A stretch of DNA of 64,000 nucleotides from Candidatus Poribacteria bacterium (GTDB lineage: Bacteria > Poribacteria > WGA-4E > WGA-3G). The position numbers were made by a program, and so were the translations under genes. The notes under the pieces are model-generated. The model was given only the letters and a program-made list of their open reading frames with translations. It did not search any database and was not told the DNA's origin. The stretch lies in contig OZ251518.1 in assembly GCA_965242965.1 (NCBI GenBank), positions 3,424,001 through 3,488,000 on the forward strand, read 5' to 3'. Positions 1-64,000 of the stretch are shown here, in pieces (the stretch's first letter is position 1; each line of letters opens with the position of its first letter).

Positions 1-84
1 AGAGAGACGCAGAACACCTTAAACCGCGCTTACTGGAAGCATCAGTCCAAAGTCCAATTAAGTAAGGAGGCCATACGAAAAAAA

Positions 85-1362
85 ATGGCAAAGTTTACCA
101 AACCCGCCGGCACGAACGATTTTTTACCAGACCAGATGGTTCAACGAAATTTCGTTGAAAACGTCGTTCGTGAAACGTTTGAAGCATACGGATACGCACA
201 GGTGCAGACTCCGTTGTTTGAATCGTTCGCGCTGCTATCGGCGCAATCCGGCGAGGAAATCCGTCAAAAAATGTTTACGTTCGTCGGTTCGGACAGAGTG
301 GATTACGCGCTGCGTCCGGAACTGACAGCCCCCGTGTGCCGGCTCATCGCGAACGGCGAACTCCAAAACCTGCCGTATCCGTATAAACTCTACTACGTTG
401 GGCAGTGCGTCCGGCTAGAGACGGCATCGGCAAATCGCGAATTCCGGCAGGCAGGCGTTGAGCTCATCGGGGCGGCATCAGCTCTCGCGGATGCCGAAAT
501 CATCACGCTCCCTGTCCGCATCTTGGAAAAACTGAACATTCACAACACGAAACTGAAAATCGGCGCGCCCGGTATCTACCGGCAGATTTTAAAACAGGTT
601 CGCCTCCATCCGCGGGACCTCGGGGAAATCATCCTCGATTTGGACGTTATTTCACAAAGTCAGATGGAAGCATCGCCTAGCAACGTGGAAGAAACCTACA
701 CGGCGCGGTGGCACCGCCACCTTCAGGTGCCGGAGGACATCGCGCATCGGTGCATCGCCGTCTCACAGATTCGCGGCGATAAGGACGCGGTGATGGCGGC
801 ATGGGACACGCATCTCAAAGACATCGCTTGTGAAGCGAAGCAGGGACTCATCTCCCTCTGCGATGCACTGCACAATCACGACATCACCGATTTTGAGATA
901 GACCTCGGGCTCACGCGCGGGTTCGATTTCTACACCGGCAATGTCTTCCAAATTGAACTCGAGGAGCCGCAACTGCCCCTCTGTGGCGGCGGCAGATATG
1001 ACACGCTCATTGAATCGTTCGGCGGGCCATCGCTTCCCGGCGCGGGGTTTGCGTTCCAATTTGATTCGCTGGTGACAGCGTTTGCGCAAACAGAAAACGC
1101 CACAATTTCTGCGAAGCGCGATTACTTTATCGCGACAACATCGCCTGAACTCACGGGGGAAGCGCAACGTCTCGCCGAGAAATTGCGGCGCACAGGTAAA
1201 ATTGTAGAGGTAGACCTGATGGCGCGCGACGCTCAGGCCCAGCACGATTATGCCGTGCAAGCGAACTACACCTACATGCTGAACTTAACTCCCGCACAAC
1301 CGCTCCGACAGATTGAGTTGAAAACCGGTAAGGCAGATGTTGTCGCCGTTGAGGAGTTGTAG
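85..1362 (+). CDS. hisZ: ATP phosphoribosyltransferase regulatory subunit (HisRS-like)
   Basis: HisRS-like fold (PAGTNDFLP, LRPELTAPV, REFRQAGVELIG, GGGRYD). Motif 2 lacks the RPQKGR loop seen in the true hisS downstream. Lies directly upstream of a short-form hisG; AAGGAGG upstream. Confidence 0.8.
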   Translation: MAKFTKPAGTNDFLPDQMVQRNFVENVVRETFEAYGYAQVQTPLFESFALLSAQSGEEIRQKMFTFVGSDRVDYALRPELTAPVCRLIANGELQNLPYPYKLYYVGQCVRLETASANREFRQAGVELIGAASALADAEIITLPVRILEKLNIHNTKLKIGAPGIYRQILKQVRLHPRDLGEIILDLDVISQSQMEASPSNVEETYTARWHRHLQVPEDIAHRCIAVSQIRGDKDAVMAAWDTHLKDIACEAKQGLISLCDALHNHDITDFEIDLGLTRGFDFYTGNVFQIELEEPQLPLCGGGRYDTLIESFGGPSLPGAGFAFQFDSLVTAFAQTENATISAKRDYFIATTSPELTGEAQRLAEKLRRTGKIVEVDLMARDAQAQHDYAVQANYTYMLNLTPAQPLRQIELKTGKADVVAVEEL

Positions 1363-1382
1363 TCCCTTTATAGGTAATTTCA

Positions 1383-1479
1383 GTAGGAGGGACATCCCTG
1401 TCCCGATACAACGAATTTTGGTAGGAGGGACATCCCTGTCCCGATACACAACGCATCAAAACCGGGAGGACTCTCCTAC
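1383..1479. repeat. GTAG-type REP-like palindromes (GTAGGAGGGACATCCCTGTCCC x2 plus an inverted GTAGGAGAG-type copy)
   Basis: Direct copies at 1383 and 1421; inverted related copy ending CTCCTAC at 1479. Confidence 0.8.
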
Positions 1480-1528
1480 TGACAGCGTTCGGGAACGAAA
1501 TGTTTCTGATGAAAAAGGAAAACCGATT

Positions 1529-2365
1529 ATGCAATCGCAATTGAAAGCGCGCGGGGGACAGGCCCCCGCGCTAAAGAAACTGAACCTACTTTTGCCCAAA
1601 GGCAGCCTGCAGGGTGAAACGCTTGAAATGTTGCAACGCGCCGGCTACGAAGTCAACGGCTATAGCGAGACAGACAGACTGTATCGGGCGACGTTCCGCA
1701 ACGACAGCGAGCTGCAAATCAAGATATCGCGCCCACAGGAGATTCCTGTCTACGTCGGAATGGACGATTTCTATGACATCGGCATCACCGGACAAGATTG
1801 GACGGAGGAGGCAGACGCGGCGGTTGAAGAAATCTTGCCGCTGGAATACGGACGCATCGACATCGTGCTGGCGGTGCGCCAAGAACGCGATGACATCAAC
1901 ACGTTTGAAGACTTGATGCATCTCGCCGATGCCAGCGTGCCCGGTGCCAGCGCGGTTTCAAACCGCATCCGCATCTCCACCGAATATCTCAACATCGCCG
2001 AGAAATACATCCTTGAGAAGACAGAGAACCAGATCGCCCCGGCTATCCTGACCCCGTGGAAGCGGCTCAATACGCGAGGCAGCTATCAGTCACCTATCAC
2101 GCTGATGCTTTCCTTCGGCGCGACAGAAGGGAAGCCACCGGAAGAGGCGGATGCTATTATTGATAATTCCACCTCGTCCCGGCGGACGCTCATGGCGAAT
2201 GAACTCAAGGTAATCGAGCTGCTGCGGGAATCTGAATCAACCCTGATTGCGAATCCAAAGTCGCTGCGCGACCCGTGGAAAGGCGCGAAGATTCAGGAAT
2301 TCAAGCAGACGCTAGAAAAAGGACTGCGCCGGCGGCGGAGTCAAACCTTGACTGGCCACATATAA
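1529..2365 (+). CDS. hisG: ATP phosphoribosyltransferase, short form
   Basis: LPKGSL, RPQEIPVYV, DIGITGQDW, GATEGKPPEEADAIID motifs; no C-terminal ACT domain. Start moved to ATG 1529 (AAGGA upstream). Confidence 0.9.
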   Translation: MQSQLKARGGQAPALKKLNLLLPKGSLQGETLEMLQRAGYEVNGYSETDRLYRATFRNDSELQIKISRPQEIPVYVGMDDFYDIGITGQDWTEEADAAVEEILPLEYGRIDIVLAVRQERDDINTFEDLMHLADASVPGASAVSNRIRISTEYLNIAEKYILEKTENQIAPAILTPWKRLNTRGSYQSPITLMLSFGATEGKPPEEADAIIDNSTSSRRTLMANELKVIELLRESESTLIANPKSLRDPWKGAKIQEFKQTLEKGLRRRRSQTLTGHI

Positions 2366-2385
2366 TCATCGCCTTATCCATCTCT

Positions 2386-2439
2386 GTAGTTCGGGAGCAC
2401 CCGCTCCCGAACGTTCAAGATCAGGCGAGCTTGAACTAC
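2386..2439. repeat. GTAGTTCGGGA...GAACTAC REP doublet
   Basis: Same family recurs near 20940-20975, 25893, 26490, 26769-26825, 38624 and 43698. Confidence 0.8.
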
Positions 2440-2466
2440 AGAACTTTCGTAATAAGGAGGCACCCC

Positions 2467-3804
2467 ATGGCAACCTTTATCAAACCGCGTGTGCCGCGCG
2501 GGATGCGAGACATCTTACCCGAACAGATGCTCCGCCGGCACTACGTCATCAATACCGTTCAGGCCGTCTTCGAGGAATTCGGGTTTGAACCGCTACAAAC
2601 GCCCGCGTTGGAACTCTCCGAAGTGCTGATGGGCAAATACGGAGCGGATGCCGAAAAACTTATCTATCAGGCAGGACACAGCGGTGGGAAGGAGAACATC
2701 TCCCTTCGCTATGATCTGTCCGTACCGCTCTGCCGCGTCATCGCCATGTATCCGCAACTGCCGAAACCGTTCAAGCGATACCAGATCGATCCGGTTTGGC
2801 GCGCCGAACGGCCACAGAAGGGACGCTATCGCCAATTCTATCAATGCGATGCCGATACCGTTGGGAGTGAGAGCATGCTAGCAGACGCGGAGAATGTCAG
2901 CCTTATCTATCACGTGCTGTCGCGCCTCGGTTTCAAGCAGTTCAAGATTAATATCAACGACCGGAAACTCATCACCGGCATCGGGCAATTCGCCGGCGTG
3001 CCAGCGGAACAACTCGGCGGCCTCTATCGTTCCATCGATAAATTGGACAAGATCGGGTTGGCCGGGGTGCGGGAGGAATTGCGTCAAAACGAAATTCCGG
3101 AATCTGTTATCGTGAAGCTGCTGACGCTGCTCCAAATTGAGGGAGATGCAGAGACGGTGCTCGGTGAACTGGGTGAGCAACTCGGCGATTCCGAGGCGGC
3201 GCGGGAAGGCATCGTTGAGTTGACTGAACTCATCGGCTACCTCACGATGCTCGGCGTGCCCGAAGAGTGTTATCGGGTGAACGTAGCGATGGTGCGCGGG
3301 TTGGAATACTACACCGGTCCGATTTATGAAACCGTCGTCGAAGAACCGAAAATCGGGAGCATCACCGGCGGCGGTAGATACGATGAACTCATCGGAAGTT
3401 TCAGCAAGCAGAACTATCCCGCCACCGGCACCAGCTTCGGCATTGAACGGATTATTGACGTGATGGAGGCGTTTGACATGTTTCCGCCTTCCATCGGCAA
3501 AACGGTGACAGACGTGTTGGTATCCGTTTTTGACGACGAGTTGATGCCGGCATCGCTGAAGTTAGCGACGCTTTTGCGTCAAAACGGCGTGCGCACTGAG
3601 GTTTATTTCCGGCCCGCCCGGATGAGCGCGCAGATAAAATATGCGGATAACCGAGGTATCCCTTACGTTGCCATCCTCGGTTCTGACGAAGTGGAGTCTG
3701 GGACAGTTGCGATTCGGAATCTTGCGACTCGGGAGCAGCAGAGCGTGGCGCGGGAGGAGGTTGTTGCGCGGATTCAGGAGGCGTTGCGGGGTTCTAGAAC
3801 GTAG
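2467..3804 (+). CDS. hisS: histidine--tRNA ligase
   Basis: PRGMRDILP, LRYDLSVPL, WRAERPQKGRYRQFYQCDAD, RGLEYYTG, GGGRYD and a C-terminal anticodon domain; AAGGAGG before ATG 2467. Confidence 0.95.
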   Translation: MATFIKPRVPRGMRDILPEQMLRRHYVINTVQAVFEEFGFEPLQTPALELSEVLMGKYGADAEKLIYQAGHSGGKENISLRYDLSVPLCRVIAMYPQLPKPFKRYQIDPVWRAERPQKGRYRQFYQCDADTVGSESMLADAENVSLIYHVLSRLGFKQFKININDRKLITGIGQFAGVPAEQLGGLYRSIDKLDKIGLAGVREELRQNEIPESVIVKLLTLLQIEGDAETVLGELGEQLGDSEAAREGIVELTELIGYLTMLGVPEECYRVNVAMVRGLEYYTGPIYETVVEEPKIGSITGGGRYDELIGSFSKQNYPATGTSFGIERIIDVMEAFDMFPPSIGKTVTDVLVSVFDDELMPASLKLATLLRQNGVRTEVYFRPARMSAQIKYADNRGIPYVAILGSDEVESGTVAIRNLATREQQSVAREEVVARIQEALRGSRT

Positions 3805-3910
3805 GGCGTGGGCCTGCCCCCCGCGAGCCTAAAGGAGGCGAGGGACAGGCCCCCGCCCTACGGTATCAAGGACAAGCGGCGTGGCGAGGGACAGGCCCTC
3901 GCCCTACGGT
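3801..3910. repeat. REP cluster (GTAGGGCGAGGGCCTGTCCCTCGCC family)
   Basis: Inverted GTAG/CTAC-ended palindromes between convergent genes; the first GTAG contains the hisS TAG stop. Confidence 0.85.
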
Positions 3911-3911
3911 A

Positions 3912-4250
3912 TCACGGACGGTTCGCAGTTTCGCGATTCTCGCTGGCGTATCTGAGGAATTCCAGATCCAGCAGCAGCGGCGCGGCCTCATCCAATTCAA
4001 AACAGAGCTCCTGCAAATCCGCAAGCATCCCATCTAAATCGGAGTCAACCTGGCGATATGCCTGTTGCGCACTATCCGGCTCATACCCCGATTTCCTGAG
4101 GAAATACGAGGTGCACAACCAGACGCTCACCAACACGATAAGCATTGTCCCACCGAAGATGATAGCGATGATAGCGACGACCGCGGCCAGCATTTTAACG
4201 ATGAAGAAGAGCATCACCGCGAGGAAAATGACGAGCAGTAGCAGTCCCAT
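3912..4250 (-). CDS. small membrane protein with C-terminal coiled coil (PspB-like architecture)
   Basis: Hydrophobic N-half; shares IIAIIFG...VW..TSY...K.G with the upstream gene; GGAGG SD. Confidence 0.6.
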   Translation of the reverse strand: MGLLLLVIFLAVMLFFIVKMLAAVVAIIAIIFGGTMLIVLVSVWLCTSYFLRKSGYEPDSAQQAYRQVDSDLDGMLADLQELCFELDEAAPLLLDLEFLRYASENRETANRP

Positions 4251-4264
4251 GCGATGTCCCTCCT

Positions 4265-4501
4265 TTACTCACCGCCGCTTTTGGCGATTTTGATGAGGCG
4301 TTTCACCTCTTGCCTGAGGTTCACGACTTCTTCCTGAACGCGGGCGAGTTTTTGCTGGAGTGCCTCTATCTCGCGTTGCGACGCGCCTTTTGTTAAGCCG
4401 CGTTTCTTTGCAGAGTAGGATGTCCCCATCCACACGCATCCGAGCGTCGTCACGGTAACACTGCCAAAAATAATGGCAATAATGAAAATGATTTGTGACA
4501 T
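4265..4501 (-). CDS. small membrane protein with coiled coil (PspB-like architecture)
   Basis: One TM segment followed by a heptad-rich helix; AAGGAGG SD. Confidence 0.65.
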   Translation of the reverse strand: MSQIIFIIAIIFGSVTVTTLGCVWMGTSYSAKKRGLTKGASQREIEALQQKLARVQEEVVNLRQEVKRLIKIAKSGGE

Positions 4502-4540
4502 GCCAAATCCTCCTTTTTTCTATCTGAACTACGTAGACTC

Positions 4541-4578
4541 AACCGGGTAAGCGCGGTTTAAACAGCGCGCCTACCGGG
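4541..4578. repeat. GTA(G/A)GCGCGGTTT..CGCGCCTAC palindrome (REP/terminator-like)
   Basis: Related copies at about 17-37 and 17891-17921. Confidence 0.65.
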
Positions 4579-4642
4579 TTATTTTGTTTCCTATGAGATA
4601 GAGTCTTCTGGACGCGAAAAGGATAGAAAAAAATGAGCCTAA

Positions 4643-6064
4643 CTAAAAATGCCTGCGGCTCTTCGGACTTTCACACAACTCACACACCAATTGCTCCAGA
4701 ATGCAGGTTGCATCAAGTTGACTCGTTTTCAATTGCGTGTCCACTTCCAAGGTTTTTTCCAGCGCGGTCATGAGTTCCTCAACTTTGAAAGCGTGGAGCG
4801 TCTGAAAAATTTTGTAGGCGGCGTAGGGACGCTGCTTCAGAACGTTCGTATCGGCTGCTGTCGGGAGTAAATCCGCCATTTCTTGGGAGAGCGGTTTAAA
4901 AACGTCGCTGACAAACCTATCAAACTGCATCCTGCGTCCTATCTGGCTCCGGTTCGCTTTCTCGACAATGAGTTTCGCTTGCAGGGACAGGCGGAGTTGG
5001 CGGATAATCAGCGTGTTCACCTTAATATGCGGCTCACCGCTGGCCAGCACTTCGTGAAGGCTTTTTAACGCCTGCGCCACCGAACGCCGCCCGATGGCAT
5101 CGGTGAGGTGAAAAATGTTGTCAAACGTATTCTGCGTCACCATGTTCCGCACATCCTGTTCGTCAATCTGGTGTTTATCGCCGACAAAATTGACGATTTT
5201 GTTGATGGACTCGGCGATGGTGTGCATGTCACCGCCGGTGCGGGAACGGAGCTGCAGATAGGCGCGCGGGGTTATCTGCTTATCAAATGCCTCAAACTTC
5301 TCTACAACCTTTTTATACAGCGGGTCGCGGGGCGAAACGCCGCCACCTGCAGGCGCGCCAGAAAACGGTTGGAAGGAGACATAGCGTCCTACCTCTTGAA
5401 TCTTCTTGACGATGCGGTTCCGTTCGTTGACAACCCCTGGCACCGTTAACACTAACACGCTCGTCTTCGGAAGTTCGCTTTGCAGCCATTCAAACAGCAA
5501 TTCTGCATCGTCGGCAGCACCGGCATCCGCTGGAGAAACATCCACTTTCTCGGCAATTCGCGGCAGCCTCTCAAGGAACGCGCGCTCGTCTGCGGTTAAT
5601 TTATCACCAACCTCTTCAATTACTGCCTCAACAGCGTTTGTGAAATCAGCGTGGCGTTCGGCGATTTGTTGCGGTGTTACCCCTAGGCATTTCGTCACCG
5701 TGGTGATACACTTTCCGGCATCCTCGTTTTCTAGTTTGATGGCATCGCGAATGAGCGTTGTCGGCGTTGCACGCCGCTGCGTCTTGAAAACTGGCGAGTC
5801 GCGCACGACGACAACCCGCCAGTCCGACATAACAGGATAGAGGGACACCTGGCTCAGGATTTCCCGCGTTGTGACAGCGGTGCCATCAAGAAAGGAGAGG
5901 TTGAAATCGCGCGTGTCAGGCGTTAGCAGCGTATCTAACATCTGCTTGAGCGTCCCCTCGATGAGGAAACTCTCCTCGCCACAGAGCAGGTAGACAGGCT
6001 TTACCTTGTTTGATTGGATTTCGCGCAAAATATTGGGGGGTTTGTTTTCCGTTTTCTGTCTCAT
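4643..6064 (-). CDS. holA: DNA polymerase III subunit delta
   Basis: PVYLLCGEESFLI, DFNLSFLDG, NIFHLTDAIG and C-terminal D..LKTS..D...LEQL motifs; carries an extra internal helical segment. Confidence 0.85.
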   Translation of the reverse strand: MRQKTENKPPNILREIQSNKVKPVYLLCGEESFLIEGTLKQMLDTLLTPDTRDFNLSFLDGTAVTTREILSQVSLYPVMSDWRVVVVRDSPVFKTQRRATPTTLIRDAIKLENEDAGKCITTVTKCLGVTPQQIAERHADFTNAVEAVIEEVGDKLTADERAFLERLPRIAEKVDVSPADAGAADDAELLFEWLQSELPKTSVLVLTVPGVVNERNRIVKKIQEVGRYVSFQPFSGAPAGGGVSPRDPLYKKVVEKFEAFDKQITPRAYLQLRSRTGGDMHTIAESINKIVNFVGDKHQIDEQDVRNMVTQNTFDNIFHLTDAIGRRSVAQALKSLHEVLASGEPHIKVNTLIIRQLRLSLQAKLIVEKANRSQIGRRMQFDRFVSDVFKPLSQEMADLLPTAADTNVLKQRPYAAYKIFQTLHAFKVEELMTALEKTLEVDTQLKTSQLDATCILEQLVCELCESPKSRRHF

Positions 6065-6276
6065 TGCGGCAAACTGCCGCCACTAGGGAGGGCTCAGGTT
6101 GAGCCTTCCGTGGCAGCCTCCTTTTGGGTCCCCGCGGTTGCAAAAGCGGAGAAGCGTTTCTTTGGGTTTAGCGCGCCGCATCGCGGGCATTCAGGCGATG
6201 TGTCGGCATCACTGGCACGGCGCAGCATTTCAAACTGCGTTGTGCATGCGTAGCACTCGTATTCAAAAATTGGCAT
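6061..6276 (-). CDS. FmdB-family zinc-ribbon protein, probable selenoprotein (in-frame UGA at 6096-6094)
   Basis: MPIFEYEC..C...CPRCG. Conventional stop is TGA 6094; read-through adds U-ALPSGGSLPQ and ends in an ATGA overlap with holA. Confidence 0.8.
6066..6080 (-). promoter_or_regulatory. putative bacterial SECIS hairpin
   Basis: GCGGCA-GTT-TGCCGC stem-loop starting 13 nt after the UGA, with G at the start of the loop. Confidence 0.55.
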
Positions 6277-6392
6277 CGTTTTCCTCATCGTGCTGTGGAG
6301 CGAGAGCACGCGCTCCCACTCCACAGAAATTCATCGGAGCCCCAGGACGCGTTTCGGCGTAACCGGGCAACCGAGCGTTATTCCAGGGGAAC

Positions 6393-6836
6393 TTATGGCG
6401 AAGTCGGCGGCGGTTCATGAAAAGGGATACCGCCTGCCTCTGCCGTCATCCGCCGGGTGTTCCACTCTGCCCACACCCGGTCTCGCTCGGCAGCGACTTC
6501 CGCAGTGACTTCCGCAGTGACTTCCTTCACGATTTCCCTGATTTGTTTTTCCTGTTCCCTCTTGTAGAGGTTCCACAGTATCATAAGAACAGACCCTCCG
6601 AGTTCAAAAAACAGCGTTAAAACGAAAGCCACCGAAATAAATTCGGCAACATGGCCTACGATGGCGATTATCGTTTCAACAGAATTTTCCCTGCCTTTCG
6701 CGAGCTCATATTCGCCTACCATCCAGGTATAACTCGCTACCAACGCAAGGAAAAAAATAATATCCGCGAGAAACGTCCCCCGCATGAAACTGAATACAGG
6801 CACTCGTTTCTCTATCAGGTACCTATCTTTTTTCAT
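6393..6836 (-). CDS. hypothetical membrane protein
   Basis: Two TM segments, EVTA tandem 12-bp repeats, C-terminal W..WN.RR..AEA.G.PF.EPPP tail. Confidence 0.65.
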   Translation of the reverse strand: MKKDRYLIEKRVPVFSFMRGTFLADIIFFLALVASYTWMVGEYELAKGRENSVETIIAIVGHVAEFISVAFVLTLFFELGGSVLMILWNLYKREQEKQIREIVKEVTAEVTAEVAAERDRVWAEWNTRRMTAEAGGIPFHEPPPTSP

Positions 6837-7049
6837 TTAGATTTTCCTGTAACGGCACGCGCAAACCGCTTATGTGGTAACACGTTTAAGCAGCTCGCAC
6901 GCTATACTTAAGTATCACATATTCTGCGCGAGCAATCCCAATGCCGCGCCATTTCCAAAACGACTTCGCCTTTCAATAACGCCCAACACCGCAAGACGAA
7001 GGATAGGTTTTCCCACGTCCTACGGGAAGGCGAAGTCAAAATCCACGCG

Positions 7050-9467
7050 CTAAGCATTCACCGGCCGGATAATCACCGTCACCTTCGTGCCTTGTGGTGG
7101 AATGACATCCGTGTTGACACGGTAGGTGTTATCATCGGTACCGGTAGGAAGCGGATGATTGAAAAGCGCGTCCGGATCCCGATAGACAGCGATGATGTTA
7201 TGAAACAGCTGCGCTGTCAACTGATTGTTGATAATTCTCGCTGTGAAAACCCACGGTGTTTCTTGCATCGGACGCTCTTGGAAGGCGTTCCATAACAACT
7301 GCTCCGCGCGGTGCGAGACAACCTCATCACCGCGTTCCCATTCTACCCAGATTTCAACGCGGGAACCCTCCGGCTGTCGAGTATCACCTTCTTCAACAAG
7401 ATTCATGCCATACTCAAAATCGTTTATACCGAGTGCGGTGAACATATAGAACGGCTCAGCGTGAAGGATCAGCACACTCTCGTGCGTTTTGCCCAACTTA
7501 CCGCACGCGAAGAATTCGATATTGGCATCCGCACCGACAATGTTAATCTCGCCCGGCACACGAACCTCCCGATTGTTGGTATCCACAGTGACATTGCCCA
7601 GTTGATAAAGGTTCTCACCAATCTTCTGAGGCTTCGCCAACTGCGCGTCTGTCGCAGACGTGGATTGCGGATAGACGGTGAGGGTTTCAGAGACACGCGG
7701 CCGGATATGGAACCCCTCCGTTACCACTCCCGCCGCTGTCTCTATTCGTGCCGCGATAGTTACGTCACCCGCTACCGTAGGCACCCAGTCAGCGGATATC
7801 GATGTCTCACCGAGGGTGGAAGTCCAAAGCACCTCTGTGGTTGCTACTTCCACATCATCGGCATAAAAGCCGACGTTAAGAATGCCATCAAAAGGCGTTC
7901 CAGTATTTCGGAGCGTTGCGCTGAGCCGCACCGCCTCGCCGACGCGCGGTGCCGGCGGCGAGAACCGCAGGCTCCGCGGCACGATACCGATATTCGGTTG
8001 CGTTGGCCCGACAAGCGCGCGGCTTAAGGACATCACAGCGAAGCATGTCGCCAAAAAATCGCCCTCCGCGCCTTGCCATTTGCCATCTGGCTCCTGACGT
8101 GCTACCATCATGCCAGCTATTTCATCATACCACGCGTGCCCGGCAAGCGTCTCCTGCATCGGCGGGATGTCGCAGAACCGCTGCAACGAAAGAAGATAGT
8201 AGTAAAGCCACGAATTAGAACCGGGATTGCGCGTCAATGTCCAATGCTTTTTCAGCCACGCGACACCCTTTTGAATCTGCCGGTCTTCGACAGAGACACC
8301 GCATGCGCGAAGGGCCCATAACCCCGTAGCTGTCATGCTGCCATAGACACCTATCGCCCACGGGGAGCCGTCGTCAACGAGATTATAGAGCCAGCCGCCG
8401 GTCTCGGTTTGGTTTCGGCGGACCCACTTTTCGGCGCGTTCCCATGTCTGCTGCGGAATCTCAAGGCCCGCCTGTTTTGCGGCGTAAAGCGCGTAGAGCA
8501 CCATGTTCATGTGCGCGCCATCGGCGGTGTAGCCGTAGCCCCAGCCGCCATCATCCCTCGGGTCGGTAAATGCGCTATCCTTTACCGGCAGCTGCTTTTT
8601 GACGAGTTGGTTCACGGCAAACTGCGCGCGCTCCCAGTAGGCAGCATCCTGGGATGCCAATAAAACCGGGACGACTACGGCGTAGTGGTAGACAGAAAAC
8701 CCATTCCAATCCTGTCCCAACAGAAACGTGAGCCCTTTTTCGACAGCCGGGGAATCGAGTGTCCGTCCAGCACCGAGGAGTGCCTGCAACGCTAAGGAAG
8801 TCTCCTGCGTTCTATCTTCGCCGAAATTCCACGCGGCACCCGGCACAACATTCTCTCCTAACCCCTTCAGGCTCGCGGCGCAAGTAATGCAAGACAGAAT
8901 CATTTGGTTTTTAGTGCCGCATTGCAGACAGGTGCGGCTATGTTTGCCCTGCTGCGCTTCTATCCACGCGACACCTCTGGCTATTGCGTTTTCGATTTGC
9001 GCCGGTGTGGCAGGCGGAAATGTCACTGCCTCGGCGACAATCGTGGTATGCGCAATGTTATTGCTATCGTCAGCCTCCTGAATATGCGTATCGCCATGAG
9101 GATTGACGATAGCATAAATCTCGGTTTGTCCGGGGGGTGGCTGCCATCGCGTTTTCACGCGCCTAGATTGTCCCGGTTTCAACTCAATAATGACATCCCT
9201 GCATACAATTTGGAGAGGTTGCGAATGCCTCGGGTCACCTTCATAAAGGTTAACTCCCAGGTCTTCGTTCATCGTCGGGGTGGCATCCCCAACGTTTTCC
9301 ACGCGCACCCAAATCATCACCTCTTCCCCTTCAACGGGTGTCGGATTAGAAAAGGTGATGCTATCGGGAGTGACGCGAAAATCCGGGAGTTGCGCGACTG
9401 CGCCATCGGAAAGCCACCCGACGACAGCAATAAAAATGGCAACGCAAGAAAGGCTGTGCCTCATCAT
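7050..9467 (-). CDS. secreted multidomain protein: CARDB/Ig + prenyltransferase/squalene-oxidase-repeat barrel + Ig + YdjY-like domain
   Basis: Signal peptide; IQEADDSNN CARDB end; Q..DGGWGY/QTETGGWLY/QEPDGKW repeats; IEFFAC...GKTHESVL YdjY-like motif; GGAGG before ATG 9467. Confidence 0.7.
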   Translation of the reverse strand: MMRHSLSCVAIFIAVVGWLSDGAVAQLPDFRVTPDSITFSNPTPVEGEEVMIWVRVENVGDATPTMNEDLGVNLYEGDPRHSQPLQIVCRDVIIELKPGQSRRVKTRWQPPPGQTEIYAIVNPHGDTHIQEADDSNNIAHTTIVAEAVTFPPATPAQIENAIARGVAWIEAQQGKHSRTCLQCGTKNQMILSCITCAASLKGLGENVVPGAAWNFGEDRTQETSLALQALLGAGRTLDSPAVEKGLTFLLGQDWNGFSVYHYAVVVPVLLASQDAAYWERAQFAVNQLVKKQLPVKDSAFTDPRDDGGWGYGYTADGAHMNMVLYALYAAKQAGLEIPQQTWERAEKWVRRNQTETGGWLYNLVDDGSPWAIGVYGSMTATGLWALRACGVSVEDRQIQKGVAWLKKHWTLTRNPGSNSWLYYYLLSLQRFCDIPPMQETLAGHAWYDEIAGMMVARQEPDGKWQGAEGDFLATCFAVMSLSRALVGPTQPNIGIVPRSLRFSPPAPRVGEAVRLSATLRNTGTPFDGILNVGFYADDVEVATTEVLWTSTLGETSISADWVPTVAGDVTIAARIETAAGVVTEGFHIRPRVSETLTVYPQSTSATDAQLAKPQKIGENLYQLGNVTVDTNNREVRVPGEINIVGADANIEFFACGKLGKTHESVLILHAEPFYMFTALGINDFEYGMNLVEEGDTRQPEGSRVEIWVEWERGDEVVSHRAEQLLWNAFQERPMQETPWVFTARIINNQLTAQLFHNIIAVYRDPDALFNHPLPTGTDDNTYRVNTDVIPPQGTKVTVIIRPVNA

Positions 9468-9548
9468 GATAGTTACCTCCTTCTTACAATTAGACGTTCG
9501 CGAAACGGCGCGCTCTGGTGCTCTTGCCCTACAGAGAGTCATTGGGTA

Positions 9549-10481
9549 TTACGGTTGCCAGTATCCCACCGAAACGGAAGACGGCTGCTGAATCGGATTC
9601 GCAAACAACTGCTGTCCCGCTGGAGAGTATTTACTCACTTCACCGGTGAAGGTTGCCCCGAGCAGGTCTGCCACCCAAATCGCGCCATCGGTTGGCGAGA
9701 CGCTAATCGCGACGATTGCCATCCCCGCCGGAAATTCCGCCGTTTTCGTCCCATCCGTGGACAACTTAATCAGCATCGATTGTTGTGAGACTACCCACAA
9801 GCTCCCATCGCTCACATTGATGCGGGGTGACGTAGGATTCAGAATATCGGTTATCTCCACCAACTTTTGTCCATCGGGTGAAACGCGCATGAGGACGCTG
9901 TGTTGGCTATCCGCGATCCAAGCGTTCCCTTGGTAATCCACCGTTACGCCTTTCGGTTCGCCCATTGAGGGGGCATCGACGATTTTATTCCCCGCGGCAT
10001 CGTAACGTGCAATCGGCCCGCGGGCATTCGTTATCCATGCGGAACCGTCCTGCGGGTTCACCGCTACGGCGGGTTCGTGCGCCTCTATCGTGGCGAGGAC
10101 CTGGGTGCCATCGCCGGATACCTTTTTGACAGCATCGTAGCCGGCAACCCACGCGGAACCGTCGGCAGGGTTAATCGCTATCATGCTAGGGCGTTTGATA
10201 TCGGGAATCGCGAGAAACTCGCCGGTGTTCGGGTTATACCTATAAACGGTATTCGCGGCAGAGACAGCAATCCACACAACGCCATCGGCGGGATTCACCT
10301 CGGCGGCACTCGCCTGCGGTAAGTTGGGAATCACCTGCGGGTCGGCGTTGCCATTCGCATACAATTTGTAGACTGTGGTGCCGCCGCTCACAACCCAACA
10401 CTCGCCGTTATATTGTCCGTAACTCGCAGCAACACAGAGCCCGAACAGCATCGTTACTATCCAAAACATCTTCGCCTTCAT
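9549..10481 (-). CDS. secreted beta-propeller protein (NHL/SMP-30/Vgb-like)
   Basis: Signal peptide; repeated VNP.DG..WI/V blades; AAGGAG SD. Confidence 0.75.
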   Translation of the reverse strand: MKAKMFWIVTMLFGLCVAASYGQYNGECWVVSGGTTVYKLYANGNADPQVIPNLPQASAAEVNPADGVVWIAVSAANTVYRYNPNTGEFLAIPDIKRPSMIAINPADGSAWVAGYDAVKKVSGDGTQVLATIEAHEPAVAVNPQDGSAWITNARGPIARYDAAGNKIVDAPSMGEPKGVTVDYQGNAWIADSQHSVLMRVSPDGQKLVEITDILNPTSPRINVSDGSLWVVSQQSMLIKLSTDGTKTAEFPAGMAIVAISVSPTDGAIWVADLLGATFTGEVSKYSPAGQQLFANPIQQPSSVSVGYWQP

Positions 10482-10820
10482 AATCGGTATTCTCCTTTTT
10501 GATTCAAACGTGTCAAGCGGCGCGCTCGCCGCGCAGAACAATTCAACGATGCATCGGCACCGAGCCCAGCAACGGAATCAAGAACGGGGGCTCGCCTACA
10601 AAAGCATCGAAACTGGGAGGGTTCTCCTATGGGGAAAACCAAATCGTCCTGCTCGTTGCAAGCAACACCTTTAAGAAAATCGTTGTTATTTTAATATTAA
10701 CATATTCCTGTTCCTTTTTCAAGGAATTTCATTTTGTTGATTTTTGTAGAGACATGTGGTATCCTATTTATAGCTGGCATTATGGCTGACACGTGTGCCA
10801 GATTGAGGAGGTAGATATTC

Positions 10821-11429
10821 ATGGAATTTAGCGATTTTAAGACAGTTTCTGAAGTCCTAGAGCAATTTCAGATCCGTTATACGCGAAACGACTGCGTCAA
10901 GGGTGAACTTTTAACCCCATCGGAGCAGTTCTTGCAGGAACTCGCGTTTAACCAGCAGTATTTCGATGTTTTCGCATCCGAGGCAATCCGGTGCCAGGCA
11001 TTTATTTTCCCTGTTTTACGGGAGAGTTACAAAGGTTACGCTGACGACTATGTGCTTTGGGTAGAAAAATCCATTGCTTACGACGAAACCTTGAACGGCA
11101 CCCCAGACTATCTCATTGCGACTAAATCTCAATGGGGCACGCCCGTTTTCGGAAAACCTTTGATAATGCTTGTGGAAGCAAAGAAGAACGATTTCGACGT
11201 TGGTTGGGGGCAATGTCTTGCAGAACTCGTCGCCGCACAGAAAATCAATGACGATACAGATTTCCCTGTCTACGGCATCGTCACTGATGGCGAGCGGTGG
11301 CAATTTGGGTGCCTTGTCGGCGACACGTTTACGCACAATATCACCGGCTTTAACATGGACAATTTGCCAGCACTTTTCGGTGCACTTGATGCCGTGTTCA
11401 AAGCCGCAACGGAAGCCGCTAGCAGGTGA
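10821..11429 (+). CDS. PD-(D/E)XK-fold protein (HsdR N-terminal-like)
   Basis: G.PDYLI...LVEAKK...G.GQCLAELVAAQ...VYGIVTDGERWQF; GAGGAGG SD. Confidence 0.75.
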   Translation: MEFSDFKTVSEVLEQFQIRYTRNDCVKGELLTPSEQFLQELAFNQQYFDVFASEAIRCQAFIFPVLRESYKGYADDYVLWVEKSIAYDETLNGTPDYLIATKSQWGTPVFGKPLIMLVEAKKNDFDVGWGQCLAELVAAQKINDDTDFPVYGIVTDGERWQFGCLVGDTFTHNITGFNMDNLPALFGALDAVFKAATEAASR

Positions 11430-11464
11430 ATAGGCATTGACGTGCGCGGTTATCACAAAAAAAC

Positions 11465-11494
11465 TTGACAGCAACCGCGCACGGATGGTATCCT
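11465..11494 (+). promoter_or_regulatory. sigma70-type promoter, probably giving a leaderless mRNA
   Basis: TTGACA-18 bp-TATCCT with TG extension, 7 nt before ATG 11502; no SD. Confidence 0.55.
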
Positions 11495-11501
11495 AACGTG
11501 T

Positions 11502-12524
11502 ATGGACAATCACATTCAGACTCCCTTTGACTGGGAGAACCTCCCAGCAAACCGATACGATATCGCCGCAAAGCATGCCGCACGCGCATTCCCAAACGAT
11601 ATGCTCAACCTCCTCCTCGGCACCGCCGAGTTTCAATTCATTGAGCATGTCGATATCGAACTGCCAGCCATGGACATCCGGCGCATGGATACGCTCACAA
11701 AGATTCGACTCAATGGCGAAACGACGCTCATCCATCGAGAATATCAGCTGCACGAAAGTTATCCCATCCCCATCGAACGCCGCATCGCCGGCTACCGGGG
11801 AAGAGGCTATGAAAACGACGAACTGCCGATTCGTTCCTATGTCATATACTTTCAACCACCCGTCGGACGAAGAGACCCGGGCGGCTTCTTTCAAAACATA
11901 GATGTCCCCGGACAACGATTCATCTCCGAATATGAAGTCATTCGGATGTATGACATCCAAGGCGGACCGATTCTTGAAGCGCGCGCACCCGGATTGATGC
12001 CGTTTCTGCCACTGATGCAACCACCGGCCGGCGTGGACAGCCACGCCTGGCTGCAGCAGTGCATCGCAACGACACGGCAGCTGCCGCTTGACACGCCGCA
12101 TATCGACAATTTACTGATGGCTACCGGGATATTTGGCAATCTCGCCTACGACTCGGAAACACTCTACACCATTATTTCGGAGGAAGACATGAGACACTCA
12201 TCCATTTTCCAACGCCTCATGCAGCAACCGCTCACGGAGGCACGCCAAGAAGGAATAGAACTCGGTAAAGAACAAGGCCGCGAAGAGGGCATTGAACTCG
12301 GCCGGGAACAAGGCATTGAACTCGGCGAGCAAAGAAGAGCCGCCGCGGCTCTCCTTGAAGTCTTGGAGGCACGCTTTAACGGCGAGGTGCATCTCTTCAA
12401 ACCCACATTTGAGGCACTCACCGATTTGCAGCTCCTCGAACAACTGTTGCGCACAGCCCTTCGCGCGCCAACCTTTGACGACGTGATGCAGACCTTGAGA
12501 GGCTATCGAAACAACGGTACCTAA
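11502..12524 (+). CDS. Rpn/YhgA-like PD-(D/E)XK nuclease (copy 1)
   Basis: D...K, RRMDTL, IHREYQ, RI.GY, GLMPFLPLM and a C-terminal EG..EG coiled repeat. Confidence 0.75.
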   Translation: MDNHIQTPFDWENLPANRYDIAAKHAARAFPNDMLNLLLGTAEFQFIEHVDIELPAMDIRRMDTLTKIRLNGETTLIHREYQLHESYPIPIERRIAGYRGRGYENDELPIRSYVIYFQPPVGRRDPGGFFQNIDVPGQRFISEYEVIRMYDIQGGPILEARAPGLMPFLPLMQPPAGVDSHAWLQQCIATTRQLPLDTPHIDNLLMATGIFGNLAYDSETLYTIISEEDMRHSSIFQRLMQQPLTEARQEGIELGKEQGREEGIELGREQGIELGEQRRAAAALLEVLEARFNGEVHLFKPTFEALTDLQLLEQLLRTALRAPTFDDVMQTLRGYRNNGT

Positions 12525-12531
12525 CGCCGCA

Positions 12532-12562
12532 CGCGCGGACGCTACAAACTGTAGCGTCCGCG
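12532..12562. terminator. GC-rich hairpin after Rpn copy 1
   Basis: GCGCGGACGCTACA-AAC-TGTAGCGTCCGCGC perfect 14-bp stem (contains GTAG). Confidence 0.55.
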
Positions 12563-12682
12563 CCCGGGACATCTCACACCGCGCGGGGGCCAATTCTGCA
12601 TTCTGGCACGAGTGCCAAACGAATCAGAGCGCAATAGACAGATGCGGAGAACGGAAGCACTTTAAGGTTATCACAAAAAAAC

Positions 12683-12712
12683 TTGACATTAACCGCGCAC
12701 GGATGGTATCCT
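12683..12712 (+). promoter_or_regulatory. duplicated sigma70-type promoter
   Basis: TTGACA-18 bp-TATCCT, near-identical to 11465-11494. Confidence 0.55.
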
Positions 12713-12719
12713 AATGTGT

Positions 12720-13697
12720 ATGGACAATCACATTCAGAATCCTTTTGATTGGGACAACCTCCCAGCAAACCGATACGATATCGCCGCAAAGCATGCAGCA
12801 CGCACATTCCCAAACGATATGCTCAACCTCCTCCTCGGCACCGCCGAGTTTCAATTCATTGAGCATGTCGATATTGAACTGCCAGCCATGGATATCCGGC
12901 GAATGGATACGCTCACAAAGATTCGCCTCAATGGCGAAACGACGCTCATCCACCGCGAATATCAGCTGCACGAAAGTTACCCCATCCCCATTGAACGCCG
13001 CATCGCAGGATACCGGGGAAGAGGCTATGAAAACGACGAACTGCCCATTCGTTCCTATGTCATATACTTTCAACCACCTGTCGGACGAAGAGACCCGGGC
13101 GGCTTCTTTCAAAATATAGACGTGCCCGGACAACGATTCATCTCCGAATACGAAGTCATTCGGATGTATGACATCCAAGGCGGACCGATTCTTGAAGCGC
13201 GCGCACCCGGATTGATGCCCTTTCTGCCGCTGATGCAACCACCGGCCGGCGTGGACAGTCACGCCTGGCTGCAGCAGTGCATCGCAACGACACGGCAGCT
13301 GCCGCTTGATACGCCGCATATCGACAATTTGCTGATGGCTACCGGGATATTTGGCAATCTCGCCTACGACTCGGAAACACTCTACACCATTATTTCGGAG
13401 GAAGACATGAGACACTCATCTATTTTCCAACGCCTCATGCAACAGCCGTTGACTGAGGCACTCCAAGAGGGCATCGAAAAAGGCTGGGAAGAAGGCGCAA
13501 GAGAAACCGCCATCAACAACCTCATCGCTGTCTTGGACGCACGCTTCCATGAACAGGAGGTGGCGCTCTTCAAACCCACATTTGAGGCACTCACCGACTT
13601 GCAACTCCTCAGTCAGTTACATCACACCGCTCTTCGCGCGCCAACCTTTGACGACGTGATGCAGACCTTGAGGGGCTATCGAAACAACGGCGCATAA
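12720..13697 (+). CDS. Rpn/YhgA-like PD-(D/E)XK nuclease (copy 2)
   Basis: Near-identical to copy 1 up to QQPLTEA, then a divergent C-terminal segment. Confidence 0.75.
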   Translation: MDNHIQNPFDWDNLPANRYDIAAKHAARTFPNDMLNLLLGTAEFQFIEHVDIELPAMDIRRMDTLTKIRLNGETTLIHREYQLHESYPIPIERRIAGYRGRGYENDELPIRSYVIYFQPPVGRRDPGGFFQNIDVPGQRFISEYEVIRMYDIQGGPILEARAPGLMPFLPLMQPPAGVDSHAWLQQCIATTRQLPLDTPHIDNLLMATGIFGNLAYDSETLYTIISEEDMRHSSIFQRLMQQPLTEALQEGIEKGWEEGARETAINNLIAVLDARFHEQEVALFKPTFEALTDLQLLSQLHHTALRAPTFDDVMQTLRGYRNNGA

Positions 13698-13713
13698 CGC
13701 AAGCCCTGAATGC

Positions 13714-13740
13714 ATGACGCGGGCACACGTCCCGCGTCAT
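13714..13740. terminator. hairpin between convergent genes
   Basis: ATGACGCGGG-7 nt-CCCGCGTCAT. Confidence 0.5.
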
Positions 13741-16700
13741 CCCTCCACAATCGCAATCTCCGCTTCTGTCACGCCGTAAAGCGCGTAAACTAACGCGTCA
13801 ATCTCCTGCTCCAGCGAAGACGTATCCGCACCCGGGTCTTCTCGCTTTGCCGCCATAATCTGCTCTACCAATTCAATGATAGGCTGCTGTTCCGCAAGAC
13901 TCACAACAGGAATCGGGATTTTGCCGACATAGTAGTTGTCAAAAAACATCGTCATCCTCGCGGAACAATAGATGAACCGGTGGACATACCAATTCACCAA
14001 TGTGGCGTTGAAACAGGCAACAATAAAATTCGGATGAAAGTTTGGAGCTGTGATAAAGGTGTTTTCGACGGTATTCACGCCCAATATGTCACCCGTTTTG
14101 TCAACGGTAGCAGTAATCTTCCGCGGCGTTACGATTTTCTGAGAGATAATTTTGGGCTGAAGTAGCGATTGCACTTTCTTATTCGTCAGGTTAAGTGCCT
14201 CATGATTGAGAAAGCCTTTCACTCCCTCAACCCCATAGCGGTTTATGTTCTTGCCACCGATGAACGCAATGTCACCCGAAGGCTTCAATAGTCTTTCTAC
14301 CGATAATCCGCGGGTGGTATGAGAAATATCCCGCATAAACGTCCCAATGCGGTTTATCCGCTCCGCAAGCCGAATTTCCTCAAGTGACACATCGCAAATC
14401 CACGCTTGGAAAGCGTTGACATGGGACGCGGGAATCTCGACAGTCCGAGTCCACTCGTCATCAACAAATTTACGCGCCGTATAGGAGTTCTCGGCGTGGT
14501 GCGTGTCGTAGATGAAAAACACCTGCTCCAACTTGACGTTTTTGAACGCCGCCTCAACGTCGACAAGAACCCGCGTCTTGTCCAGCAACGCGAACGCTAA
14601 ACTTCGCCAACTTTCGACATACAACAGCGATTTCGGCACGATGAAGGCAAGCACGCCATCGGATTTCAGCAAGCGATTTTTCGCCGCGTCAATGAAAATT
14701 GCCGCACTGTTCAAATTCCGTGTCTCTCTTGCAACCCGTTTGAAATACGCTTTCTCGTGTGAATCAAACTTCGCACCGTAAGGCGGATTGGCGATGATGA
14801 CATCAAAGCCGGGGTTCGCCAATTCTTGTCCCGATGCATCGCGGAAGACTTCCGGAAACTCAATCTCCCAGTGGAAAAATCGATAGCATTCTGTCAACTC
14901 GCGCGCTTTCGGATAGACTAGCGAGTCAAGAGAGACATCTGTCTCTTCCATGGTAAACGCGCGGTAATCGCCGGGCGTAACGGCGTTCCCAAAATAGGCA
15001 CTCATCCAAAGAGCTGCGATTGCCTTATGATGGCTGAGCCGCTGCTGCGCAAGCTGCAATTCCTGTTCCATCGCGTGGATATCGTCCGCGGTCTGGCTCT
15101 CCATCCTCTCAATGACGAGGTAATGCCCAACTGCTTCAGAGACGGTATCCGTCCATCCGAAATCCATGGTGAGCGCGGTTTGTGGCGTTTCCGTTGCGCG
15201 GCGGCGTTTGGACAAAACCGGCAGATTGGCGAGCCCGGCGATATTCGCGCCAATCAACGAATTTCCGCACCGAATATGGTGATCCAAGAAGGACAGCGGT
15301 TCGCCTTTCGCAACGGTATGAAGCCAAAGCGACACCTTCGCTAACTCCACCGCCATCGGATTGATATCTACGCCGTAGATGCAGTTCTCTACGACACGCC
15401 GCCGCCAATACGCAATCTCGGTATCCATATCGTCTACCATCCCCGCATCAGGCGCGCTTTCCACGCGCGCAGACATCAGCGGCGCATCGGGATGCGTCGC
15501 CAACTGAAGCGCGAGATAATCAATCGCACCGACGAGGAAGTGCCCGCTACCCATCGCCGGATCCAACACTTTCAACCGGAGAATCTCCTCATAAGTCTTG
15601 CGGCTGCAGAGCGGATCGAGTGCGTCTTCAACCATCGCGCGCACGATTGCATCGGAGGTGTAGTAACTGCCGCTGGCTTTGCGTTCTTTTTTATCGCGGA
15701 TTAACCGAACCACCGGCGGTTCACCCTCCACACGGACATTATATTCAAGCAGTCCCTCGTAAATGTTGCCGAGGTGCTGAATCGCCAGGTCTTCGTAGGC
15801 GATGCGTTCCTTCTTCGCCGTGCGCGTGAGGAGATTGATGACTTCCGCAAGCACAGCGTTCCCGATTCTATGCGTCTCCAAAAACCGGTGGCGCGCGGGA
15901 TTAAACAGCCCACCGTTATATTGCGGAATCCGCTCCTCCCATCCCTTGTCAATGAGAGTGAATAGATTGCGGATGCGTTCCCAATAGTCACTCCGCAACG
16001 CGGGGATAGGGGTGCCCGCATCTAGCGTCCCGTGTATTTCGGCGGCAAGCGCGTCCAAACTATAGGTATCGCGGTAATCCGCGTCTTCAAGCGGCAGCAA
16101 CCCGCGGCTCTCGGCATACAAGATGAACAAGAGCCGATAGAGTAAGATTAGGCAATTTTCGTGGAGAGTCTCCAACTCAATATTCGATTGACTTAACGAA
16201 AGTGAAGTGGGGGGGCTGGGCATTAACCGGTTATCGGGATAGGTGAGAAACCCGTTCATCAGAGCCTCTAATGCCGAATAGATGCTGTCCCCGAGGTCAT
16301 CGGAAACGGCGACGGTATAGTGCGCGCTGCCGGTTAAGACGTTAGCTAAAAAGGTTGCGGAACCAGCCGAAACCTCTTGAGCGAACGCTTCGCTGCGGAA
16401 AAAGTAGTAGAAGTAGCGAAAAGCGTTGATGTCGTCATCAGTTAGCACTTTTCCCAGGTCTACTTCGTAGAAACTGTCCAGCTTGTAACTGGTGTCCCGA
16501 TGGTAAAGCCGCCACTGCTTTCCGTTGGTGAGCATCCCCCACGTCACTCCCGATGTTCGGATGTAGAAATCGATCTGGTAGTTCGGGTTGCTATTAGAGA
16601 ATGCGTCGCCGGGGCCGTCTAACCGTCTGTCGAGGTTTCGTCCCCACGCTTTCGCATCACCGATGGCGGTGGCGGTAGTGAAAAATTCGTCGGTGTTCAA

Positions 16701-17009
16701 CTGCGGGCGCGCGAGATTCAACGTTTCAGTGTCGGCGAAGAAAGCATAGTCGGGCTGCTTCGTGCCTTGCGCCGTGCGGAGCCTCGGTTGCACTTCAAAG
16801 GCGTGCCCTAGGACGCGCAGCACGGGACGGATGAACAACTCCTCCGTCTGTGCCTCGTTCAGCCGAGAGGCGGCGGCAGCGATAGGCGCGTAAAGTGCTT
16901 GAATCTCCTGATAGACAGCCGTGAGCGATGCACCAGTTTGGGCCGCCACTACCTTCTCAACGTAATAACTCGAAAAGAGGGAACGGTTGTTGTAAATCGG
17001 TTCTGACAT
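13737..17009 (-). CDS. Type IIG (Eco57I-like) restriction endonuclease-N6 methyltransferase fusion
   Basis: PDY..DAK nuclease, LTNGKQWRLY, GSYYT, VLDPAMGSGHFL, FFHWEIEFPEVF, GFDVIIANPPY and a TaqI-like C-terminal TRD. Confidence 0.9.
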   Translation of the reverse strand: MSEPIYNNRSLFSSYYVEKVVAAQTGASLTAVYQEIQALYAPIAAAASRLNEAQTEELFIRPVLRVLGHAFEVQPRLRTAQGTKQPDYAFFADTETLNLARPQLNTDEFFTTATAIGDAKAWGRNLDRRLDGPGDAFSNSNPNYQIDFYIRTSGVTWGMLTNGKQWRLYHRDTSYKLDSFYEVDLGKVLTDDDINAFRYFYYFFRSEAFAQEVSAGSATFLANVLTGSAHYTVAVSDDLGDSIYSALEALMNGFLTYPDNRLMPSPPTSLSLSQSNIELETLHENCLILLYRLLFILYAESRGLLPLEDADYRDTYSLDALAAEIHGTLDAGTPIPALRSDYWERIRNLFTLIDKGWEERIPQYNGGLFNPARHRFLETHRIGNAVLAEVINLLTRTAKKERIAYEDLAIQHLGNIYEGLLEYNVRVEGEPPVVRLIRDKKERKASGSYYTSDAIVRAMVEDALDPLCSRKTYEEILRLKVLDPAMGSGHFLVGAIDYLALQLATHPDAPLMSARVESAPDAGMVDDMDTEIAYWRRRVVENCIYGVDINPMAVELAKVSLWLHTVAKGEPLSFLDHHIRCGNSLIGANIAGLANLPVLSKRRRATETPQTALTMDFGWTDTVSEAVGHYLVIERMESQTADDIHAMEQELQLAQQRLSHHKAIAALWMSAYFGNAVTPGDYRAFTMEETDVSLDSLVYPKARELTECYRFFHWEIEFPEVFRDASGQELANPGFDVIIANPPYGAKFDSHEKAYFKRVARETRNLNSAAIFIDAAKNRLLKSDGVLAFIVPKSLLYVESWRSLAFALLDKTRVLVDVEAAFKNVKLEQVFFIYDTHHAENSYTARKFVDDEWTRTVEIPASHVNAFQAWICDVSLEEIRLAERINRIGTFMRDISHTTRGLSVERLLKPSGDIAFIGGKNINRYGVEGVKGFLNHEALNLTNKKVQSLLQPKIISQKIVTPRKITATVDKTGDILGVNTVENTFITAPNFHPNFIVACFNATLVNWYVHRFIYCSARMTMFFDNYYVGKIPIPVVSLAEQQPIIELVEQIMAAKREDPGADTSSLEQEIDALVYALYGVTEAEIAIVEG

Positions 17010-17142
17010 TTTTTTGCAACTTTTTTCGGAGAATGGTGTATAATTAAGGTAAAGACTGCAGGAGCAACGCGAAAGACGCGAAAATTGACAAGCGATGCGA
17101 GTTTTTCGTCCATCCTGGTATGTTCAAAGGGAGGAAGTCCCC

Positions 17143-17880
17143 ATGAAACGGACACATTTTTACTGCTTCACCTTTGCCGTGCTACTTCTGCTCGTCGGCA
17201 TTAGCGCGCTGAGCATGGCTGAAGTAGCGACGTTGAAAATAGAGATTGCCGATATCGTCAGCAATTCGGACGCACGGCAGCTCCGGCGGCTGTTAGCACC
17301 GTGGGCAGACGCGGAAGACATCACGTTCTCTACCCCTATCGGCAAGAACGGGAAAAAGCGGCTGTTCACGACTCTCGTGGAAATCAAGCCGCGGCAAGGT
17401 GTCTCCAAATACAGTGAGACGCACACGTTTGACGTGCATGACATCATCCGGCAGCTCAGCGATTCGCGCTTCCGGGGCCGTCATGGACTCGGGCACTCGC
17501 GCGTCCTCAAAACCGAGGCGACAATCCGTGGTGACATGTTTGAACACCCCGGCTTCGCCCGGAGCTATTTACGGAACGTCCCCTCATGGCGGCGGTGGCG
17601 GCCCGATACTTCTAACATTCATCACGCAATGACTGCGGGTAGCGAAGACCAGAAGTTCGTTTTCAGTGCCAACGCTGAGTTCGATCAGCTCCGCATTGAT
17701 GCCGCCGATAATGAGAAAGAAGTTGAGGTGCAAGGCACCATCATCGGATTCGACGGGCCCTACCCAATCATCTCGGTGCAACAATATCGCGTCGGTTATC
17801 GCGTTGGCGAACCGGCAGCACCTGCTACCGACGAAGAAGGTGGGCAACCCACCTACGATTATCTTGAGCGAGATAAATAA
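17143..17880 (+). CDS. secreted hypothetical protein
   Basis: GGAGG SD; signal peptide MKRTHFYCFTFAVLLLLVGISALSMA. Confidence 0.7.
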   Translation: MKRTHFYCFTFAVLLLLVGISALSMAEVATLKIEIADIVSNSDARQLRRLLAPWADAEDITFSTPIGKNGKKRLFTTLVEIKPRQGVSKYSETHTFDVHDIIRQLSDSRFRGRHGLGHSRVLKTEATIRGDMFEHPGFARSYLRNVPSWRRWRPDTSNIHHAMTAGSEDQKFVFSANAEFDQLRIDAADNEKEVEVQGTIIGFDGPYPIISVQQYRVGYRVGEPAAPATDEEGGQPTYDYLERDK

Positions 17881-17928
17881 CCGAAAAGCGCCGGTAGGCG
17901 CGCTTTAAAAGCGCGCCTATCACGTGTT

Positions 17929-19080
17929 TCAGCAGTTCGCCTGATACCCACCCGTGTTAAAAAGCACGACGCGTTCAGAAGGCGAAATTATTCCGTTCGC
18001 GACTGCCTGTTTGAGCGCGGCGACTGTCGCCGCGCCTTCAGGGCACGTTAAGAGTCCCTCGGTTGCCGGGAGCAGGTGCATCGCCTCGCAGATGGCATCG
18101 TCCGTGACAGCGATTGCGGTACCACCACTTTCGCGAATGGCCTGCAATATGAGAAAGTCGCCGATTGCCTGCGGCACGCGCAATCCACTCGCGAGGGTGT
18201 GTGCATCGGGCCACGGTTCGGCTTCCGGTTTCCCTTCTTCCCATGCTTTCACAATCGGCGCGCAGCCAGCCGCTTGCACGGAGATGAACCGCGGGCGTTT
18301 CTCGCCAATCCAGCCGAGTGCCTCAAGTTCCGCAAATCCTTTCCACATCCCAACGATGCCGGTGCCGCCGCCGGTGGGATAGATGATAACATCTGGCAGC
18401 TCCCACCCGAATTGTTCGGCGAGTTCAAATCCCATCGTCTTTTTGCCTTCCACACGATACGGTTCTTTGAGCGTTGACACGTCAAACCATCCTTCAGCGG
18501 TTTTCCGTTCCGCCACAATTTTGCCCGCGTCAGAAATTAACCCATCGATGAGCGTGACGTTCGCGCCCGCCATTCGGCAGGTATCAAGGTTAAAAGCGGG
18601 TGTATCCTTCGGCATGAATATGTGCGCGGTGATGCCTGCCGCGGCGGCGTAAAGCGAGAGAGCCGTCGCCGCGTTGCCTGCTGAAGGGATTGCCAACTGC
18701 GTCACACCGAGTGCCTTCGCCATGGAAACCGCCATCGCCAAGCCACGCGCCTTGAAACTCCCTGTCGGCAGGCGCGATTCGTCTTTGATCCACACCTCTC
18801 TTAAGCCGCCAATTGTTGCGCCCAGTCTTTTGGCGTGGATGAGCGGTGTCATCGTTTCACCGAGGGAGACGATGTTTGCCGCATCGCCGACAGGGAGGAG
18901 CTCCCGATAACGCCACAGCGTCGGGGCCCTAGACGAAAGTTCTTCGCGTTTCGGTGCAGTCGCGAGAGAATAGCGCGCAAATAACGGTTTCCCGCACGCG
19001 TGACAGACATTCTGTGGCACGGTGTGCGGATGGGTTTTGCCGCATTTGCTACATTCCAGAGAGTGCAAGTTGGTTTTCAT
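17929..19080 (-). CDS. thrC: threonine synthase
   Basis: N-terminal Zn ribbon, LWRYRELLP, PTGSFKARG (PLP lysine), PSAGNA, EGKKTMGFE, PTGGGTG. Confidence 0.9.
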   Translation of the reverse strand: MKTNLHSLECSKCGKTHPHTVPQNVCHACGKPLFARYSLATAPKREELSSRAPTLWRYRELLPVGDAANIVSLGETMTPLIHAKRLGATIGGLREVWIKDESRLPTGSFKARGLAMAVSMAKALGVTQLAIPSAGNAATALSLYAAAAGITAHIFMPKDTPAFNLDTCRMAGANVTLIDGLISDAGKIVAERKTAEGWFDVSTLKEPYRVEGKKTMGFELAEQFGWELPDVIIYPTGGGTGIVGMWKGFAELEALGWIGEKRPRFISVQAAGCAPIVKAWEEGKPEAEPWPDAHTLASGLRVPQAIGDFLILQAIRESGGTAIAVTDDAICEAMHLLPATEGLLTCPEGAATVAALKQAVANGIISPSERVVLFNTGGYQANC

Positions 19081-19098
19081 AGTTTCTAGATGCTCGTG

Positions 19099-19372
19099 GC
19101 ATGGCGAGGGACAGGCCCTCGCCCTACGGGAAACGGCACGTTCTTATCACCGTAGCGCGGGGGCCCTCGCATGCCACACGCGCATGCGAGAGGGTTTCCC
19201 CCGCGATCGGTGCACGGCGAGGGACAGGCCCTCGCCCTACGGGGCCAGGAACCGTTCTCGGTTACCGTAGCGCGGGGGCCTGTCCCCCGCGAGCGTTAGG
19301 CGAGTAGGAGAGACCTCCCGGTCTCGATGCAATACCGTAGGAGAGACCTCCCGGTCTCGATGCCACGCCCTA
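19099..19372. repeat. REP mosaic (BIME-like)
   Basis: Alternating GTAGGGCGAGGG, GTAGCGCGGGGG and GTAGGAGAGACC palindromes. Confidence 0.85.
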
Positions 19373-20296
19373 CATCCCCCTCAAAAGCAATTTCAATAGC
19401 ACCGCCTTCATACTATGAAGACGGTTTTCAGATTGCTGGAAGATGATTGAACGTTCATCGTCAAGCAACTCACCAGCGATTTCATAACCGCGATGCGCCG
19501 GCAGACAATGCATAATCCGACACTCATGCCCAGCAAGCAGTTCAGCATTCAACTGATAGGGCATCATCTTTTCCAAGCGACGTTCCCGCTCTTCGGCGAA
19601 ACTCGGGTCGGTGAAGAATTCCATGTCTATCCACGTGTCGGTATAGACAACATCGCTTTCGGCGATGGCTTCCTGCACGTTCTCTCCTACGGGGAAAGCC
19701 TTGTAGGCACCCTGCCTTTCCGCTTCTTGCCAGAGTGCTTTATCTTCAGCAGCAGGATTAACTTCCGGAGCAACGACGGTGACTTCCATGCCGACTTTCA
19801 TCCCGGCGGCGATGAGCGAGTTGCAGACATTGTTGTGAACGCCGATGAAGCACACCTTAACGCCTTCCACTCTGCCGAAGTTCTCCTGAATTGTCATCAG
19901 GTCACCGAGTGCCTGCGTCGGATGATACCGGTCGCAACATCCGTTAATGATAGGCACCTCAGCAACTTCGGCTGCCGTGGCGATGTCAGCATGTTTTAAG
20001 AACCGGGCGAGGATGCCATCAACATACGCCGATAGGACGCGAATTTCGTCACCGAGGTCGGCGAGCCCGAAGTTAGTTGTGCGCCAGTCAAGGTAGTGTG
20101 CATGTCCACCGAGTTGAGTGATGCCGATTTCACCGGCGCACCGCGTGCGCGTTGAGGTTTTTTGGAACAGCAGCGCGAGGCTTTTTTCTCCGATAGCGTG
20201 CCAATATTTTTCAGGATAGTTTTTGATGTGAATCCCGTTTTCGACGGTATCCAGAATCTCCGTTTCTGTCCAATTTTTGAGTGTAATGAGATGCAT
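19370..20296 (-). CDS. argF: ornithine carbamoyltransferase
   Basis: FQKTSTRTR, HPTQAL, DVVYTDTW, MHCLPAHRG, QSENRLH. Confidence 0.92.
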   Translation of the reverse strand: MHLITLKNWTETEILDTVENGIHIKNYPEKYWHAIGEKSLALLFQKTSTRTRCAGEIGITQLGGHAHYLDWRTTNFGLADLGDEIRVLSAYVDGILARFLKHADIATAAEVAEVPIINGCCDRYHPTQALGDLMTIQENFGRVEGVKVCFIGVHNNVCNSLIAAGMKVGMEVTVVAPEVNPAAEDKALWQEAERQGAYKAFPVGENVQEAIAESDVVYTDTWIDMEFFTDPSFAEERERRLEKMMPYQLNAELLAGHECRIMHCLPAHRGYEIAGELLDDERSIIFQQSENRLHSMKAVLLKLLLRGM

Positions 20297-20336
20297 TGTG
20301 CGTCTCCAAAAAGGTATAATAAAATAAGAAATGTTA

Positions 20337-20365
20337 ATTATACCCAATTTTTGCACGGAAGTCAA
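20337..20365 (-). promoter_or_regulatory. sigma70 promoter of argF
   Basis: TTGACT-17 bp-TATAAT on the minus strand. Confidence 0.7.
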
Positions 20366-20393
20366 ATCTTTTTTTTGCGATGCACCTATCCTT

Positions 20394-21025
20394 AACAGGA
20401 TTAGCAAGAGAGGAGCAGGATATGAGCAGGATTTACAAGATTATCACGATTAGGAGCAGGATTTACAAGATTTTCAAGATTTCACAGGATTAGGGCTCTG
20501 GTGCATCGGCGCGGTTGTTGCCTGCCATGGGGTATTCGATGCATCAGCGTCTATAATCGTGGTAAATCGTGATAATCGTGTAAATCCTGCTTCAGACGAT
20601 TGGCATGGCGAGGGGAACCCGCTCGCATGCGCGTGTGGCATGCGAGGGCCCAAGCCCTACGGTAAATGGAGACGGCCTTGCATCCCGTAGCGCGGGGGCC
20701 TGTCCCCCGCGATCGCTCACGTGAAAACATCTCTGCAGGTCCTTTAGGTCCTGCATGTCTATAGCACCGCCGTACGAAAAGAACACTAAGGTCCTTTAGG
20801 TCCTTAATACGCAGCACACAACGCAGATACGAAAAACATTAAGGTCCTAAAGGACCTTGAGGACTTGGCTGTCTATGTATTCTATAGACATTAAGGTCCT
20901 AAAGGACCTTGGAGAGAACTGTAGGACAAGAGCACCTGCTCTGGATCCGTTCGGGAGCGGGCGCTCCCGAACTACAGATATCGGCAGGTCGAGCGATCGC
21001 GGGGGACAGGCCCCCGCGCTACGGT
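20394..21025. repeat. composite repeat cluster: 9-bp-unit inverted array + REPs + TAAGGTCCT.AAGGACC/CTATAGACAT units
   Basis: CAGGATT/CAAGATT arrays and several palindrome families shared with 25893-27085 and 61912-62594. Confidence 0.85.
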
Positions 21026-21096
21026 GCATCAAAAAAAACGCGCGGGCGGTACCCAAAGGCACCACCCGCGCGAGATATGAAACAACAGCGCGAGAA

Positions 21097-24000
21097 TTAC
21101 TCCCGCTGCTTGACTTCGCCGAACGTTGTCAACGAACGATTCGCTGGCGAGACGGGACCCGGTAAGTAACGTGTCCGCAACACCTCCGGCCGGCCGCCTA
21201 ACGAAACCTCCTCGATCTGGTAATAATACTCGACACCAGGCTTCGCAGAGGTATCCGTGAACGTATACGTTTGACGCTCGCCTGTGGTGCCGGCACCGGC
21301 GATGAGGACAGGATTCAGCAACGTGAATCCACTCTCGCGTTTCAGGCTCCGACGCAGGTTGAAACCGGCATTGTCGACTTCTGATTCGGTTGTCCATGTA
21401 ACCACAACCGGACCGGCATCGGTGCGCGTGAGGGTGAAACTGGATAACTCCACGGGCAAGGCACCGCCTTGACGATACCCCGGTGTGCCGATGTCCTCGG
21501 CATGGCCGTAATGCAGCGATTCCACTTTGAATTGATTGAAATGCGCTGCTAATGCCCAATTGGACTTCAGCATCCCATCGCGCGCCACCGCACCTTTATC
21601 GTAACGGCGGACGACCGAACTCCGCGCGCCATCCCTGCGATTCGTGGGCCACACCCAGACAGGCGCGTCATCGGTGCGACGATTGTCGTCTATGTTCCCG
21701 ACTTCGTCTATCTTCGTCCCGTTTCTGTCCGACAACTTCAGATAGAATCCCTCGCCACTCAAGAAGGTATCTCGCGGCGTTTTGATGCGCAGATTCTTCT
21801 CGTGTAGTTTCAGCAGGTTGTAAACCCGGTCTTCAGGGAAAACATCTGTCGATGAGGCGCGGGCATCACCGGCCACTATCAAGAGGGTCTGATTCGGTTG
21901 AATCACTTTCTCTTGCAATGTCAACGTCACAATCGGGCGGCCAATCAGGTCATGGGAATTCCGATTCTGGATCTCCAACTGCCAGCGATTCAGATTCAAT
22001 GCCTCCGTCTTGGATTTGTTATACAACTCTATCCACTGAGGCAATGTGCCACCCTCGGAATCAAACATGATTTCGCTGATAGTCACCGCGCCTTTCGGCG
22101 TAGATGCCTCCGTTTTCACCGCACCATTCGGATAGCCCGGTGTGCCTGCGGTGGCAGCCGATTTGGAGACCTGCCTGTCATAACCGATACCGGTAAACGC
22201 GGCCTCTGCCCAGGCATCTCGATGATACCCAATGAGATCCGCTTTCGCGCGCTGCCAGACTTTGCCGGAACTCAACGCATCTTCAGTGGCATCACCGGGG
22301 GATTCCAAGACCTGCAAGGGCCAGACATGCGTATCGTAGTCACCGGTTTCATCGCGGATAAAGGCATCGGTATCGCTGCCGCCGCCACCGGCGACATCGA
22401 TGAACGCCTCATCCAAACCCAATTTCTCCTTTGCATTCCGGAGAATCAACAGGAACTTGCCATCATCGGGCAGCGAGAGGCCTGCATCCACCAACGATGC
22501 ATGCGATAACCCTTTGTTTGCACCACCGGCGAGAGGTGTTTTGTCCGACGCGCTGTTTGTTATCAGCAACAAACTGTTTGCCGGCACACTCACATCCGGG
22601 AAGACGATGAGCGAGGTATCTTCCTTTTTGCCATCAGCTACAACGGAGAGTTCCCAGTCTTTCAGGGAGACATCTGAACCGCTGACATTGCGGAATTCTA
22701 GCCAATCGTTGGTATCCCCGCTACCGTTGCCGAGCTCGTTGAAAACGACCGGCGAACGCGGCACAGTTGATGCAACCGCCTTTGAGACAGCATCATCCTG
22801 CGGAATGTAAACCACCGGGGTCACCGCCACATCAAACGTTCTCGTCGGCTGAGAGGGTGTATCCGGGACAGGCGCAGCCTCACCCGGTGCCATCGCCGGA
22901 TCTGCCGTTCCAACACGCACAAGGCCTGATGCAGCCTTCAACGTCGTCTCACGCGGAACAGCCAAACTGTTGATACTGGCAATCTCCACGCTAATCGATG
23001 CAGCCGGCGGATCGGTCGCTTGCAACACATACACAAACGGCACAATCGTGGAACCCGAACGCTCCTCGCCTTGCTGCCATGTGGCATGACGCGCATTCGC
23101 GGCCTCGCGCGCGCCGAGGTAGATCGTCACATACGGCGGATTCTCGCCTTCATAAGTCAATCCATCCTGCGCAAACGGCACCTCAACGGTGATCTCGCTC
23201 CCCGCAAGATATGCACCACCCTCGGGTTCAACAACCTTAATCTCATCCGCATCTACTTGCACCGTGTCTACCTGCACCGTGACAGCCGCCGAAGCCAAAT
23301 TGCCGAGGTTGCTATTCACCGCAACCACCGTACCGGCGGGCAATTGGAGCGTCATCTCCCCTTTAAAGCCGAGCGCGGGCACCACGGTTACCTGATACTG
23401 CCTTGAATTATCCACCACGCCGAGGTGGCTTATCCCGCTTACCGTGCCGTTCTCAACACTTGCCGCCAGCGCAGTTTGCAACGCCGCAACGACATCCTCA
23501 CCATGGCTCGGCGCGGTTTGGAAGTCACCATAGTCCTCCTGGAACCGCAATGTCACCCTAAACGTGCCGGTTTGTGTCCCCGACGGCCCGTCTATCTCTG
23601 TCATCGCGGCGACATACCCCTCGAGAACCCGCGGATAGTAGATGCGGCCCTTGGCGGTATCATACGTGGGCGGAAAGAGGTGAGGGAACTCCGTCTCAGC
23701 ATGTTCCCGATAAAAACCCCTTGAGACATTATAGTGCCGTATGCGACCATCGGCGTTTCTCTGATTAGTGTTATGCGTCGCCTCCTGTTGCTGTTCCTCC
23801 GCTATTTTCATCGGGAGGGTGGGGTAAGGGTCGGGCCGGACATAGTCCTCCACTGCGTCATCAATGACTGGGAGGTAGTCAAGGAGACCGTCGCCGTTTC
23901 TGTCAAGGTCGCTCTTTTCGATGTTGTAAACCTCCTCGCCGTCTTTGTATCGCCCAAGTTGATCTGGAGTAGGAGTAGGCCTATCATCAGCCTCATACTT

Positions 24001-25781
24001 CTCCCTGTGGTCACGATACTGCGTCCTCTTGGCCTCGACGGGATTATCTGGGTAGGGAACGTATGGTGCACCCGCTATAAACGCAGCCACGTCCATAAAC
24101 TCTCCCCATCGCCGACCCCCGTTATCGCTATTAGCACCAAATGGCACGGCGAATCCAAACTCCTGCTGGTGATTGACATCTTTCCGCTCGCGCAGGGCGG
24201 TGATCTCGGCGTATGTGCGAATAGCTTTGTGCTCCCTACCGGCAAATACGTATGTCCTCCCGCCAACCGTGATGTTTTCGGGCGTGCCATTGAAATCAGC
24301 GAATTCGTAATTAGTACTGAGACTCGGCTTGTATGCGACATTGAACGGGGCCACGATAGTCCCATCCCCGGCCAACCACCCGTCCGGCAACAAGCTATTC
24401 AAGCCGTCAACATGGGCCTCTGTCACCGTAAATTGGTAGACGATGGTATGGTAACCATCCGCATTGGGATGCCCCCACTCCTCAGCGGTAACCGCAGAGT
24501 CGACATGTAAGTAGTATGTGGCCCCATTCTGTGTTATCCGTTCCAGTGGATAATTGGGATTCAGGATCCCGACAGGCTGAATGCCCACGGCTGCAGCTAT
24601 CATCCCGCCGGCGATGTCCCTACTGTTATTGCGCGCCCAGACAGTGCCTGTCGGGTTCGCCTCTACACCGCGATTGAACCATAATGGCAAAAGATTCTCC
24701 GTCCACCTGGCGGTACGTCGACCCGCGTTGTCGGTATTGCCCCTGGCTGCGGCGGTAACGAGTGGGTTGTCACCAAAGAGTGGAGGAAGCTGTTTATGCT
24801 CTAAATTCGGATTAGCAGGAGCAGGACTCGCCGGATCATCACCAGGCTTAGGATTTATGAATTCCTTTACCGCTTCATAGTAATGAAGTTTGACGTTGAT
24901 GGCAATGGCGACGATATCCCCGGGGACCACCGTATTATTTTCCGTGGCGGTGACAAGCCCACTGTTGCCGGGTTTATCGTCATCTGGCAACAGTTCGCCA
25001 TCGCGATTGATATTAACCCAGAAGTAGTCGTCATCCACCTCATCCAGCGTAACTTCGCCCTTCACGAGTTTCTCATAGTCGGCATATAAAGACGGGAAAA
25101 TCCGCGCGCGCCGCGTTGGAAAATCGGTCGGGTGAATAACATGATTCACGAGGACATCCTGGCTACGATCCGTGGTCCACCAGGCGCGCCGGTCATAGCT
25201 ACCGACGACTTCCCCATCCTCTTGAAGTTTCGCCAGTTTCGTGATTCTCGGATTTTTATAGACCCGTATCCACTCAATCTCAAAATGCTGCGGATGGATA
25301 GATGTCAACTGCCCACCAAAGAAGGCATCAATACCAACAGGATGCGAGTGGCCGTGGACCGAATCGGCCGGCAGCGAAAACGATGTGCCAGCCAAGGTAT
25401 GGGCTTCCAAGGGCTCGTCCTCCCAAGAAGCAACGATGCTATCAAGGTTATCATCCAGGACATCGCCCTCCGTCCATGTGTCGTGGCTCTCTCCCGGCGG
25501 TGCAAGCACCGTCAGCAGCCCGAATGTGAGCAACAGGCAGCTTATTAAAACGGAATGGATGCGCGCGGCGGACCGCGGGTGTCCCCTGTCCTTCTGCGCC
25601 TTCCTGCTGAGAGTCGCAGGAGTTAACGCGCGTAGATGAGAGGGGGGGTCTTCAGGTTGGATGCGTCACCGGCGGGCGCAAGCGCGCGGCATCTTTGCAG
25701 CGGGTGCTGCAATAACGCGGTGACGGTAGGTTTCAGGCGGACAGCAATGCCCGCGAAAATGAGAGAGAATAGGATTCTCAT
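21097..25781 (-). CDS. large secreted lamin-tail-domain protein; 5' leader out of frame at a C7 tract (25642-25648)
   Basis: Two LTD-like domains (VVFNELG..DWLEFRN; TISEIMF..QWIELYN), Ig-like domain, LPVELSSF...WTTESEVDNAGFNL domain. GAGGAG+ATG at 25781 runs into TAA 25623 unless one C is added. Confidence 0.75.
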
Positions 25782-25838
25782 TAGTTTTTTCTCCTCTAAA
25801 TTGACGTAAAAAATGATTGAAAATTAAACACTGTCTTA

Positions 25839-25867
25839 ATTATACCATTTTTTTACGTTTTTGTCAA
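25839..25867 (-). promoter_or_regulatory. consensus sigma70 promoter with extended -10
   Basis: TTGACA-17 bp-TATAAT with TG at the extended -10, about 60 nt upstream of ATG 25781. Confidence 0.8.
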
Positions 25868-25892
25868 ATTAAAAATTGCAAATAAAAAAATT

Positions 25893-27085
25893 GTAGTTCG
25901 AGATCGCCTGATCCCGAACGGGTTAAGATCGCGGCCTCCTCATCTACCGTAGCGCGGGGGCCTGTCCCCCGCGATCGTCCGACCTACGCGAAAAACGAAC
26001 GCCGACAAAAGCCGTTTCCCCGATCGAGGCATGGCGAGGGACAGGCCCTCGCCCTACGGTAATCGGCACGTTTTTTTATCGTAGCGCGGGGGCCTGTCCC
26101 CCGCGATCGTTCACGTGAAAAACCTCTTCAGGTCCTTTAGGTCCCGCATGTCTATAGTATCTCCGACCTCAAAAAACCCTAAGGTCCTAAAGGACCTTGA
26201 GGGGTATTGCATCCGCGCGTGCTATAGACATTAAGGTCCTACGGACCTTGAGAGAACCCTTCTGGGCGCGTAGCGCGGGGGCCTGTCCCCCGCGATCACT
26301 CGCATAAGAAAACACCTCTTCAGGTCCTTTAGGTCCTGCATGTCTATAGTATCCCCGATCCAAAAGAAAGCCCTAAGGTCCTTTAGGTCCTTAATATGCA
26401 GCAGAAAACATTAAGGTCCTAAAGGACCTTGAGGGATATTGCATCGGCGCGTGCTATAGACATTAAGGTCCTACGGACCTTGAGGAGACTGTAGTTCGGG
26501 AGCACCTGCTCCCGAACGGAGACGGCCTTGCATACCGTAGCGCGGGGGCCTGTCCCCCGCGATCGTTCACGTGAAAACATCTCTTCAGGTCCTTTAGGTC
26601 CTGCATGTCTATAGTATCCGCTGATCGAAAAAAGCACTAAGGTCCTTTAGGTCCTTAATATGCAGCATACGCAACGCCGCAGGAAAACATTAAGGTCCTA
26701 AAGGACCTTGAGGACGCAGCGGCTTGCGCGTGCTATAGACATTAAGGTCCTACGGACCTTGAAGAGACCGTAGTTCGGGATCCCCTGCTCCCGAACGGGT
26801 CAAGAGCAGGCGCTCTTGACCTACAGACGCGATGCGCACGCCTCATCTACCGTAGCGCGGGGGCCTGTCCCCCGCGAGCGTCCGACTCGCGCGAAAAACG
26901 CACGCCGACAAAGGCCGTTTCTCGTGCAGATCGCGGCATGGCGAGGGACAGGCCCTCGCCCTACGGTGATGACGCTATAATCGTGGTAAATCTTGAAAAT
27001 CTTGGAAATCCTGCTCCTAATCGTGATAATCTTGAAAATCCTGCTCAATCTTGAAAATCCTGCTCAATCCTGCTCATATCCTGCG
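25893..27085. repeat. 1.2-kb composite repeat cluster with three tandem mosaic units
   Basis: Units start GTAGCGCGGGGGCCTGTCCCCCGCG near 26081, 26270 and 26537, each followed by CAGGTCCTTTAGGTCC..CATGTCTATAG and CTATAGACATTAAGGTCCTACGGACC; ends in an AATCCTG array. Confidence 0.85.
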
Positions 27086-27180
27086 CGAAACAAAAAAGCC
27101 TGTAAACTTATATAGGCGGCTTTGCGTTAGAATTTACACTTTATCACATTACGCAAAAATCAAGATCGGAGCACTCTTCC

Positions 27181-30100
27181 TTGAACCGAACATTTTCTGT
27201 GAACGCCCCCGAGGTCTTCCGTAAACATTGCATCCCTAAACGGGTTTTAAAAGTAGCAGGTCTTTTACTCTTACTATTTTTTCTACCCTTTCATGCCACC
27301 GCCAAATCCGCGCCCGACGCAGGGCTTTCTCCTCAGCCAGAAACGGAGGCAACGCCACCTGTCCAGCAGATGACGAGCGAGGCTTTTCATCAGGACGAAA
27401 GCCCCTTTTTTCTTTGGCAAACCGATTGGCAGAGTCCACTCACACCGCGCGCCGACAAACATGCCGAAGAACCTGCTGAAGAGCAGGAAGAATCTGGAGA
27501 ACCGGAAGAGCCATTAGACGCTTATCTCGAAAGTCTCCGGCGATGGAAGTATCCCCCGACGCTCATCGATTTGGATAACCTTGACACGTGGAAGCCGAGG
27601 AAGAAACGTGACGAAAAGGGCATCGCGCTTCCGATGGATTCTAACCTCCAGATTACCGGTTTCCAGTCTGTCACCGTAGAGGTTAACAAGACACACTACT
27701 TCGGTGAGGGAGATCTCAACCGTTACGGCGGCTACGGCTACGGTGGGGGATACGGTAGTTACGGCTCAGGCCTTGACCTGGGTTTAACCTCCTCCTACAC
27801 TTACGACGATTTTGGCTACGGTAGCACCGGCTTTGGCGATACCTACGGCGGCGGCTACGGGAGCCGTTATGGTGGCGGGTCCTACGGTGGCGGATACGGT
27901 GGCTACGGCGGTGGATACGGCGGATACAGCAGCGGTATCCCGCGCGCATCCGGCTTCAACATGCGGCAGTCACAGCAGTTCGGTTTGCACGGACGTGTCG
28001 GCGAACGGACTCACATCGCCGTGGATTACAGTGCAGGCTCCAGTTCACCGTTCGGCGGGGGTGGATACGGCGGCGGGTATGGCGGATACGGAGGTTATGG
28101 CCTCGGCGGCGCAAAAGAACAGAAAATCAAAATCTGGTATGAAGGCAAACCTGAGAGCATCATCAAAACTGTCGCTTTCGGTGACATCACGCTGACGCTG
28201 CCCAACACGCGCTTCTTAAACATCAATCGCAACCTGTTCGGCCTCGAAGGTGTGTTTGAGTGGAAAAACACCCGCGTGACGCTGTTCGGTTCTCGCAGCA
28301 AAGGCGTGCGTGAGGTGCGCACTTTCCGGGGGCAATCTCGCCGTGCGAGCGGGTATGGCAGCTATGGCCCACGCGGTATCCAAATCGCCGATGCCAACTA
28401 CGTCAAAAATCGGTTCTATCTGATTCACCAAGGCCCCGATGGCCTCATCCACGATGCCTATCTGCCTATCAAAGCCGGTAGCGAGGAGATTTACATTGAC
28501 GATGGCGTTGTCGGCAATAACCAAGGCGGCAAGCGCACTCCAAACGGATACTTCAACCCGCAGTTTCCGGGACAAGACTACAATATCGACTACGAGACTG
28601 GGGAGATAGAATTCCTCAGTCCTATCTCGGCGAGTTACACCCTCATCGTCGCTTACGAATACCTCGGCAATGGCGGCGGCACCGTCGGCACTCCCGGCAA
28701 CGTTTTCCCCGACGAACCCGTAACCGCTGGTGTCCCTGTAGTAGAGGTAACGGGCTCAGGCGAGCCTGTTCTAGACTCCCCGGCGCATCCCGACTCATAC
28801 GTCGTCCTCAAGGAAAAAGGCTTCCGCGGCACCGAGGCGAGCCACGTCTATAGCCTCGGCAATCGTAATATCAACCCGCGCGATTTTCAGCTATCCATCA
28901 TCAGACAGGGACAGAGCGAGACGTTTCAGACGGATGCCGGGCGCGTGCCTTACATCGAAATCTTTGGATTGGACAGGAACGGGGACGGCAATGTGGATTC
29001 GCAGTTCGTCGACTACGACAGAGGCATCCTCCGTTTCCCCGAATTCAGGCCGTTTGAAATCAGCGACCCGGGGCATCCCTACTACAAATACAGAGACGCG
29101 ATTAACAACCCCGCCATCTATCTTGAAAGTCTCCGCACTACCGATGCGGTTTACACGCTCATCGCCGACTACGCCTACCAATCCGAAACCTACAACGTCG
29201 GCTTATGGGTAATTCCCAACAGCGAGACGGTGCGTCTGAACGGCAGGGAGCTCGTGCGCGATGCAGACTATATGATGGTTTACGAAGTCGGCACTATCCG
29301 CTTCTTCACGGAACTTGACGAATTTGACGAAATCGTCGTTGAATTTGAAAAAACGCCGTTCGGCGGTGCATCGCAACAGGCAGTCGCCGGTGCGTGGCTG
29401 GAATACACGCACAAACCGAAAGCGAAATCCCAGAGAGAGCAGAACCTTGAGGATAGATTCAATCGGCTCGGAGGATTCCAAGGGATACAACCCGGTATCG
29501 GTGGCGATAGCCCCGGCGGACAGAATCTCTTTTCTGGCGCGGGGACTTTCGGAAATCGGCGTTCATACGGTGGCGGTTTTGGCGGCTATGGCGGCGGCAT
29601 GGGCGGTTTCGGTGGCGGATACGGCGGTGGGCTCGGCGGCTATGGCGGCGGTTACAGTTACGGTGGCTTCGGCGGCCGCTCGCGAAGCAGCTACCTCGGC
29701 AGTTACGGCGGCGGCATGAACTATTTCACACCCGTTTTTCAAAAAGGGTTTAATCTCTCAACGGGTTACATTCTGAACACCGGGCAGCGGCCCGCAGAGA
29801 TACCCGATGTCAACAACGTTCCAAATCGCCTGCAGGCGTTCAACATCAACACCAGCTTCGGCAGAGCCTTTAACATCGCTTGGCTGTTCAACCCGTTGCC
29901 GTTCATTAACGTCCGGAACGTGCCGCTCTCCATTGACTTCAGCGGCGAGGCAGCCTATTCGCATAACAACCCGAACTCTGTCGGTGTCGCGCTCATTGAT
30001 AGCATGGAAGGCGCGAAGGAAGCCACCACTATCCCAACGCTCAAATACAACTGGAAACCGTGTAGCATTCCGGGACAGGGGACAACGCCGGACACGACTA

Positions 30101-33100
30101 TTTTGGAAACGACGAATGAAAACCGCGCGCTGTTTAACGTTGCCCTGAAAGATAAAGACGAATCCGAGGCTGTCGGCAACTACATGCGCAATCGCGATGT
30201 CCCCGCCTCCTCTATTCAACCGCTCTCCCTCTCCACCGAAGAACGGCTTATCATGGAAGTCGGCTACGATTTCACTGACTTGGTGGAAGAATGGGGCGGC
30301 TTCTCCAGCGGCATCTCTAATGCCGGTGTCGATTTCTCCGAACGCGGGTTCGTCGAACTCTGGATGCGCGTCCAAGGCGACGACAACGTCACTCTCTTCC
30401 TTGACATCGGTATCATCAGCGAAGATACGGATAGAGACGAACGCCTCGATAGCGAAGACTTGCCCGATACACTCTTGGACATCAACGCCGATGGCAAGGT
30501 TGATGCGTTGGACCTGGATTTAGAGAACCTTCCCGATGAACTCCGATACCGTGGCAACGGCGCACTGGATACCGGTGAAGACATCGGTTGGACGTTCAAC
30601 GGCGCGTTTGAACGCATCGCCTTCGGTAGAAACAATCAGGTGCTTGATAGCGAAGACCTGAACGGCGACGGCGAGTTGAACGCCATTGATGCCTATTTCC
30701 AAATCTCCATCCCGCTTAACGAAATTCCTAACGAGTGGGTGAAAAGCCAAAACAACAACGGTTGGACGTTTCTCAGCATTCCGCTCTCGCGATTCGTGCC
30801 GCAAGGCACCCGCGTACCGAGTCTCGTGTTCGTCCAGCACTTCCGCTTCTGGCTGATGAAAAACCGTCCCGGCACCGTGCAAGGCACATTCCAGTGGGCA
30901 TCCATCGAGATAGTCGGCAATAAATGGCAGCAAGGCATCGTCACTAAAGCGCAAGCGGCGCAACCCGCAGGCGAACTCGCCGGACAGGCAATCGTCGAAG
31001 ATACGCTTGAAAGGTTCGTCGTCGGCACGAAAGACAACTTCAGCTATGACGATTATCAGCGCGCATACCTTGAAATTGAAGGCCATGAACAGTACGGCGA
31101 ACTCTTCAAGAAACTGCACCCGTTCACCGCCACTTCCCTCGGTTTTCAGACGCAACAGCAGCGTGAACAGACGCTGAGCCTCGACTATTACCTCTTCCCC
31201 GGTTCTTACGGCATTACCTCCAAGCAACTCAAGGGTTTAACACAAAGCGAGGGACAAGACTTTAGCAAACACGACACCCTTCGCCTCTGGCTGTATGGTG
31301 ACAAAAGCGATACCACCTTCGTGTTGCAACTCGCGCCTAGCGTGCGGACAGGCTATCGCAGCGCGTTTTACAACGCAGACCCTTTTGTTAACCCGCAGCA
31401 GGAAGAGGAGGACATCAACGTCTTTGAAAACCTCACCGACTACTACGAATACACCGTCCCTATTGACTTTGAGGGATGGCAGCTCATTGAGATAGATCTT
31501 CGTGATAGGCACAGAAATGCGTATCCTGATGTTACAGCCGGAGCAGGACAGGGGAGTGAGCTCCTGGGCACGACATTAGTTAACGAAGTGTCAACTCCCC
31601 CGGCGGAACCCGATGCACCCGATGGGCACCCCGACGGCTTCACCGTGAGAGGCAGAACTAGCACACAACTCTCCATCAAAAACATCGGCGGCATCCTGCT
31701 CGGCATCCGAAACGACACCGGGCGCGAAATCAGCGGCGAGGTTTGGGTAAACGAAATCCACCTCGGTGATCCGCTCGTTCGTTCCGGTTGGGCGCGCCGC
31801 GGAAATATGTCTGTCTCCCTCGGCAACCTCATCAAACTCCGCGGCGGCTATGCCAGCCAAGACAAAGATTTCGAGAGCGGTGCCGGCGAAATCGGGCGGC
31901 AACGCCTCTCCTCGCGCGGCTATAGCACAACTAATAACGACTTTAACATTGACGCAGATGTCAACATGTTCTCATGGCTGCCCATCCGCTATTCTGTCAG
32001 GCAGCAGGACTCCGAAACGGAAGCACTCCGCGGCAGCTATACCAGTTTCCAGAGTGGCAAGAGCGAGACTCTCAACCGCGATATCTCTGTCCAATTTAAC
32101 CGAAACCCTTATCCAAACCTCGGATTCGCCTATAACTATCAGGATTTTTGGAACGAGCGGCAAGGCACCCAAATCAGCCATCTCTACACCGGTGTCTTTC
32201 AATATAACCTCGGGCAAAAACTGGGGATGAAGGTGCAATATCGGCACGAAGATATCCTCGCCAAACCGGAAACGGCGACGGAGACGAGTGGCACAACGGC
32301 GGCCTACTACAGTTACGGCTACGGCAGAAATCGGGATGAGAAGACAGACAGCGGTTCGGTTACGCTTAACATCGCGCCGGCAAACGCCTTCAGTCTCAAT
32401 CCGAGTTACGACATTCGCCGCACACTAGAGAGACGTGAAACAAGCACTTACCGCTCGCCCCTAGGACAAAATACGGGCACGCCCACGCCTGATGAGGAGG
32501 ATGCAACGGAACAGGATTTCTCCATCGCCGAACGCGAACATCGGCTGTCCCTTACGCCGCGCCTCAACCGCGATGTGCTCGGATTGCGCCCGACGGTGAC
32601 AAGCCGCCTCAGTTTTCGGGAAAACTGGTTTAGCGAAGACAAAAACGCATCTCTCAACGGCAATGTCAGTCTCGGCATGAACCTCCGCATCCAAAAGTGG
32701 TTCGGCTGGCTCTTACCCGAAGAGACACCCCAAACCGAGCCTAGGAATGGACAGGGTGGACAACGCAGGAGAGGCACCGGCACTACATTTCCTGAACGCT
32801 TGCGCGAGGAAGGCATTGACGAAACGCAAATCCAAGAATTAGAAGAAAACCGCGGTGATTGGATCGAACGCGATAAACCCGATAGCAGAGACATCAGCGA
32901 TAAACCCAATAGCAGAGAACTCCCGGACTCAAACGGCGAGGGAGCACTTCCACAAGCGGCGCGCAGACAAGAAACCCTTTTTCATCGCGTCCTCAAAACC
33001 TTCACCGTCAGCACCAATGCCAACTTCACTGCGACAGAATCCTATCGGCAGCTGGCATCCGGGATATCTGCAATTGAAATGTGGCAACTCCCTGACGATG

Positions 33101-33804
33101 CACAAGAACGCACTCACTCCCGGCGGAGCAATCGCTATACCGTGCGGAGTGCCGTAGATCCGTGGACATGGGCATCCCTCGGTGGCAACTACAGCACATC
33201 CGATAGTTTCCGCAAAAGTGCCGGCAGCACCTACACCTCGCATGCCGAAACTTATGAGGCAGACCTGAAGTTGAAAGCGCAAGAGAAAACCAGTTTCCAA
33301 CTCCGCTACAGTTTCACGATGCGGAATACTGCCAATCTTGCTGTCACGCTCAGCGATAGTGCCGCCCATACGCCATCGCTCAGTTGGCACCACACTTGGG
33401 GTGCAGAAACGCGCACTGCCCTAGGCATCCGCACCACCCTCCGCGACCAGGAGCGCAGCGGCATCGTGAGCAGCGCGTTCATCGTCACACCTAATATCAG
33501 TGTCGATTACCGCTACCGAACCGAAAACGGCATCCGTATCCCCTTCTTCGGCAGAATTCCATTGAAGCACGATTTGGAACTCACAAACACCTTCTCTTGG
33601 GCAATTCGCCGTGAAGAATTTGGCGCGAACCGAGAAGAACGCTCAGAACGCTATGAAACAACACTCCGTGTCGGTTACAAAATCAGCACGCACTTTACCG
33701 CCAACCTGCACCTCGGTGTCAGCTATAACAACGATAGAGTAGAAGAGGGCCGCGACTTCCTCTCCATTGCCAGCGCGCTCACCGTCCGCGGCGAGTTGCA
33801 GTAA
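27181..33804 (+). CDS. SprA-like large outer-membrane beta-barrel (Type IX translocon homologue)
   Basis: 2207 aa; signal peptide; KIKIWYEG, FGDITLTLP.TRFL, LFGL, DLG.ISED-like, LDSEDLNGDG and GEVWVNEIHL motifs resembling SprA; long C-terminal amphipathic beta-strand region. Start codon uncertain. Confidence 0.7.
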   Translation: MNRTFSVNAPEVFRKHCIPKRVLKVAGLLLLLFFLPFHATAKSAPDAGLSPQPETEATPPVQQMTSEAFHQDESPFFLWQTDWQSPLTPRADKHAEEPAEEQEESGEPEEPLDAYLESLRRWKYPPTLIDLDNLDTWKPRKKRDEKGIALPMDSNLQITGFQSVTVEVNKTHYFGEGDLNRYGGYGYGGGYGSYGSGLDLGLTSSYTYDDFGYGSTGFGDTYGGGYGSRYGGGSYGGGYGGYGGGYGGYSSGIPRASGFNMRQSQQFGLHGRVGERTHIAVDYSAGSSSPFGGGGYGGGYGGYGGYGLGGAKEQKIKIWYEGKPESIIKTVAFGDITLTLPNTRFLNINRNLFGLEGVFEWKNTRVTLFGSRSKGVREVRTFRGQSRRASGYGSYGPRGIQIADANYVKNRFYLIHQGPDGLIHDAYLPIKAGSEEIYIDDGVVGNNQGGKRTPNGYFNPQFPGQDYNIDYETGEIEFLSPISASYTLIVAYEYLGNGGGTVGTPGNVFPDEPVTAGVPVVEVTGSGEPVLDSPAHPDSYVVLKEKGFRGTEASHVYSLGNRNINPRDFQLSIIRQGQSETFQTDAGRVPYIEIFGLDRNGDGNVDSQFVDYDRGILRFPEFRPFEISDPGHPYYKYRDAINNPAIYLESLRTTDAVYTLIADYAYQSETYNVGLWVIPNSETVRLNGRELVRDADYMMVYEVGTIRFFTELDEFDEIVVEFEKTPFGGASQQAVAGAWLEYTHKPKAKSQREQNLEDRFNRLGGFQGIQPGIGGDSPGGQNLFSGAGTFGNRRSYGGGFGGYGGGMGGFGGGYGGGLGGYGGGYSYGGFGGRSRSSYLGSYGGGMNYFTPVFQKGFNLSTGYILNTGQRPAEIPDVNNVPNRLQAFNINTSFGRAFNIAWLFNPLPFINVRNVPLSIDFSGEAAYSHNNPNSVGVALIDSMEGAKEATTIPTLKYNWKPCSIPGQGTTPDTTILETTNENRALFNVALKDKDESEAVGNYMRNRDVPASSIQPLSLSTEERLIMEVGYDFTDLVEEWGGFSSGISNAGVDFSERGFVELWMRVQGDDNVTLFLDIGIISEDTDRDERLDSEDLPDTLLDINADGKVDALDLDLENLPDELRYRGNGALDTGEDIGWTFNGAFERIAFGRNNQVLDSEDLNGDGELNAIDAYFQISIPLNEIPNEWVKSQNNNGWTFLSIPLSRFVPQGTRVPSLVFVQHFRFWLMKNRPGTVQGTFQWASIEIVGNKWQQGIVTKAQAAQPAGELAGQAIVEDTLERFVVGTKDNFSYDDYQRAYLEIEGHEQYGELFKKLHPFTATSLGFQTQQQREQTLSLDYYLFPGSYGITSKQLKGLTQSEGQDFSKHDTLRLWLYGDKSDTTFVLQLAPSVRTGYRSAFYNADPFVNPQQEEEDINVFENLTDYYEYTVPIDFEGWQLIEIDLRDRHRNAYPDVTAGAGQGSELLGTTLVNEVSTPPAEPDAPDGHPDGFTVRGRTSTQLSIKNIGGILLGIRNDTGREISGEVWVNEIHLGDPLVRSGWARRGNMSVSLGNLIKLRGGYASQDKDFESGAGEIGRQRLSSRGYSTTNNDFNIDADVNMFSWLPIRYSVRQQDSETEALRGSYTSFQSGKSETLNRDISVQFNRNPYPNLGFAYNYQDFWNERQGTQISHLYTGVFQYNLGQKLGMKVQYRHEDILAKPETATETSGTTAAYYSYGYGRNRDEKTDSGSVTLNIAPANAFSLNPSYDIRRTLERRETSTYRSPLGQNTGTPTPDEEDATEQDFSIAEREHRLSLTPRLNRDVLGLRPTVTSRLSFRENWFSEDKNASLNGNVSLGMNLRIQKWFGWLLPEETPQTEPRNGQGGQRRRGTGTTFPERLREEGIDETQIQELEENRGDWIERDKPDSRDISDKPNSRELPDSNGEGALPQAARRQETLFHRVLKTFTVSTNANFTATESYRQLASGISAIEMWQLPDDAQERTHSRRSNRYTVRSAVDPWTWASLGGNYSTSDSFRKSAGSTYTSHAETYEADLKLKAQEKTSFQLRYSFTMRNTANLAVTLSDSAAHTPSLSWHHTWGAETRTALGIRTTLRDQERSGIVSSAFIVTPNISVDYRYRTENGIRIPFFGRIPLKHDLELTNTFSWAIRREEFGANREERSERYETTLRVGYKISTHFTANLHLGVSYNNDRVEEGRDFLSIASALTVRGELQ

Positions 33805-33807
33805 GTT

Positions 33808-34402
33808 GAGGGTGTTTCATAAATCCCCGTAGGAGAGACCTCCTGGTCTCGATGCAATAGGACGGCGCGCCTCCCGGGGCCGCGGCGGCAGAACCCCCCC
33901 TTCATCGTAGGGCGAGGGCCCTCGCATGCCACCCGCGCATGCGAGAGGGTTTCCCTCGCCATCGTCCGCGCAATCCAACGATCGCGGGGGACAGGCCCCC
34001 GCGCTACGAAAAAAAACGGTACTTCATCGTAGGGCGAGGGCCTGTCCCTCGCCATCGTCCCCGCGCCGAAAAAAACGTCTCTTGTTTTCTTCAGGTCCGT
34101 AGGACCTTAATGTCTATAGCACGCGCGCCCGCGAAGAACACTAAGGTCCTTTAGGTCCTTAATAGTTTTTGACATGCATCGCGTGTTTTTATTAAGGACC
34201 TAAAGGACCTTGAAGACGTAACAACACGTGCTGCTATAGACATTAAGGACCTAAAGGACCTAAAACGCCACTCTTGACGATGGTGCTCGCGGGGGAAACC
34301 CGCTCGCATGCGCGTATGGCATCCGAGGGCCACCGCGCTACGGGAACATCGAGACCGGGAGGTCTCTCCTACCGGGAAGGCATTGATATACGAAACACCC
34401 TC
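33808..34402. mobile_element. MITE-like element with REP cargo
   Basis: Ends GAGGGTGTTTCATA...TACGAAACACCCTC; flanks match only partly (agtaagtt/gttaaaat). Confidence 0.6.
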
Positions 34403-34535
34403 GTTAAAATTAAACCGTTTTAACGTATTTGACAAAAAAAACGATTAATGATAAATTAACTACAAAATTGTTGAAAAGAACGAATCATCACTAAATTAAC
34501 GCAAGAACCACAATCTCTACAGGAGACATCAACCC

Positions 34536-37238
34536 ATGACAGACATCCCGCGTCCCGAATACCCGCGCCCCGATTTTCAGCGCGGCACCGCTGAAGGCAT
34601 CGATTGGATAAACCTCAACGGCACCTGGCACTTCGCCTTCGACCCGGGCGACACCGGCGAACGCGCACACTGGTTCGCACCCGAAACGTTCCCCGATACG
34701 CCGCTCCAGATACAAGTCCCCTACCCCTGGGAAAGCCTCGCCGCCTGGGGACAAGCCGAAACCGCCGATAGCGCAACCTATCTCAGCACCAACGCCTATC
34801 TCCACCCCGAAGAAGTCACCTGCGGTGGACTCCAACGCGACGGCAATTACCGCGACGCACCGCGACATACCCTCGGCTGGTACCGAAAAACCGTCTCCGT
34901 GCCAGAGACATGGAAAACCCAACGCGTCATCCTCCACTTCGGCGCAGTCGACTGGCACGCCAAAGTCTGGGTAAACGGACACTACCTCGGCGAACACCAA
35001 AACGGATACCTCCCGTTTGAATTCGACATCACCGATGCCCTTACCCCCGGCGAATCCACTAATACAGCGGACATCATCGTGCGCGCCTACGATGCCCAAG
35101 ACCACGGCGAACAAACCGTCGGCAAACAAGCCAACTGGTATACCCGCACCAGCGGGATATGGCAGACAGTCTATCTTGAACCCAGGAACCCCACCTATCT
35201 CCAGCAGTGCCATATCACCCCCGATATCGATAACGGCACCGCTACCTTTGCCGTGAACATCGCCGGCGCAACCGCGCACCACACCCTGCGCTGGCATTGC
35301 CCTGACGCTTTGATGCACGGAGAACTCGCCGCCGCCCCGACAACCCAGTTCACCGTTCACATCCCGCCAGAACGCCTCCGGCTCTGGGATGTTGACACGC
35401 CGAACCTTTACGACGTAACCCTGGAACTCGTCTCCGATGAGACAGTGCTTGACAGAGTCAGGACCTATTTCGGCATGCGCAAAGTCTCCATCGAGAAAGC
35501 ACCCCCAACAGGCAAAGATGTCCAAAAAGACGCGCCCTACCAATACATTTACCTCAACAACCGGCCCGTCTACCTCCTCGGCGCGCTCAATCAATCCTTC
35601 ACCCCAGAAGGAGTCTATACCTTCCTGACAGACGAAGCGATACAGACAGATATCGCCCGCGCCAAAGAATTCGGGTTCAACTTCCTCCGCCTCCACATCA
35701 AGATCGATGAACCGCGCCTCTATTACTGGGCAGATAAACTCGGCATGCTCTTCATGTGCGATATCCCAAACTTCAGCACCTATACCCCGACAGCACAAGC
35801 AAATTTGGAGGAGACGCTGCGAGGCACCCTCGCCCGCGATTACAACCATCCCTCCATCATCTCCTGGTGCGTGTTCAACGAAACGTGGGGACTCGGCGGA
35901 CGCGACTTCGCCCAACTCACCGAACGGCAAGAATGGGTGCGCCAGATGTATCACCTCACCAAATCCCTAGATACCACGCGCCTCGTTGAAGATAACTCCC
36001 CGTGCCTCTATGATCACGTCGAGACAGACATCAACTCCTGGCACTTCTATATTAACGACTACGCGCGCGCGAAAGAGCACATCGCCAACGTCGTCGAACA
36101 GACATATCCCGGTTCCTCCTTCAACTATGCCGGTGACAATGTGCAAGCCGACGCGCCGCTGATTAACAGCGAATACGGCGGTATCTCCGCAGGCGCAGGC
36201 GATAAAGATGTCTCTTGGTGCTTCAAATACCTCACCAACGAGCTCCGCCTTCACCCCAAAATCTGCGGCTACATCTACACCGAACTGCAGGACATCGAAT
36301 GGGAACACAACGGCTTCATGAACTACGACAGGAGTGTCAAGGCATTCGGCTACGATGTCCGCGATATCAACGCGCTGGATTTCATCGCCATCGATTATCC
36401 GCCCGGCACCACCGTTGCCCCCGGCGACACCATCGCCATGGACATTTACGCCAGTCACTTCTCCCACAAAACCATCGAAGGGACGACGCTTAACTGGCGA
36501 CTCGACGCGCTAGATGCCACCGGGCACCTGTCCCGCGGCATCGTTTCCGGAACCCCTGTGCCTATACCCTTTCCACCCTATCAGGTAGAGAAAGTGCACC
36601 GGCTCAAATTAGAGATACCCGACATCCACCCCGCCGTCAGCACCCTGCACCTTTGGGTAGAAGACGCAACAGGTGCCGTCATTGCCCGGAACTACATCAA
36701 TTTTGAGATAGTGAAATCTAGTCCAAAAAGCGGCCCAGCCATAGGCAAAGACATAGGAAACCAGATAATCGCATGTGAATGGACATCCGAAGCCACCGTA
36801 ACCGAACAACTGTTTTCAGCCCAAGGCACAGGGTTCGTCGACATCGTCCTTCCCGCGCCAGATAGCGATGCCAAATCGCTCAAACTCATCTTTGAAGCAT
36901 CCGCCTTCAACGGCGGCGCACGCCAAACCGAACCCGAAAAATATCCCACAGATGTCACCGTTTCCATCAACGGCGTGGAGATTCAGACGATAACCCTGCC
37001 CGATTGTCCCGCGGACGCGCGCGGCGTGCTCTCTTATATCCACGGGGAACCCGGCACCTACGGCTATCTCACGCGCCTCACAATTGAAGGCAAGCAACTC
37101 GAACAAATTCGCGCCCAAAACACCGATACATTCACCATTCGATACGAAGTCAAATCCGATGCAGCACACAAAGGGGGATTCGCCCTTTACGGCAGCCGCC
37201 GTGGCCGATACCCAACCGCGCCGCATCTCCTTTTTTAA
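34536..37238 (+). CDS. glycoside hydrolase family 2
   Basis: PRPEYPRPDF, WINLNGTWHF, LHFGAVDW, SGIWQTVYLE, YFGMRKV, RLHIK, NHPSIISWCVFNETWG, SEYGG. Confidence 0.9.
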   Translation: MTDIPRPEYPRPDFQRGTAEGIDWINLNGTWHFAFDPGDTGERAHWFAPETFPDTPLQIQVPYPWESLAAWGQAETADSATYLSTNAYLHPEEVTCGGLQRDGNYRDAPRHTLGWYRKTVSVPETWKTQRVILHFGAVDWHAKVWVNGHYLGEHQNGYLPFEFDITDALTPGESTNTADIIVRAYDAQDHGEQTVGKQANWYTRTSGIWQTVYLEPRNPTYLQQCHITPDIDNGTATFAVNIAGATAHHTLRWHCPDALMHGELAAAPTTQFTVHIPPERLRLWDVDTPNLYDVTLELVSDETVLDRVRTYFGMRKVSIEKAPPTGKDVQKDAPYQYIYLNNRPVYLLGALNQSFTPEGVYTFLTDEAIQTDIARAKEFGFNFLRLHIKIDEPRLYYWADKLGMLFMCDIPNFSTYTPTAQANLEETLRGTLARDYNHPSIISWCVFNETWGLGGRDFAQLTERQEWVRQMYHLTKSLDTTRLVEDNSPCLYDHVETDINSWHFYINDYARAKEHIANVVEQTYPGSSFNYAGDNVQADAPLINSEYGGISAGAGDKDVSWCFKYLTNELRLHPKICGYIYTELQDIEWEHNGFMNYDRSVKAFGYDVRDINALDFIAIDYPPGTTVAPGDTIAMDIYASHFSHKTIEGTTLNWRLDALDATGHLSRGIVSGTPVPIPFPPYQVEKVHRLKLEIPDIHPAVSTLHLWVEDATGAVIARNYINFEIVKSSPKSGPAIGKDIGNQIIACEWTSEATVTEQLFSAQGTGFVDIVLPAPDSDAKSLKLIFEASAFNGGARQTEPEKYPTDVTVSINGVEIQTITLPDCPADARGVLSYIHGEPGTYGYLTRLTIEGKQLEQIRAQNTDTFTIRYEVKSDAAHKGGFALYGSRRGRYPTAPHLLF

Positions 37239-37239
37239 C

Positions 37240-37358
37240 GGTAGGAGAGCCCTCTTGGTAGGAGAGACCTCCTGGTCTCGACAATCCCCGGTAGGAGAGC
37301 CCTCCCGGTCTCGATGTTCGTCTCCATCACCGTAGCGCGGGGGCCTGTCCCCCGCGAT
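37240..37358. repeat. REP cluster
   Basis: Three GTAGGAGAG starts and one GTAGCGCGGGGG palindrome. Confidence 0.8.
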
Positions 37359-37433
37359 CGTCTCCGTCCAGGAAGAACCCAAACATGCAAGACTTGACAA
37401 CCTCAAGTCTGCCTAACAATAGGAACTACAAAA

Positions 37434-38510
37434 ATGTCTACAACACAATTTCTCTTTGCACGAACGCCAGACCTGGAACGGTCCTGGCCCTTTTTACACG
37501 AACAGGCAGTGAAACGCCTTGAAGCACTCGGCGTAACCACCGTGCTGAACACCACTTACCGCAGCGCGCCCATCCACGAACAAGTGCCGTTAGACGACAC
37601 CATCGGCATCGTGCACTTCGGCGGTTCACTGACAGAAGCCTGCATCGCCGCCGCACCTAACCTCAAAGTGCTCGGCACGATGACAGATAACACCGGCCAC
37701 GGCATCCCGTTTGCCGCACTGCAAGCCCGCCGCATTCCCGTGATTGAATCAACCCGAGCCTGGGCGCAATCCGTAGCCGAATGCGCCTTCGGACTCGCGC
37801 TCTCCTCGCTGCGCCGGACAGCGCAATGGCACAAACGCCTCGCCCAGGGAGAACAGCTCTGGGACTGGGAGAACCCAATATGGGGCCCGCAGAAATTGCC
37901 CGTCGCACACCAATTCTGCGATGACCCGGGTTTTGTCAACGGTGACCTCGGCACAAAACGCATCGGCGTTATCGCCCTCGGCCAGATCGGCCGGAAAATC
38001 GCACAATGGTGCAGAGTCTTCGGCGCGGACGTGATGGGCTATGATCCGTTCGTCTCCGATGCCCTGCTCCAAGAATGGGATATCCGGCGTGCTGACATGG
38101 ACGAACTCGTCGACAACGCCGAGATCATCTTCGTCGCCGTGCCGCCGACACCCTCCGCACGCCACCTGCTGAACCGCGAACGCATCTATCGGCTGCAGAA
38201 AGGCGCGCTCGTCGTCGTCATCACCCGCGCACACGCCGTCGACATGGATGCCCTACGCGAACGCATCGTCGCAGACGAACTGTCCGGCGCATTCGATGTC
38301 TACGACAAAGAGCCCCTGCCACTTGATGATGCCTTACGAAACCGCGATAACGTCGTGCATACGCCGCACATCGCCGGCAGGACAATCGATTCCAACCTGC
38401 GCGTCGCCGATATGATTGTCGATGACTTTGAGCGCGTCCTCAACGGCGAACCGCCATTAGGTGAATTGACACCCCGGTTAGCCGAAGTGAGGACATCCAC
38501 GAACCCATAA
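37434..38510 (+). CDS. D-isomer-specific 2-hydroxyacid dehydrogenase family protein
   Basis: SVAE, IGVIALGQIG, YDPF, DVYDKEPLP, TPHIAG. Confidence 0.85.
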   Translation: MSTTQFLFARTPDLERSWPFLHEQAVKRLEALGVTTVLNTTYRSAPIHEQVPLDDTIGIVHFGGSLTEACIAAAPNLKVLGTMTDNTGHGIPFAALQARRIPVIESTRAWAQSVAECAFGLALSSLRRTAQWHKRLAQGEQLWDWENPIWGPQKLPVAHQFCDDPGFVNGDLGTKRIGVIALGQIGRKIAQWCRVFGADVMGYDPFVSDALLQEWDIRRADMDELVDNAEIIFVAVPPTPSARHLLNRERIYRLQKGALVVVITRAHAVDMDALRERIVADELSGAFDVYDKEPLPLDDALRNRDNVVHTPHIAGRTIDSNLRVADMIVDDFERVLNGEPPLGELTPRLAEVRTSTNP

Positions 38511-38572
38511 TCATGAACGCGCAAGGTAGGAGAGACCTCCTCGTCTCAACTCCAATGCGCGGGGGATTAACT

Positions 38573-38828
38573 GAGGGTTTCATAAATTTATTCCTTGAGG
38601 GGAGGCGCATCGGGCCCACCACTGTAGTTCGGGAGCACCTGCTCCCGAACGGGTCAAGATCAGGCGATCTTGACCTACAGGCCTGGCGCACGAACGATGG
38701 CGAGGGACAGGCCCTCGCCCTACGTGAAGAGGCGGCGTTTTTTTCACCGTAGCGCGGGGCCCTCGGATGCCACATGCGCATCCGAGCGGGTTTCCCCCGC
38801 GACGTTGAGCGAGTTATGAAACACCCAC
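38573..38828. mobile_element. MITE-like element with REP cargo, 8-bp TSD GATTAACT
   Basis: GAGGGTTTCATA...TATGAAACACCCAC flanked by GATTAACT at 38565-38572 and 38829-38836. Confidence 0.7.
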
Positions 38829-38873
38829 GATTAACTATCCTTAAGTCCTCGCGCGACAGGAATATCAAAACGC

Positions 38874-40223
38874 ATGCCAGAAAAACCCCCAGAAAAACCC
38901 ATTAACTCGTTCATCCGTCCAGAAATCGCGGCGATGGCACCTTATACGCCTATCGTCCCATTCAATGTCCTCAGCCGCCGACTCAACAGGCGGCCCGAAG
39001 ACATCATCAAACTCGATGCCAACGAGAATCCGTATGGCCCCTCGCCGCGCATTTACCGAGCACTCGCCGATGAAGCCTACTACCATATCTACCCAGACCC
39101 CGAGAGCACCACGCTCCGGGAAGCACTCAGTCAATATACAGGGATAGACGCGGACCACATCGTCGCCGGACACGGTGCCGATGAACTCATCGATTTGGTG
39201 ATACGGCTGTTCATCACACCCGGAGATGCAGTGCTGAACTGTCCGCCGACATTCGGGATGTATCCATTTGATACCGAACTGAACGGAGGGAGGGTTGTCA
39301 CCGTGCCGCGCCGGGAAGATTTTTCGGTGGACGTGGCGCGTCTTATAAGCACCGTCAGGCACTCTCAAAACGGGGAGGGTGCCTCTACAAAAATGCCAAA
39401 GCTGCTTTTCTTGACGAGCCCAAATAATCCGGACGGTGGGCTATTAGGAGATGACGCGCTGCGCGAACTCCTCGCATTGCCCCTCATCGTCGTCCTAGAC
39501 GAGGCATACATCGAGTTTGCAGGACAGGAAACTCCCCCGACACCCGTAGCGCGGGGGCCTGTCCCCCGCGAACCTTCACGCACAACATCAGGGACAGAAC
39601 ACGAAAACCCGCAGGAAACTCCCCCGACACCCGTAGCGCGGGGGCCTGTCCCCCGCGAACCTTCACGCGCACACTGGGTCCAAGAACACGAAAACCCGCA
39701 GCAGACTACCTCGACATCCGTAGCGCGGGGGCCTGTCCCTCGCGTTCCTTCACGCGCACACTGGGTCCAAGAATACGAGAACCTCATCGTGCTCCGGACA
39801 TTCAGCAAATGGGCAGGCTTGGCCGGCTTACGCGTCGGCTACGGAATTTTCCCGCAGTGGATTCGCACCCAACTCCTCAAAATCAAGCAGCCTTACAACG
39901 TGAACGTCGCCGGCACCGCCGCCGCCATCGCATCGCTTGAAGACACCGAATACCTGATGCAGAATGTGCAGAAAATTGTCCACGAACGCGAACAACTCCG
40001 CACCGCATTAGAACAGATTGACTTTTTGGAGCCGTATCCCAGTCACGCGAACTTTCTCCTCTGCCGCGTTAGCGGCCGCCCAGCCGCCGAACTCAAGGCA
40101 GAGTTAGCGCAGCAAGGCATTCTCATCCGTTACTTCAACACGCCGGGACTACAAGAACATATCCGCATCAGCGTCGGGAAACCATCAGAAACAGAAGCAC
40201 TGCTGAAAGCACTTGCGGGATAG
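38874..40223 (+). CDS. hisC: histidinol-phosphate aminotransferase with in-frame repeat insertion
   Basis: IKLDANENPYGPS, YPDP, GADELI, SPNNPDG, VVLDEAYIEF, LRTFSKWAGLAGLRVGY. Confidence 0.93.
   Translation: MPEKPPEKPINSFIRPEIAAMAPYTPIVPFNVLSRRLNRRPEDIIKLDANENPYGPSPRIYRALADEAYYHIYPDPESTTLREALSQYTGIDADHIVAGHGADELIDLVIRLFITPGDAVLNCPPTFGMYPFDTELNGGRVVTVPRREDFSVDVARLISTVRHSQNGEGASTKMPKLLFLTSPNNPDGGLLGDDALRELLALPLIVVLDEAYIEFAGQETPPTPVARGPVPREPSRTTSGTEHENPQETPPTPVARGPVPREPSRAHWVQEHENPQQTTSTSVARGPVPRVPSRAHWVQEYENLIVLRTFSKWAGLAGLRVGYGIFPQWIRTQLLKIKQPYNVNVAGTAAAIASLEDTEYLMQNVQKIVHEREQLRTALEQIDFLEPYPSHANFLLCRVSGRPAAELKAELAQQGILIRYFNTPGLQEHIRISVGKPSETEALLKALAG
39525..39785 (+). repeat. three tandem 87-bp in-frame units, each containing a REP
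   Basis: Units start at 39525, 39612 and 39699; each encodes VARGPVPR. Confidence 0.9.
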
Positions 40224-40240
40224 GCACGTTTGGCTAATGT

Positions 40241-40400
40241 GAGGGTGTTTCACATCTCAATTCAACCTGTAGGAGAGACCTCCTGGTCTCGATGTGCCCG
40301 TAGCGCGGGGGCCTGTCCCCCGCGAGCGCCATCGTCAAGAGGATGTTTTAGGTCCTTTAGCACCTACATGTCTATAGAAAAACGTGCCGGTCCCTTTTCA
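40241..40400. repeat. truncated MITE left end plus REPs
   Basis: GAGGGTGTTTCACA followed by GTAG palindromes; no right end seen. Confidence 0.55.
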
Positions 40401-40437
40401 GGATAAATCGGTTCATTGAGTATCAAGACCGCCTGTG

Positions 40438-40983
40438 CTACGGGTCTAGATGCCGACGGGCTTCCGGAAACTGCTCGTAATACCCTTTTAAGAACTCTTC
40501 AAACTTTTTCTCTTCGGCTATGCTTCTTATGTAGTTGTCGCGCGTTTCTTTTGACAGGCGGAAGAAGATTTCGTTTTGTAAGTGGAGCCAGTCCTCATCG
40601 GAGAGTGCGTCTCCGTCAATTTCTTCTTCCAGGTTTCTGATGTGCTTGAAGGGTCTCGGCGCGTCCTCTGGCGGGATCACGCCGTCTTCATGCATCCACG
40701 CGGGTGGCCGTTCGCGTTTCTTCGCGACAGGCTGTTCCGGTCCGAGCGGCTCGGCCGCAACGTCCTCAACCTCAACAAGAGGTGTTGCAGGTCCGGTGTG
40801 TTCCGGGTGCGGCTCAGCACGCCACTCGTCACCATGCCAGTGCCCACCCGGCGCAGCCGTATCTGCCTCTATTTTCTCGATCTCCCGCTCCATCGCCTTT
40901 TGTTGCTGCACTTGTCGGTACCAGAGTGTGCCGCTGATAATGATTGCGATGAGTAGGATTCCGATTGTGATATTTTTTGACAT
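40438..40983 (-). CDS. hypothetical membrane-anchored protein
   Basis: AAGGAG SD, N-terminal TM, GGHWHGDEW motif. Confidence 0.65.
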   Translation of the reverse strand: MSKNITIGILLIAIIISGTLWYRQVQQQKAMEREIEKIEADTAAPGGHWHGDEWRAEPHPEHTGPATPLVEVEDVAAEPLGPEQPVAKKRERPPAWMHEDGVIPPEDAPRPFKHIRNLEEEIDGDALSDEDWLHLQNEIFFRLSKETRDNYIRSIAEEKKFEEFLKGYYEQFPEARRHLDP

Positions 40984-41114
40984 TGTTTTTCTCCTTTTCT
41001 TGTTTAGATATGAACTGCATGGCGAGGGACAGGCCCTCGCCCTACCTGAAGAGGCGGCGTTTTTTTCATCGTAGCGCGGGGCCCCAAGAGACCGGGCATG
41101 CCTCCGGTCCCACG

Positions 41115-42338
41115 TTATCGAACGCCTCGCGAACAACAAAAGAGCGGTGTAGCTTCGCTGCGGATGCAAAGATTCAATTCCTCTCTGGCCGCGTCAAGCC
41201 GCTTTTGCGCGCGTGCCACCGCCGCGTCTGCCTCCCTTCGTGCATCCCGGTGACGTTTCGCGCCGCCTACCCCGCCGCCTACCCCGCCGTTTATCACGCC
41301 GATGGCAAAACCGGTGATAGCACCGGCCGCAGTCCCCATCCCTGGAGCGACGCTACCTACGACGGCACCTATTCCCGCGCCCAAAATGCCATTCGCAACC
41401 ATACCTACAGTCATGTCGGTTGATATAGCACTCATATAGTCGCGCGCTCGGATGCTTTCACGATTCGCGTCTGCGGCGTTGATTTGTTCCGCTCTATGCG
41501 CCACCACGCGCAGATCGTAGCCGCAGGGACTTTCGTCATGGTGACGGTGTGCATGGTGATGATGTGCGTTCGCTTTGAAAACAGGGAGTTCGTTAAACTC
41601 CTTTCGTTCCCGCAGAATCACCTCTTTTTCAATCGCCAATTCACGTTTGACGATTTTATAGGCTTCGTAGGGGTTAAGGAGTTTCCGGGAGTTTCGATGA
41701 ACCAGTTCAGGTGTCGTCGTGTTGATGGACCGGTCGAGCGCATTAAAAAAGTCATCGACATCTTCCGCCGAATGGGTTTTCAAGGCTTCTCGCCGCGCAA
41801 ATTTCAGTTGTTCAGGTGACAGTAGTCCCCATGTCTTGAGCATGAGCGCGGTTTCGTCCTCGCTGGCAGCGAGACTGGCCACGGTATTGGCGCGGGATTT
41901 TTCGTAATAGGCAGTCTCCCTTTCATCGAGTCTCTTTCTCCGAATGAGCCAATGCTTAACCTCTTCGGGGATGTCGTCGGCATCTCTTATCTGTTCAGCT
42001 GTCCAGCCATAGAGGATGCCCCAATAGTTTTTCGGTGGCCCGGGCGCGTCGTAGAGCGCAAGGGCATCCGCTCCTTCAACAGTTTCAGTTTCGATCTTAT
42101 CCCCTGTTTCTGTCTCAAAAACCACCCTCGCATTCTTGAGTGCTTGCCTGCGTTCGTATTCGGCGACAACGGCAGCCCTATTTGTCCGCTTTATGACTTC
42201 AACTTCTTGTGCGTGTCTCTTTTCCTCGCGTGGCACCGTGACAAGATCCGTGCAAAGATAATTTGCCATCCCCGCAACGAAACTACAGATTGTGATGATG
42301 CGTATCACTGGGTTTTTCCAGAAGATGTTGAGAATCAT
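41115..42338 (-). CDS. hypothetical protein with His-rich linker and glycine-zipper segment
   Basis: N-terminal hydrophobic stretch, HHHHAHRHH, GILGAGIGAVVG...GVGGGVGG. Confidence 0.6.
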   Translation of the reverse strand: MILNIFWKNPVIRIITICSFVAGMANYLCTDLVTVPREEKRHAQEVEVIKRTNRAAVVAEYERRQALKNARVVFETETGDKIETETVEGADALALYDAPGPPKNYWGILYGWTAEQIRDADDIPEEVKHWLIRRKRLDERETAYYEKSRANTVASLAASEDETALMLKTWGLLSPEQLKFARREALKTHSAEDVDDFFNALDRSINTTTPELVHRNSRKLLNPYEAYKIVKRELAIEKEVILRERKEFNELPVFKANAHHHHAHRHHDESPCGYDLRVVAHRAEQINAADANRESIRARDYMSAISTDMTVGMVANGILGAGIGAVVGSVAPGMGTAAGAITGFAIGVINGGVGGGVGGAKRHRDARREADAAVARAQKRLDAAREELNLCIRSEATPLFCCSRGVR

Positions 42339-42356
42339 GACGCTATTTTCTCATAA

Positions 42357-43595
42357 CTACGTGTCCGATGCCAAATAGGGCGCGAGCGCAACCTCTACCG
42401 GATGCACCTTCGGAAACCATCCCACGATCTTCCGCAGCACTTCGTCTAATAAGACATCCGGACAGGAGGCACCAGCAGTGAGGACGATGTCTATGACGTT
42501 ATCAAAACCCGGCAACCAATTCTCCGTCACCTCCACCCGCTTTGTCTCCAGCACCAAATGTCGGATGCGCCTCGGATTCAGCAACTCCGTCGCATCTCGG
42601 ATAAAATAAGTCGGCAATTTTTGCGCACAGAGCTCCACCAGATGACTCGTATTAGAAGAATTATAGCCGCCGACAACCACAGCCACATCCCCACCTTCCG
42701 CAATCAGCGCGAGCGTCGCATCCTGATTCTCCTTCGTCGCATAGCAGAGCGTATCCTTAGTATCCGCAAAATGCGCCGTGAGATTCTCCTCACCGTAGCG
42801 CGCTGTAATCGCATCGCGCAGCAGATCAGCGATAGCCTGTGTCTCCGTCGCAAGCATCGTCGTCTGGTTCACAACCCCAATGCGCCTCAGATGCACATCC
42901 GGATGGAAACCCGGCGAATACCTGTCCACGAAGTTATCAAAGAAAAAGCGCGCGTCCGCCTCGCCACGAATCACCCCAGCCAACTTCTCCGCCTCCCCCA
43001 AATCCCGCACCACGACAACCGGTGCCTCCGCCTGCGCATGCGAAAACGTCGCACGCGTCTCCTCATGATACCGCTTACCGTGGACAACCACCGTGTAGTC
43101 CTGCCTGCCAATCTCTTGGCTCCGCTTCCAAACCTTCTCCACGAACGGACAAGTCGTATTGTAGGCAGAAAGTTTCACGCCGCGCGCCTGCAGTGCCGCC
43201 TCCACTTCTAACGTCGTCCCAAACGCCGGAACGATGACAACATCTGCCGGCGTTAACACATCAAACGGGAGTAACGGCTTGCCCTCCGTATCCGACAAGA
43301 ACTGCACACCGCGGTGCCGCAAATTCTCGTTCACACGCGGGTTATGGATGATTTCCGAGAGCAAGAAAATCCGTTTGTCCGGATTCTCTTCAAGAGCCTG
43401 ATAGGCTATCTCAACCGCATTCTCCACGCCGTAACAAAACCCGAAATGACGCGCAATCTTAAACCGCACCGGCCCGAAGTCCAGCACCGATGGCGACAAA
43501 TCGCGCTTACGCGCATCGCGATGCCGACGCGCCTCTTTCACAACCGAAATCACCGGACTCTGATAAAAATGAGGGAGATTAAACGTTCTTGGCAT
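42357..43595 (-). CDS. ispH: 4-hydroxy-3-methylbut-2-enyl diphosphate reductase
   Basis: FGFCYGVENA, IIHNP, TTCPFV, NQTTM, DTLCYAT, VGGYNSSNT, TAGASCPD. Confidence 0.95.
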   Translation of the reverse strand: MPRTFNLPHFYQSPVISVVKEARRHRDARKRDLSPSVLDFGPVRFKIARHFGFCYGVENAVEIAYQALEENPDKRIFLLSEIIHNPRVNENLRHRGVQFLSDTEGKPLLPFDVLTPADVVIVPAFGTTLEVEAALQARGVKLSAYNTTCPFVEKVWKRSQEIGRQDYTVVVHGKRYHEETRATFSHAQAEAPVVVVRDLGEAEKLAGVIRGEADARFFFDNFVDRYSPGFHPDVHLRRIGVVNQTTMLATETQAIADLLRDAITARYGEENLTAHFADTKDTLCYATKENQDATLALIAEGGDVAVVVGGYNSSNTSHLVELCAQKLPTYFIRDATELLNPRRIRHLVLETKRVEVTENWLPGFDNVIDIVLTAGASCPDVLLDEVLRKIVGWFPKVHPVEVALAPYLASDT

Positions 43596-43613
43596 TCTTT
43601 ATCTCATCTAAAC

Positions 43614-43797
43614 GAGGGTGTTTCATAACTCCGTTTCGGTATCTATCCCCTTGGGGGATGGGCGAATACCGATAAAAAAAGGCATTGGGCCCACCTCTGT
43701 AGTTCGAGATCGCCCGATCTCGAACGGTTCAGGATCAGGCGATCCTGAACTACAGGGGGGATGCAGTCTGACAGCCAAACGCGATCTCAAAAGCCGC
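43614..43797. mobile_element. MITE-like element with eroded right end, 8-bp TSD ATCTAAAC
   Basis: Left end GAGGGTGTTTCATAA; ATCTAAAC at 43606-43613 and 43798-43805. Confidence 0.6.
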
Positions 43798-43799
43798 AT

Positions 43800-45221
43800 C
43801 TAAACCGTATCTCCGATGTCGTTTTCCACCAAACCCCAATCCGGTTCCGCCTCCGGATCCCCAAGGGCACCATAGGCATTACGCACAACGCGACGTTGCG
43901 CATCAAACCAATCCGTATACTGCGTCGCCGGTTGCAAAGTGTCGTTTCGGGCCGCCATTAATCGCGCGAGCTCCCCTTCCAATTCAGCCGCCAATGGCTG
44001 TGTTTCAGGGCACTCTATCAGATTCGTCAATTGCAACGGATCCGCCGCAATATCATACAGCACCCGTTTTCCATCAAGCCACCGCGCATAACTGTGCGTC
44101 TTCGTGCGCACGCCGCGCCATTCGTCGCCATCGACAAGATAATCGTAAGTCGCCCCGAAATTCATCGTCAAGACAGCCTCCTGCTCCATTGCCCCCGTTT
44201 CCCCGCGCCACGATGCAGACACATCAAAACCCTCCACCGTCCGTGGCGGCTGAATACCGCAGAGCCCACAGAGCGACGGAAACAAATCTACCGGAGAAGT
44301 CAGCGTTTCACATGTCCGGCCGCCCTCAAACACCCCGGGCAACCGCATGATGAGCGGCACCTTGATAGACTCCTCGTAAGGCTGCTTCTTCGCCCAGAAG
44401 TGATGCCCCTGCGCGCCGCCCTGCGTCCCGTGGTCTGCCCCAAAAACAAGCAACGTATTCTCCACGCGCCCGGTCCGCTCCAGATACGCCATCAACTCGC
44501 CGAGCATGTCATCGACAGCCAAAATCATCGCCAGATAATGCCGATAGAGCCCCACCGACACCTCCCGAAGTGCATCCGGAACGTTCGCCGGCAGATGCAG
44601 TGCCGCAGGAAGTCTATCGTAATACGCCAGCGGCGCAAACTCATAAGGCGTGAAATGCGCCTGATGCGGCGAGAGAAACAAGCAAAACGGCGTATCCTCG
44701 TCCACGCCGTCCATAAACTCAAAAGCATAACGGTTGAGCGCGTCTGTCTCATAGCCATCCCAGCGTTCGTTACGCCAGCCGTCAAGATTCACCTTTCCAT
44801 TGAAATAATCCGTATGGAAATTATAGCCGCGCCAATGCTCAAAACCGAGCCGGTCGCGCCCTTCCGGCACGTAGTCCCCACCGCCGATTTCCGGAAACGA
44901 ACCCGTGTGCAGATGCCACTTGCCAATCCACGCCGTCCGATAGCCGTTGCCGCGGAACACATCCCCAATGCCGATTTCATCGTGCCGGGTCTTCACGAAA
45001 TTAATCAGATGCCCCGTCGTTTGCGGATGCCGGCCCGTCAGCAGCATCGAACGGTAAGGCGTGCAGACCGGCACCGTCGCAATCGCATTGGAAAAGACGG
45101 TGCCTTGCCGAGCCAGCCTGTCAATGTTCGGTGTCTCAATCTGTTTCTCGCCGTAGACAGGGAGAGAACACGCCCGCACCTGGTCTGCCAGTAAATAGAC
45201 AATGTTCGGCGTTTGCTGCAT
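43800..45221 (-). CDS. sulfatase (Cys-type, formylglycine-dependent)
   Basis: PNIVYLLADQ, TPNIDRLA, CTPYRSMLLTGR, GKWHL, DHG; GGAGGA before ATG 45221. Confidence 0.9.
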   Translation of the reverse strand: MQQTPNIVYLLADQVRACSLPVYGEKQIETPNIDRLARQGTVFSNAIATVPVCTPYRSMLLTGRHPQTTGHLINFVKTRHDEIGIGDVFRGNGYRTAWIGKWHLHTGSFPEIGGGDYVPEGRDRLGFEHWRGYNFHTDYFNGKVNLDGWRNERWDGYETDALNRYAFEFMDGVDEDTPFCLFLSPHQAHFTPYEFAPLAYYDRLPAALHLPANVPDALREVSVGLYRHYLAMILAVDDMLGELMAYLERTGRVENTLLVFGADHGTQGGAQGHHFWAKKQPYEESIKVPLIMRLPGVFEGGRTCETLTSPVDLFPSLCGLCGIQPPRTVEGFDVSASWRGETGAMEQEAVLTMNFGATYDYLVDGDEWRGVRTKTHSYARWLDGKRVLYDIAADPLQLTNLIECPETQPLAAELEGELARLMAARNDTLQPATQYTDWFDAQRRVVRNAYGALGDPEAEPDWGLVENDIGDTV

Positions 45222-45424
45222 GCTGTTTTCCTCCGCTACGCACTGATGACTTTGCGGCCCTTCGCCCGTCTGCGCGCGATAGTTTTTCTGCCCAACCGTG
45301 TGGACATCCGCTTCCGGAAACCCATCTTGTTCTTCCGTTTCCGCCGATGCGGTTGATAAGTTCGCTTCATAAGTCACATTCCTTTCTAGTTGTGAGAATT
45401 CATTTCATAAGATGCTATTAAGAA

Positions 45425-45453
45425 ATTATACCCTATTTTTCCTAATTTGTCAA
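45425..45453 (-). promoter_or_regulatory. consensus sigma70 promoter (sulfatase)
   Basis: TTGACA-17 bp-TATAAT on the minus strand. Confidence 0.75.
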
Positions 45454-45490
45454 ATTTTTTTATGAATTTGGCGCGAGAAGATTTTTCTTC

Positions 45491-45605
45491 TTGACAAAAT
45501 ATCGGTTTTTATGCATAATAGAGACATGCAAATTGTCCATCAATTTCGCGGACAAAAAATGTCTACGAAATGTTATTTGCTATTCTTTGAGAAAAATGAT
45601 ATAAT
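45491..45605 (+). promoter_or_regulatory. dnaA promoter candidates
   Basis: TTGACA-17 bp-CATAAT (45491-45519) and a second extended -10 TGaTATAAT ending at 45605. Confidence 0.55.
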
Positions 45606-45610
45606 TAAAT

Positions 45611-45904
45611 GAGAGTGTTTCATATTTCGATGCGTTCGGTAGGAAAAACCTCGGGGCTCAATTTCCGGTAGGAGAGACCTCCTGGTCTCGATGTGCCCGT
45701 AGCGCGGGGCCCCTCGGATGCCACACGCGCATCCGAGCGGGTTTCACCCGCGCGCGTTGGAGTGCACAGACGATGGCGAGGGACAGGCCCTCGCCCTACG
45801 ATGAAGGGGCAGCGTTTTTTTCACCGGCGCGCGGGGCCCTCGGATGCCACACGCGCACCCGAGCGGGTTTCACCGCAACGTTGCGCGATTTATGAAACAC
45901 CCTC
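45611..45904. mobile_element. MITE-like element with REP cargo, 8-bp TSD AATTAAAT
   Basis: GAGAGTGTTTCATA...TATGAAACACCCTC flanked by AATTAAAT at 45603-45610 and 45905-45912. Confidence 0.75.
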
Positions 45905-45940
45905 AATTAAATCTCAGGCACAATTGTAGGATATAGGCTC

Positions 45941-47302
45941 ATGCGGGAACGAACCCTTGATGAACTCTGGTCAGAAATATTCGCAGCGTTAGACGAAGCG
46001 GCTCAACACGATGTCTATCTGCGGCAAGCGACACCTCTCTCCTTGACAGCGGATGCGTTGACACTCGCGGTCCCGTCCGCGTTCGCCCAGGCCCGGATTG
46101 AGGAGCGGTTTCGCGCCGATATCCATCGGGCGTTAGCCGAGCACTTCGGCAATCCCGCGTGCACCCTCGCTTTTACCGTTGCACCGGCAGGTGAAACGGC
46201 GGATGCACCGGATGCACCTGCACAGGAGGCTACCGCGGACTCAACGCAACCGCCACACGGCCAGAGCGGGTTGAACCCCAACTACGTCTTCGACCGGTTT
46301 GTTGTCGGCTCCAGCAACCGCGTCTGCCACGCCACCGCCCTCGCCGTCTCCGAAAACCCCGGCGGCGACTATAATCCGCTCTTCATCTACGGCGGTGTCG
46401 GCCTCGGCAAAACACACCTCCTTCACGCCATCGGCAACCGCTTCTCGCACCGCCGACCGGAGAAGAAGGTGCTTTACGTCACCTCCGAAACGTTCATGAA
46501 CGAATACGTCGAATCCATTGTCAACCGCACCGCCGCGCAGGGATTCCGAACCAAATACCGCAAAGTCGATATGCTCCTCATCGACGACATTCAATTCCTA
46601 CAACGCAAAGAGGGCACACAAGAGGAGTTCTTTAACACCTTCAACGAACTGCACATGAACTCTAACCAGATTGTCATGAGCAGCGACCGGCCCCCGGACA
46701 CCCTTGAAACCCTCGAAGAACGATTACAGTCCCGCTTTGGATGGGGGATGGTAGCCGAGATTGACAGACCGCAATACGAAATGCGCGTCGCCATCCTCCT
46801 CCAGAAATGCCAAGACCAGGGGTTAGACAACATCGACGATGAAGTGCTGAGCTACATCGCCGAGGTAGTCACCACTAACATTCGCGAACTCGAAGGCACG
46901 CTCATCCGCCTCATCGCGCAAGCCACGATTATGAAAGAGGACATCAGCCTCGCCTTCGCGCGAAGCGTGTTGAGCGAGGCATCCACCGCACCCGCCTCAC
47001 TCACACCCGCGCCCCGAACCATCACCGCCGAAGGCGTTCAAAAAGTCGTCGCCGAACACTTCGGTGTCACACTCACAGATTTGCTCTCGCCCAAGCGGAC
47101 GAGAGCCCTCGCCCTCGCCCGGCGAACCGCCATGTATCTGTGCCGCGAATTGACACCCCTGTCACTCACCAGCATCGCCGAGGTGTTCCAACGGCGGGAC
47201 CACACCACCGTCATGAACGCTTGCCGACAGATGGAGAAGGCACTTGATAGTGAGGAGGAACTGAAACAAATCGTTGACATACTACGCCGACAACTCCGAT
47301 AA
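45941..47302 (+). CDS. dnaA: chromosomal replication initiator
   Basis: LNPNYVFDRFVVGSSN, YNPLFIYGGVGLGKTHL, LLIDDIQFL, TQEEFF, NIRELEG, RDHTTV. Confidence 0.97.
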   Translation: MRERTLDELWSEIFAALDEAAQHDVYLRQATPLSLTADALTLAVPSAFAQARIEERFRADIHRALAEHFGNPACTLAFTVAPAGETADAPDAPAQEATADSTQPPHGQSGLNPNYVFDRFVVGSSNRVCHATALAVSENPGGDYNPLFIYGGVGLGKTHLLHAIGNRFSHRRPEKKVLYVTSETFMNEYVESIVNRTAAQGFRTKYRKVDMLLIDDIQFLQRKEGTQEEFFNTFNELHMNSNQIVMSSDRPPDTLETLEERLQSRFGWGMVAEIDRPQYEMRVAILLQKCQDQGLDNIDDEVLSYIAEVVTTNIRELEGTLIRLIAQATIMKEDISLAFARSVLSEASTAPASLTPAPRTITAEGVQKVVAEHFGVTLTDLLSPKRTRALALARRTAMYLCRELTPLSLTSIAEVFQRRDHTTVMNACRQMEKALDSEEELKQIVDILRRQLR

Positions 47303-47339
47303 TGGAAAACACGAACGTCTCTCTCCGTAATGTCCATAT

Positions 47340-47660
47340 CGACGTTGTCCACTACATGAGGAAGTGAGAAATCGGCAAAAATGTGTATGTCTATAACCTG
47401 TGCATAACCTGTGCATAACTCTGTTAACTCCCTGTGCATAACTTGTGCATAACTTGTGCATAACTTGTTTATATCAGGGGGATGTTGATAACCTGTGGAT
47501 AACTCAAAAAGTTATGCACAGGTTATCAACAGCGATTTTGCCGAATGTATCAGGGGTTTAAGCGAGTTATGCACTTATGCACATCCCCTACTACTACTAC
47601 TAAGTACAATTTATATATTAATTGTAATTAGTACTAATAATAGACATGTGCATAACTTCA
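47340..47660. other. oriC: DnaA-box array, DnaA-trios and AT-rich unwinding element
   Basis: Boxes at 47399, 47410, 47433, 47444, 47455, 47483, 47494, 47512, 47523, 47567, 47575 and 47647; CCCC(TAC)4TAA at 47585-47603, then AT-rich DNA. Confidence 0.92.
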
Positions 47661-47714
47661 TCATTTTAGGAATTGACGATTGATCAGGAATTGCAGGTTG
47701 GAGCTCAGAAACAG

Positions 47715-49016
47715 TTGAAACTCACAAACCTCGTCTTACGCAACTTTCGGAACTATACCGCGTGTGACATCGGTTTTCCGCGGCAGGTGACGCTGATTCT
47801 CGGCGGGAACGCACAAGGGAAAACGAGTCTGTTGGAAGCCATCTATTTCCTCTGCACCGCCGAATCGCATCGCGCGTCGCCGGACGCAGAACTGATTCGG
47901 TATCATGCCGAGGGCTTCTATCTCAAGGGACTCCTAAACCCTAACGGCGATGAAAACGAAAACGCCGATGAGGTGTCCCTGTGCCTCGAAGCCACCAAAT
48001 GGGCAGCCGGACAGTTCAAACTCAAAAAGAACGGTGTGCTACAGACAAAACGCTCGGCGTGGCTTGGACAATTCAACGTCGTCTTTTTCGCACCGGAGTC
48101 ACTCACGCTGGTGAAAGGCGCGCCGATGGAACGCCGGCGATTCCTCGATCTGCTCATCTCGCAGGTAGACAAAAACTACCTGTCCGATTTGCAAGCCTAT
48201 CGCGGCGTTCTCAAACAGCGGAATGAACTGCTCAAACAGTTTCGCACCCAGAGCCGTAGTCGCGGCGGCCGCCGAGAGACAGCGCAACTCGGCGTGTGGG
48301 ACGAACTGCTCGTTGAAAGCGGCACCGCGATTATTGTCAAACGCCTAGAGGTGCTACAACAACTGAAACGTTACGCCTTACAAAAACAGATGTCACTCAC
48401 AGGCGGACGCGAAACGCTCATCTTGACATATCAGCCCGCATGGCAGCCAGCGACGAAGCCAGTTGACATTGACAGTGACAGTGACGACGACGAAGCCGCT
48501 AGGACCACGGTTTCCCCGTATACGGCGAATTCGGAGACGCGAGAAAAGCGATGCACCGCCATGAAAAACAGCGCGCAAGTTTGCACCACATTCCGCGAGA
48601 CATTACACCAGGCTCGTGAGACAGACTTACGCCGCGGCACGACTACCGTCGGCCCGCATCGTGACGATGTCCTCATGGAATTAGAGACAGAACGCCAGGG
48701 GTTTCTCATCCGAGAACGCGCGCGCGCCTACGGCTCGCAAGGACAGCAACGCACCATCGCACTCGCACTCAAATTAGCAGAAGTCGAACTCATTCGCCAG
48801 ACGACCGGCACGCCACCGCTCGTCCTGTTAGACGATGTCGTCTCCGAACTTGATGAGAAGCGGACGGTGTTCCTGTTAGATGTCCTCCAACAGGTGAACG
48901 CGCAGACGTTTATCACCGCCACGCAGCAAGCAAGCCTCTTGAACTATCTTGAGCGGCCCGCCGTTTTCACCGTCGAGAACGGACAGGTTTTTTGTTGTTC
49001 GCAAGGCGTTCGATAA
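47715..49016 (+). CDS. recF: DNA replication/repair protein RecF
   Basis: LRNFRNY, GGNAQGKTSLLEAI, FAPE, RRRFLD, GPHRDD, GSQGQQR, LLDDVVSELD; TTG start inferred. Confidence 0.95.
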   Translation: MKLTNLVLRNFRNYTACDIGFPRQVTLILGGNAQGKTSLLEAIYFLCTAESHRASPDAELIRYHAEGFYLKGLLNPNGDENENADEVSLCLEATKWAAGQFKLKKNGVLQTKRSAWLGQFNVVFFAPESLTLVKGAPMERRRFLDLLISQVDKNYLSDLQAYRGVLKQRNELLKQFRTQSRSRGGRRETAQLGVWDELLVESGTAIIVKRLEVLQQLKRYALQKQMSLTGGRETLILTYQPAWQPATKPVDIDSDSDDDEAARTTVSPYTANSETREKRCTAMKNSAQVCTTFRETLHQARETDLRRGTTTVGPHRDDVLMELETERQGFLIRERARAYGSQGQQRTIALALKLAEVELIRQTTGTPPLVLLDDVVSELDEKRTVFLLDVLQQVNAQTFITATQQASLLNYLERPAVFTVENGQVFCCSQGVR

Positions 49017-49112
49017 CGTGGGTTGGTGCACGAACGTCTTTCTACGTAGATGCGCAATCAACGTTGTTGATTGCTTGTGGTCTGGTGCTAATTCTTGTCA
49101 CTGGAGGTTATC

Positions 49113-49643
49113 GTGTCGCGAACAACAAAAAACACAAAAAACACTGGAAACACAAAGAACGTTAACGAGGTGCTCACCACAATTGTCCGTCAACGACACT
49201 TTGAGGACAAGTTACACGAACAGAAAGTCTTTTCACTCTGGCGCGACGTTGTCGGCGAAGCACTCGCCAACCACGCGCGCCCGACATCGCTTTCAGCCGG
49301 TATCCTCACCGTCTGGACAGAGCATCCCGCCTATCAGACGGAGTTATCACTACTCCAGATGAAGATTCTGGCGGAACTGAACGCCCAGCTCGGACATACC
49401 GTCGTCAAGACGCTGCGGCTTGAACTGCGCCCGGGACAAGTGTCAGGGCCTGCTTTGAGAGAGGGCGCAACCTTGACGAAGCAGAATTCTCAAAACAGAA
49501 TGCCGCGGCCGAAACGCGCATTAACGGCCGAGACGCTAACGCAAGTTGAACTCTCTGTCGCTGGCATCACAGATGAAGCATTGAAGGATGCATTGCGGCG
49601 ACTCTTTGTGACGCAGTGTCAAGAAGAAGAATCGCCGCGCTAA
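49113..49643 (+). CDS. dciA: DUF721/DciA-family protein
   Basis: W..VVG..LA.HARP....G.L.V.......EL.L...IL..LN; canonical position between recF and gyrB; GGAGG before GTG. Confidence 0.75.
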   Translation: MSRTTKNTKNTGNTKNVNEVLTTIVRQRHFEDKLHEQKVFSLWRDVVGEALANHARPTSLSAGILTVWTEHPAYQTELSLLQMKILAELNAQLGHTVVKTLRLELRPGQVSGPALREGATLTKQNSQNRMPRPKRALTAETLTQVELSVAGITDEALKDALRRLFVTQCQEEESPR

Positions 49644-49756
49644 CACTACGCTAACACCAGCGGATAGAGACATCCGACAGAAGAACTGGGCAGCAGGGCG
49701 CAGTTTTCCACGTTTTTCCACTACCTGTCAGATAGTGATAAGGTAAAATATACTAA

Positions 49757-52336
<2,580 letters not shown>

Positions 52337-52468
52337 TCGTTCGCAAGGCGTTCGGCGTGAGTGCTTGGTGTGATAACGTCTCTCTACGTAAGCCGTCATT
52401 GACGTTGTCAATGACTCGGTTTTTGATAGACGTTCTTGCACCAGCACTGCCTATTGAACGCTTTGCAA

Positions 52469-52628
52469 GGAGCAGGATTTACAAGATTGAGCAGGATTTG
52501 CACGATTTCCAGGATTTCACAGGATTAGGTTTCCGATTAACCGAGAACGTCTTGAATATCCCCACGGTTTAGGTGCATCAGAGACCTGAATCTTGCTAAT
52601 CTTGATAAATCGTGAAAATCCTGCTCAA
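52469..52628. repeat. 9-bp-unit inverted array element
   Basis: CAGGATT/CAAGATT/CACGATT arm, spacer, AATCTTG/AATCCTG arm. Confidence 0.75.
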
Positions 52629-52640
52629 AAAGGAGGAAAA

Positions 52641-55160
52641 ATGCTTACCGAATACCTTGAAAACAACGAAAATATACAAGAACGCAACATCGAAAACGAA
52701 CTCAAAACATCGTATCTCACCTACGCGATGAGTGTCAACACCAATCGCGCGATACCCGATGTCCGCGACGGACTCAAACCCAGCACCCGGCGCATTATCT
52801 ACGCGATGGGACAAATCAATCTGACGGCTGAGCGGCCCTATGACAAGTGTGCAGCTGTCGTCGGCGAGGTGATGAAAAACTTCCACCCGCATGGAGACGG
52901 ACCGATTTACGGCACCCTTGTCGGCATGGCGCAGGATTTCAGCACCCGCTACCCGCTCATTGACGGACAGGGAAACTTCGGCAGTATTGACGATGATCCG
53001 CCCGGGGCCATGCGCTACACCGAATGCCGACTTGCGAAAATCGCGGGCGAAATGCTGACTGACATCCAAAAGCAGGTGGTTGACTTCCAGCCGAACTACA
53101 AAGATTCATTAGAGGAACCTACCGTCCTCCCCGGCTTGCTGCCCAATCTGCTTCTCAACGGCACGACTGGGATAGGAGTCGGCTACCTGACGCGCATCCC
53201 GCCGCACAACCTCGGCGAAATTGTCGATGCCCTGTTGTGCAAACTGGATAACCCCGATGCCGATGCCGAAACCCTAATGCAACACATCGCCGGACCCGAT
53301 TTCCCAACGGCTGGCAGTATCGTCGGCAGAAGCGGCATTAAAGCGATGTATACCACCGGCAGAGGAAGCGTCACCATCCGCGCCAAAGCCATCATCGAGC
53401 GCGTGACAACCGGTGCCCGCAAAGCACCCAGAGAGCAAATCGTCATCACCGAGATTCCGTATCAGGTGAAGAAAAACCAGCTCCTCGAACGCATGTATCA
53501 CCTCGTCGTCAACAAGACTATTACCGGCATTTCAGATATCCGCGACGAATCCGATAGCGACATCCGCATCGTCATTCCATTAAAACGCGGCGAAATTGCG
53601 CAGGTGATTCTCAACCAGCTCTATAAGCATACGCAGATGCAGACGAACTTCAGCGCGAGCCTGCTCTGTCTCGTTGACGGACTTCCTAAAGTGTTGACGC
53701 TGGACGAGATACTGCGACACTATTTGGCACATCGACGCGATGTCATCCGTCGGCGCACGCAGTTTGATTTGACGCGCGCGGAACGCCGGGCGCATATCTT
53801 AGACGGATATCTCACCGCCTTGCAAAACCTCGAGGAGATTATTGAGCTCGTCCAGAGTGCCGCATCCCCCGATGAAGCACTCGCGCAACTGCAGGAGACT
53901 TACGCCTTGAGTGAGGCACAGGCGCGCGAAATCCTAACGCTAACGCTCCGTCAACTCACGGGGTTAGAACGGCAGCGCATCCGTGACGAACACACGGATA
54001 AGTTGGAGGAGATTGCGGAACTGCGCGCTATTCTGGGCAGCGAGGCGTTAATCACGGACATCATCCGAACGGAACTGGGCGAACTGAAGGATACCTACGG
54101 GGATGAACGCCGCACCGAAATTACGGATGCAGTTAAGGCGTTTGACATCGAAGATCTGATTGCAGATGAAGAGATGGTTGTCACCCTCTCGCATGCCGGC
54201 TATCTGAAACGGTTGCCGGTGGATACTTACCGGAAGCAACGGCGTGGCGGTGTCGGCGTGAAGGGCGGCACGACGAAAGATGGCGATTTTTTGGAGCATC
54301 TCTTCATCGCATCGGCACACCAATATATCCTCTTTTTTACGGATAAAGGGAAGTGTTATTGGCTCAAGGTGTTTGAGATTCCGGAGGGCAGCCGAACGGC
54401 GGCAGGCAGAGCCGTTGTCAATCTGCTACGCCTCGCGCAGGACGAAAACATTACGGCTTTTGTGCCTGTCCGTGAATTTAACGAAGACAGGTTTGTCTTG
54501 ATGGCGACGGCGAACGGCATCGTGAAAAAGACGAACTTAGCGCAGTTTCGGAACCCGCTTGCAAGCGGCATTATTGCTGTTAATCTTGATGAGGGGGACA
54601 GGCTCATCGGCGCGCAACTCACGGATGGAGAGGCTGATGTTATTTTGGTGACGCAGAACTGCATCGCCATCCGGTTCAGTGAAAAACAGGTGAGAGCCAC
54701 GGGCCGAACCGCCCGTGGCGTGCGCGGCATCCGGCTGAGAGACGCTGACGCTGTCGTCTCGATGACTGTCACCGCACCCTTCGTGGAGGCAGCCGCCGAT
54801 TCTGCCGATGAAGGAGAAGAGACGCTCCTCATCGTCGCGCAAAACGGCTACGGCAAACGGACGTATCTTTCTGAATACCGGCCGCAAGGACGCGGCGGCA
54901 AAGGCGTGATTGCTATCAAACAGTCCGAACGCAACGGTGCGGTTGTCGCTGCCAAGCGCGTCTCGGATACCGATGCATTAGTTGTGATTAGTTCCAGCGG
55001 CTATGTGACTCGCATGGCGGTGACAGACATTCGCCCTATCGGGAGAGCGACGATAGGTGTCCGCGTCATGACACTCCACGCCGATGAAACTGTTGTCGAT
55101 ATCGGAACAATTGAATTGGAGGAAAAAAACCGTGACATATTCCTGGAATCCGAAGAGTAG
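52641..55160 (+). CDS. gyrA: DNA gyrase subunit A
   Basis: PDVRDGLKP, HPHGD, GQGNFGS, AMRYTE, GPDFPT, GyrA-box QRRGGVG, C-terminal pinwheel; AGGAGG SD. Confidence 0.97.
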   Translation: MLTEYLENNENIQERNIENELKTSYLTYAMSVNTNRAIPDVRDGLKPSTRRIIYAMGQINLTAERPYDKCAAVVGEVMKNFHPHGDGPIYGTLVGMAQDFSTRYPLIDGQGNFGSIDDDPPGAMRYTECRLAKIAGEMLTDIQKQVVDFQPNYKDSLEEPTVLPGLLPNLLLNGTTGIGVGYLTRIPPHNLGEIVDALLCKLDNPDADAETLMQHIAGPDFPTAGSIVGRSGIKAMYTTGRGSVTIRAKAIIERVTTGARKAPREQIVITEIPYQVKKNQLLERMYHLVVNKTITGISDIRDESDSDIRIVIPLKRGEIAQVILNQLYKHTQMQTNFSASLLCLVDGLPKVLTLDEILRHYLAHRRDVIRRRTQFDLTRAERRAHILDGYLTALQNLEEIIELVQSAASPDEALAQLQETYALSEAQAREILTLTLRQLTGLERQRIRDEHTDKLEEIAELRAILGSEALITDIIRTELGELKDTYGDERRTEITDAVKAFDIEDLIADEEMVVTLSHAGYLKRLPVDTYRKQRRGGVGVKGGTTKDGDFLEHLFIASAHQYILFFTDKGKCYWLKVFEIPEGSRTAAGRAVVNLLRLAQDENITAFVPVREFNEDRFVLMATANGIVKKTNLAQFRNPLASGIIAVNLDEGDRLIGAQLTDGEADVILVTQNCIAIRFSEKQVRATGRTARGVRGIRLRDADAVVSMTVTAPFVEAAADSADEGEETLLIVAQNGYGKRTYLSEYRPQGRGGKGVIAIKQSERNGAVVAAKRVSDTDALVVISSSGYVTRMAVTDIRPIGRATIGVRVMTLHADETVVDIGTIELEEKNRDIFLESEE

Positions 55161-55179
55161 AAGAGGCCGCCTCGTCTCG

Positions 55180-56925
55180 ATGCGGCGGAGAAATCGCTGC
55201 GTCTCAGTGCTCATGATGCTGCTTTTCATCACCGTAACCGTGGGCAGTGCGCTCGGCGCGCCGAGTTTGTGCGAAAACACTGGTACGTCAATGGACGTTC
55301 ATGCACCACCGGTCCTTGTGGCGGAGACGAACGCGGGGGACAGGCCCCCGCGCTACGGTGCTGGAGACGCAACGGAGACGAACGCGGGGGACAGGCCCCC
55401 GCGCTACGGTGCTGGAGACGCAACGGAGGCGAACGCGGGGGATAGGCCCCCGCGCTACGGTGATGGAGACGAAATCAAACGGGCAGCGAACTACAAAGAC
55501 TTTATGTGGGCAGTCTACCATGCGCGGCGCGAACAGAACATCGCTGCTGTCAAGGCTGTCTATGACGCGCTCATTACCGATGGGATGCAGTCAAGTGTGC
55601 TTTATACGGAACGCGCGTTGCTCCGGTTCAACAAACTGCAAGATCTCCGCGGCGCAGAGGCGGATTGTCGTCAGGCACTTACGCTGAATCCTAAAAACGT
55701 GCAGGCTACTTGGGTTCTCGCGCAAGTGTTGCTCCGCCGCGAATTCGCAGGCACCCGAACGCCGAATGCCTCGCTGCTGCAGTCAGAAATGTTCACGCTC
55801 CTGAAACGGGTAGTTCACTTGGACCCGGACCACGGTGACGGACATCAGTTCCTCGGTTATATTGCGAGTGAGTTCGGCCAGACGGCACTTGCTATCACGT
55901 CTTTTAAGGCACTGACGCGGATTGAACCGTATCAGCCGCAATTCCATGAACAACTCGCGGAATTGTATGAACAGGAAGGAAAAACGCGCCTTGCCATCGG
56001 TTCTTATGAACGTGTCGCGACGATACAGCCGACGAACGTTGCTATCCGGAATCGTTTAGGCGGGCTCTATCTGCGAGAGGAGGACTATGCCAATGCTTTG
56101 ACTACGTTTCAAGCGGTGTTGGAGAGGGTTGAGAGTGGGGCTGGCGCGCAGGCACCGGTTCGCCGCGAGTGGAACGGCATCTTGCTTGATACACACTACG
56201 GCATCGGGAGAACGTATCAGGCGGTAGATGATTTTGAGAAGGCAGAATTTCACCTCACGAAGGCACTCGCGTTAACGGTTGAAAGAACGAAGCGGACGCG
56301 AAACCAGAGCGAACGGAAAGAACTCCAGGCACGGCTGACAGAGGTGCGTTACACCCTCGGCTTGGTTTACCTGCGATTCCAACACGCGCAAAAAGCGGTG
56401 GAAGTTTTTGAGGAGCTGCTGTCCGTTGAGGCGAATCATGTCGGCGCGCTGTTCAGTAGCGGCAGCGCGCATCAAACACTCGGCAACTTCCAGCAGGCAG
56501 AACGCCTTCTCCGGAGAGCCATCGTCCTTGAGCCGAATCACGCTAATGCTGCAAATGCGTTGGGTTATCTCTATGCCGAACAGGGTGTCCATTTAGAGGA
56601 GGCGGCTGCACTCGTCCAGCACGCGCTGAAGTTTGCGCCTACTTCTGGTGCGTATCTGGACAGTCTCGGCTACATCTATTTCAAACAGGGGAAGTTGGAT
56701 GAGGCGTTGGAACTGTTGGAGCAGGCATCGGAGCAACTGCCGGATACGCCGGAAATCCTGTTGCACTTGGGCGCGGCGTATGGAGAGAAAGGGTGGATGG
56801 AAAAAGCGGTGCAAACGCTGGAGCGCGCGGTGCAGTTGACACCCGAAGATTCGGATATCGGCACGGAAGTCAGAGAGAAGTTAGAAACGTTGCTGAGCAG
56901 GATTTCCAAGAGAAGACAAGATTAG
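55180..56925 (+). CDS. secreted tetratricopeptide-repeat protein
   Basis: Signal peptide, multiple TPRs, NALGYLYAE...AYLDSLGYIYFKQG; start uncertain. Confidence 0.85.
   Translation: MRRRNRCVSVLMMLLFITVTVGSALGAPSLCENTGTSMDVHAPPVLVAETNAGDRPPRYGAGDATETNAGDRPPRYGAGDATEANAGDRPPRYGDGDEIKRAANYKDFMWAVYHARREQNIAAVKAVYDALITDGMQSSVLYTERALLRFNKLQDLRGAEADCRQALTLNPKNVQATWVLAQVLLRREFAGTRTPNASLLQSEMFTLLKRVVHLDPDHGDGHQFLGYIASEFGQTALAITSFKALTRIEPYQPQFHEQLAELYEQEGKTRLAIGSYERVATIQPTNVAIRNRLGGLYLREEDYANALTTFQAVLERVESGAGAQAPVRREWNGILLDTHYGIGRTYQAVDDFEKAEFHLTKALALTVERTKRTRNQSERKELQARLTEVRYTLGLVYLRFQHAQKAVEVFEELLSVEANHVGALFSSGSAHQTLGNFQQAERLLRRAIVLEPNHANAANALGYLYAEQGVHLEEAAALVQHALKFAPTSGAYLDSLGYIYFKQGKLDEALELLEQASEQLPDTPEILLHLGAAYGEKGWMEKAVQTLERAVQLTPEDSDIGTEVREKLETLLSRISKRRQD
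55323..55470 (+). repeat. three tandem 51-bp in-frame units, each containing a REP
   Basis: ETNAGDRPPRYGAGDAT-type unit three times. Confidence 0.9.
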
Positions 56926-57054
56926 CACCCTAAAGTTTGGTGGATGCCCCGAAGGTTAAATCTTGTAAATCTTGCTCCGTGGCATGCCACGACGTTCTCG
57001 GTTAATCGGAAATCTAATCCTGTGAAATCTTTTAAATCTTGTAAATCTTGCTCC
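56897..57054. repeat. 9-bp-unit inverted array element overlapping two gene ends
   Basis: Shares the spacer TTTCCGATTAACCGAGAACGTC (inverted) with 52469-52628. Confidence 0.7.
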
Positions 57055-58749
57055 TTTTTGTTCATTATGACGGTACTGATGCAGCTGATACAGCCGAGTC
57101 TGGCGTTCCGTTGCGGCACGCCGGTGTTCAAAGCGGGCTTGCAAAACGCGCCTATCGGTATCGAAGAGCACGCGCCGACTGCCCCGGTGCATCCGGCTGC
57201 ACCCGCGCTCCCTATCGGCACGGAACGCACGTTCTTCGCGCCTGATTTTCGTAGCATGCAGCAGTATACCGTTCCGGCTGTCTTACGGGGTGTGGGACAG
57301 TTCTGTTATGTCTATGTTGAAGAGACGGAATGGGAACGCCGCGTGACACGGCGGACTGTGGATGCTATCCTCCGGGCGTTTGAGGAGACAACGCCGGCGG
57401 GTCCGCGCGGCATTTATGCTACTGTCACTGAACTTTTCGGCGCGCCACCGGATGTGGATGCAAATGGACGTGTCATCTTACTGCTGCTCAATATTCGCGA
57501 TACGGCTGAGGGCACCGGCAGCTACACGGCGGGCTTTTTTAATCCGGCAGACCAGGGACGCGGCGTTCTTCGCAATCCGGGCTTCGGGGGCCTCGCGATA
57601 CGTAGCAATGTGGCGGATATGCTCTATATTGATACGTTCCCGCTCAACATCAACGGCGAGGCGGCACACAATGTCATCGCGCACGAACTCCAACACTTAA
57701 TCCATTGGCGGCAGGATAGCCGGGAGGCGATTTGGGTAGATGAGGGATGCGCTGACTATGCGGCGTTCGTTTGCGGCTATCTGTCACGGGAACACATCGC
57801 AGCTTTTGAAAAGAACCCTTCTATCTCGCTCATCAACTGGCCCGGCGCGCCAGGAACGGCGATGCCGCATTACGGTGCCGCCTTCCTCTGGATGCTCTAC
57901 TTGCACGAACGCTATGGCGGGATGGAGACGCTGCGGCGCATTGTCAAGCATCGTGGCACCTCGATGGATGGCATCGCGGCGGTGCTCGCAGAATTGGGAC
58001 ATACGGTGACGGTGGCGGAGATGTTCTCGGACTGGAAGGTGGCTAACTACGTGTCGGAGTATCGGCACGTGAACTTGGCGTTATCTCCAACTCGCGTGCA
58101 TCGTCTCCGGGCATCTGACAGTGGGGGCGGCGAAGGTTTCCCTATTGCAGTGCTTGGGCAAACCTTGCCGGATTTCGCGGCGGCCTATCTGGTGTTTGAA
58201 TGGGTAGGAGATGGACCGCTGACGCTGGGGTTTTCGGGGGAAACGCCGGGGGGCGACTGGGGCTTGCACGTGATTGAATATGTGGACGATGTCACTTATA
58301 CGGTTGCGGCGGTGCCAGTGATGCAGCGCGCGCGCGCAGGCACGGGTTCTATTGCGGTATCGGAGGGGGTGAGGAGAGCGGTCATGATTCCGAGTTTGCA
58401 TTCTGAAACTCGGCGCATCTCCCCGCGCACGGCAATGTATGAATACAGTGCGACCCGCGGGGCGAACATCACGTTTGTCGCGGCTGTGATACCCAACCCG
58501 GTCCTCCCGCAGTATTGGGACATCGTCGCGATGCCGAGTGAGCGGCTTGTCGGCCTGATGCCGACGGTGACGTTGATGCAGGGCGCGCGGCTCTATCGGG
58601 AGACGCAGCCGATGAAGGCTCTCCAAGATGGAGAGAAGTATCGGTATACGTTTCACCTTGAACCAGAAATATCTCCCGACGCGCTCACCTGGGAACTGTT
58701 TTTGGACGGACGGCGTGTTGGAAAAGGGAGCGTGACAGACGAAGACTGA
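57022..58749 (+). CDS. secreted zinc metallopeptidase (M30/immune-inhibitor-A-like)
   Basis: RCGTP propeptide, FG.PPDVDANGRV, AGFF...DQ, IAHELQHLIH, WVDEGCA; start uncertain. Confidence 0.75.
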   Translation: MKSFKSCKSCSFLFIMTVLMQLIQPSLAFRCGTPVFKAGLQNAPIGIEEHAPTAPVHPAAPALPIGTERTFFAPDFRSMQQYTVPAVLRGVGQFCYVYVEETEWERRVTRRTVDAILRAFEETTPAGPRGIYATVTELFGAPPDVDANGRVILLLLNIRDTAEGTGSYTAGFFNPADQGRGVLRNPGFGGLAIRSNVADMLYIDTFPLNINGEAAHNVIAHELQHLIHWRQDSREAIWVDEGCADYAAFVCGYLSREHIAAFEKNPSISLINWPGAPGTAMPHYGAAFLWMLYLHERYGGMETLRRIVKHRGTSMDGIAAVLAELGHTVTVAEMFSDWKVANYVSEYRHVNLALSPTRVHRLRASDSGGGEGFPIAVLGQTLPDFAAAYLVFEWVGDGPLTLGFSGETPGGDWGLHVIEYVDDVTYTVAAVPVMQRARAGTGSIAVSEGVRRAVMIPSLHSETRRISPRTAMYEYSATRGANITFVAAVIPNPVLPQYWDIVAMPSERLVGLMPTVTLMQGARLYRETQPMKALQDGEKYRYTFHLEPEISPDALTWELFLDGRRVGKGSVTDED

Positions 58750-58955
58750 GTGGCTTCGCGCAAGGTTCTCGTAAAAGGCTCTCGTAATGAGTGTATTGCG
58801 AACAAGGTATTTAGCCCCTTTTGGGGATAATACCTAACAAAAATCCATCAAGAGATAAGCATGCAACAACGGCGCATGCGGGTCAACGGCGAGAGACGTT
58901 CGTGCACCAACCAACTTTATCGAACGCCTCGCGAACAACCGGAGGAGAAAATCAA

Positions 58956-59915
58956 ATGAAACTTTATGCAGGAACAATTGGACAAAGCGTCTGGCGTAGC
59001 ACGGATAGCGGGGATACGTGGCAGCGCGCCAGTAACGGCATTTTTCCCGAAGCAGATGTCCGCGCCATCGCTGTCAATCCAAACAACGCCGATGTCGTTT
59101 ACGCCGGCACAGATAAGGGCGTTTTCCGTTCTGACAACGGCGGCGACGCTTGGAAGGCACTGCCGAGTGAAATGGACGAACTGGAAGTCTGGGCACTCGC
59201 CATTGATACAACCGCACCGGAAACGCTTTACGCCGGCACCTGTCCATCCGCCTTTTTCAAGTCCACTGACAGTGGCGAATCGTGGCGGAAACTGAACGCT
59301 GACTTGGCGCAGGAATGTGAAGGCGTGCCTATCATTCCACGCGTCACGACGTTCATCATTGACGCGGCGGATAACCAGACGCTCTACGCCGGGATTGAGA
59401 TTGATGGCATGCGCCTCAGCACCGATGGCGGCGAAACGTGGACAGAACGGAGTGAAGGACTCAGCAGTCTGGATATTCATGGACTCTGCGTGGTGCCCGG
59501 CACCCCGAAAACCATCGTCGCCGCGACGAACAACGATGTGTGCATCACGACAGATATGGGCCAGCAGTGGACACCGCTTAAGGTGAAGGAACACTATCCG
59601 TGGCCCTACTGCCGCGCGGCATTTTTCTTGAACGGCGATGCAGGCCGCGTCTTTATCGGTGCGGGGAATGGCCCGCCGGGTGATGAAGGCGGTATCTTCT
59701 CGACGCGCGATAATGGCGAAAGTTGGGAACGCGCCGATATCGGCGGCGTGGCGAACAGCACCATCTGGACGTTCGCGCACAACCCGAACGTGAACGAATT
59801 CCTCATCGCTTGCAGTGTGAGCGGGCAACTTTACCGAAGCACCGATGCCGGCAATTCTTGGACGAAACTCGCTCATGAATTCGGCGAAGTGCGAGCATTG
59901 GCCGTCGCCGGTTAA
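58956..59915 (+). CDS. BNR/Asp-box beta-propeller protein (VPS10/Ycf48-like)
   Basis: Repeated S.D.G.[ST]W Asp-boxes; GGAGGAG SD. Confidence 0.85.
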   Translation: MKLYAGTIGQSVWRSTDSGDTWQRASNGIFPEADVRAIAVNPNNADVVYAGTDKGVFRSDNGGDAWKALPSEMDELEVWALAIDTTAPETLYAGTCPSAFFKSTDSGESWRKLNADLAQECEGVPIIPRVTTFIIDAADNQTLYAGIEIDGMRLSTDGGETWTERSEGLSSLDIHGLCVVPGTPKTIVAATNNDVCITTDMGQQWTPLKVKEHYPWPYCRAAFFLNGDAGRVFIGAGNGPPGDEGGIFSTRDNGESWERADIGGVANSTIWTFAHNPNVNEFLIACSVSGQLYRSTDAGNSWTKLAHEFGEVRALAVAG

Positions 59916-59920
59916 AAAAC

Positions 59921-59949
59921 TTGACTTTTTGTGTCGTTTGTGCTATGCT
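59921..59949 (+). promoter_or_regulatory. sigma70-type promoter
   Basis: TTGACT-17 bp-TATGCT with TG extension. Confidence 0.55.
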
Positions 59950-60097
59950 ATTCTGGACAGCGCACAAAACCGAAAAGGAATGTTCATGCACCAACCGGGC
60001 TTATCGAAAAGCCACGTCTAGACTGAACTGCCTGCGTTGTTCGCAAAAGCAGGCTCCCTTTTCAGAATTACGAAAAAATAGGAGGCACATTTTTCTT

Positions 60098-60865
60098 ATG
60101 CGTTTTTGGAGTTTTTTCATACTACCGCTTCTCCTCGTCGCACACATCGGATGTGGCGGCGGGGGCGAAATCGATATTGACACACCACCGGATATTGGCG
60201 GAGCGAAGCGCATCGCGCTTGCACCGTTCTTCGCCGAAACCGAGGAAGTCAATCAACTCGGCCGCCGAATCAGCGTGAACTTAGCGGACCGGCTGAAGCT
60301 CACCTTCAAAGAGGCAGAGTGGATCTACGACATCTCAAAGAAAGTCCAGCCAGTGCGAGATAAACTGACTGAGCTCGGACTGACGTTGGACCAGGTCTAC
60401 GCAGACCCGGCACTTGCAGCCAAACTCGGCCAGGCGTTGAACGCCGATATGCTCATCATCGGCAAGGTGGAGAAGCCGAAGTTGGGACAGCGGGATTACA
60501 ACCAGCTCCTGATGAAACAGGGCCGGCAAGGGGGTATTTCTGGAACGTCAACTTACATCCGCACCCGCTTGACGGCACTCGGCAAGACACGGGTGAAAGT
60601 CGTGGATACCGCATCCGGCGAGCTGGAGTTTAACAAGAATATCCAATCCTATCTCAAGTATTGGTATGCTTATCAGACGCAGCAAAGCGAGCAGCAAATC
60701 TTTAAATCATCGGAAGACCGGCTCGCGGATTTAGGGAAAACTCTCTCTCTCCGCATCGCTTACGTCTTGCATCCGACTGGATTCAGGTCGGAGGACGAGG
60801 AGAAGATTTTGCTGAAACCGGATATGGTGTTGAAAGGCACCGGCGGTGTCGTTGAGTTTAACTAG
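60098..60865 (+). CDS. lipoprotein, CsgG/LpoB/TolB-N-like fold
   Basis: Lipobox-like HIG-C, RIALAPF, AAKLGQALNADMLIIGKV, VKVVDTASGE. Confidence 0.7.
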   Translation: MRFWSFFILPLLLVAHIGCGGGGEIDIDTPPDIGGAKRIALAPFFAETEEVNQLGRRISVNLADRLKLTFKEAEWIYDISKKVQPVRDKLTELGLTLDQVYADPALAAKLGQALNADMLIIGKVEKPKLGQRDYNQLLMKQGRQGGISGTSTYIRTRLTALGKTRVKVVDTASGELEFNKNIQSYLKYWYAYQTQQSEQQIFKSSEDRLADLGKTLSLRIAYVLHPTGFRSEDEEKILLKPDMVLKGTGGVVEFN

Positions 60866-61283
60866 TGCGGGGGGGAGTCCTGTCCCTCGCCGGGGTATCG
60901 CGCGCGGAGCGCTCGCGGGGGACAGGCCCCCGCGCTACGGTGTAAGAAACCTTTTTTTGATCATCGGGCGGGGGAAACCTATCCTTCGCCCGTTTTTCGT
61001 TCATCCCTCGTAGGGCGAGGGCCTGTCCCTCGCCAGACTCATCCGCCTCGGTTATCGTAGGGCGAGGGCCTGTCCCTCGCCATGCAGCGATCGCGGGGGA
61101 CAGGCCCCCGCGCTACGGTTTTCAAGGCCGCTCCTTTCACCGTAGGGCGAGGGCCTGTCCCTCGCCATGCTGCGCTCGCGGGTGAAACCCTCTCGGATGC
61201 GCGTATGGCATCCGAGGGCCCCCGCGCTACGTTGTAATAGACTTTTTTTCTCATCGTAGGGCGTGGGAAACCTGGCCCTCGCC
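60866..61283. repeat. REP mosaic between convergent genes
   Basis: Many GTAGGGCGAGGG and GTAGCGCGGGG palindromes in both orientations. Confidence 0.85.
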
Positions 61284-61299
61284 AACTTCCTCACAAAAC

Positions 61300-61818
61300 T
61301 TACCTCGCGCTTTTTGCACGCTTCCCTGCAAAAAACGTCTCGATTTGTTCAATATACGCCGCGCCGTGTTTCATCAACCCGCGCGAGAGACGATACATCT
61401 CAGGCGGCGGCAGCTCCTCATAAGGATTGGCGAGTGTCTGATAACAGTTCATCGCGGCTTGGAAAAACGCCTGCGTCTCCGCCTCAATCGCACCGTGTCT
61501 CTCCATGATGATGAAGCTGTGATGCTTGTGCGCCGGCGGTGTCTCATCGCGGAAAGAGAAACCGATAACGGCGTTGTTGATGTCCACGATGCGCTGCAGA
61601 CTCATCAGCACGCAACTCTTCACGTAAGCGTGCGTCAGCGAATCGGCGGCGACGTATGCCGACTCTGTCTCCGGCAATCCGCTCTGGAGTTGTGCTAAGC
61701 ACTCTTGAACATAGTCCAGTTTGACCCGGACCGGGTTGACTTGGCGCGTTTTTGCAGCCGTTTTTTTCTTCCGGGTCTGCTTCGCACGGCCGGGGAGGGA
61801 GGTTGTCTCTTTTGGCAT
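61300..61818 (-). CDS. HEPN/DUF86 (HepT-like) domain protein with degenerate active site
   Basis: LQRIVDINNAVI...P.....SF..M...GAI helical pattern; the RxxxxHxY position reads YQTLANPY; AAGGAG SD. Confidence 0.6.
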   Translation of the reverse strand: MPKETTSLPGRAKQTRKKKTAAKTRQVNPVRVKLDYVQECLAQLQSGLPETESAYVAADSLTHAYVKSCVLMSLQRIVDINNAVIGFSFRDETPPAHKHHSFIIMERHGAIEAETQAFFQAAMNCYQTLANPYEELPPPEMYRLSRGLMKHGAAYIEQIETFFAGKRAKSAR

Positions 61819-61911
61819 GGTGTGCTCCTTTTTGATGAAATGATTTCTGGCATTTGTTTATTAGACGTTTGTGAATGCGAGAAGGTTTAAGGGAGCAATT
61901 GTCTGATTTTA

Positions 61912-62594
61912 GAGGGTGTTTCATAACTTCACCGTAGGGCGAGGGCCTGTCCCTCGCCATCGCTCGCGCAATCGAACGTTCGCGGGGGACAGGCCCCCGC
62001 GCTACGGGCCAGGGATGGGTTCTCCTCAAGGTCCGTAGGACCTTAATGTCTATAGCATACGTGGCTCGCCAATTCCTCAAGGTCCTTTAGGTCCTTAATG
62101 TTTTCTGCTGCTTATTAAGGACCTAAAGGCCCTTAGCGTTTTTTTCGTCGGCGGGTTTCTATAGACATGCAGGACCTAAAGGCCCTGAAGAGATTTTTTC
62201 GCGGATCGAACGTTCGCGGGGGACAGGCCCCCGCGCTACGATGAAAAAAACGTGCCGTTTACCGTAGGGCGAGGGCCTGTCCCTCGCCATGCCAATCATC
62301 TGAAGCAGGATTATCACGATTATCACGATTAGGAGCAGGATTTTCAAGATTTTCAAGATTTCACAGGATATGAGCAGGATTTACAAGATTTATCAAGATT
62401 AGCAAGATTATAGAGTCTGATGCATCAAACACCCCGTGGCCTGCCACAACCGCGCCGATGCACCAGAGACCTAATCCTGTGAAATCCTGTGAAATCCTGT
62501 AAATCCTGCTCCAAATCGTGAGAATCGTGAGAATCCTGCTCCTAATCTTGCTAAATCGTGAAAATCTTGAAAATCCTGCTCATATCCTGCTCAA
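61912..62594. repeat. composite cluster: MITE left end, REP mosaic and 9-bp-unit inverted array
   Basis: Largely an inverted counterpart of 20394-21025. Confidence 0.85.
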
Positions 62595-62602
62595 TTTTTC
62601 CC

Positions 62603-62631
62603 TTGACAATTATCCCCATTCATGTTATCAT
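62603..62631 (+). promoter_or_regulatory. sigma70 promoter, probably leaderless
   Basis: TTGACA-17 bp-TATCAT with TG extension, 7 nt before ATG 62639. Confidence 0.65.
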
Positions 62632-62638
62632 ATCCTAC

Positions 62639-64000
62639 ATGAAACAATTAACCCTGAAACCACACCACAAACCGGTGCGCGAATACTACGCCACGCTGAA
62701 GGCATACGCCGCCCGCGATATCAAGCACGAAGGCGCAGTCAGCACGCCGTTCCAAGCACTGCTCCACGCCTGCGCGAAGCAAGTAGAGGCCACCCTCGTG
62801 CCGCAATACGCGGTCCGCACCGAAACCGGCACTCGGATTGTCATCGATGGCATGCTCCTCGATGCCTACGGGCTCCCCCTCGCCGCCTGCGAATTTAAAG
62901 ACGTTGACGACGATTTGCCGAAAGCCGTGCAAGAGAAATTCGCCGTCGGCTATCCCGACGATAACATCTTCTTCCAAACGCCAGAACGCGGGATTCTTTA
63001 CCAAAACGGGCAAAAAGTGCTTGACGCAGACCTCGGGGACCCGGGGCAATTATGCGACGCGCTTGAAAAGTTGTTCGCGAATCCGCACACGGCGATTGAA
63101 AATTGGCATGCCGCTGTCGCCGAATTCAAGGAGAAAGTGCCGGCACTCGGGGCGGAACTGACGCAGCGCATCGCCGCGGAGCGCGAGACGAACGCGGCGT
63201 ATCGCGATGCGTTCGCCGATTTCTATGCGCACTGCCGCGCCTCCATCAACCCGAACCTCTCGCAAGCCGCCGTGGAGGAGATGCTGACGCAACATATTTT
63301 GACAGAACGCACCTTCCGCACCGTTTTCGCCAATCCGGATTTCACGCGGCGGAATATCATCGCCCGCGAGATTGAAAACGTCATTGACGCGCTCACCTCG
63401 CAGGCATTTAGTCGGCACGAGTTCCTGGCAAGCCTCGATCCGTTCTATCTCGCCATTGAGCAGGCATCGCTGTTGTGCAAAGATTTTTCCCAGAAACAGC
63501 ACTTCCTGAACACCGTTTACGAGCAGTTTTTTCAAGGGTTTTCTGTCGCTGTGGCCGATACGCACGGCATCGTCTACACGCCGCAACCCCTCGTCGATTT
63601 CATGGTGAAGAGCGTCAATTATGTCCTCCAAGAAGAATTCGGCAAGACGGTATCCGATAGCGGCGTGCATCTCATCGATGCCTTTGTCGGCACCGGAAAC
63701 TTCATCGTCCGGCTGATGCGCGAGATCGATGGCCGAGCCTTGAAACGGAAATACCGCGAGGAACTGCATTGCAATGAAGTCCTCCTGCTGCCCTACTACA
63801 TCGCCAGCATGAACATTGAGCACGAATATTTTCAAGCGACGCAGTCCTACCTGCCGTTTGAGAAGATCTGCCTCGTGGACACTTTCGATACGTTTGATGT
63901 GCGCGATGCACCGAACCAGACCGGGCAGTTTGCCTATTTCTCGCAGGCGAATACCCTGCGCGTGGAGGAGCAGAAAGCCACACCGATGTTCGTCGTCATC
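62639..64000 (+). CDS. Type ISP/IIL-like restriction-modification N6-adenine methyltransferase (runs off window end)
   Basis: Translated by eye at the start and at motifs: MKQLTLKPHHKPVREYY...YEQFFQGF...HGIVYTPQPLVDFMV...IDAFVGTGNFI...NEVLLLPYYIASMNIE...FVVI. Not in the ORF track because no stop falls inside the window. Confidence 0.85.
   Translation, partial: MKQLTLKPHHKPVREYYATLKAYAARDIKHEGAVSTPFQALLHACAKQVEATLVPQYAVRTETGTRIVIDGMLLDAYGLPLAACEFKDVDDDLPKAVQEKFAVGYPDDNIFFQTPERGILYQNGQKVLDADLGDPGQLCDALEKLFANPHTAIENWHAAVAEFKEKVPALGAELTQRIAAERETNAAYRDAFADFYAHCRASINPNLSQAAVEEMLTQHILTERTFRTVFANPDFTRRNIIAREIENVIDALTSQAFSRHEFLASLDPFYLAIEQASLLCKDFSQKQHFLNTVYEQFFQGFSVAVADTHGIVYTPQPLVDFMVKSVNYVLQEEFGKTVSDSGVHLIDAFVGTGNFIVRLMREIDGRALKRKYREELHCNEVLLLPYYIASMNIEHEYFQATQSYLPFEKICLVDTFDTFDVRDAPNQTGQFAYFSQANTLRVEEQKATPMFVVI

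Follow-up and report, generated by a model that had tools for sequence, protein, structure and literature searches.

A probable tail-selenocysteine branch of the FmdB zinc-ribbon family in Poribacteria and its SECIS-like hairpin next to holA

The 64,000-nucleotide stretch of a Candidatus Poribacteria genome analysed here (henceforth the window; contig OZ251518.1, positions 3,424,001 to 3,488,000) carries on its minus strand a small gene for an FmdB-type zinc-ribbon protein, whose apparent stop codon is very probably read as selenocysteine (Sec), as it appears to be in relatives throughout the phylum. On comparative sequence grounds we favour, with a probability of roughly 0.8, the explanation that this is an unannotated selenoprotein gene from a branch of the FmdB family with Sec in the C-terminal tail, and that any effect on the adjoining holA gene is secondary. 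The initial annotation had called the gene a probable selenoprotein; this is now strongly supported by a TGA that never varies, a conserved coding pattern past it, covariation in the hairpin, a complete set of Sec machinery genes and comparable SECIS elements elsewhere in the genome.

The zinc-ribbon gene starts with an ATG at 6276-6274 on the minus strand, and a Shine-Dalgarno (SD)-like GAGGA (6282..6286, minus strand) can be read directly from the sequence 5 nt upstream of it. Its database-annotated extent (6094..6276) comprises 60 codons and a TGA at 6096-6094; the latter directly follows Gly-Ser-Thr and is the proposed Sec codon, residue 61. The ORF matches the Pfam domain Zn_ribbon_8 (PF09723; E 3e-12, 46.8 bits against a cut-off of 34.4) and the NCBIfam model of the FmdB family, TIGR02605 (57 bits; cut-off 31.3), this domain model being the sole match in an NCBIfam scan that returned no dedicated selenoprotein model. 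The frame, read from the initiator Met, contains two CxxC motifs with invariant cysteines (C8, C11, C30 and C33); each of these four positions is encoded as Cys, and the only TGA within the frame is codon 61, in the tail. Ten further codons (ALPSGGSLPQ, 6064..6093, minus strand) lead to a second TGA (6061..6063), which closes the read-through frame and overlaps the ATG of holA (6064-6062) as ATGA. A hairpin, GCGGCA-GTT-TGCCGC, occupies 6066..6080 of the same strand (5' arm 6080-6075, loop 6074-6072, 3' arm 6071-6066); it follows the first TGA after a spacer of 13 nt (6093-6081), the G of its loop is base 20 after the TGA, and a single A (6065) separates it from the holA ATG. The holA gene itself (4643..6064, minus strand) encodes a DNA polymerase III delta subunit of 473 aa, with both the N- and C-terminal domains recognised by Pfam (PF06144 and PF21694). 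The sequence bears out what the initial annotation had described of this anatomy, namely the ORF end GST*ALPSGG at a UGA, the hairpin 13 nt later with a loop G at +20, and the termination of the read-through frame on the ATGA.

In the orthologue comparison that had been proposed with the initial annotation, the first stop of the zinc-ribbon frame is TGA throughout, with neither TAA nor TAG in any orthologue. This holds for 64 of 64 genomes examined at the DNA level, 26 of 26 loci from the family that includes the window's genome (f1), 50 of 50 further loci (20 of them from other families and classes) and 62 of 62 distinct sequences, counts that overstate independence because the orthologues are related by descent. 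As a control, the holA stop was followed in the same 30 loci and found to vary (TAA 15, TAG 8, TGA 7); moreover, TGA is the least-used stop of the window's genome, closing 655 of its 2544 long frames (at least 300 codons). Past the TGA the conservation is periodic, as was to be looked for in a translated tail: the entropies at codon positions 1/2/3 are 0.24/0.21/1.48 bits for the first codon (GCN), 1.17/0.21/1.46 bits for the second ([AC]TN) and 0.46/0.24/1.56 bits for the third (CCN), and all four bases are found at the third position of the Ala and Pro codons. This period-3 pattern, corresponding to Ala, Ile/Leu and Pro, was scored over the three codons after the TGA, since the later codons overlap the hairpin.

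The stem of the window's hairpin has 6 bp, its loop, GTT, lies 19 nt from the UGA, and its folding energy is -8.7 kcal/mol. It lies within all four constraints given for the consensus bacterial SECIS in the legend of Fig. 2 of PMC13188914: a loop of 3-9 nt with G in the first two loop positions, a stem of 4-16 bp, 16-37 nt between UGA and loop, and a minimum free energy (MFE) of at most -7.5 kcal/mol. Comparable hairpins follow 1.7-4.2% of the ordinary stops of the genome (TGA 11/655, TAA 25/1005, TAG 37/884, for stops closing frames of at least 300 codons); hence a single hairpin is by itself only suggestive, and its significance comes from the comparative data. Each of three core pairs is paired in 61 of 62 orthologue sequences, and pair 30-38 is GC in 33, AU in 16 and GU in 11. 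The covariation score of 0.340 is above that of every slid register and compares with 0.195 in shuffles, none of 500 of which reaches it; RNAalifold, run on the full 74-column alignment, recovers the three core pairs only. Distant orthologues have wholly different stem sequences at the same position, and the distance from TGA to hairpin is kept even in those cases whose tail is cut to 4 codons by an in-frame stop (loci L041, L042, L044, L084, L085, L093, L096 and L098). Many orthologous hairpins are weak: a perfect stem of at most -7.5 kcal/mol is found in 4 of 62 sequences, the MFE threshold is reached by 34 of 62 (over the 48 nt from the TGA onwards), and a strict perfect-stem search yielded no qualifying hairpin in 5 of 62.

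The genome has the means to decode such a codon. A search for the Sec machinery, another of the checks suggested at the outset, recovered tRNA-Sec (78 bits, anticodon tca), the adjoining selB (331 bits), selA (577 bits) and selD (358 bits, with an in-frame TGA of its own), which rules out a quick refutation by absence of the machinery. Its distribution across the phylum was uninformative as a correlate of the zinc-ribbon gene, selA being present in 164 of 176 genomes. Eight genes of recognised selenoprotein families (five AhpC/TSA, Rdx, Fdh-alpha and selD) have one in-frame TGA each, and six of them (all but AhpC2 and AhpC3) show hairpins of 6-7 bp with loops of 3-5 nt, 14-22 nt past the TGA. 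The window's hairpin is of the same type as these SECIS elements of selD, Rdx, AhpC and FdhA; that of Rdx likewise has a GTT loop, flanked by CA/TG.

The initial annotation had further stated that homologues often have Cys at the Sec position, which is not clearly true. The matches listed from 176 genomes of the phylum include no Cys form, and the classical evidence of a Sec/Cys pair is therefore not cleanly available. The follow-up of candidate Cys forms took in G076 and G077, G100 having a weak second match besides; G076, the only strong match without the TGA, proved to be a longer protein with a TGA further on, and G077 is likewise. Aligned to the wider family, the Sec column coincides with a tail Cys in 59 of 81 hits, but with a profile that itself held C there; once the column was masked, C stood at that column in 13 and at the next in 15 of 49 hits. 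We accordingly downgraded a pairing of C-A-P-x-G-G with U-A-[IL]-P-x-G-G, both for this weakened alignment and for the relatives in other phyla that have TGA at the equivalent end. The comparison with other phyla suggests that the true counterpart of the Sec is a TGA rather than a Cys.

Those relatives come from a related-loci search with 8 closer sequences as input, which gave 80 FmdB loci of other phyla (L100-L179). All 17 of the other-phyla FmdB ORFs that end in F[STGRN] stop at TGA, and a hairpin follows in 16; over the whole set, a SECIS-like hairpin follows 27 of 45 TGA stops as against 2 of 34 TAA/TAG stops. The form in these genes (...C-x-x-G-G-F-[ST], then stop) resembles the poribacterial one in having its TGA at the corresponding position, with Ala often coming next, a SECIS-like hairpin with its loop 16-25 nt past the TGA, and a Cys 6-7 residues before the Sec, as in the poribacterial families f2 and f3 (C-[DQ]-T-G-S-T-U). 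The predicted post-Sec tail differs, being 1-2 residues long in other phyla, whereas in Poribacteria it has 4-11 residues, among them a conserved A-[IL]-P; family f1, including the window's genome, has additionally lost the upstream Cys and has its SECIS abutting holA.

The statement that FmdB selenoproteins are known holds for the family but not for this position of the Sec. FmdB selenoproteins were predicted from Global Ocean Sampling (GOS) reads (Zhang and Gladyshev 2008, PMC2398784) and also figure in two reviews (PMC9312934, PMC13188914); as far as the available text of these sources goes, two sequences were reported, with Sec replacing a zinc-binding Cys (CxxU, later given as U/CxxU or UxxU). 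The GOS type belongs to the same TIGR02605/COG2331 zinc-ribbon family and likewise has a predicted UGA-encoded Sec with a bacterial SECIS directly 3' of it. In the window's protein, on the other hand, the zinc-binding Cys are all ordinary and the predicted Sec lies about 27 residues past the second CxxC, in the C-terminal tail, which places it outside the published type with Sec within CxxC. The available text of the three sources makes no mention of the tail-Sec form, and the terms 'zinc ribbon', 'FmdB' and 'Poribacteria' do not occur in the searched main text of deep-Sep (PMC12013277) and BSepDB (PMC13326102).

Two other ways of reading the UGA need to be weighed. It might be an ordinary stop, with the following block acting as a non-coding RNA element such as a 3' UTR site bound by a protein, or a hairpin for mRNA stability or processing. 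This would agree with the database gene calls, in which 32 of 32 homologues are 60-64 aa long, i.e., called up to the TGA, with the proteins of the wider family that 'end' at the equivalent place, with the shortness and frequent weakness of the hairpin, and with the background of such hairpins behind ordinary stops. It leaves unexplained, however, why the stop should be exclusively the genome's least-used one while that of holA drifts freely, why GCN-[AC]TN-CCN is conserved with four bases at the Ala and Pro third positions, why the hairpin matches most other selenoprotein SECIS elements of the genome in type and spacing, and why TGA is associated with hairpins in other phyla; we regard it as improbable. 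Near-cognate decoding of the UGA as Trp or Cys, stimulated by the downstream hairpin, would also cover the conserved coding and the conserved structure, and no Cys orthologue anchors the identity of the residue. Against it stand the complete Sec machinery, a hairpin that agrees with a SelB-binding SECIS both in its loop, which opens with G and then U, and in its spacing, and the lack in all 64 genomes of a sense codon, which at least some would be expected to have if the residue called for were Trp or Cys. It is the least probable of the readings considered, with very little chance of being correct.

The relation to holA is a separate matter. In bacterial operons, an overlapping stop and start of the ATGA type is an arrangement for termination-reinitiation coupling. 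The window's locus resembles it in that the read-through frame ends as ATGA on the holA start, and the initial annotation was right that holA has no visible SD: by eye, none of AAGG, AGGA, GGAG and GAGG occurs in the 20 nt 5' of its ATG. It differs in that the overlap exists solely for ribosomes that decoded the UGA as Sec; for these alone does a stop lie at a start with a weak or absent SD, the first UGA being 29 nt upstream. The hairpin was also correctly placed in the holA initiation region, spanning positions -16 to -2, with the AUG itself outside the stem and an A-rich unstructured stretch 3' of the stem. Across genomes, adjacency of the two genes is confined to family f1 and is absent from the f2-f4 genomes checked, where holA sits elsewhere in the genome and the TGA and hairpin nevertheless persist. 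The holA ATG lies 29-30 nt past the TGA in 25 of 48 f1 genomes, the read-through stop forming an ATGA overlap in 14 of these, a one-base overlap in 3, and standing 5 nt before the ATG in 5 and 15 nt before it in 3; in 18 of 48 a spacer of 43-1166 nt separates the genes, and in 4 of 48 the vicinity of holA has no zinc-ribbon gene. One genome of the same genus, G002, is without the zinc-ribbon gene and has an intact holA behind an A-rich leader.

The strongest form of the link would have Sec insertion required to melt the hairpin over the holA start, so that the clamp-loader delta subunit would be made only as the selenium supply permits. Besides the position of the hairpin and the ATGA overlap, it can draw on all 25 abutting f1 cases, in each of which a ribosome that has read through would terminate at the hairpin or immediately behind it, and on the SD-like 4-mers, counted by eye and found in none of these 25 within 20 nt 5' of holA as against AAGGA in 8 of 17 separated arrangements. 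Yet the other 9 of those 17 are also without an SD-like motif, making a missing SD undiagnostic here; the arrangement is unconserved within and beyond f1, and G002 does without the gene altogether. The stem has just 6 bp, leaves the AUG free and is followed by unstructured sequence, and a trace-element dependence of an essential replication protein would be costly. We consider this requirement unlikely, and slightly more doubtful still that the SECIS masks the holA start in the window's genome and roughly half of family f1, such that only Sec-inserting ribosomes reinitiate and replication capacity is tuned by selenium. Our literature search found no description of a SECIS doubling as the mask of a downstream start. 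Because adjacency is missing in f2-f4, 18 of 48 f1 genomes have spacers, G002 keeps holA without the gene and 9 of 17 separated holA genes have no SD-like motif, the conserved signal is that of the zinc-ribbon gene and not of holA. Of the coupling originally put forward, the anatomy in the window's genome fits, whereas its generality is unsupported; a putative coupling there is plausible as a lineage-specific side effect and not as the reason for the conserved signal.

For the selenoprotein reading that we prefer, a ribosome reaching the UGA (6096-6094) would have the hairpin (6080-6066) just outside it, and the hairpin would recruit SelB with Sec-tRNA(Sec) for decoding of the UGA as selenocysteine. 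We infer that Sec is actually inserted here, giving a product of 71 residues with a four-Cys zinc ribbon and a flexible tail, Sec-Ala-Leu-Pro-Ser-Gly-Gly-Ser-Leu-Pro-Gln. The gene would represent the poribacterial branch of a wider, uncatalogued FmdB group with a Sec codon, annotated as the stop, close to the C-terminal end. Family f1 has had its holA start placed directly behind the SECIS; in the window's genome, ribosomes that read through would have to open the hairpin and would end on the AUG of holA, probably aiding initiation of holA. Mammalian thioredoxin reductase has its Sec on a flexible C-terminal tail (Gly-Cys-Sec-Gly). The predicted protein likewise carries its Sec close to the C-terminal end, on an unstructured stretch that extends a folded domain, but there is no sequence relationship, and the f1 form lacks a neighbouring Cys for a selenenylsulfide. 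The tail Sec would be the working residue, in redox or in chalcogen or metal handling.

The FmdB/COG2331 zinc-ribbon family, with 18,191 representative proteins at E <= 0.001, has to our knowledge no known function. Were the holA link true, it would be an unusual instance of a recoding signal that governs an essential gene beside it, and masking of holA by the SECIS would tune to the selenium supply how much clamp-loader delta subunit is made and, with it, the capacity for replication; at present this is a lineage-specific possibility only. The database entries of the tail-Sec group would be cut short at the TGA, and methods that require Cys homologues, a limitation that the deep-Sep paper (PMC12013277) states of itself in its available text, would miss such genes. 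A phylum-wide Sec codon that recurs in other phyla would mark the C-terminal tail as the part of these proteins that does the work, and a Sec in this place points to redox or chalcogen/metal chemistry as what the tail may do.

In the window, the zinc-ribbon gene is a minus-strand ORF of 60 codons running from an ATG at 6276, with GAGGA five bases upstream, to a TGA at 6096-6094. It matches Zn_ribbon_8 (Pfam, E 3e-12) and, over residues 1-50 only, the FmdB-family zinc ribbon TIGR02605 (NCBIfam; 57 bits, cut-off 31.3). Read-through of the TGA, probably with selenocysteine (Sec, U) as residue 61, would add the tail peptide ALPSGGSLPQ before a second TGA (6063-6061, minus). The hairpin GCGGCA-GTT-TGCCGC (6080-6066, minus) begins 13 bases after the first TGA, and one base past it lies the ATG (6064, minus) of holA, a gene with the Pfam delta N and C domains, which the second TGA overlaps. 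What the initial annotation observed here is confirmed in full, and its proposal of a probable selenoprotein is strongly supported by a TGA kept in 64 genomes, period-three coding after it, a covarying hairpin and the presence of Sec machinery. We estimate the probability that this is a real selenoprotein gene, shortened in databases, at about 0.8-0.85. As for the neighboring genes, holA (4643-6064, minus) encodes 473 aa with a long middle segment between the N-domain (residues 25-94) and the C-domain (315-385); in family f4 of the phylum the holA match falls into two parts (residues 1-109 and 180-470), pointing to variability of the middle segment. A 147-aa ORF upstream of the zinc-ribbon gene (6393-6836, minus) contains hydrophobic segments and a short VTAE repeat in tandem, and has no Pfam match.

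The zinc-ribbon gene precedes holA in 26 of 30 holA loci from relatives, and its stop is TGA in all 26; the holA stop drifts in the same 30 loci (TAA 15, TAG 8, TGA 7). Searching the phylum with the read-through protein gave matches in 153/176 genomes, and the first stop was again TGA in 50/50 further loci, comprising the 30 best and 20 that sample other families and classes as well as a second order-level branch. The combined comparison covers 64 genomes with 62 distinct sequences and holds TGA throughout, so there is no TAA or TAG form among these orthologues. TGA is the least-used stop in the window's genome, closing 655 of the 2544 frames that are at least 300 codons long. Database homologues, of which the named ones come from Candidatus Poribacteria, are 60-64 residues long in 32/32 cases, indicating that gene callers ended at the TGA. 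In one related genome (G004), two partial copies in tandem (C1:65223-65369 and 65613-65753), covering query residues 5-54 and lacking the TGA tail, lie just upstream of the full gene at 66188-66397.

Coding constraint can be scored for the first three codons past the TGA, the later ones overlapping the hairpin. Their column entropies (0.24/0.21/1.48, 1.17/0.21/1.46 and 0.46/0.24/1.56 bits) show a three-base period no weaker than that of the codon preceding the TGA (0.91/0.40/1.31); the pattern is GCN (Ala), [AC]TN (Ile/Leu), CCN (Pro), the third base of the Ala and Pro codons being any of the four. Since tails end variably, after 4 codons (e.g., loci L041, L084 and L093), 7 or 9-11, the conserved core is U-A-[IL]-P.

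Each of the three core pairs of the hairpin forms in 61 of the 62 aligned sequences, and pair 30-38 is GC in 33, AU in 16 and GU in 11. With a score of 0.340, covariation stands above column shuffles (0.195; 0/500 reach the observed value) and above all slid registers. Distant orthologues place other stems at the same site (GAACC/GGTTC, TTACGTC/GACGTAA, GAAGC/GCTTC, AGGACG/CGTCCT), and the loop nearly always contains G-T. Spacing between TGA and hairpin is maintained even in sequences with an intervening in-frame stop, which is predicted by a SECIS and not by a purely coding constraint. The consensus bacterial SECIS, as outlined in a 2026 review (PMC13188914), has a 3-9 nt loop with G in its first two positions, a 4-16 bp stem, a UGA-to-loop distance of 16-37 nt and an MFE <= -7.5 kcal/mol; the window's hairpin, with a 6-bp stem, a GTT loop, a distance of 19 nt and -8.7 kcal/mol, lies within these limits. 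Many orthologues, above all in genus g5, have a perfect stem of 4 bp only with a mismatch below; -7.5 kcal/mol or lower is reached by 4/62 as a perfect stem and by 34/62 by MFE of the 48-nt stretch from the TGA, and in 5/62 no perfect-stem hairpin qualified under strict search criteria. Comparable hairpins follow 1.7-4.2% of ordinary stops in the window's genome.

This genome is able to insert Sec: a check for selA/selB/selC/selD recovered a tRNA-Sec (78 bits, anticodon tca) directly adjoining selB (331 bits), selA (577 bits), and a selD with one in-frame TGA of its own (C1:58854-59813). The selenoproteome is sizeable, with at least eight genes besides the zinc-ribbon gene having one in-frame TGA each: this selD, five AhpC/TSA genes (C1:1012994-1013365, 2583978-2584349, 2583528-2583899, 1196679-1197050 and 112533-112919; two in tandem), one Rdx gene (C1:1879810-1880025) and one Fdh-alpha gene (C1:5502012-5504024). 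Six of eight have hairpins of 6-7 bp whose G-rich loops (3-5 nt) lie 14-22 nt past the TGA: Rdx (CAGCCA-GTT-TGGCTG, loop +22), AhpC1 (GCAACTC-GGC-GAGTTGC, +21), AhpC4 (GCAGCTC-GGT-GAGTTGC, +21), selD (GGCTCC-GGG-GGAGCT, +17), FdhA (7-bp stem, +18) and AhpC5 (6-bp stem, +14); for AhpC2 and AhpC3 a perfect-stem search gave weak or displaced hairpins only. Most other selenoprotein genes of this genome carry an element of the same kind as the window's hairpin. As selA occurs in 164/176 genomes of the phylum (130/133 high-quality ones), the Poribacteria are uniformly Sec-using, and a presence-absence correlation between the zinc-ribbon gene and the Sec machinery is uninformative.

Searched with a profile, 1.84 billion representative proteins yielded 18,191 matches at E <= 0.001, and many tails in the family end in C-x-x-G-G-F-[ST] or contain C-A-P-x-G-G. 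The initial annotation held that homologues often have Cys in place of Sec. Cys did occupy the Sec column in 59/81 aligned matches, but the profile itself had C there, and with that column masked Cys scattered over it (13) and the next (15) of 49 aligned matches; the pairing is probably an alignment artefact. An alignment-free count found Cys ahead of the A/G-(I/L/V)-P-x-G motif in 14/37 (background 6.5%), and a Cys form at the exact Sec position was not found, within the phylum among the matches listed from the 176 genomes. Among 80 FmdB loci from many other phyla (L100-L179), TGA closes all 17 ORFs that have an F[STGRN] end, and a SECIS-like hairpin follows 27/45 TGA stops versus 2/34 TAA/TAG stops; few codons follow the TGA, often starting with Ala. 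Downstream hairpins are strong in 16 of those 17 ORFs (-4.7 to -16.1 kcal/mol), and FmdB genes whose ends are Cys-rich (CGCH- or MCGMN-type) close with any of the three stops and lack the hairpin. These sequences point to a tail-Sec FmdB group, apparently large and represented in many phyla. Because the C-[DQ]-T-G-S-T-U-A-[IL]-P of families f2 and f3 lines up with the C-G-S-G-G-F-T-U-A of other phyla, we now read the poribacterial Sec as homologous to their tail Sec. FmdB selenoproteins are known, as had been stated, but the published accounts place Sec within the CxxC motif, as CxxU, U/CxxU or UxxU (PMC2398784, PMC9312934, PMC13188914), whereas here it sits in the tail. Among the literature located on FmdB selenoproteins, only these three papers deal with the zinc-ribbon family, and their passages on it describe no tail-Sec FmdB protein. 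The combination of zinc ribbon, selenoprotein and SECIS led to unrelated work only, term look-ups in deep-Sep and BSepDB gave no match, and by titles and abstract openings none of the Poribacteria-selenocysteine literature located appears to concern this gene.

It had further been proposed that Sec insertion melts the hairpin and licenses holA translation. A ribosome halted at the first UGA should not quite reach the stem, its leading edge ending a few bases before it. In the abutting arrangement such a ribosome would leave the hairpin folded; one reading through would melt it and terminate on or beside the holA AUG, which would favor reinitiation, a mechanistically reasonable scheme. Adjacency is confined to the window's family, f1; in f2-f4 the two genes lie far apart on the chromosome, and the TGA, tail and hairpin persist. 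Even within f1, the holA ATG lies 29-30 nt after the TGA in 25 of 48 genomes (14 with the ATGA overlap, 3 with a one-base overlap, 5 with TAG 5 nt and 3 with TAG 15 nt before the ATG); spacers in 18 others measure 43-1166 nt, the vicinity of holA contains no zinc-ribbon gene in 4, and in 1 holA is not in the locus. One genome of the window's own genus (G002) has no zinc-ribbon match anywhere; its holA follows an A-rich leader, and the C-terminal end of the 147-aa ORF is kept. Inspection by eye of the 20 bases preceding holA shows no SD-like 4-mer in 25/25 abutting arrangements; where the genes are separated and the ATG is resolved (17 cases), AAGGA occurs in 8 and no such motif in 9. The separated and absent arrangements, together with the persistence in f2-f4, indicate that the conserved block belongs to the zinc-ribbon gene; holA does without it, and often lacks an SD as well. 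A coupling of selenium to replication through holA would be an interesting, lineage-specific possibility, which we consider unlikely. The inserts of 149-1166 nt that separate the two genes in g5 (L029, L032, L033, L035, L038, L040, L055, L056, L060, L062, L068, L070, L072, L075 and L078) have two recurring types of holA-side end, one with AAAGGAAA and one with AAAAGATTCTA, and could represent an additional gene or else small elements, mobile or repeated.

The recoding mechanism proposed for the zinc-ribbon gene is the standard bacterial one. Within the FmdB family the gene represents the poribacterial branch, extending across the phylum, of a wider, uncatalogued tail-Sec group.

Follow-up and report, generated by a model that had tools for sequence, protein, structure and literature searches.

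Introduction

REPs/REPINs and MITEs are usually treated as separate classes of selfish DNA with separate enzymes. Bacterial MITEs derived from insertion sequences (ISs) include Correia/NEMIS, RUP, Nezha, and MITEAba12, according to two reports (PMC3733652, PMC3184786). GTAG-type REPs, BIMEs, and REPINs are characterized, in the work of Nunvar et al. (2010, PMC2817692), Bertels and Rainey (2011, PMC3116915), and Di Nocera et al. (2013, PMC3733652), as GC-rich hairpins headed by GTAG. In the sponge-symbiont (Poribacteria-like) genome analyzed here, from which one stretch of 64,000 nucleotides (the window) was inspected in detail, the two kinds are nested: REPs lie inside MITEs, and one is the freight of the other. 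This nesting is concluded from interiors that contain only REPs and from ends that match a 1.1-kb IS of sister genomes. The elements resemble IS-derived MITEs in being short and non-coding, in their multiplicity, in carrying the terminal inverted repeats of an autonomous IS together with its duplication length, and in differing in presence or absence between relatives. They differ in that only 17–21 bases per end are IS-derived, in that REP/REPIN modules of several families, not a deleted IS, fill the interior, and in that the host genome lacks the cognate transposase.

With the GTAG repeats, as portrayed in that literature, the elements share the headed hairpins, their occurrence as singles, inverted doublets, and mosaics with conserved linkers, the largely intergenic location, and a single RAYT gene flanked by one REP family. 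The differences from that portrayal are that about a third to half of the copies are bounded by DDE-type inverted repeats and target duplications, that at least five abundant GTAG families accompany the one RAYT found, and that a hairpin of ~31 bases occurs inside REP loops. A literature search found no paper describing REP cargo in DDE-type MITEs. Small dispersed repeats (SDR) of Nostoc reportedly occur inside minitransposons and inside one another, as Elhai and colleagues are said to have described in Genome Research in 2008. Common to both systems are very small hairpin repeats nested in one another and in larger non-autonomous transposons. The Nostoc repeats belong to another phylum and another repeat class, for which neither a GTAG head nor a RAYT link is known.

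End-Bearing Elements in the Window

The end motif, GAGGGTGTTTCATA, is a 14-base core and was counted with up to two mismatches. Nine matches occur in the window against 0.48 expected, a number reached in 0 of 100 shuffles. The match at position 23210 has two mismatches and is treated as a chance occurrence because it is isolated and accompanied by no other element feature. The remaining features are listed in Table 1; they amount to two complete elements, one with both ends but no duplication, and one without a right end, in addition to the solo ends.

TABLE 1. End-bearing features of the window (positions in the 64,000-nucleotide stretch).
Position	Strand	Feature
33808..34402	.	REP mosaic of 595 bp; left end exact (33808-33821), right end with 1 mismatch (34389-34402)
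38565..38836	.	Complete element 38573-38828 (256 bp) plus 8-bp duplications GATTAACT
40241..40375	+	Partnerless solo left end (1 mismatch) leading into REP modules
43614..43797	+	Left end only; standard element truncated after ~165 bases
45603..45912	.	Complete element 45611-45904 (294 bp) plus exact 8-bp duplications AATTAAAT
61912..62290	+	Partnerless solo left end (exact) leading into REP modules

The first-pass annotation had recognized four REP mosaics bracketed by ends, three exact 8-bp duplications, and two orphan left ends. Both ends are found in the mosaics at 33808, 38573, and 45611, whereas the one at 43614 lacks the right end, its last 14 bases being unlike the end motif. The duplications GATTAACT and AATTAAAT are sound; ATCTAAAC, which is present on both sides of 43614-43797 (43606-43613 and 43798-43805), is indistinguishable from chance. 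This is because, genome-wide, the 8-mer flanking a solo end recurs within 1 kb in the inward direction in 23 of 359 cases and in the outward control in 13 of 359, and a degenerate end adjoins in approximately half of those 23 cases. The orphan ends at 40241 and 61912 are confirmed, and no partner was detected within 1.5 kb of either with up to four errors allowed.

The element at 38573-38828 is flanked by exact duplications (38565-38572 and 38829-38836), its left end lacks two bases (GAGGGTTTCATA), and its right end has one mismatch. Its modules are ordered as in the standard element but reversed in orientation, one REP hairpin includes a nested long loop, and the element shares 89% identity with a full-length copy from the related genome G001. 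Its flanking genes are 421 bp apart here and 49 bp apart in G002, a genome of the same genus, where the spacer is not a clean empty site. The element at 45611-45904 has both ends, the left one with one mismatch, lies between duplications at 45603-45610 and 45905-45912, and is located upstream of dnaA, 36 bp from its start codon; contigs assembled from public runs of three studies pass into it from either flank. The truncated element at 43614-43797 fills the spacer between a LytB-family gene (42357-43595, minus strand) and a sulfatase gene (43800-45377, minus strand). The mosaic at 33808-34402 begins three bases past a 2207-aa ORF (counted from its stop codon) and has no flanking duplication (AGTAAGTT versus GTTAAAAT); the matching spacer in G002 holds a REP cluster of its own and no ends.

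Ends, Target Duplications, and Empty Sites Across the Genome

In the whole genome, the end motif occurs 1026 times, of which 530 are exact, 370 have one mismatch, and 126 have two; the matches are evenly distributed between strands (514 plus, 512 minus), and the consensus of 900 ends with their flanks shows conservation up to approximately position 21. Adjacent plus/minus motifs spanning up to 3.5 kb form 319 pairs of inverted terminal repeats with a median length of 389 bp. In addition, 344 of 359 solo ends remain partnerless even in an indel-tolerant search. The paired units are thus small, and none of the 33 pairs of at least 750 bp encloses a recognizable transposase. The only long ORF inside a duplication-bearing pair encodes an ankyrin/dockerin protein; the unit in question is 2.9 kb long, and its 8-bp duplication is exact.

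Exact flanking duplications among the 319 pairs measure 7 bp in 4 cases, 8 bp in 65, 9 bp in 27, and 10 bp in 4, whereas flanks dealt out among other pairs yielded 0.43 exact 8-mers per 319. A duplication with at most one mismatch is kept in 143 of 298 paired elements. The target is an AT-rich palindrome, ANTTAANT, with a flank consensus (900 ends) of A at −8 (55%), T at −6 (75%), T at −5 (64%), A at −4 (75%), A at −3 (62%), and T at −1 (83%). The AT-rich, TAA-containing 8-bp targets proposed from the window are therefore borne out, with 9-bp duplications in addition.

Empty sites with a single target copy, which had been suggested as a check, were found in both directions. The site of the window element at 45611 is empty in G002, where one AATTAAAC stands unaccompanied by any REP, and in the reverse direction an element of G001 corresponds to an empty site in the present genome (G000), with an overlap of ~10 bases; insertions thus differ between G000 and G001 both ways. 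At the counterpart of C1:1207547-1208006, G002 has neither element nor REP, and the target there has diverged. The family, non-coding and with inverted-repeat ends, consists of real miniature transposons.

The Matching Insertion Sequence

An autonomous IS with the same ends, which the first-pass annotation had proposed to look for, is found in other Poribacteria genomes. In one of these (G022), seven pairs of exact ends each span 1107 bp; one of the copies, with the duplication AGATAATT, contains a 332-aa ORF. Among 79 related loci, 27 have both ends, 972–1124 bp apart, with duplications that are exact at 8 bp in 11, exact at 9 bp in 2, and matched with one mismatch in 4, all at AT-rich sites like those of the MITEs. 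The right end of the IS matches the element ends over ~21 bases.

IS982 elements leave duplications of 3–9 bp, and their ends start with AC. The IS found here resembles IS982 and the wider IS4/IS5 DDE_Tnp_1 group in its length of ~1.1 kb, its single ORF, and its domain, the 332-aa protein scoring 39.3 bits with DDE_Tnp_1_3 (PF13612; cut-off 27) and 26.9 bits with DDE_Tnp_1 (cut-off 23), its only Pfam matches; the duplications of the present family also fall within the IS982 range. The best NCBIfam match is IS982 (NF033520, an equivalog model; E = 7.3e-15), at 55.2 bits below the cut-off of 130, and the ends start with GAG, not AC. In the best 120 of 1329 relatives, the protein bears no family name from any source. 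On the basis of these profile matches, the protein is an IS982-like DDE transposase, and the IS is intact in other Poribacteria genomes. A DDE enzyme as the mover, as initially suggested, agrees with this domain assignment.

In the present genome, the IS is represented by a decayed remnant at C1:2371300-2371746, with fragments corresponding to residues 1–37 and 192–243 and one exact end adjoining. DDE_Tnp_1_3 has no match in the 5.70 Mb on two contigs (estimated completeness 94.7%), DDE_Tnp_1 reaches only a sub-threshold 19.3 bits, and two genomes of the same genus yielded no intact cognate transposase with the query used. As no intact cognate enzyme was found in this genome or, with that query, in the same-genus genomes, mobilization in trans is inferred from sister genera, and the copies here, short of a return of the enzyme, are probably stranded.

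REP Cargo and the RAYT Gene

The interiors consist of GTAG-tagged REP/REPIN modules of several families, with GTAG heads beside GC-rich palindromes readable in the sequence, and the REP hairpins of varying make-up that were noticed in the window are borne out. Folded as single strands, two window elements reach z = −4.6 and −7.6 relative to shuffles. Five heads occur 2201, 1782, 556, 368, and 1171 times genome-wide. Element territory, which covers 248 kb or 4.4% of the genome, holds 669, 577, 264, 223, and 407 of these, respectively; for the abundant families, approximately 65–70% of the copies are outside elements. The module adjoining one of the ends (CGGTATTCGCC core) is in element territory in 79 of 86 cases (92%) and a linker in 37 of 49 (76%). 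The hairpin of ~31 bases is nested between REP arms in 608 of 612 copies. A single RAYT gene was identified (NCBIfam REP_Tyr_transpos, NF047646; 120.6 bits, cut-off 80). On either side of it lie GTAG-TTCGGGAGC-type doublets, a REP type also present inside elements. PF01797 has two matches in the genome, the RAYT and an IS605-like remnant, and no RAYT was found in this genome for the other four or more REP families.

Clustering of the 298 paired elements (identity ≥85% across ≥90% of both lengths) yields 12 multi-copy groups of 25, 13, 6, 5, 4, and 3 members and six of 2, each dispersed over different sites. Subfamilies with identical REP cargo occupy different sites with different duplications. 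The nested long-loop variant is missing from the largest group (0 of 25) and occurs in 10 of 13 and 6 of 6 members of the next two. The other 230 elements are unique mosaics, so that copying with fixed cargo explains only 68 of the 298. Unique elements are longer than grouped ones (median 432 versus 268 bp) and have kept duplications with at most one mismatch as frequently (111 of 230 versus 32 of 68); a rough count by regular expressions distinguishes 246 module orders among the 298 copies. The proposed two-tier system, with HUH-type REPs spreading inside or hitch-hiking on a DDE-mobilized element, holds in part, through the RAYT flanked by an element REP type and the shared-cargo subfamilies.

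Full-length standard copies have a median identity of 82% (53 matches, range 73–100%). The interior composite of a standard copy matches the genome 600–1250 times and its ends 150–290 times; because interior matches far exceed end matches, most copies of the composite spread without these ends. The elements have the mosaic make-up of BIMEs but are not plain BIMEs, since the units examined bear terminal repeats and duplications; copies of the composite without ends would qualify as BIMEs.

Proposed Mechanism and Alternative Explanations

Most probably, the elements represent one non-autonomous MITE family with IS982-like ends and REP/REPIN interiors, moved in trans, with the REPs hitch-hiking. 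Each copy possesses the outer 17–21 bases of the 1.1-kb IS at both ends, with only REP/REPIN modules between them. The transposase of the IS, supplied in trans, would bind both ends, and staggered cuts at ANTTAANT-like sites would insert the whole unit and leave duplications of 8 or 9 bp, so that the enclosed REP modules would be copied with it. The REP families, one of them tied to the single RAYT gene, also occur independently, with thousands of copies outside elements. After or between transpositions, gain and loss of REPs and recombination between similar hairpin arms would continually alter the cargo, which would explain why most copies are unique mosaics and many have lost one end. The partnerless solo ends are not predicted by this simple model; the both-ended window element 33808-34402 without a duplication and the retention of duplications in fewer than half of the pairs also stand against it, as do the missing intact transposase, the unique cargo of 230 elements, the excess of interior composite over ends, and the median identity of only 82% among standard copies.

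REPs might instead have invaded elements in place, after simpler units had landed, through RAYT-driven or other insertion, with REP-rich DNA attracting further REPs and hitch-hiking adding little. We lean against this possibility, to which the greater length of the 230 unique elements, their equally frequent duplications, and the large share of abundant REP heads beyond element territory nonetheless lend weight, as does the different REP filling of matching spacers in G000, G001, and G002. Furthermore, G002 has 64 REP-module matches to one element and yet a single exact end motif, and the REPs are therefore older than and independent of the burst of elements. The twelve shared-cargo groups at different sites, however, indicate copying as units, the two empty sites in G002 have neither ends nor REPs, no REP-free interior occurs among the 45 shortest of the 92 duplication-confirmed copies, and the CGGTATTCGCC-core module and linker are concentrated in element territory. 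A reading without any transposon, in which the end motif is a recombining module of BIME-like mosaics and the flank repeats reflect an AT-rich palindromic context, is very improbable: the partnerless ends, the excess of interior composite over ends, and the window pair without duplication accord with it, whereas the composition-keeping control gives 0.43 against 65 exact 8-mers, duplications are nearly confined to 8 and 9 bp, the same ends and duplications bound a transposase gene in other genomes, and empty sites show a single target copy.

With respect to the enzyme, IS256-family elements leave duplications of 8–9 bp (ISfinder family tables), and GAG-starting ends are compatible with the IS256/Mutator-like transposase favored in the first-pass annotation. 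That assignment is rejected and has next to no chance of being correct: Transposase_mut (PF00872) has 0 matches in this genome and is present in 6 of 14 well-known genomes in a control search, and the ISs with exactly these ends encode the DDE_Tnp_1_3 protein with its best NCBIfam match to IS982. Continuing activity, with a transposase on a replicon or strain variant absent from the assembly or in a protein too distant for the profiles, is improbable. The exactness of 530 of the 1026 ends, the insertion differences between G000 and G001 in both directions, and the estimated completeness, short of the whole genome, would be compatible with it; the profile searches of the assembly, the decay of the only IS remnant, and the median identity of 82% among standard copies oppose it. 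No listed contig from four public runs joins across the element at 45611, a weak point, since contigs break at repeats.

Implications

A wider version of the hitch-hiking explanation has three tiers across classes, RAYT-tied REPs/REPINs gaining a second route as the whole body of a DDE-moved MITE; we regard it as nearly balanced, with doubt slightly prevailing. If it applies, the MITE route would have placed a third to half of the copies in several REP families, and 47–61% for the RAYT-flanking doublet type, and the ~31-base hairpin confined to REP loops would ride along. The same ends would also bracket a host-interaction gene, the ankyrin/dockerin ORF of the 2.9-kb unit. The nesting of REPs in MITEs is extensive, involving about 650 ends and taking up 4.4% of the 5.7 Mb, and offers a concrete case in which REP spread does not depend on RAYT alone. 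A MITE can evidently shed all of its parent IS except ~20 bases per end, and annotation tools that expect a conserved MITE interior would miss about three quarters of the copies. The family thereby provides a natural system for estimating the share of REP abundance and of BIME-like mosaicism that is due to the transposition of larger carriers, and it makes nested selfish elements that shape intergenic DNA, including the dnaA leader, accessible to study in uncultivated sponge symbionts. Under the three-tier version, the REP cargo would not be accidental and may help the element to persist, since hairpin-rich, terminator-like inserts are tolerated between genes.

Ends, Target Duplications and Target Site

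The MITE family with REP cargo is real and well supported in the source genome (G000; 5.70 Mb in two contigs, 54% G+C), where every testable MITE feature was found, and its elements behave like MITEs derived from insertion sequences. The end motif GAGGGTGTTTCATA occurs 1026 times (530 exact matches, 370 with one mismatch, and 126 with two), 514 on the + strand and 512 on the - strand. Over 900 ends, conservation is 93–100% across 14 bases, and the end is recognisable to approximately position 21: T occupies position 16 in 96% of ends, C position 17 in 89%, and T position 20 in 88%. Joining each + match to the next - match within 3.5 kb yielded 319 paired elements (median 389 bp). The left flank equals the right flank over exactly 7 bases in 4 pairs, 8 bases in 65, 9 bases in 27, and 10 bases in 4, whereas 0.43 exact 8-mers per 319 pairs are expected when the right flanks are dealt to other pairs with the AT-rich composition kept. 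Flanking 8-mers are duplicated far more often than chance genome-wide. The outer flank of the 900 ends reads A (55%) N T (75%) T (64%) A (75%) A (62%) N T (83%), and the target is palindromic, with ANTTAANT-like sites; A at position -9 in 35% of ends fits a mixture of 8- and 9-bp duplications.

Elements in the Window

Nine matches to the end motif (at most two mismatches) lie in the window, which spans C1:3424001-3488000, against 0.48 expected, a number reached by none of 100 shuffles. The first-pass annotation described four elements bracketed by common ends, three exact 8-bp duplications, and orphan left ends at two positions. Both orphan ends are real, three of the elements have both ends, and two have exact duplications, whereas the element at 43614 lacks a right end. 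The ATCTAAAC flank repeat taken as its duplication does not exceed chance and is unsound. Across the genome, looking inward over 1 kb from each solo end met its flank 8-mer again at 23 of 359 ends, and the outward control gave 13 of 359; a degenerate end adjoins approximately half of the 23. The elements occupy spacers among genes for glycosyl hydrolase family 2, 2-hydroxyacid dehydrogenase, aminotransferase, LytB, sulfatase, and dnaA. No Rfam family reached its gathering score in window 33000-46500, and two window elements form much more stable single-strand folds than their shuffles (z = -4.6 and -7.6). Repeated CAGGAT/CAAGAT/CACGAT-like hexamers form two arrays that face each other beside the REP cluster that follows the last solo end.

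Coordinates of elements and associated features in the window and on contig C1 of the source genome
Feature	Position	Duplication	Remark
Complete element	window 38573-38828	GATTAACT, exact 8 bp	left end short by 2 bases
Complete element	window 45611-45904	AATTAAAT, exact 8 bp	36 bp upstream of dnaA start codon
Element with both ends	window 33808-34402	none	
Left-end-only element	window 43614-43797		tracks standard copy for ~165 bases, ends at stop codon of next gene
Solo left end	window 40241		partner end absent
Solo left end	window 61912		partner end absent
~31-base hairpin	window 38760-38790, 45700-45740, 45845-45880		
Facing hexamer arrays	window 62310-62560		
Promoter-like TTGACA-N17-CATAAT	window, near 45491-45520		
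dnaA	window 45941-47302		Pfam Bac_DnaA
Gene-bearing end pair	C1:54311-57212 (L001:512-3413)	ATTTAAGT, exact 8 bp	2902 bp enclosed
Paralogue of the enclosed ORF	C1:1710276-1712048		not bracketed by ends
Two head-to-tail elements	C1:1204660-1205310 (L101:8661-9311)	ACTTAAAT, one common copy between them	
Element missing in G002	C1:1207547-1208006		
Decayed insertion-sequence copy	C1:2371300-2371746		one exact end
IS605-like unit	C1:3123891-3127127 (L002)		
RAYT gene	C1:3147502-3147963		154 aa

The Partner Insertion Sequence

Scanning of 41 related genomes for the exact end motif returned, beside the 530 copies of the source genome, 14 in G022, which belongs to another genus of the same family, and 1–5 in eight others. 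The 14 motifs of G022 form seven pairs, each 1107 bp across. In one of these copies (L004), the ends agree perfectly over 17 bases, the flanks carry the duplication AGATAATT, and the interior holds a single ORF. The L004 protein, searched as 332 aa from an inner ATG, matches Pfam DDE_Tnp_1_3 (39.3 bits, cut-off 27) and DDE_Tnp_1 (26.9 bits, cut-off 23). Its top NCBIfam match is IS982, and the partner of the elements is IS982-like, yet the 55.2 bits of its protein fall far under the NCBIfam cut-off of 130; no source gives the protein a family name among the best 120 of 1329 relatives. The IS256/Mutator-like transposase favoured in the first-pass annotation is rejected, as a profile search of the whole source genome with Transposase_mut (PF00872) gave no match and the insertion sequence with matching ends encodes DDE_Tnp_1_3.

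Among one genome per prokaryotic species, 79 loci encode relatives of the L004 protein, nearly all in Poribacteria, together with five Chloroflexota-type records at 39–41% identity. Both ends lie 972–1124 bp apart at 27 of the 79 loci, with 11 exact 8-bp duplications, 2 exact 9-bp duplications, and 4 with one mismatch; the target sites include AGATAACT, AATTATAT, and AGTTAATT, and the right end (…AAATCGTT…) matches the ends of the small elements over approximately 21 bases. By these loci, ends, duplication length, and target are alike in the insertion sequence and in the small elements, and the autonomous insertion sequence sought for the window elements is found in other Poribacteria genomes. 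In one Poribacteria assembly (loci L028-L031), the sequence to the right of L028 reappears to the left of L029, and that to the right of L029 reappears to the left of L030; these swapped flanks are the mark of rearrangements between insertion-sequence copies.

None of the 33 end pairs of 750–3500 bp in the source genome encloses a recognisable transposase. The L004 protein matches only two fragments there (residues 192-243, E = 1.1e-5; residues 1-37, E = 0.004), both of which adjoin one exact end, and the locus is a decayed insertion-sequence copy that has lost its inner part. Furthermore, PF13612 has no match in the source genome, and PF01609 has a single, sub-threshold match (19.3 bits). The same protein query finds no match in G001 and G002, both of the same genus as the source, and matches 6 of the 27 related genomes searched.

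REP Cargo and Its Relation to the RAYT Gene

No insertion-sequence DNA lies between the element ends. The commonest form is approximately 265 bp, and the standard order comprises an end, a REP hairpin of the CGCGGGG…CCCCGCG type with CTAC, an A-run, GTAG with a GCGAGGG…CCCTCGC hairpin, a linker, an inverted doublet GTAG-hairpin-hairpin-CTAC, a GGTAT…ATACC module, and the other end. This cargo is GTAG REP/REPIN material like that characterised by Di Nocera et al. (PMC3733652), Bertels and Rainey (PMC3116915), and Nunvar et al. (PMC2817692). The inverted doublet is built like the doublets on both sides of the only RAYT gene of the source genome (NCBIfam REP_Tyr_transpos 120.6 bits, cut-off 80). 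A second Y1_Tnp match belongs to an IS605-like unit of TnpB and a broken TnpA, in which a 408-aa TnpB-like ORF lies beside a Y1 transposase fragment with two in-frame TGA codons. The genome thus sets one RAYT against at least five GTAG-headed REP families, each with hundreds to thousands of copies.

Element territory, defined as the interiors of the 298 pairs of at most 1 kb together with the first 300 bases inside every solo end, amounts to 248 kb (4.4% of the genome). The five REP head types number 2201, 1782, 556, 368, and 1171, with 30%, 32%, 47%, 61%, and 35%, respectively, in element territory, and by these shares REPs lie mostly outside elements; an end-adjacent module core and a linker fall in it at 92% (79/86) and 76% (37/49). 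REP matches to one window element number 81 in G001 and 64 in G002, and none occur in G022 and in G009, another related genome. Since REPs are present in G001 and G002 and only one exact end motif occurs in G002, REPs are older than the element burst and independent of it.

Copying and Turnover of the Cargo

Clustering of the 298 paired elements (at least 85% identity over at least 90% of both lengths) placed 68 in clusters of 25, 13, 6, 5, 4, and 3 and six of 2, leaving 230 singletons. Cluster members lie at different sites with different duplications, and the cargo has thus been copied as a unit. Median length is 432 bp in singletons against 268 bp in grouped elements, and a duplication with at most one mismatch is kept equally often, in 111/230 and 32/68, respectively. 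Among singletons, three kinds of end-adjacent module occur in many combinations, and one G001 copy is missing precisely the segment between two similar hairpin arms. A BLAST search with one standard copy gave 600–1250 matches to the interior and 150–290 to the ends, with 53 full-length matches at a median identity of 82%, and among the 359 solo ends 344 lack a partner, an indel-tolerant search having rescued the other 15. The lengths and pairings of singletons, the G001 deletion, the BLAST counts, and the partnerless ends point away from fixed cargo and suggest that REP-level gain, loss, and recombination may proceed within and among elements. Two REP families have hairpin arms only approximately one base apart, so module orders by regular expression and the typing of the nested-loop host arm are approximate and serve as diversity counts only.

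A hairpin of approximately 31 bases (CTCGGATGC-N7-GCATCCGAG, with a CTCGCATGC variant) takes the place of two loop bases in two REP families, and 608 of its 612 copies genome-wide lie between REP arms. This hairpin is a nested element of a third tier or else a REP variant with a long loop. Its presence in 0/25, 10/13, and 6/6 members of the three largest clusters indicates that this nested piece first entered standard copies and was afterwards carried with them.

Empty Sites and Population Data

G002 is collinear with the window, and the empty sites expected in related genomes were found in part. At 45611, G002 has a single AATTAAAC and neither ends nor REP; at the C1:1207547 locus, element and REP are both missing, and the target itself has diverged. 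The sites at 38573, where genes abut in G002, and at 43614, where an unrelated 240-bp spacer is found, are uninformative, as is 33808, where neither ancestry nor insertion is readable because the spacer is full of G002's own REPs without ends. Conversely, the source genome is empty at the site of a 199-bp G001 element, with approximately 10 bases of overlap. Empty sites in both directions place insertions in both lineages after their split.

Contigs of four public runs from four studies were compared with window 45200-46300. Contigs from both flanks run into the 45611 element in X1, X8, and X9 (three studies), so this junction is not an artefact of the source assembly; none of those listed spans the element, and because they break in the repeat they are silent on empty alleles. 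In the head-to-tail pair of L101, the shared ACTTAAAT copy shows that the same 8-mer was hit twice; the pair and a gene lie in a 3.9-kb stretch missing from G002 at the corresponding position, with a flank repeat of approximately 20 bases around the pair.

Literature Standing and Neighbouring Genes

No description of a MITE composed wholly of REP modules was found in the literature searched (Poribacteria, MITE, REPIN, RAYT, BIME). Elhai et al. in 2008 reportedly observed small dispersed repeats within minitransposons of Nostoc. The MITE review PMC10969869 lacks 'REP', 'nested', 'cargo', 'passenger', and 'IS982' as whole words outside its reference list.

The promoter-like sequence upstream of the element that precedes dnaA is conserved in G002, which is element-free there; judged by this arrangement, the dnaA leader would include approximately 300 bases of hairpins. 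No clear origin emerged from GC skew, and no DnaA box with at most one mismatch was found near dnaA.

Besides REP clusters, the gene-bearing end pair contains an ORF of 588 aa that encodes ankyrin repeats and a dockerin domain; HELGH in this ORF, read by eye, is a zinc-protease-like motif. A 73% identical paralogue is encoded elsewhere on the contig, and the unit resembles a passenger gene mobilised by MITE ends.
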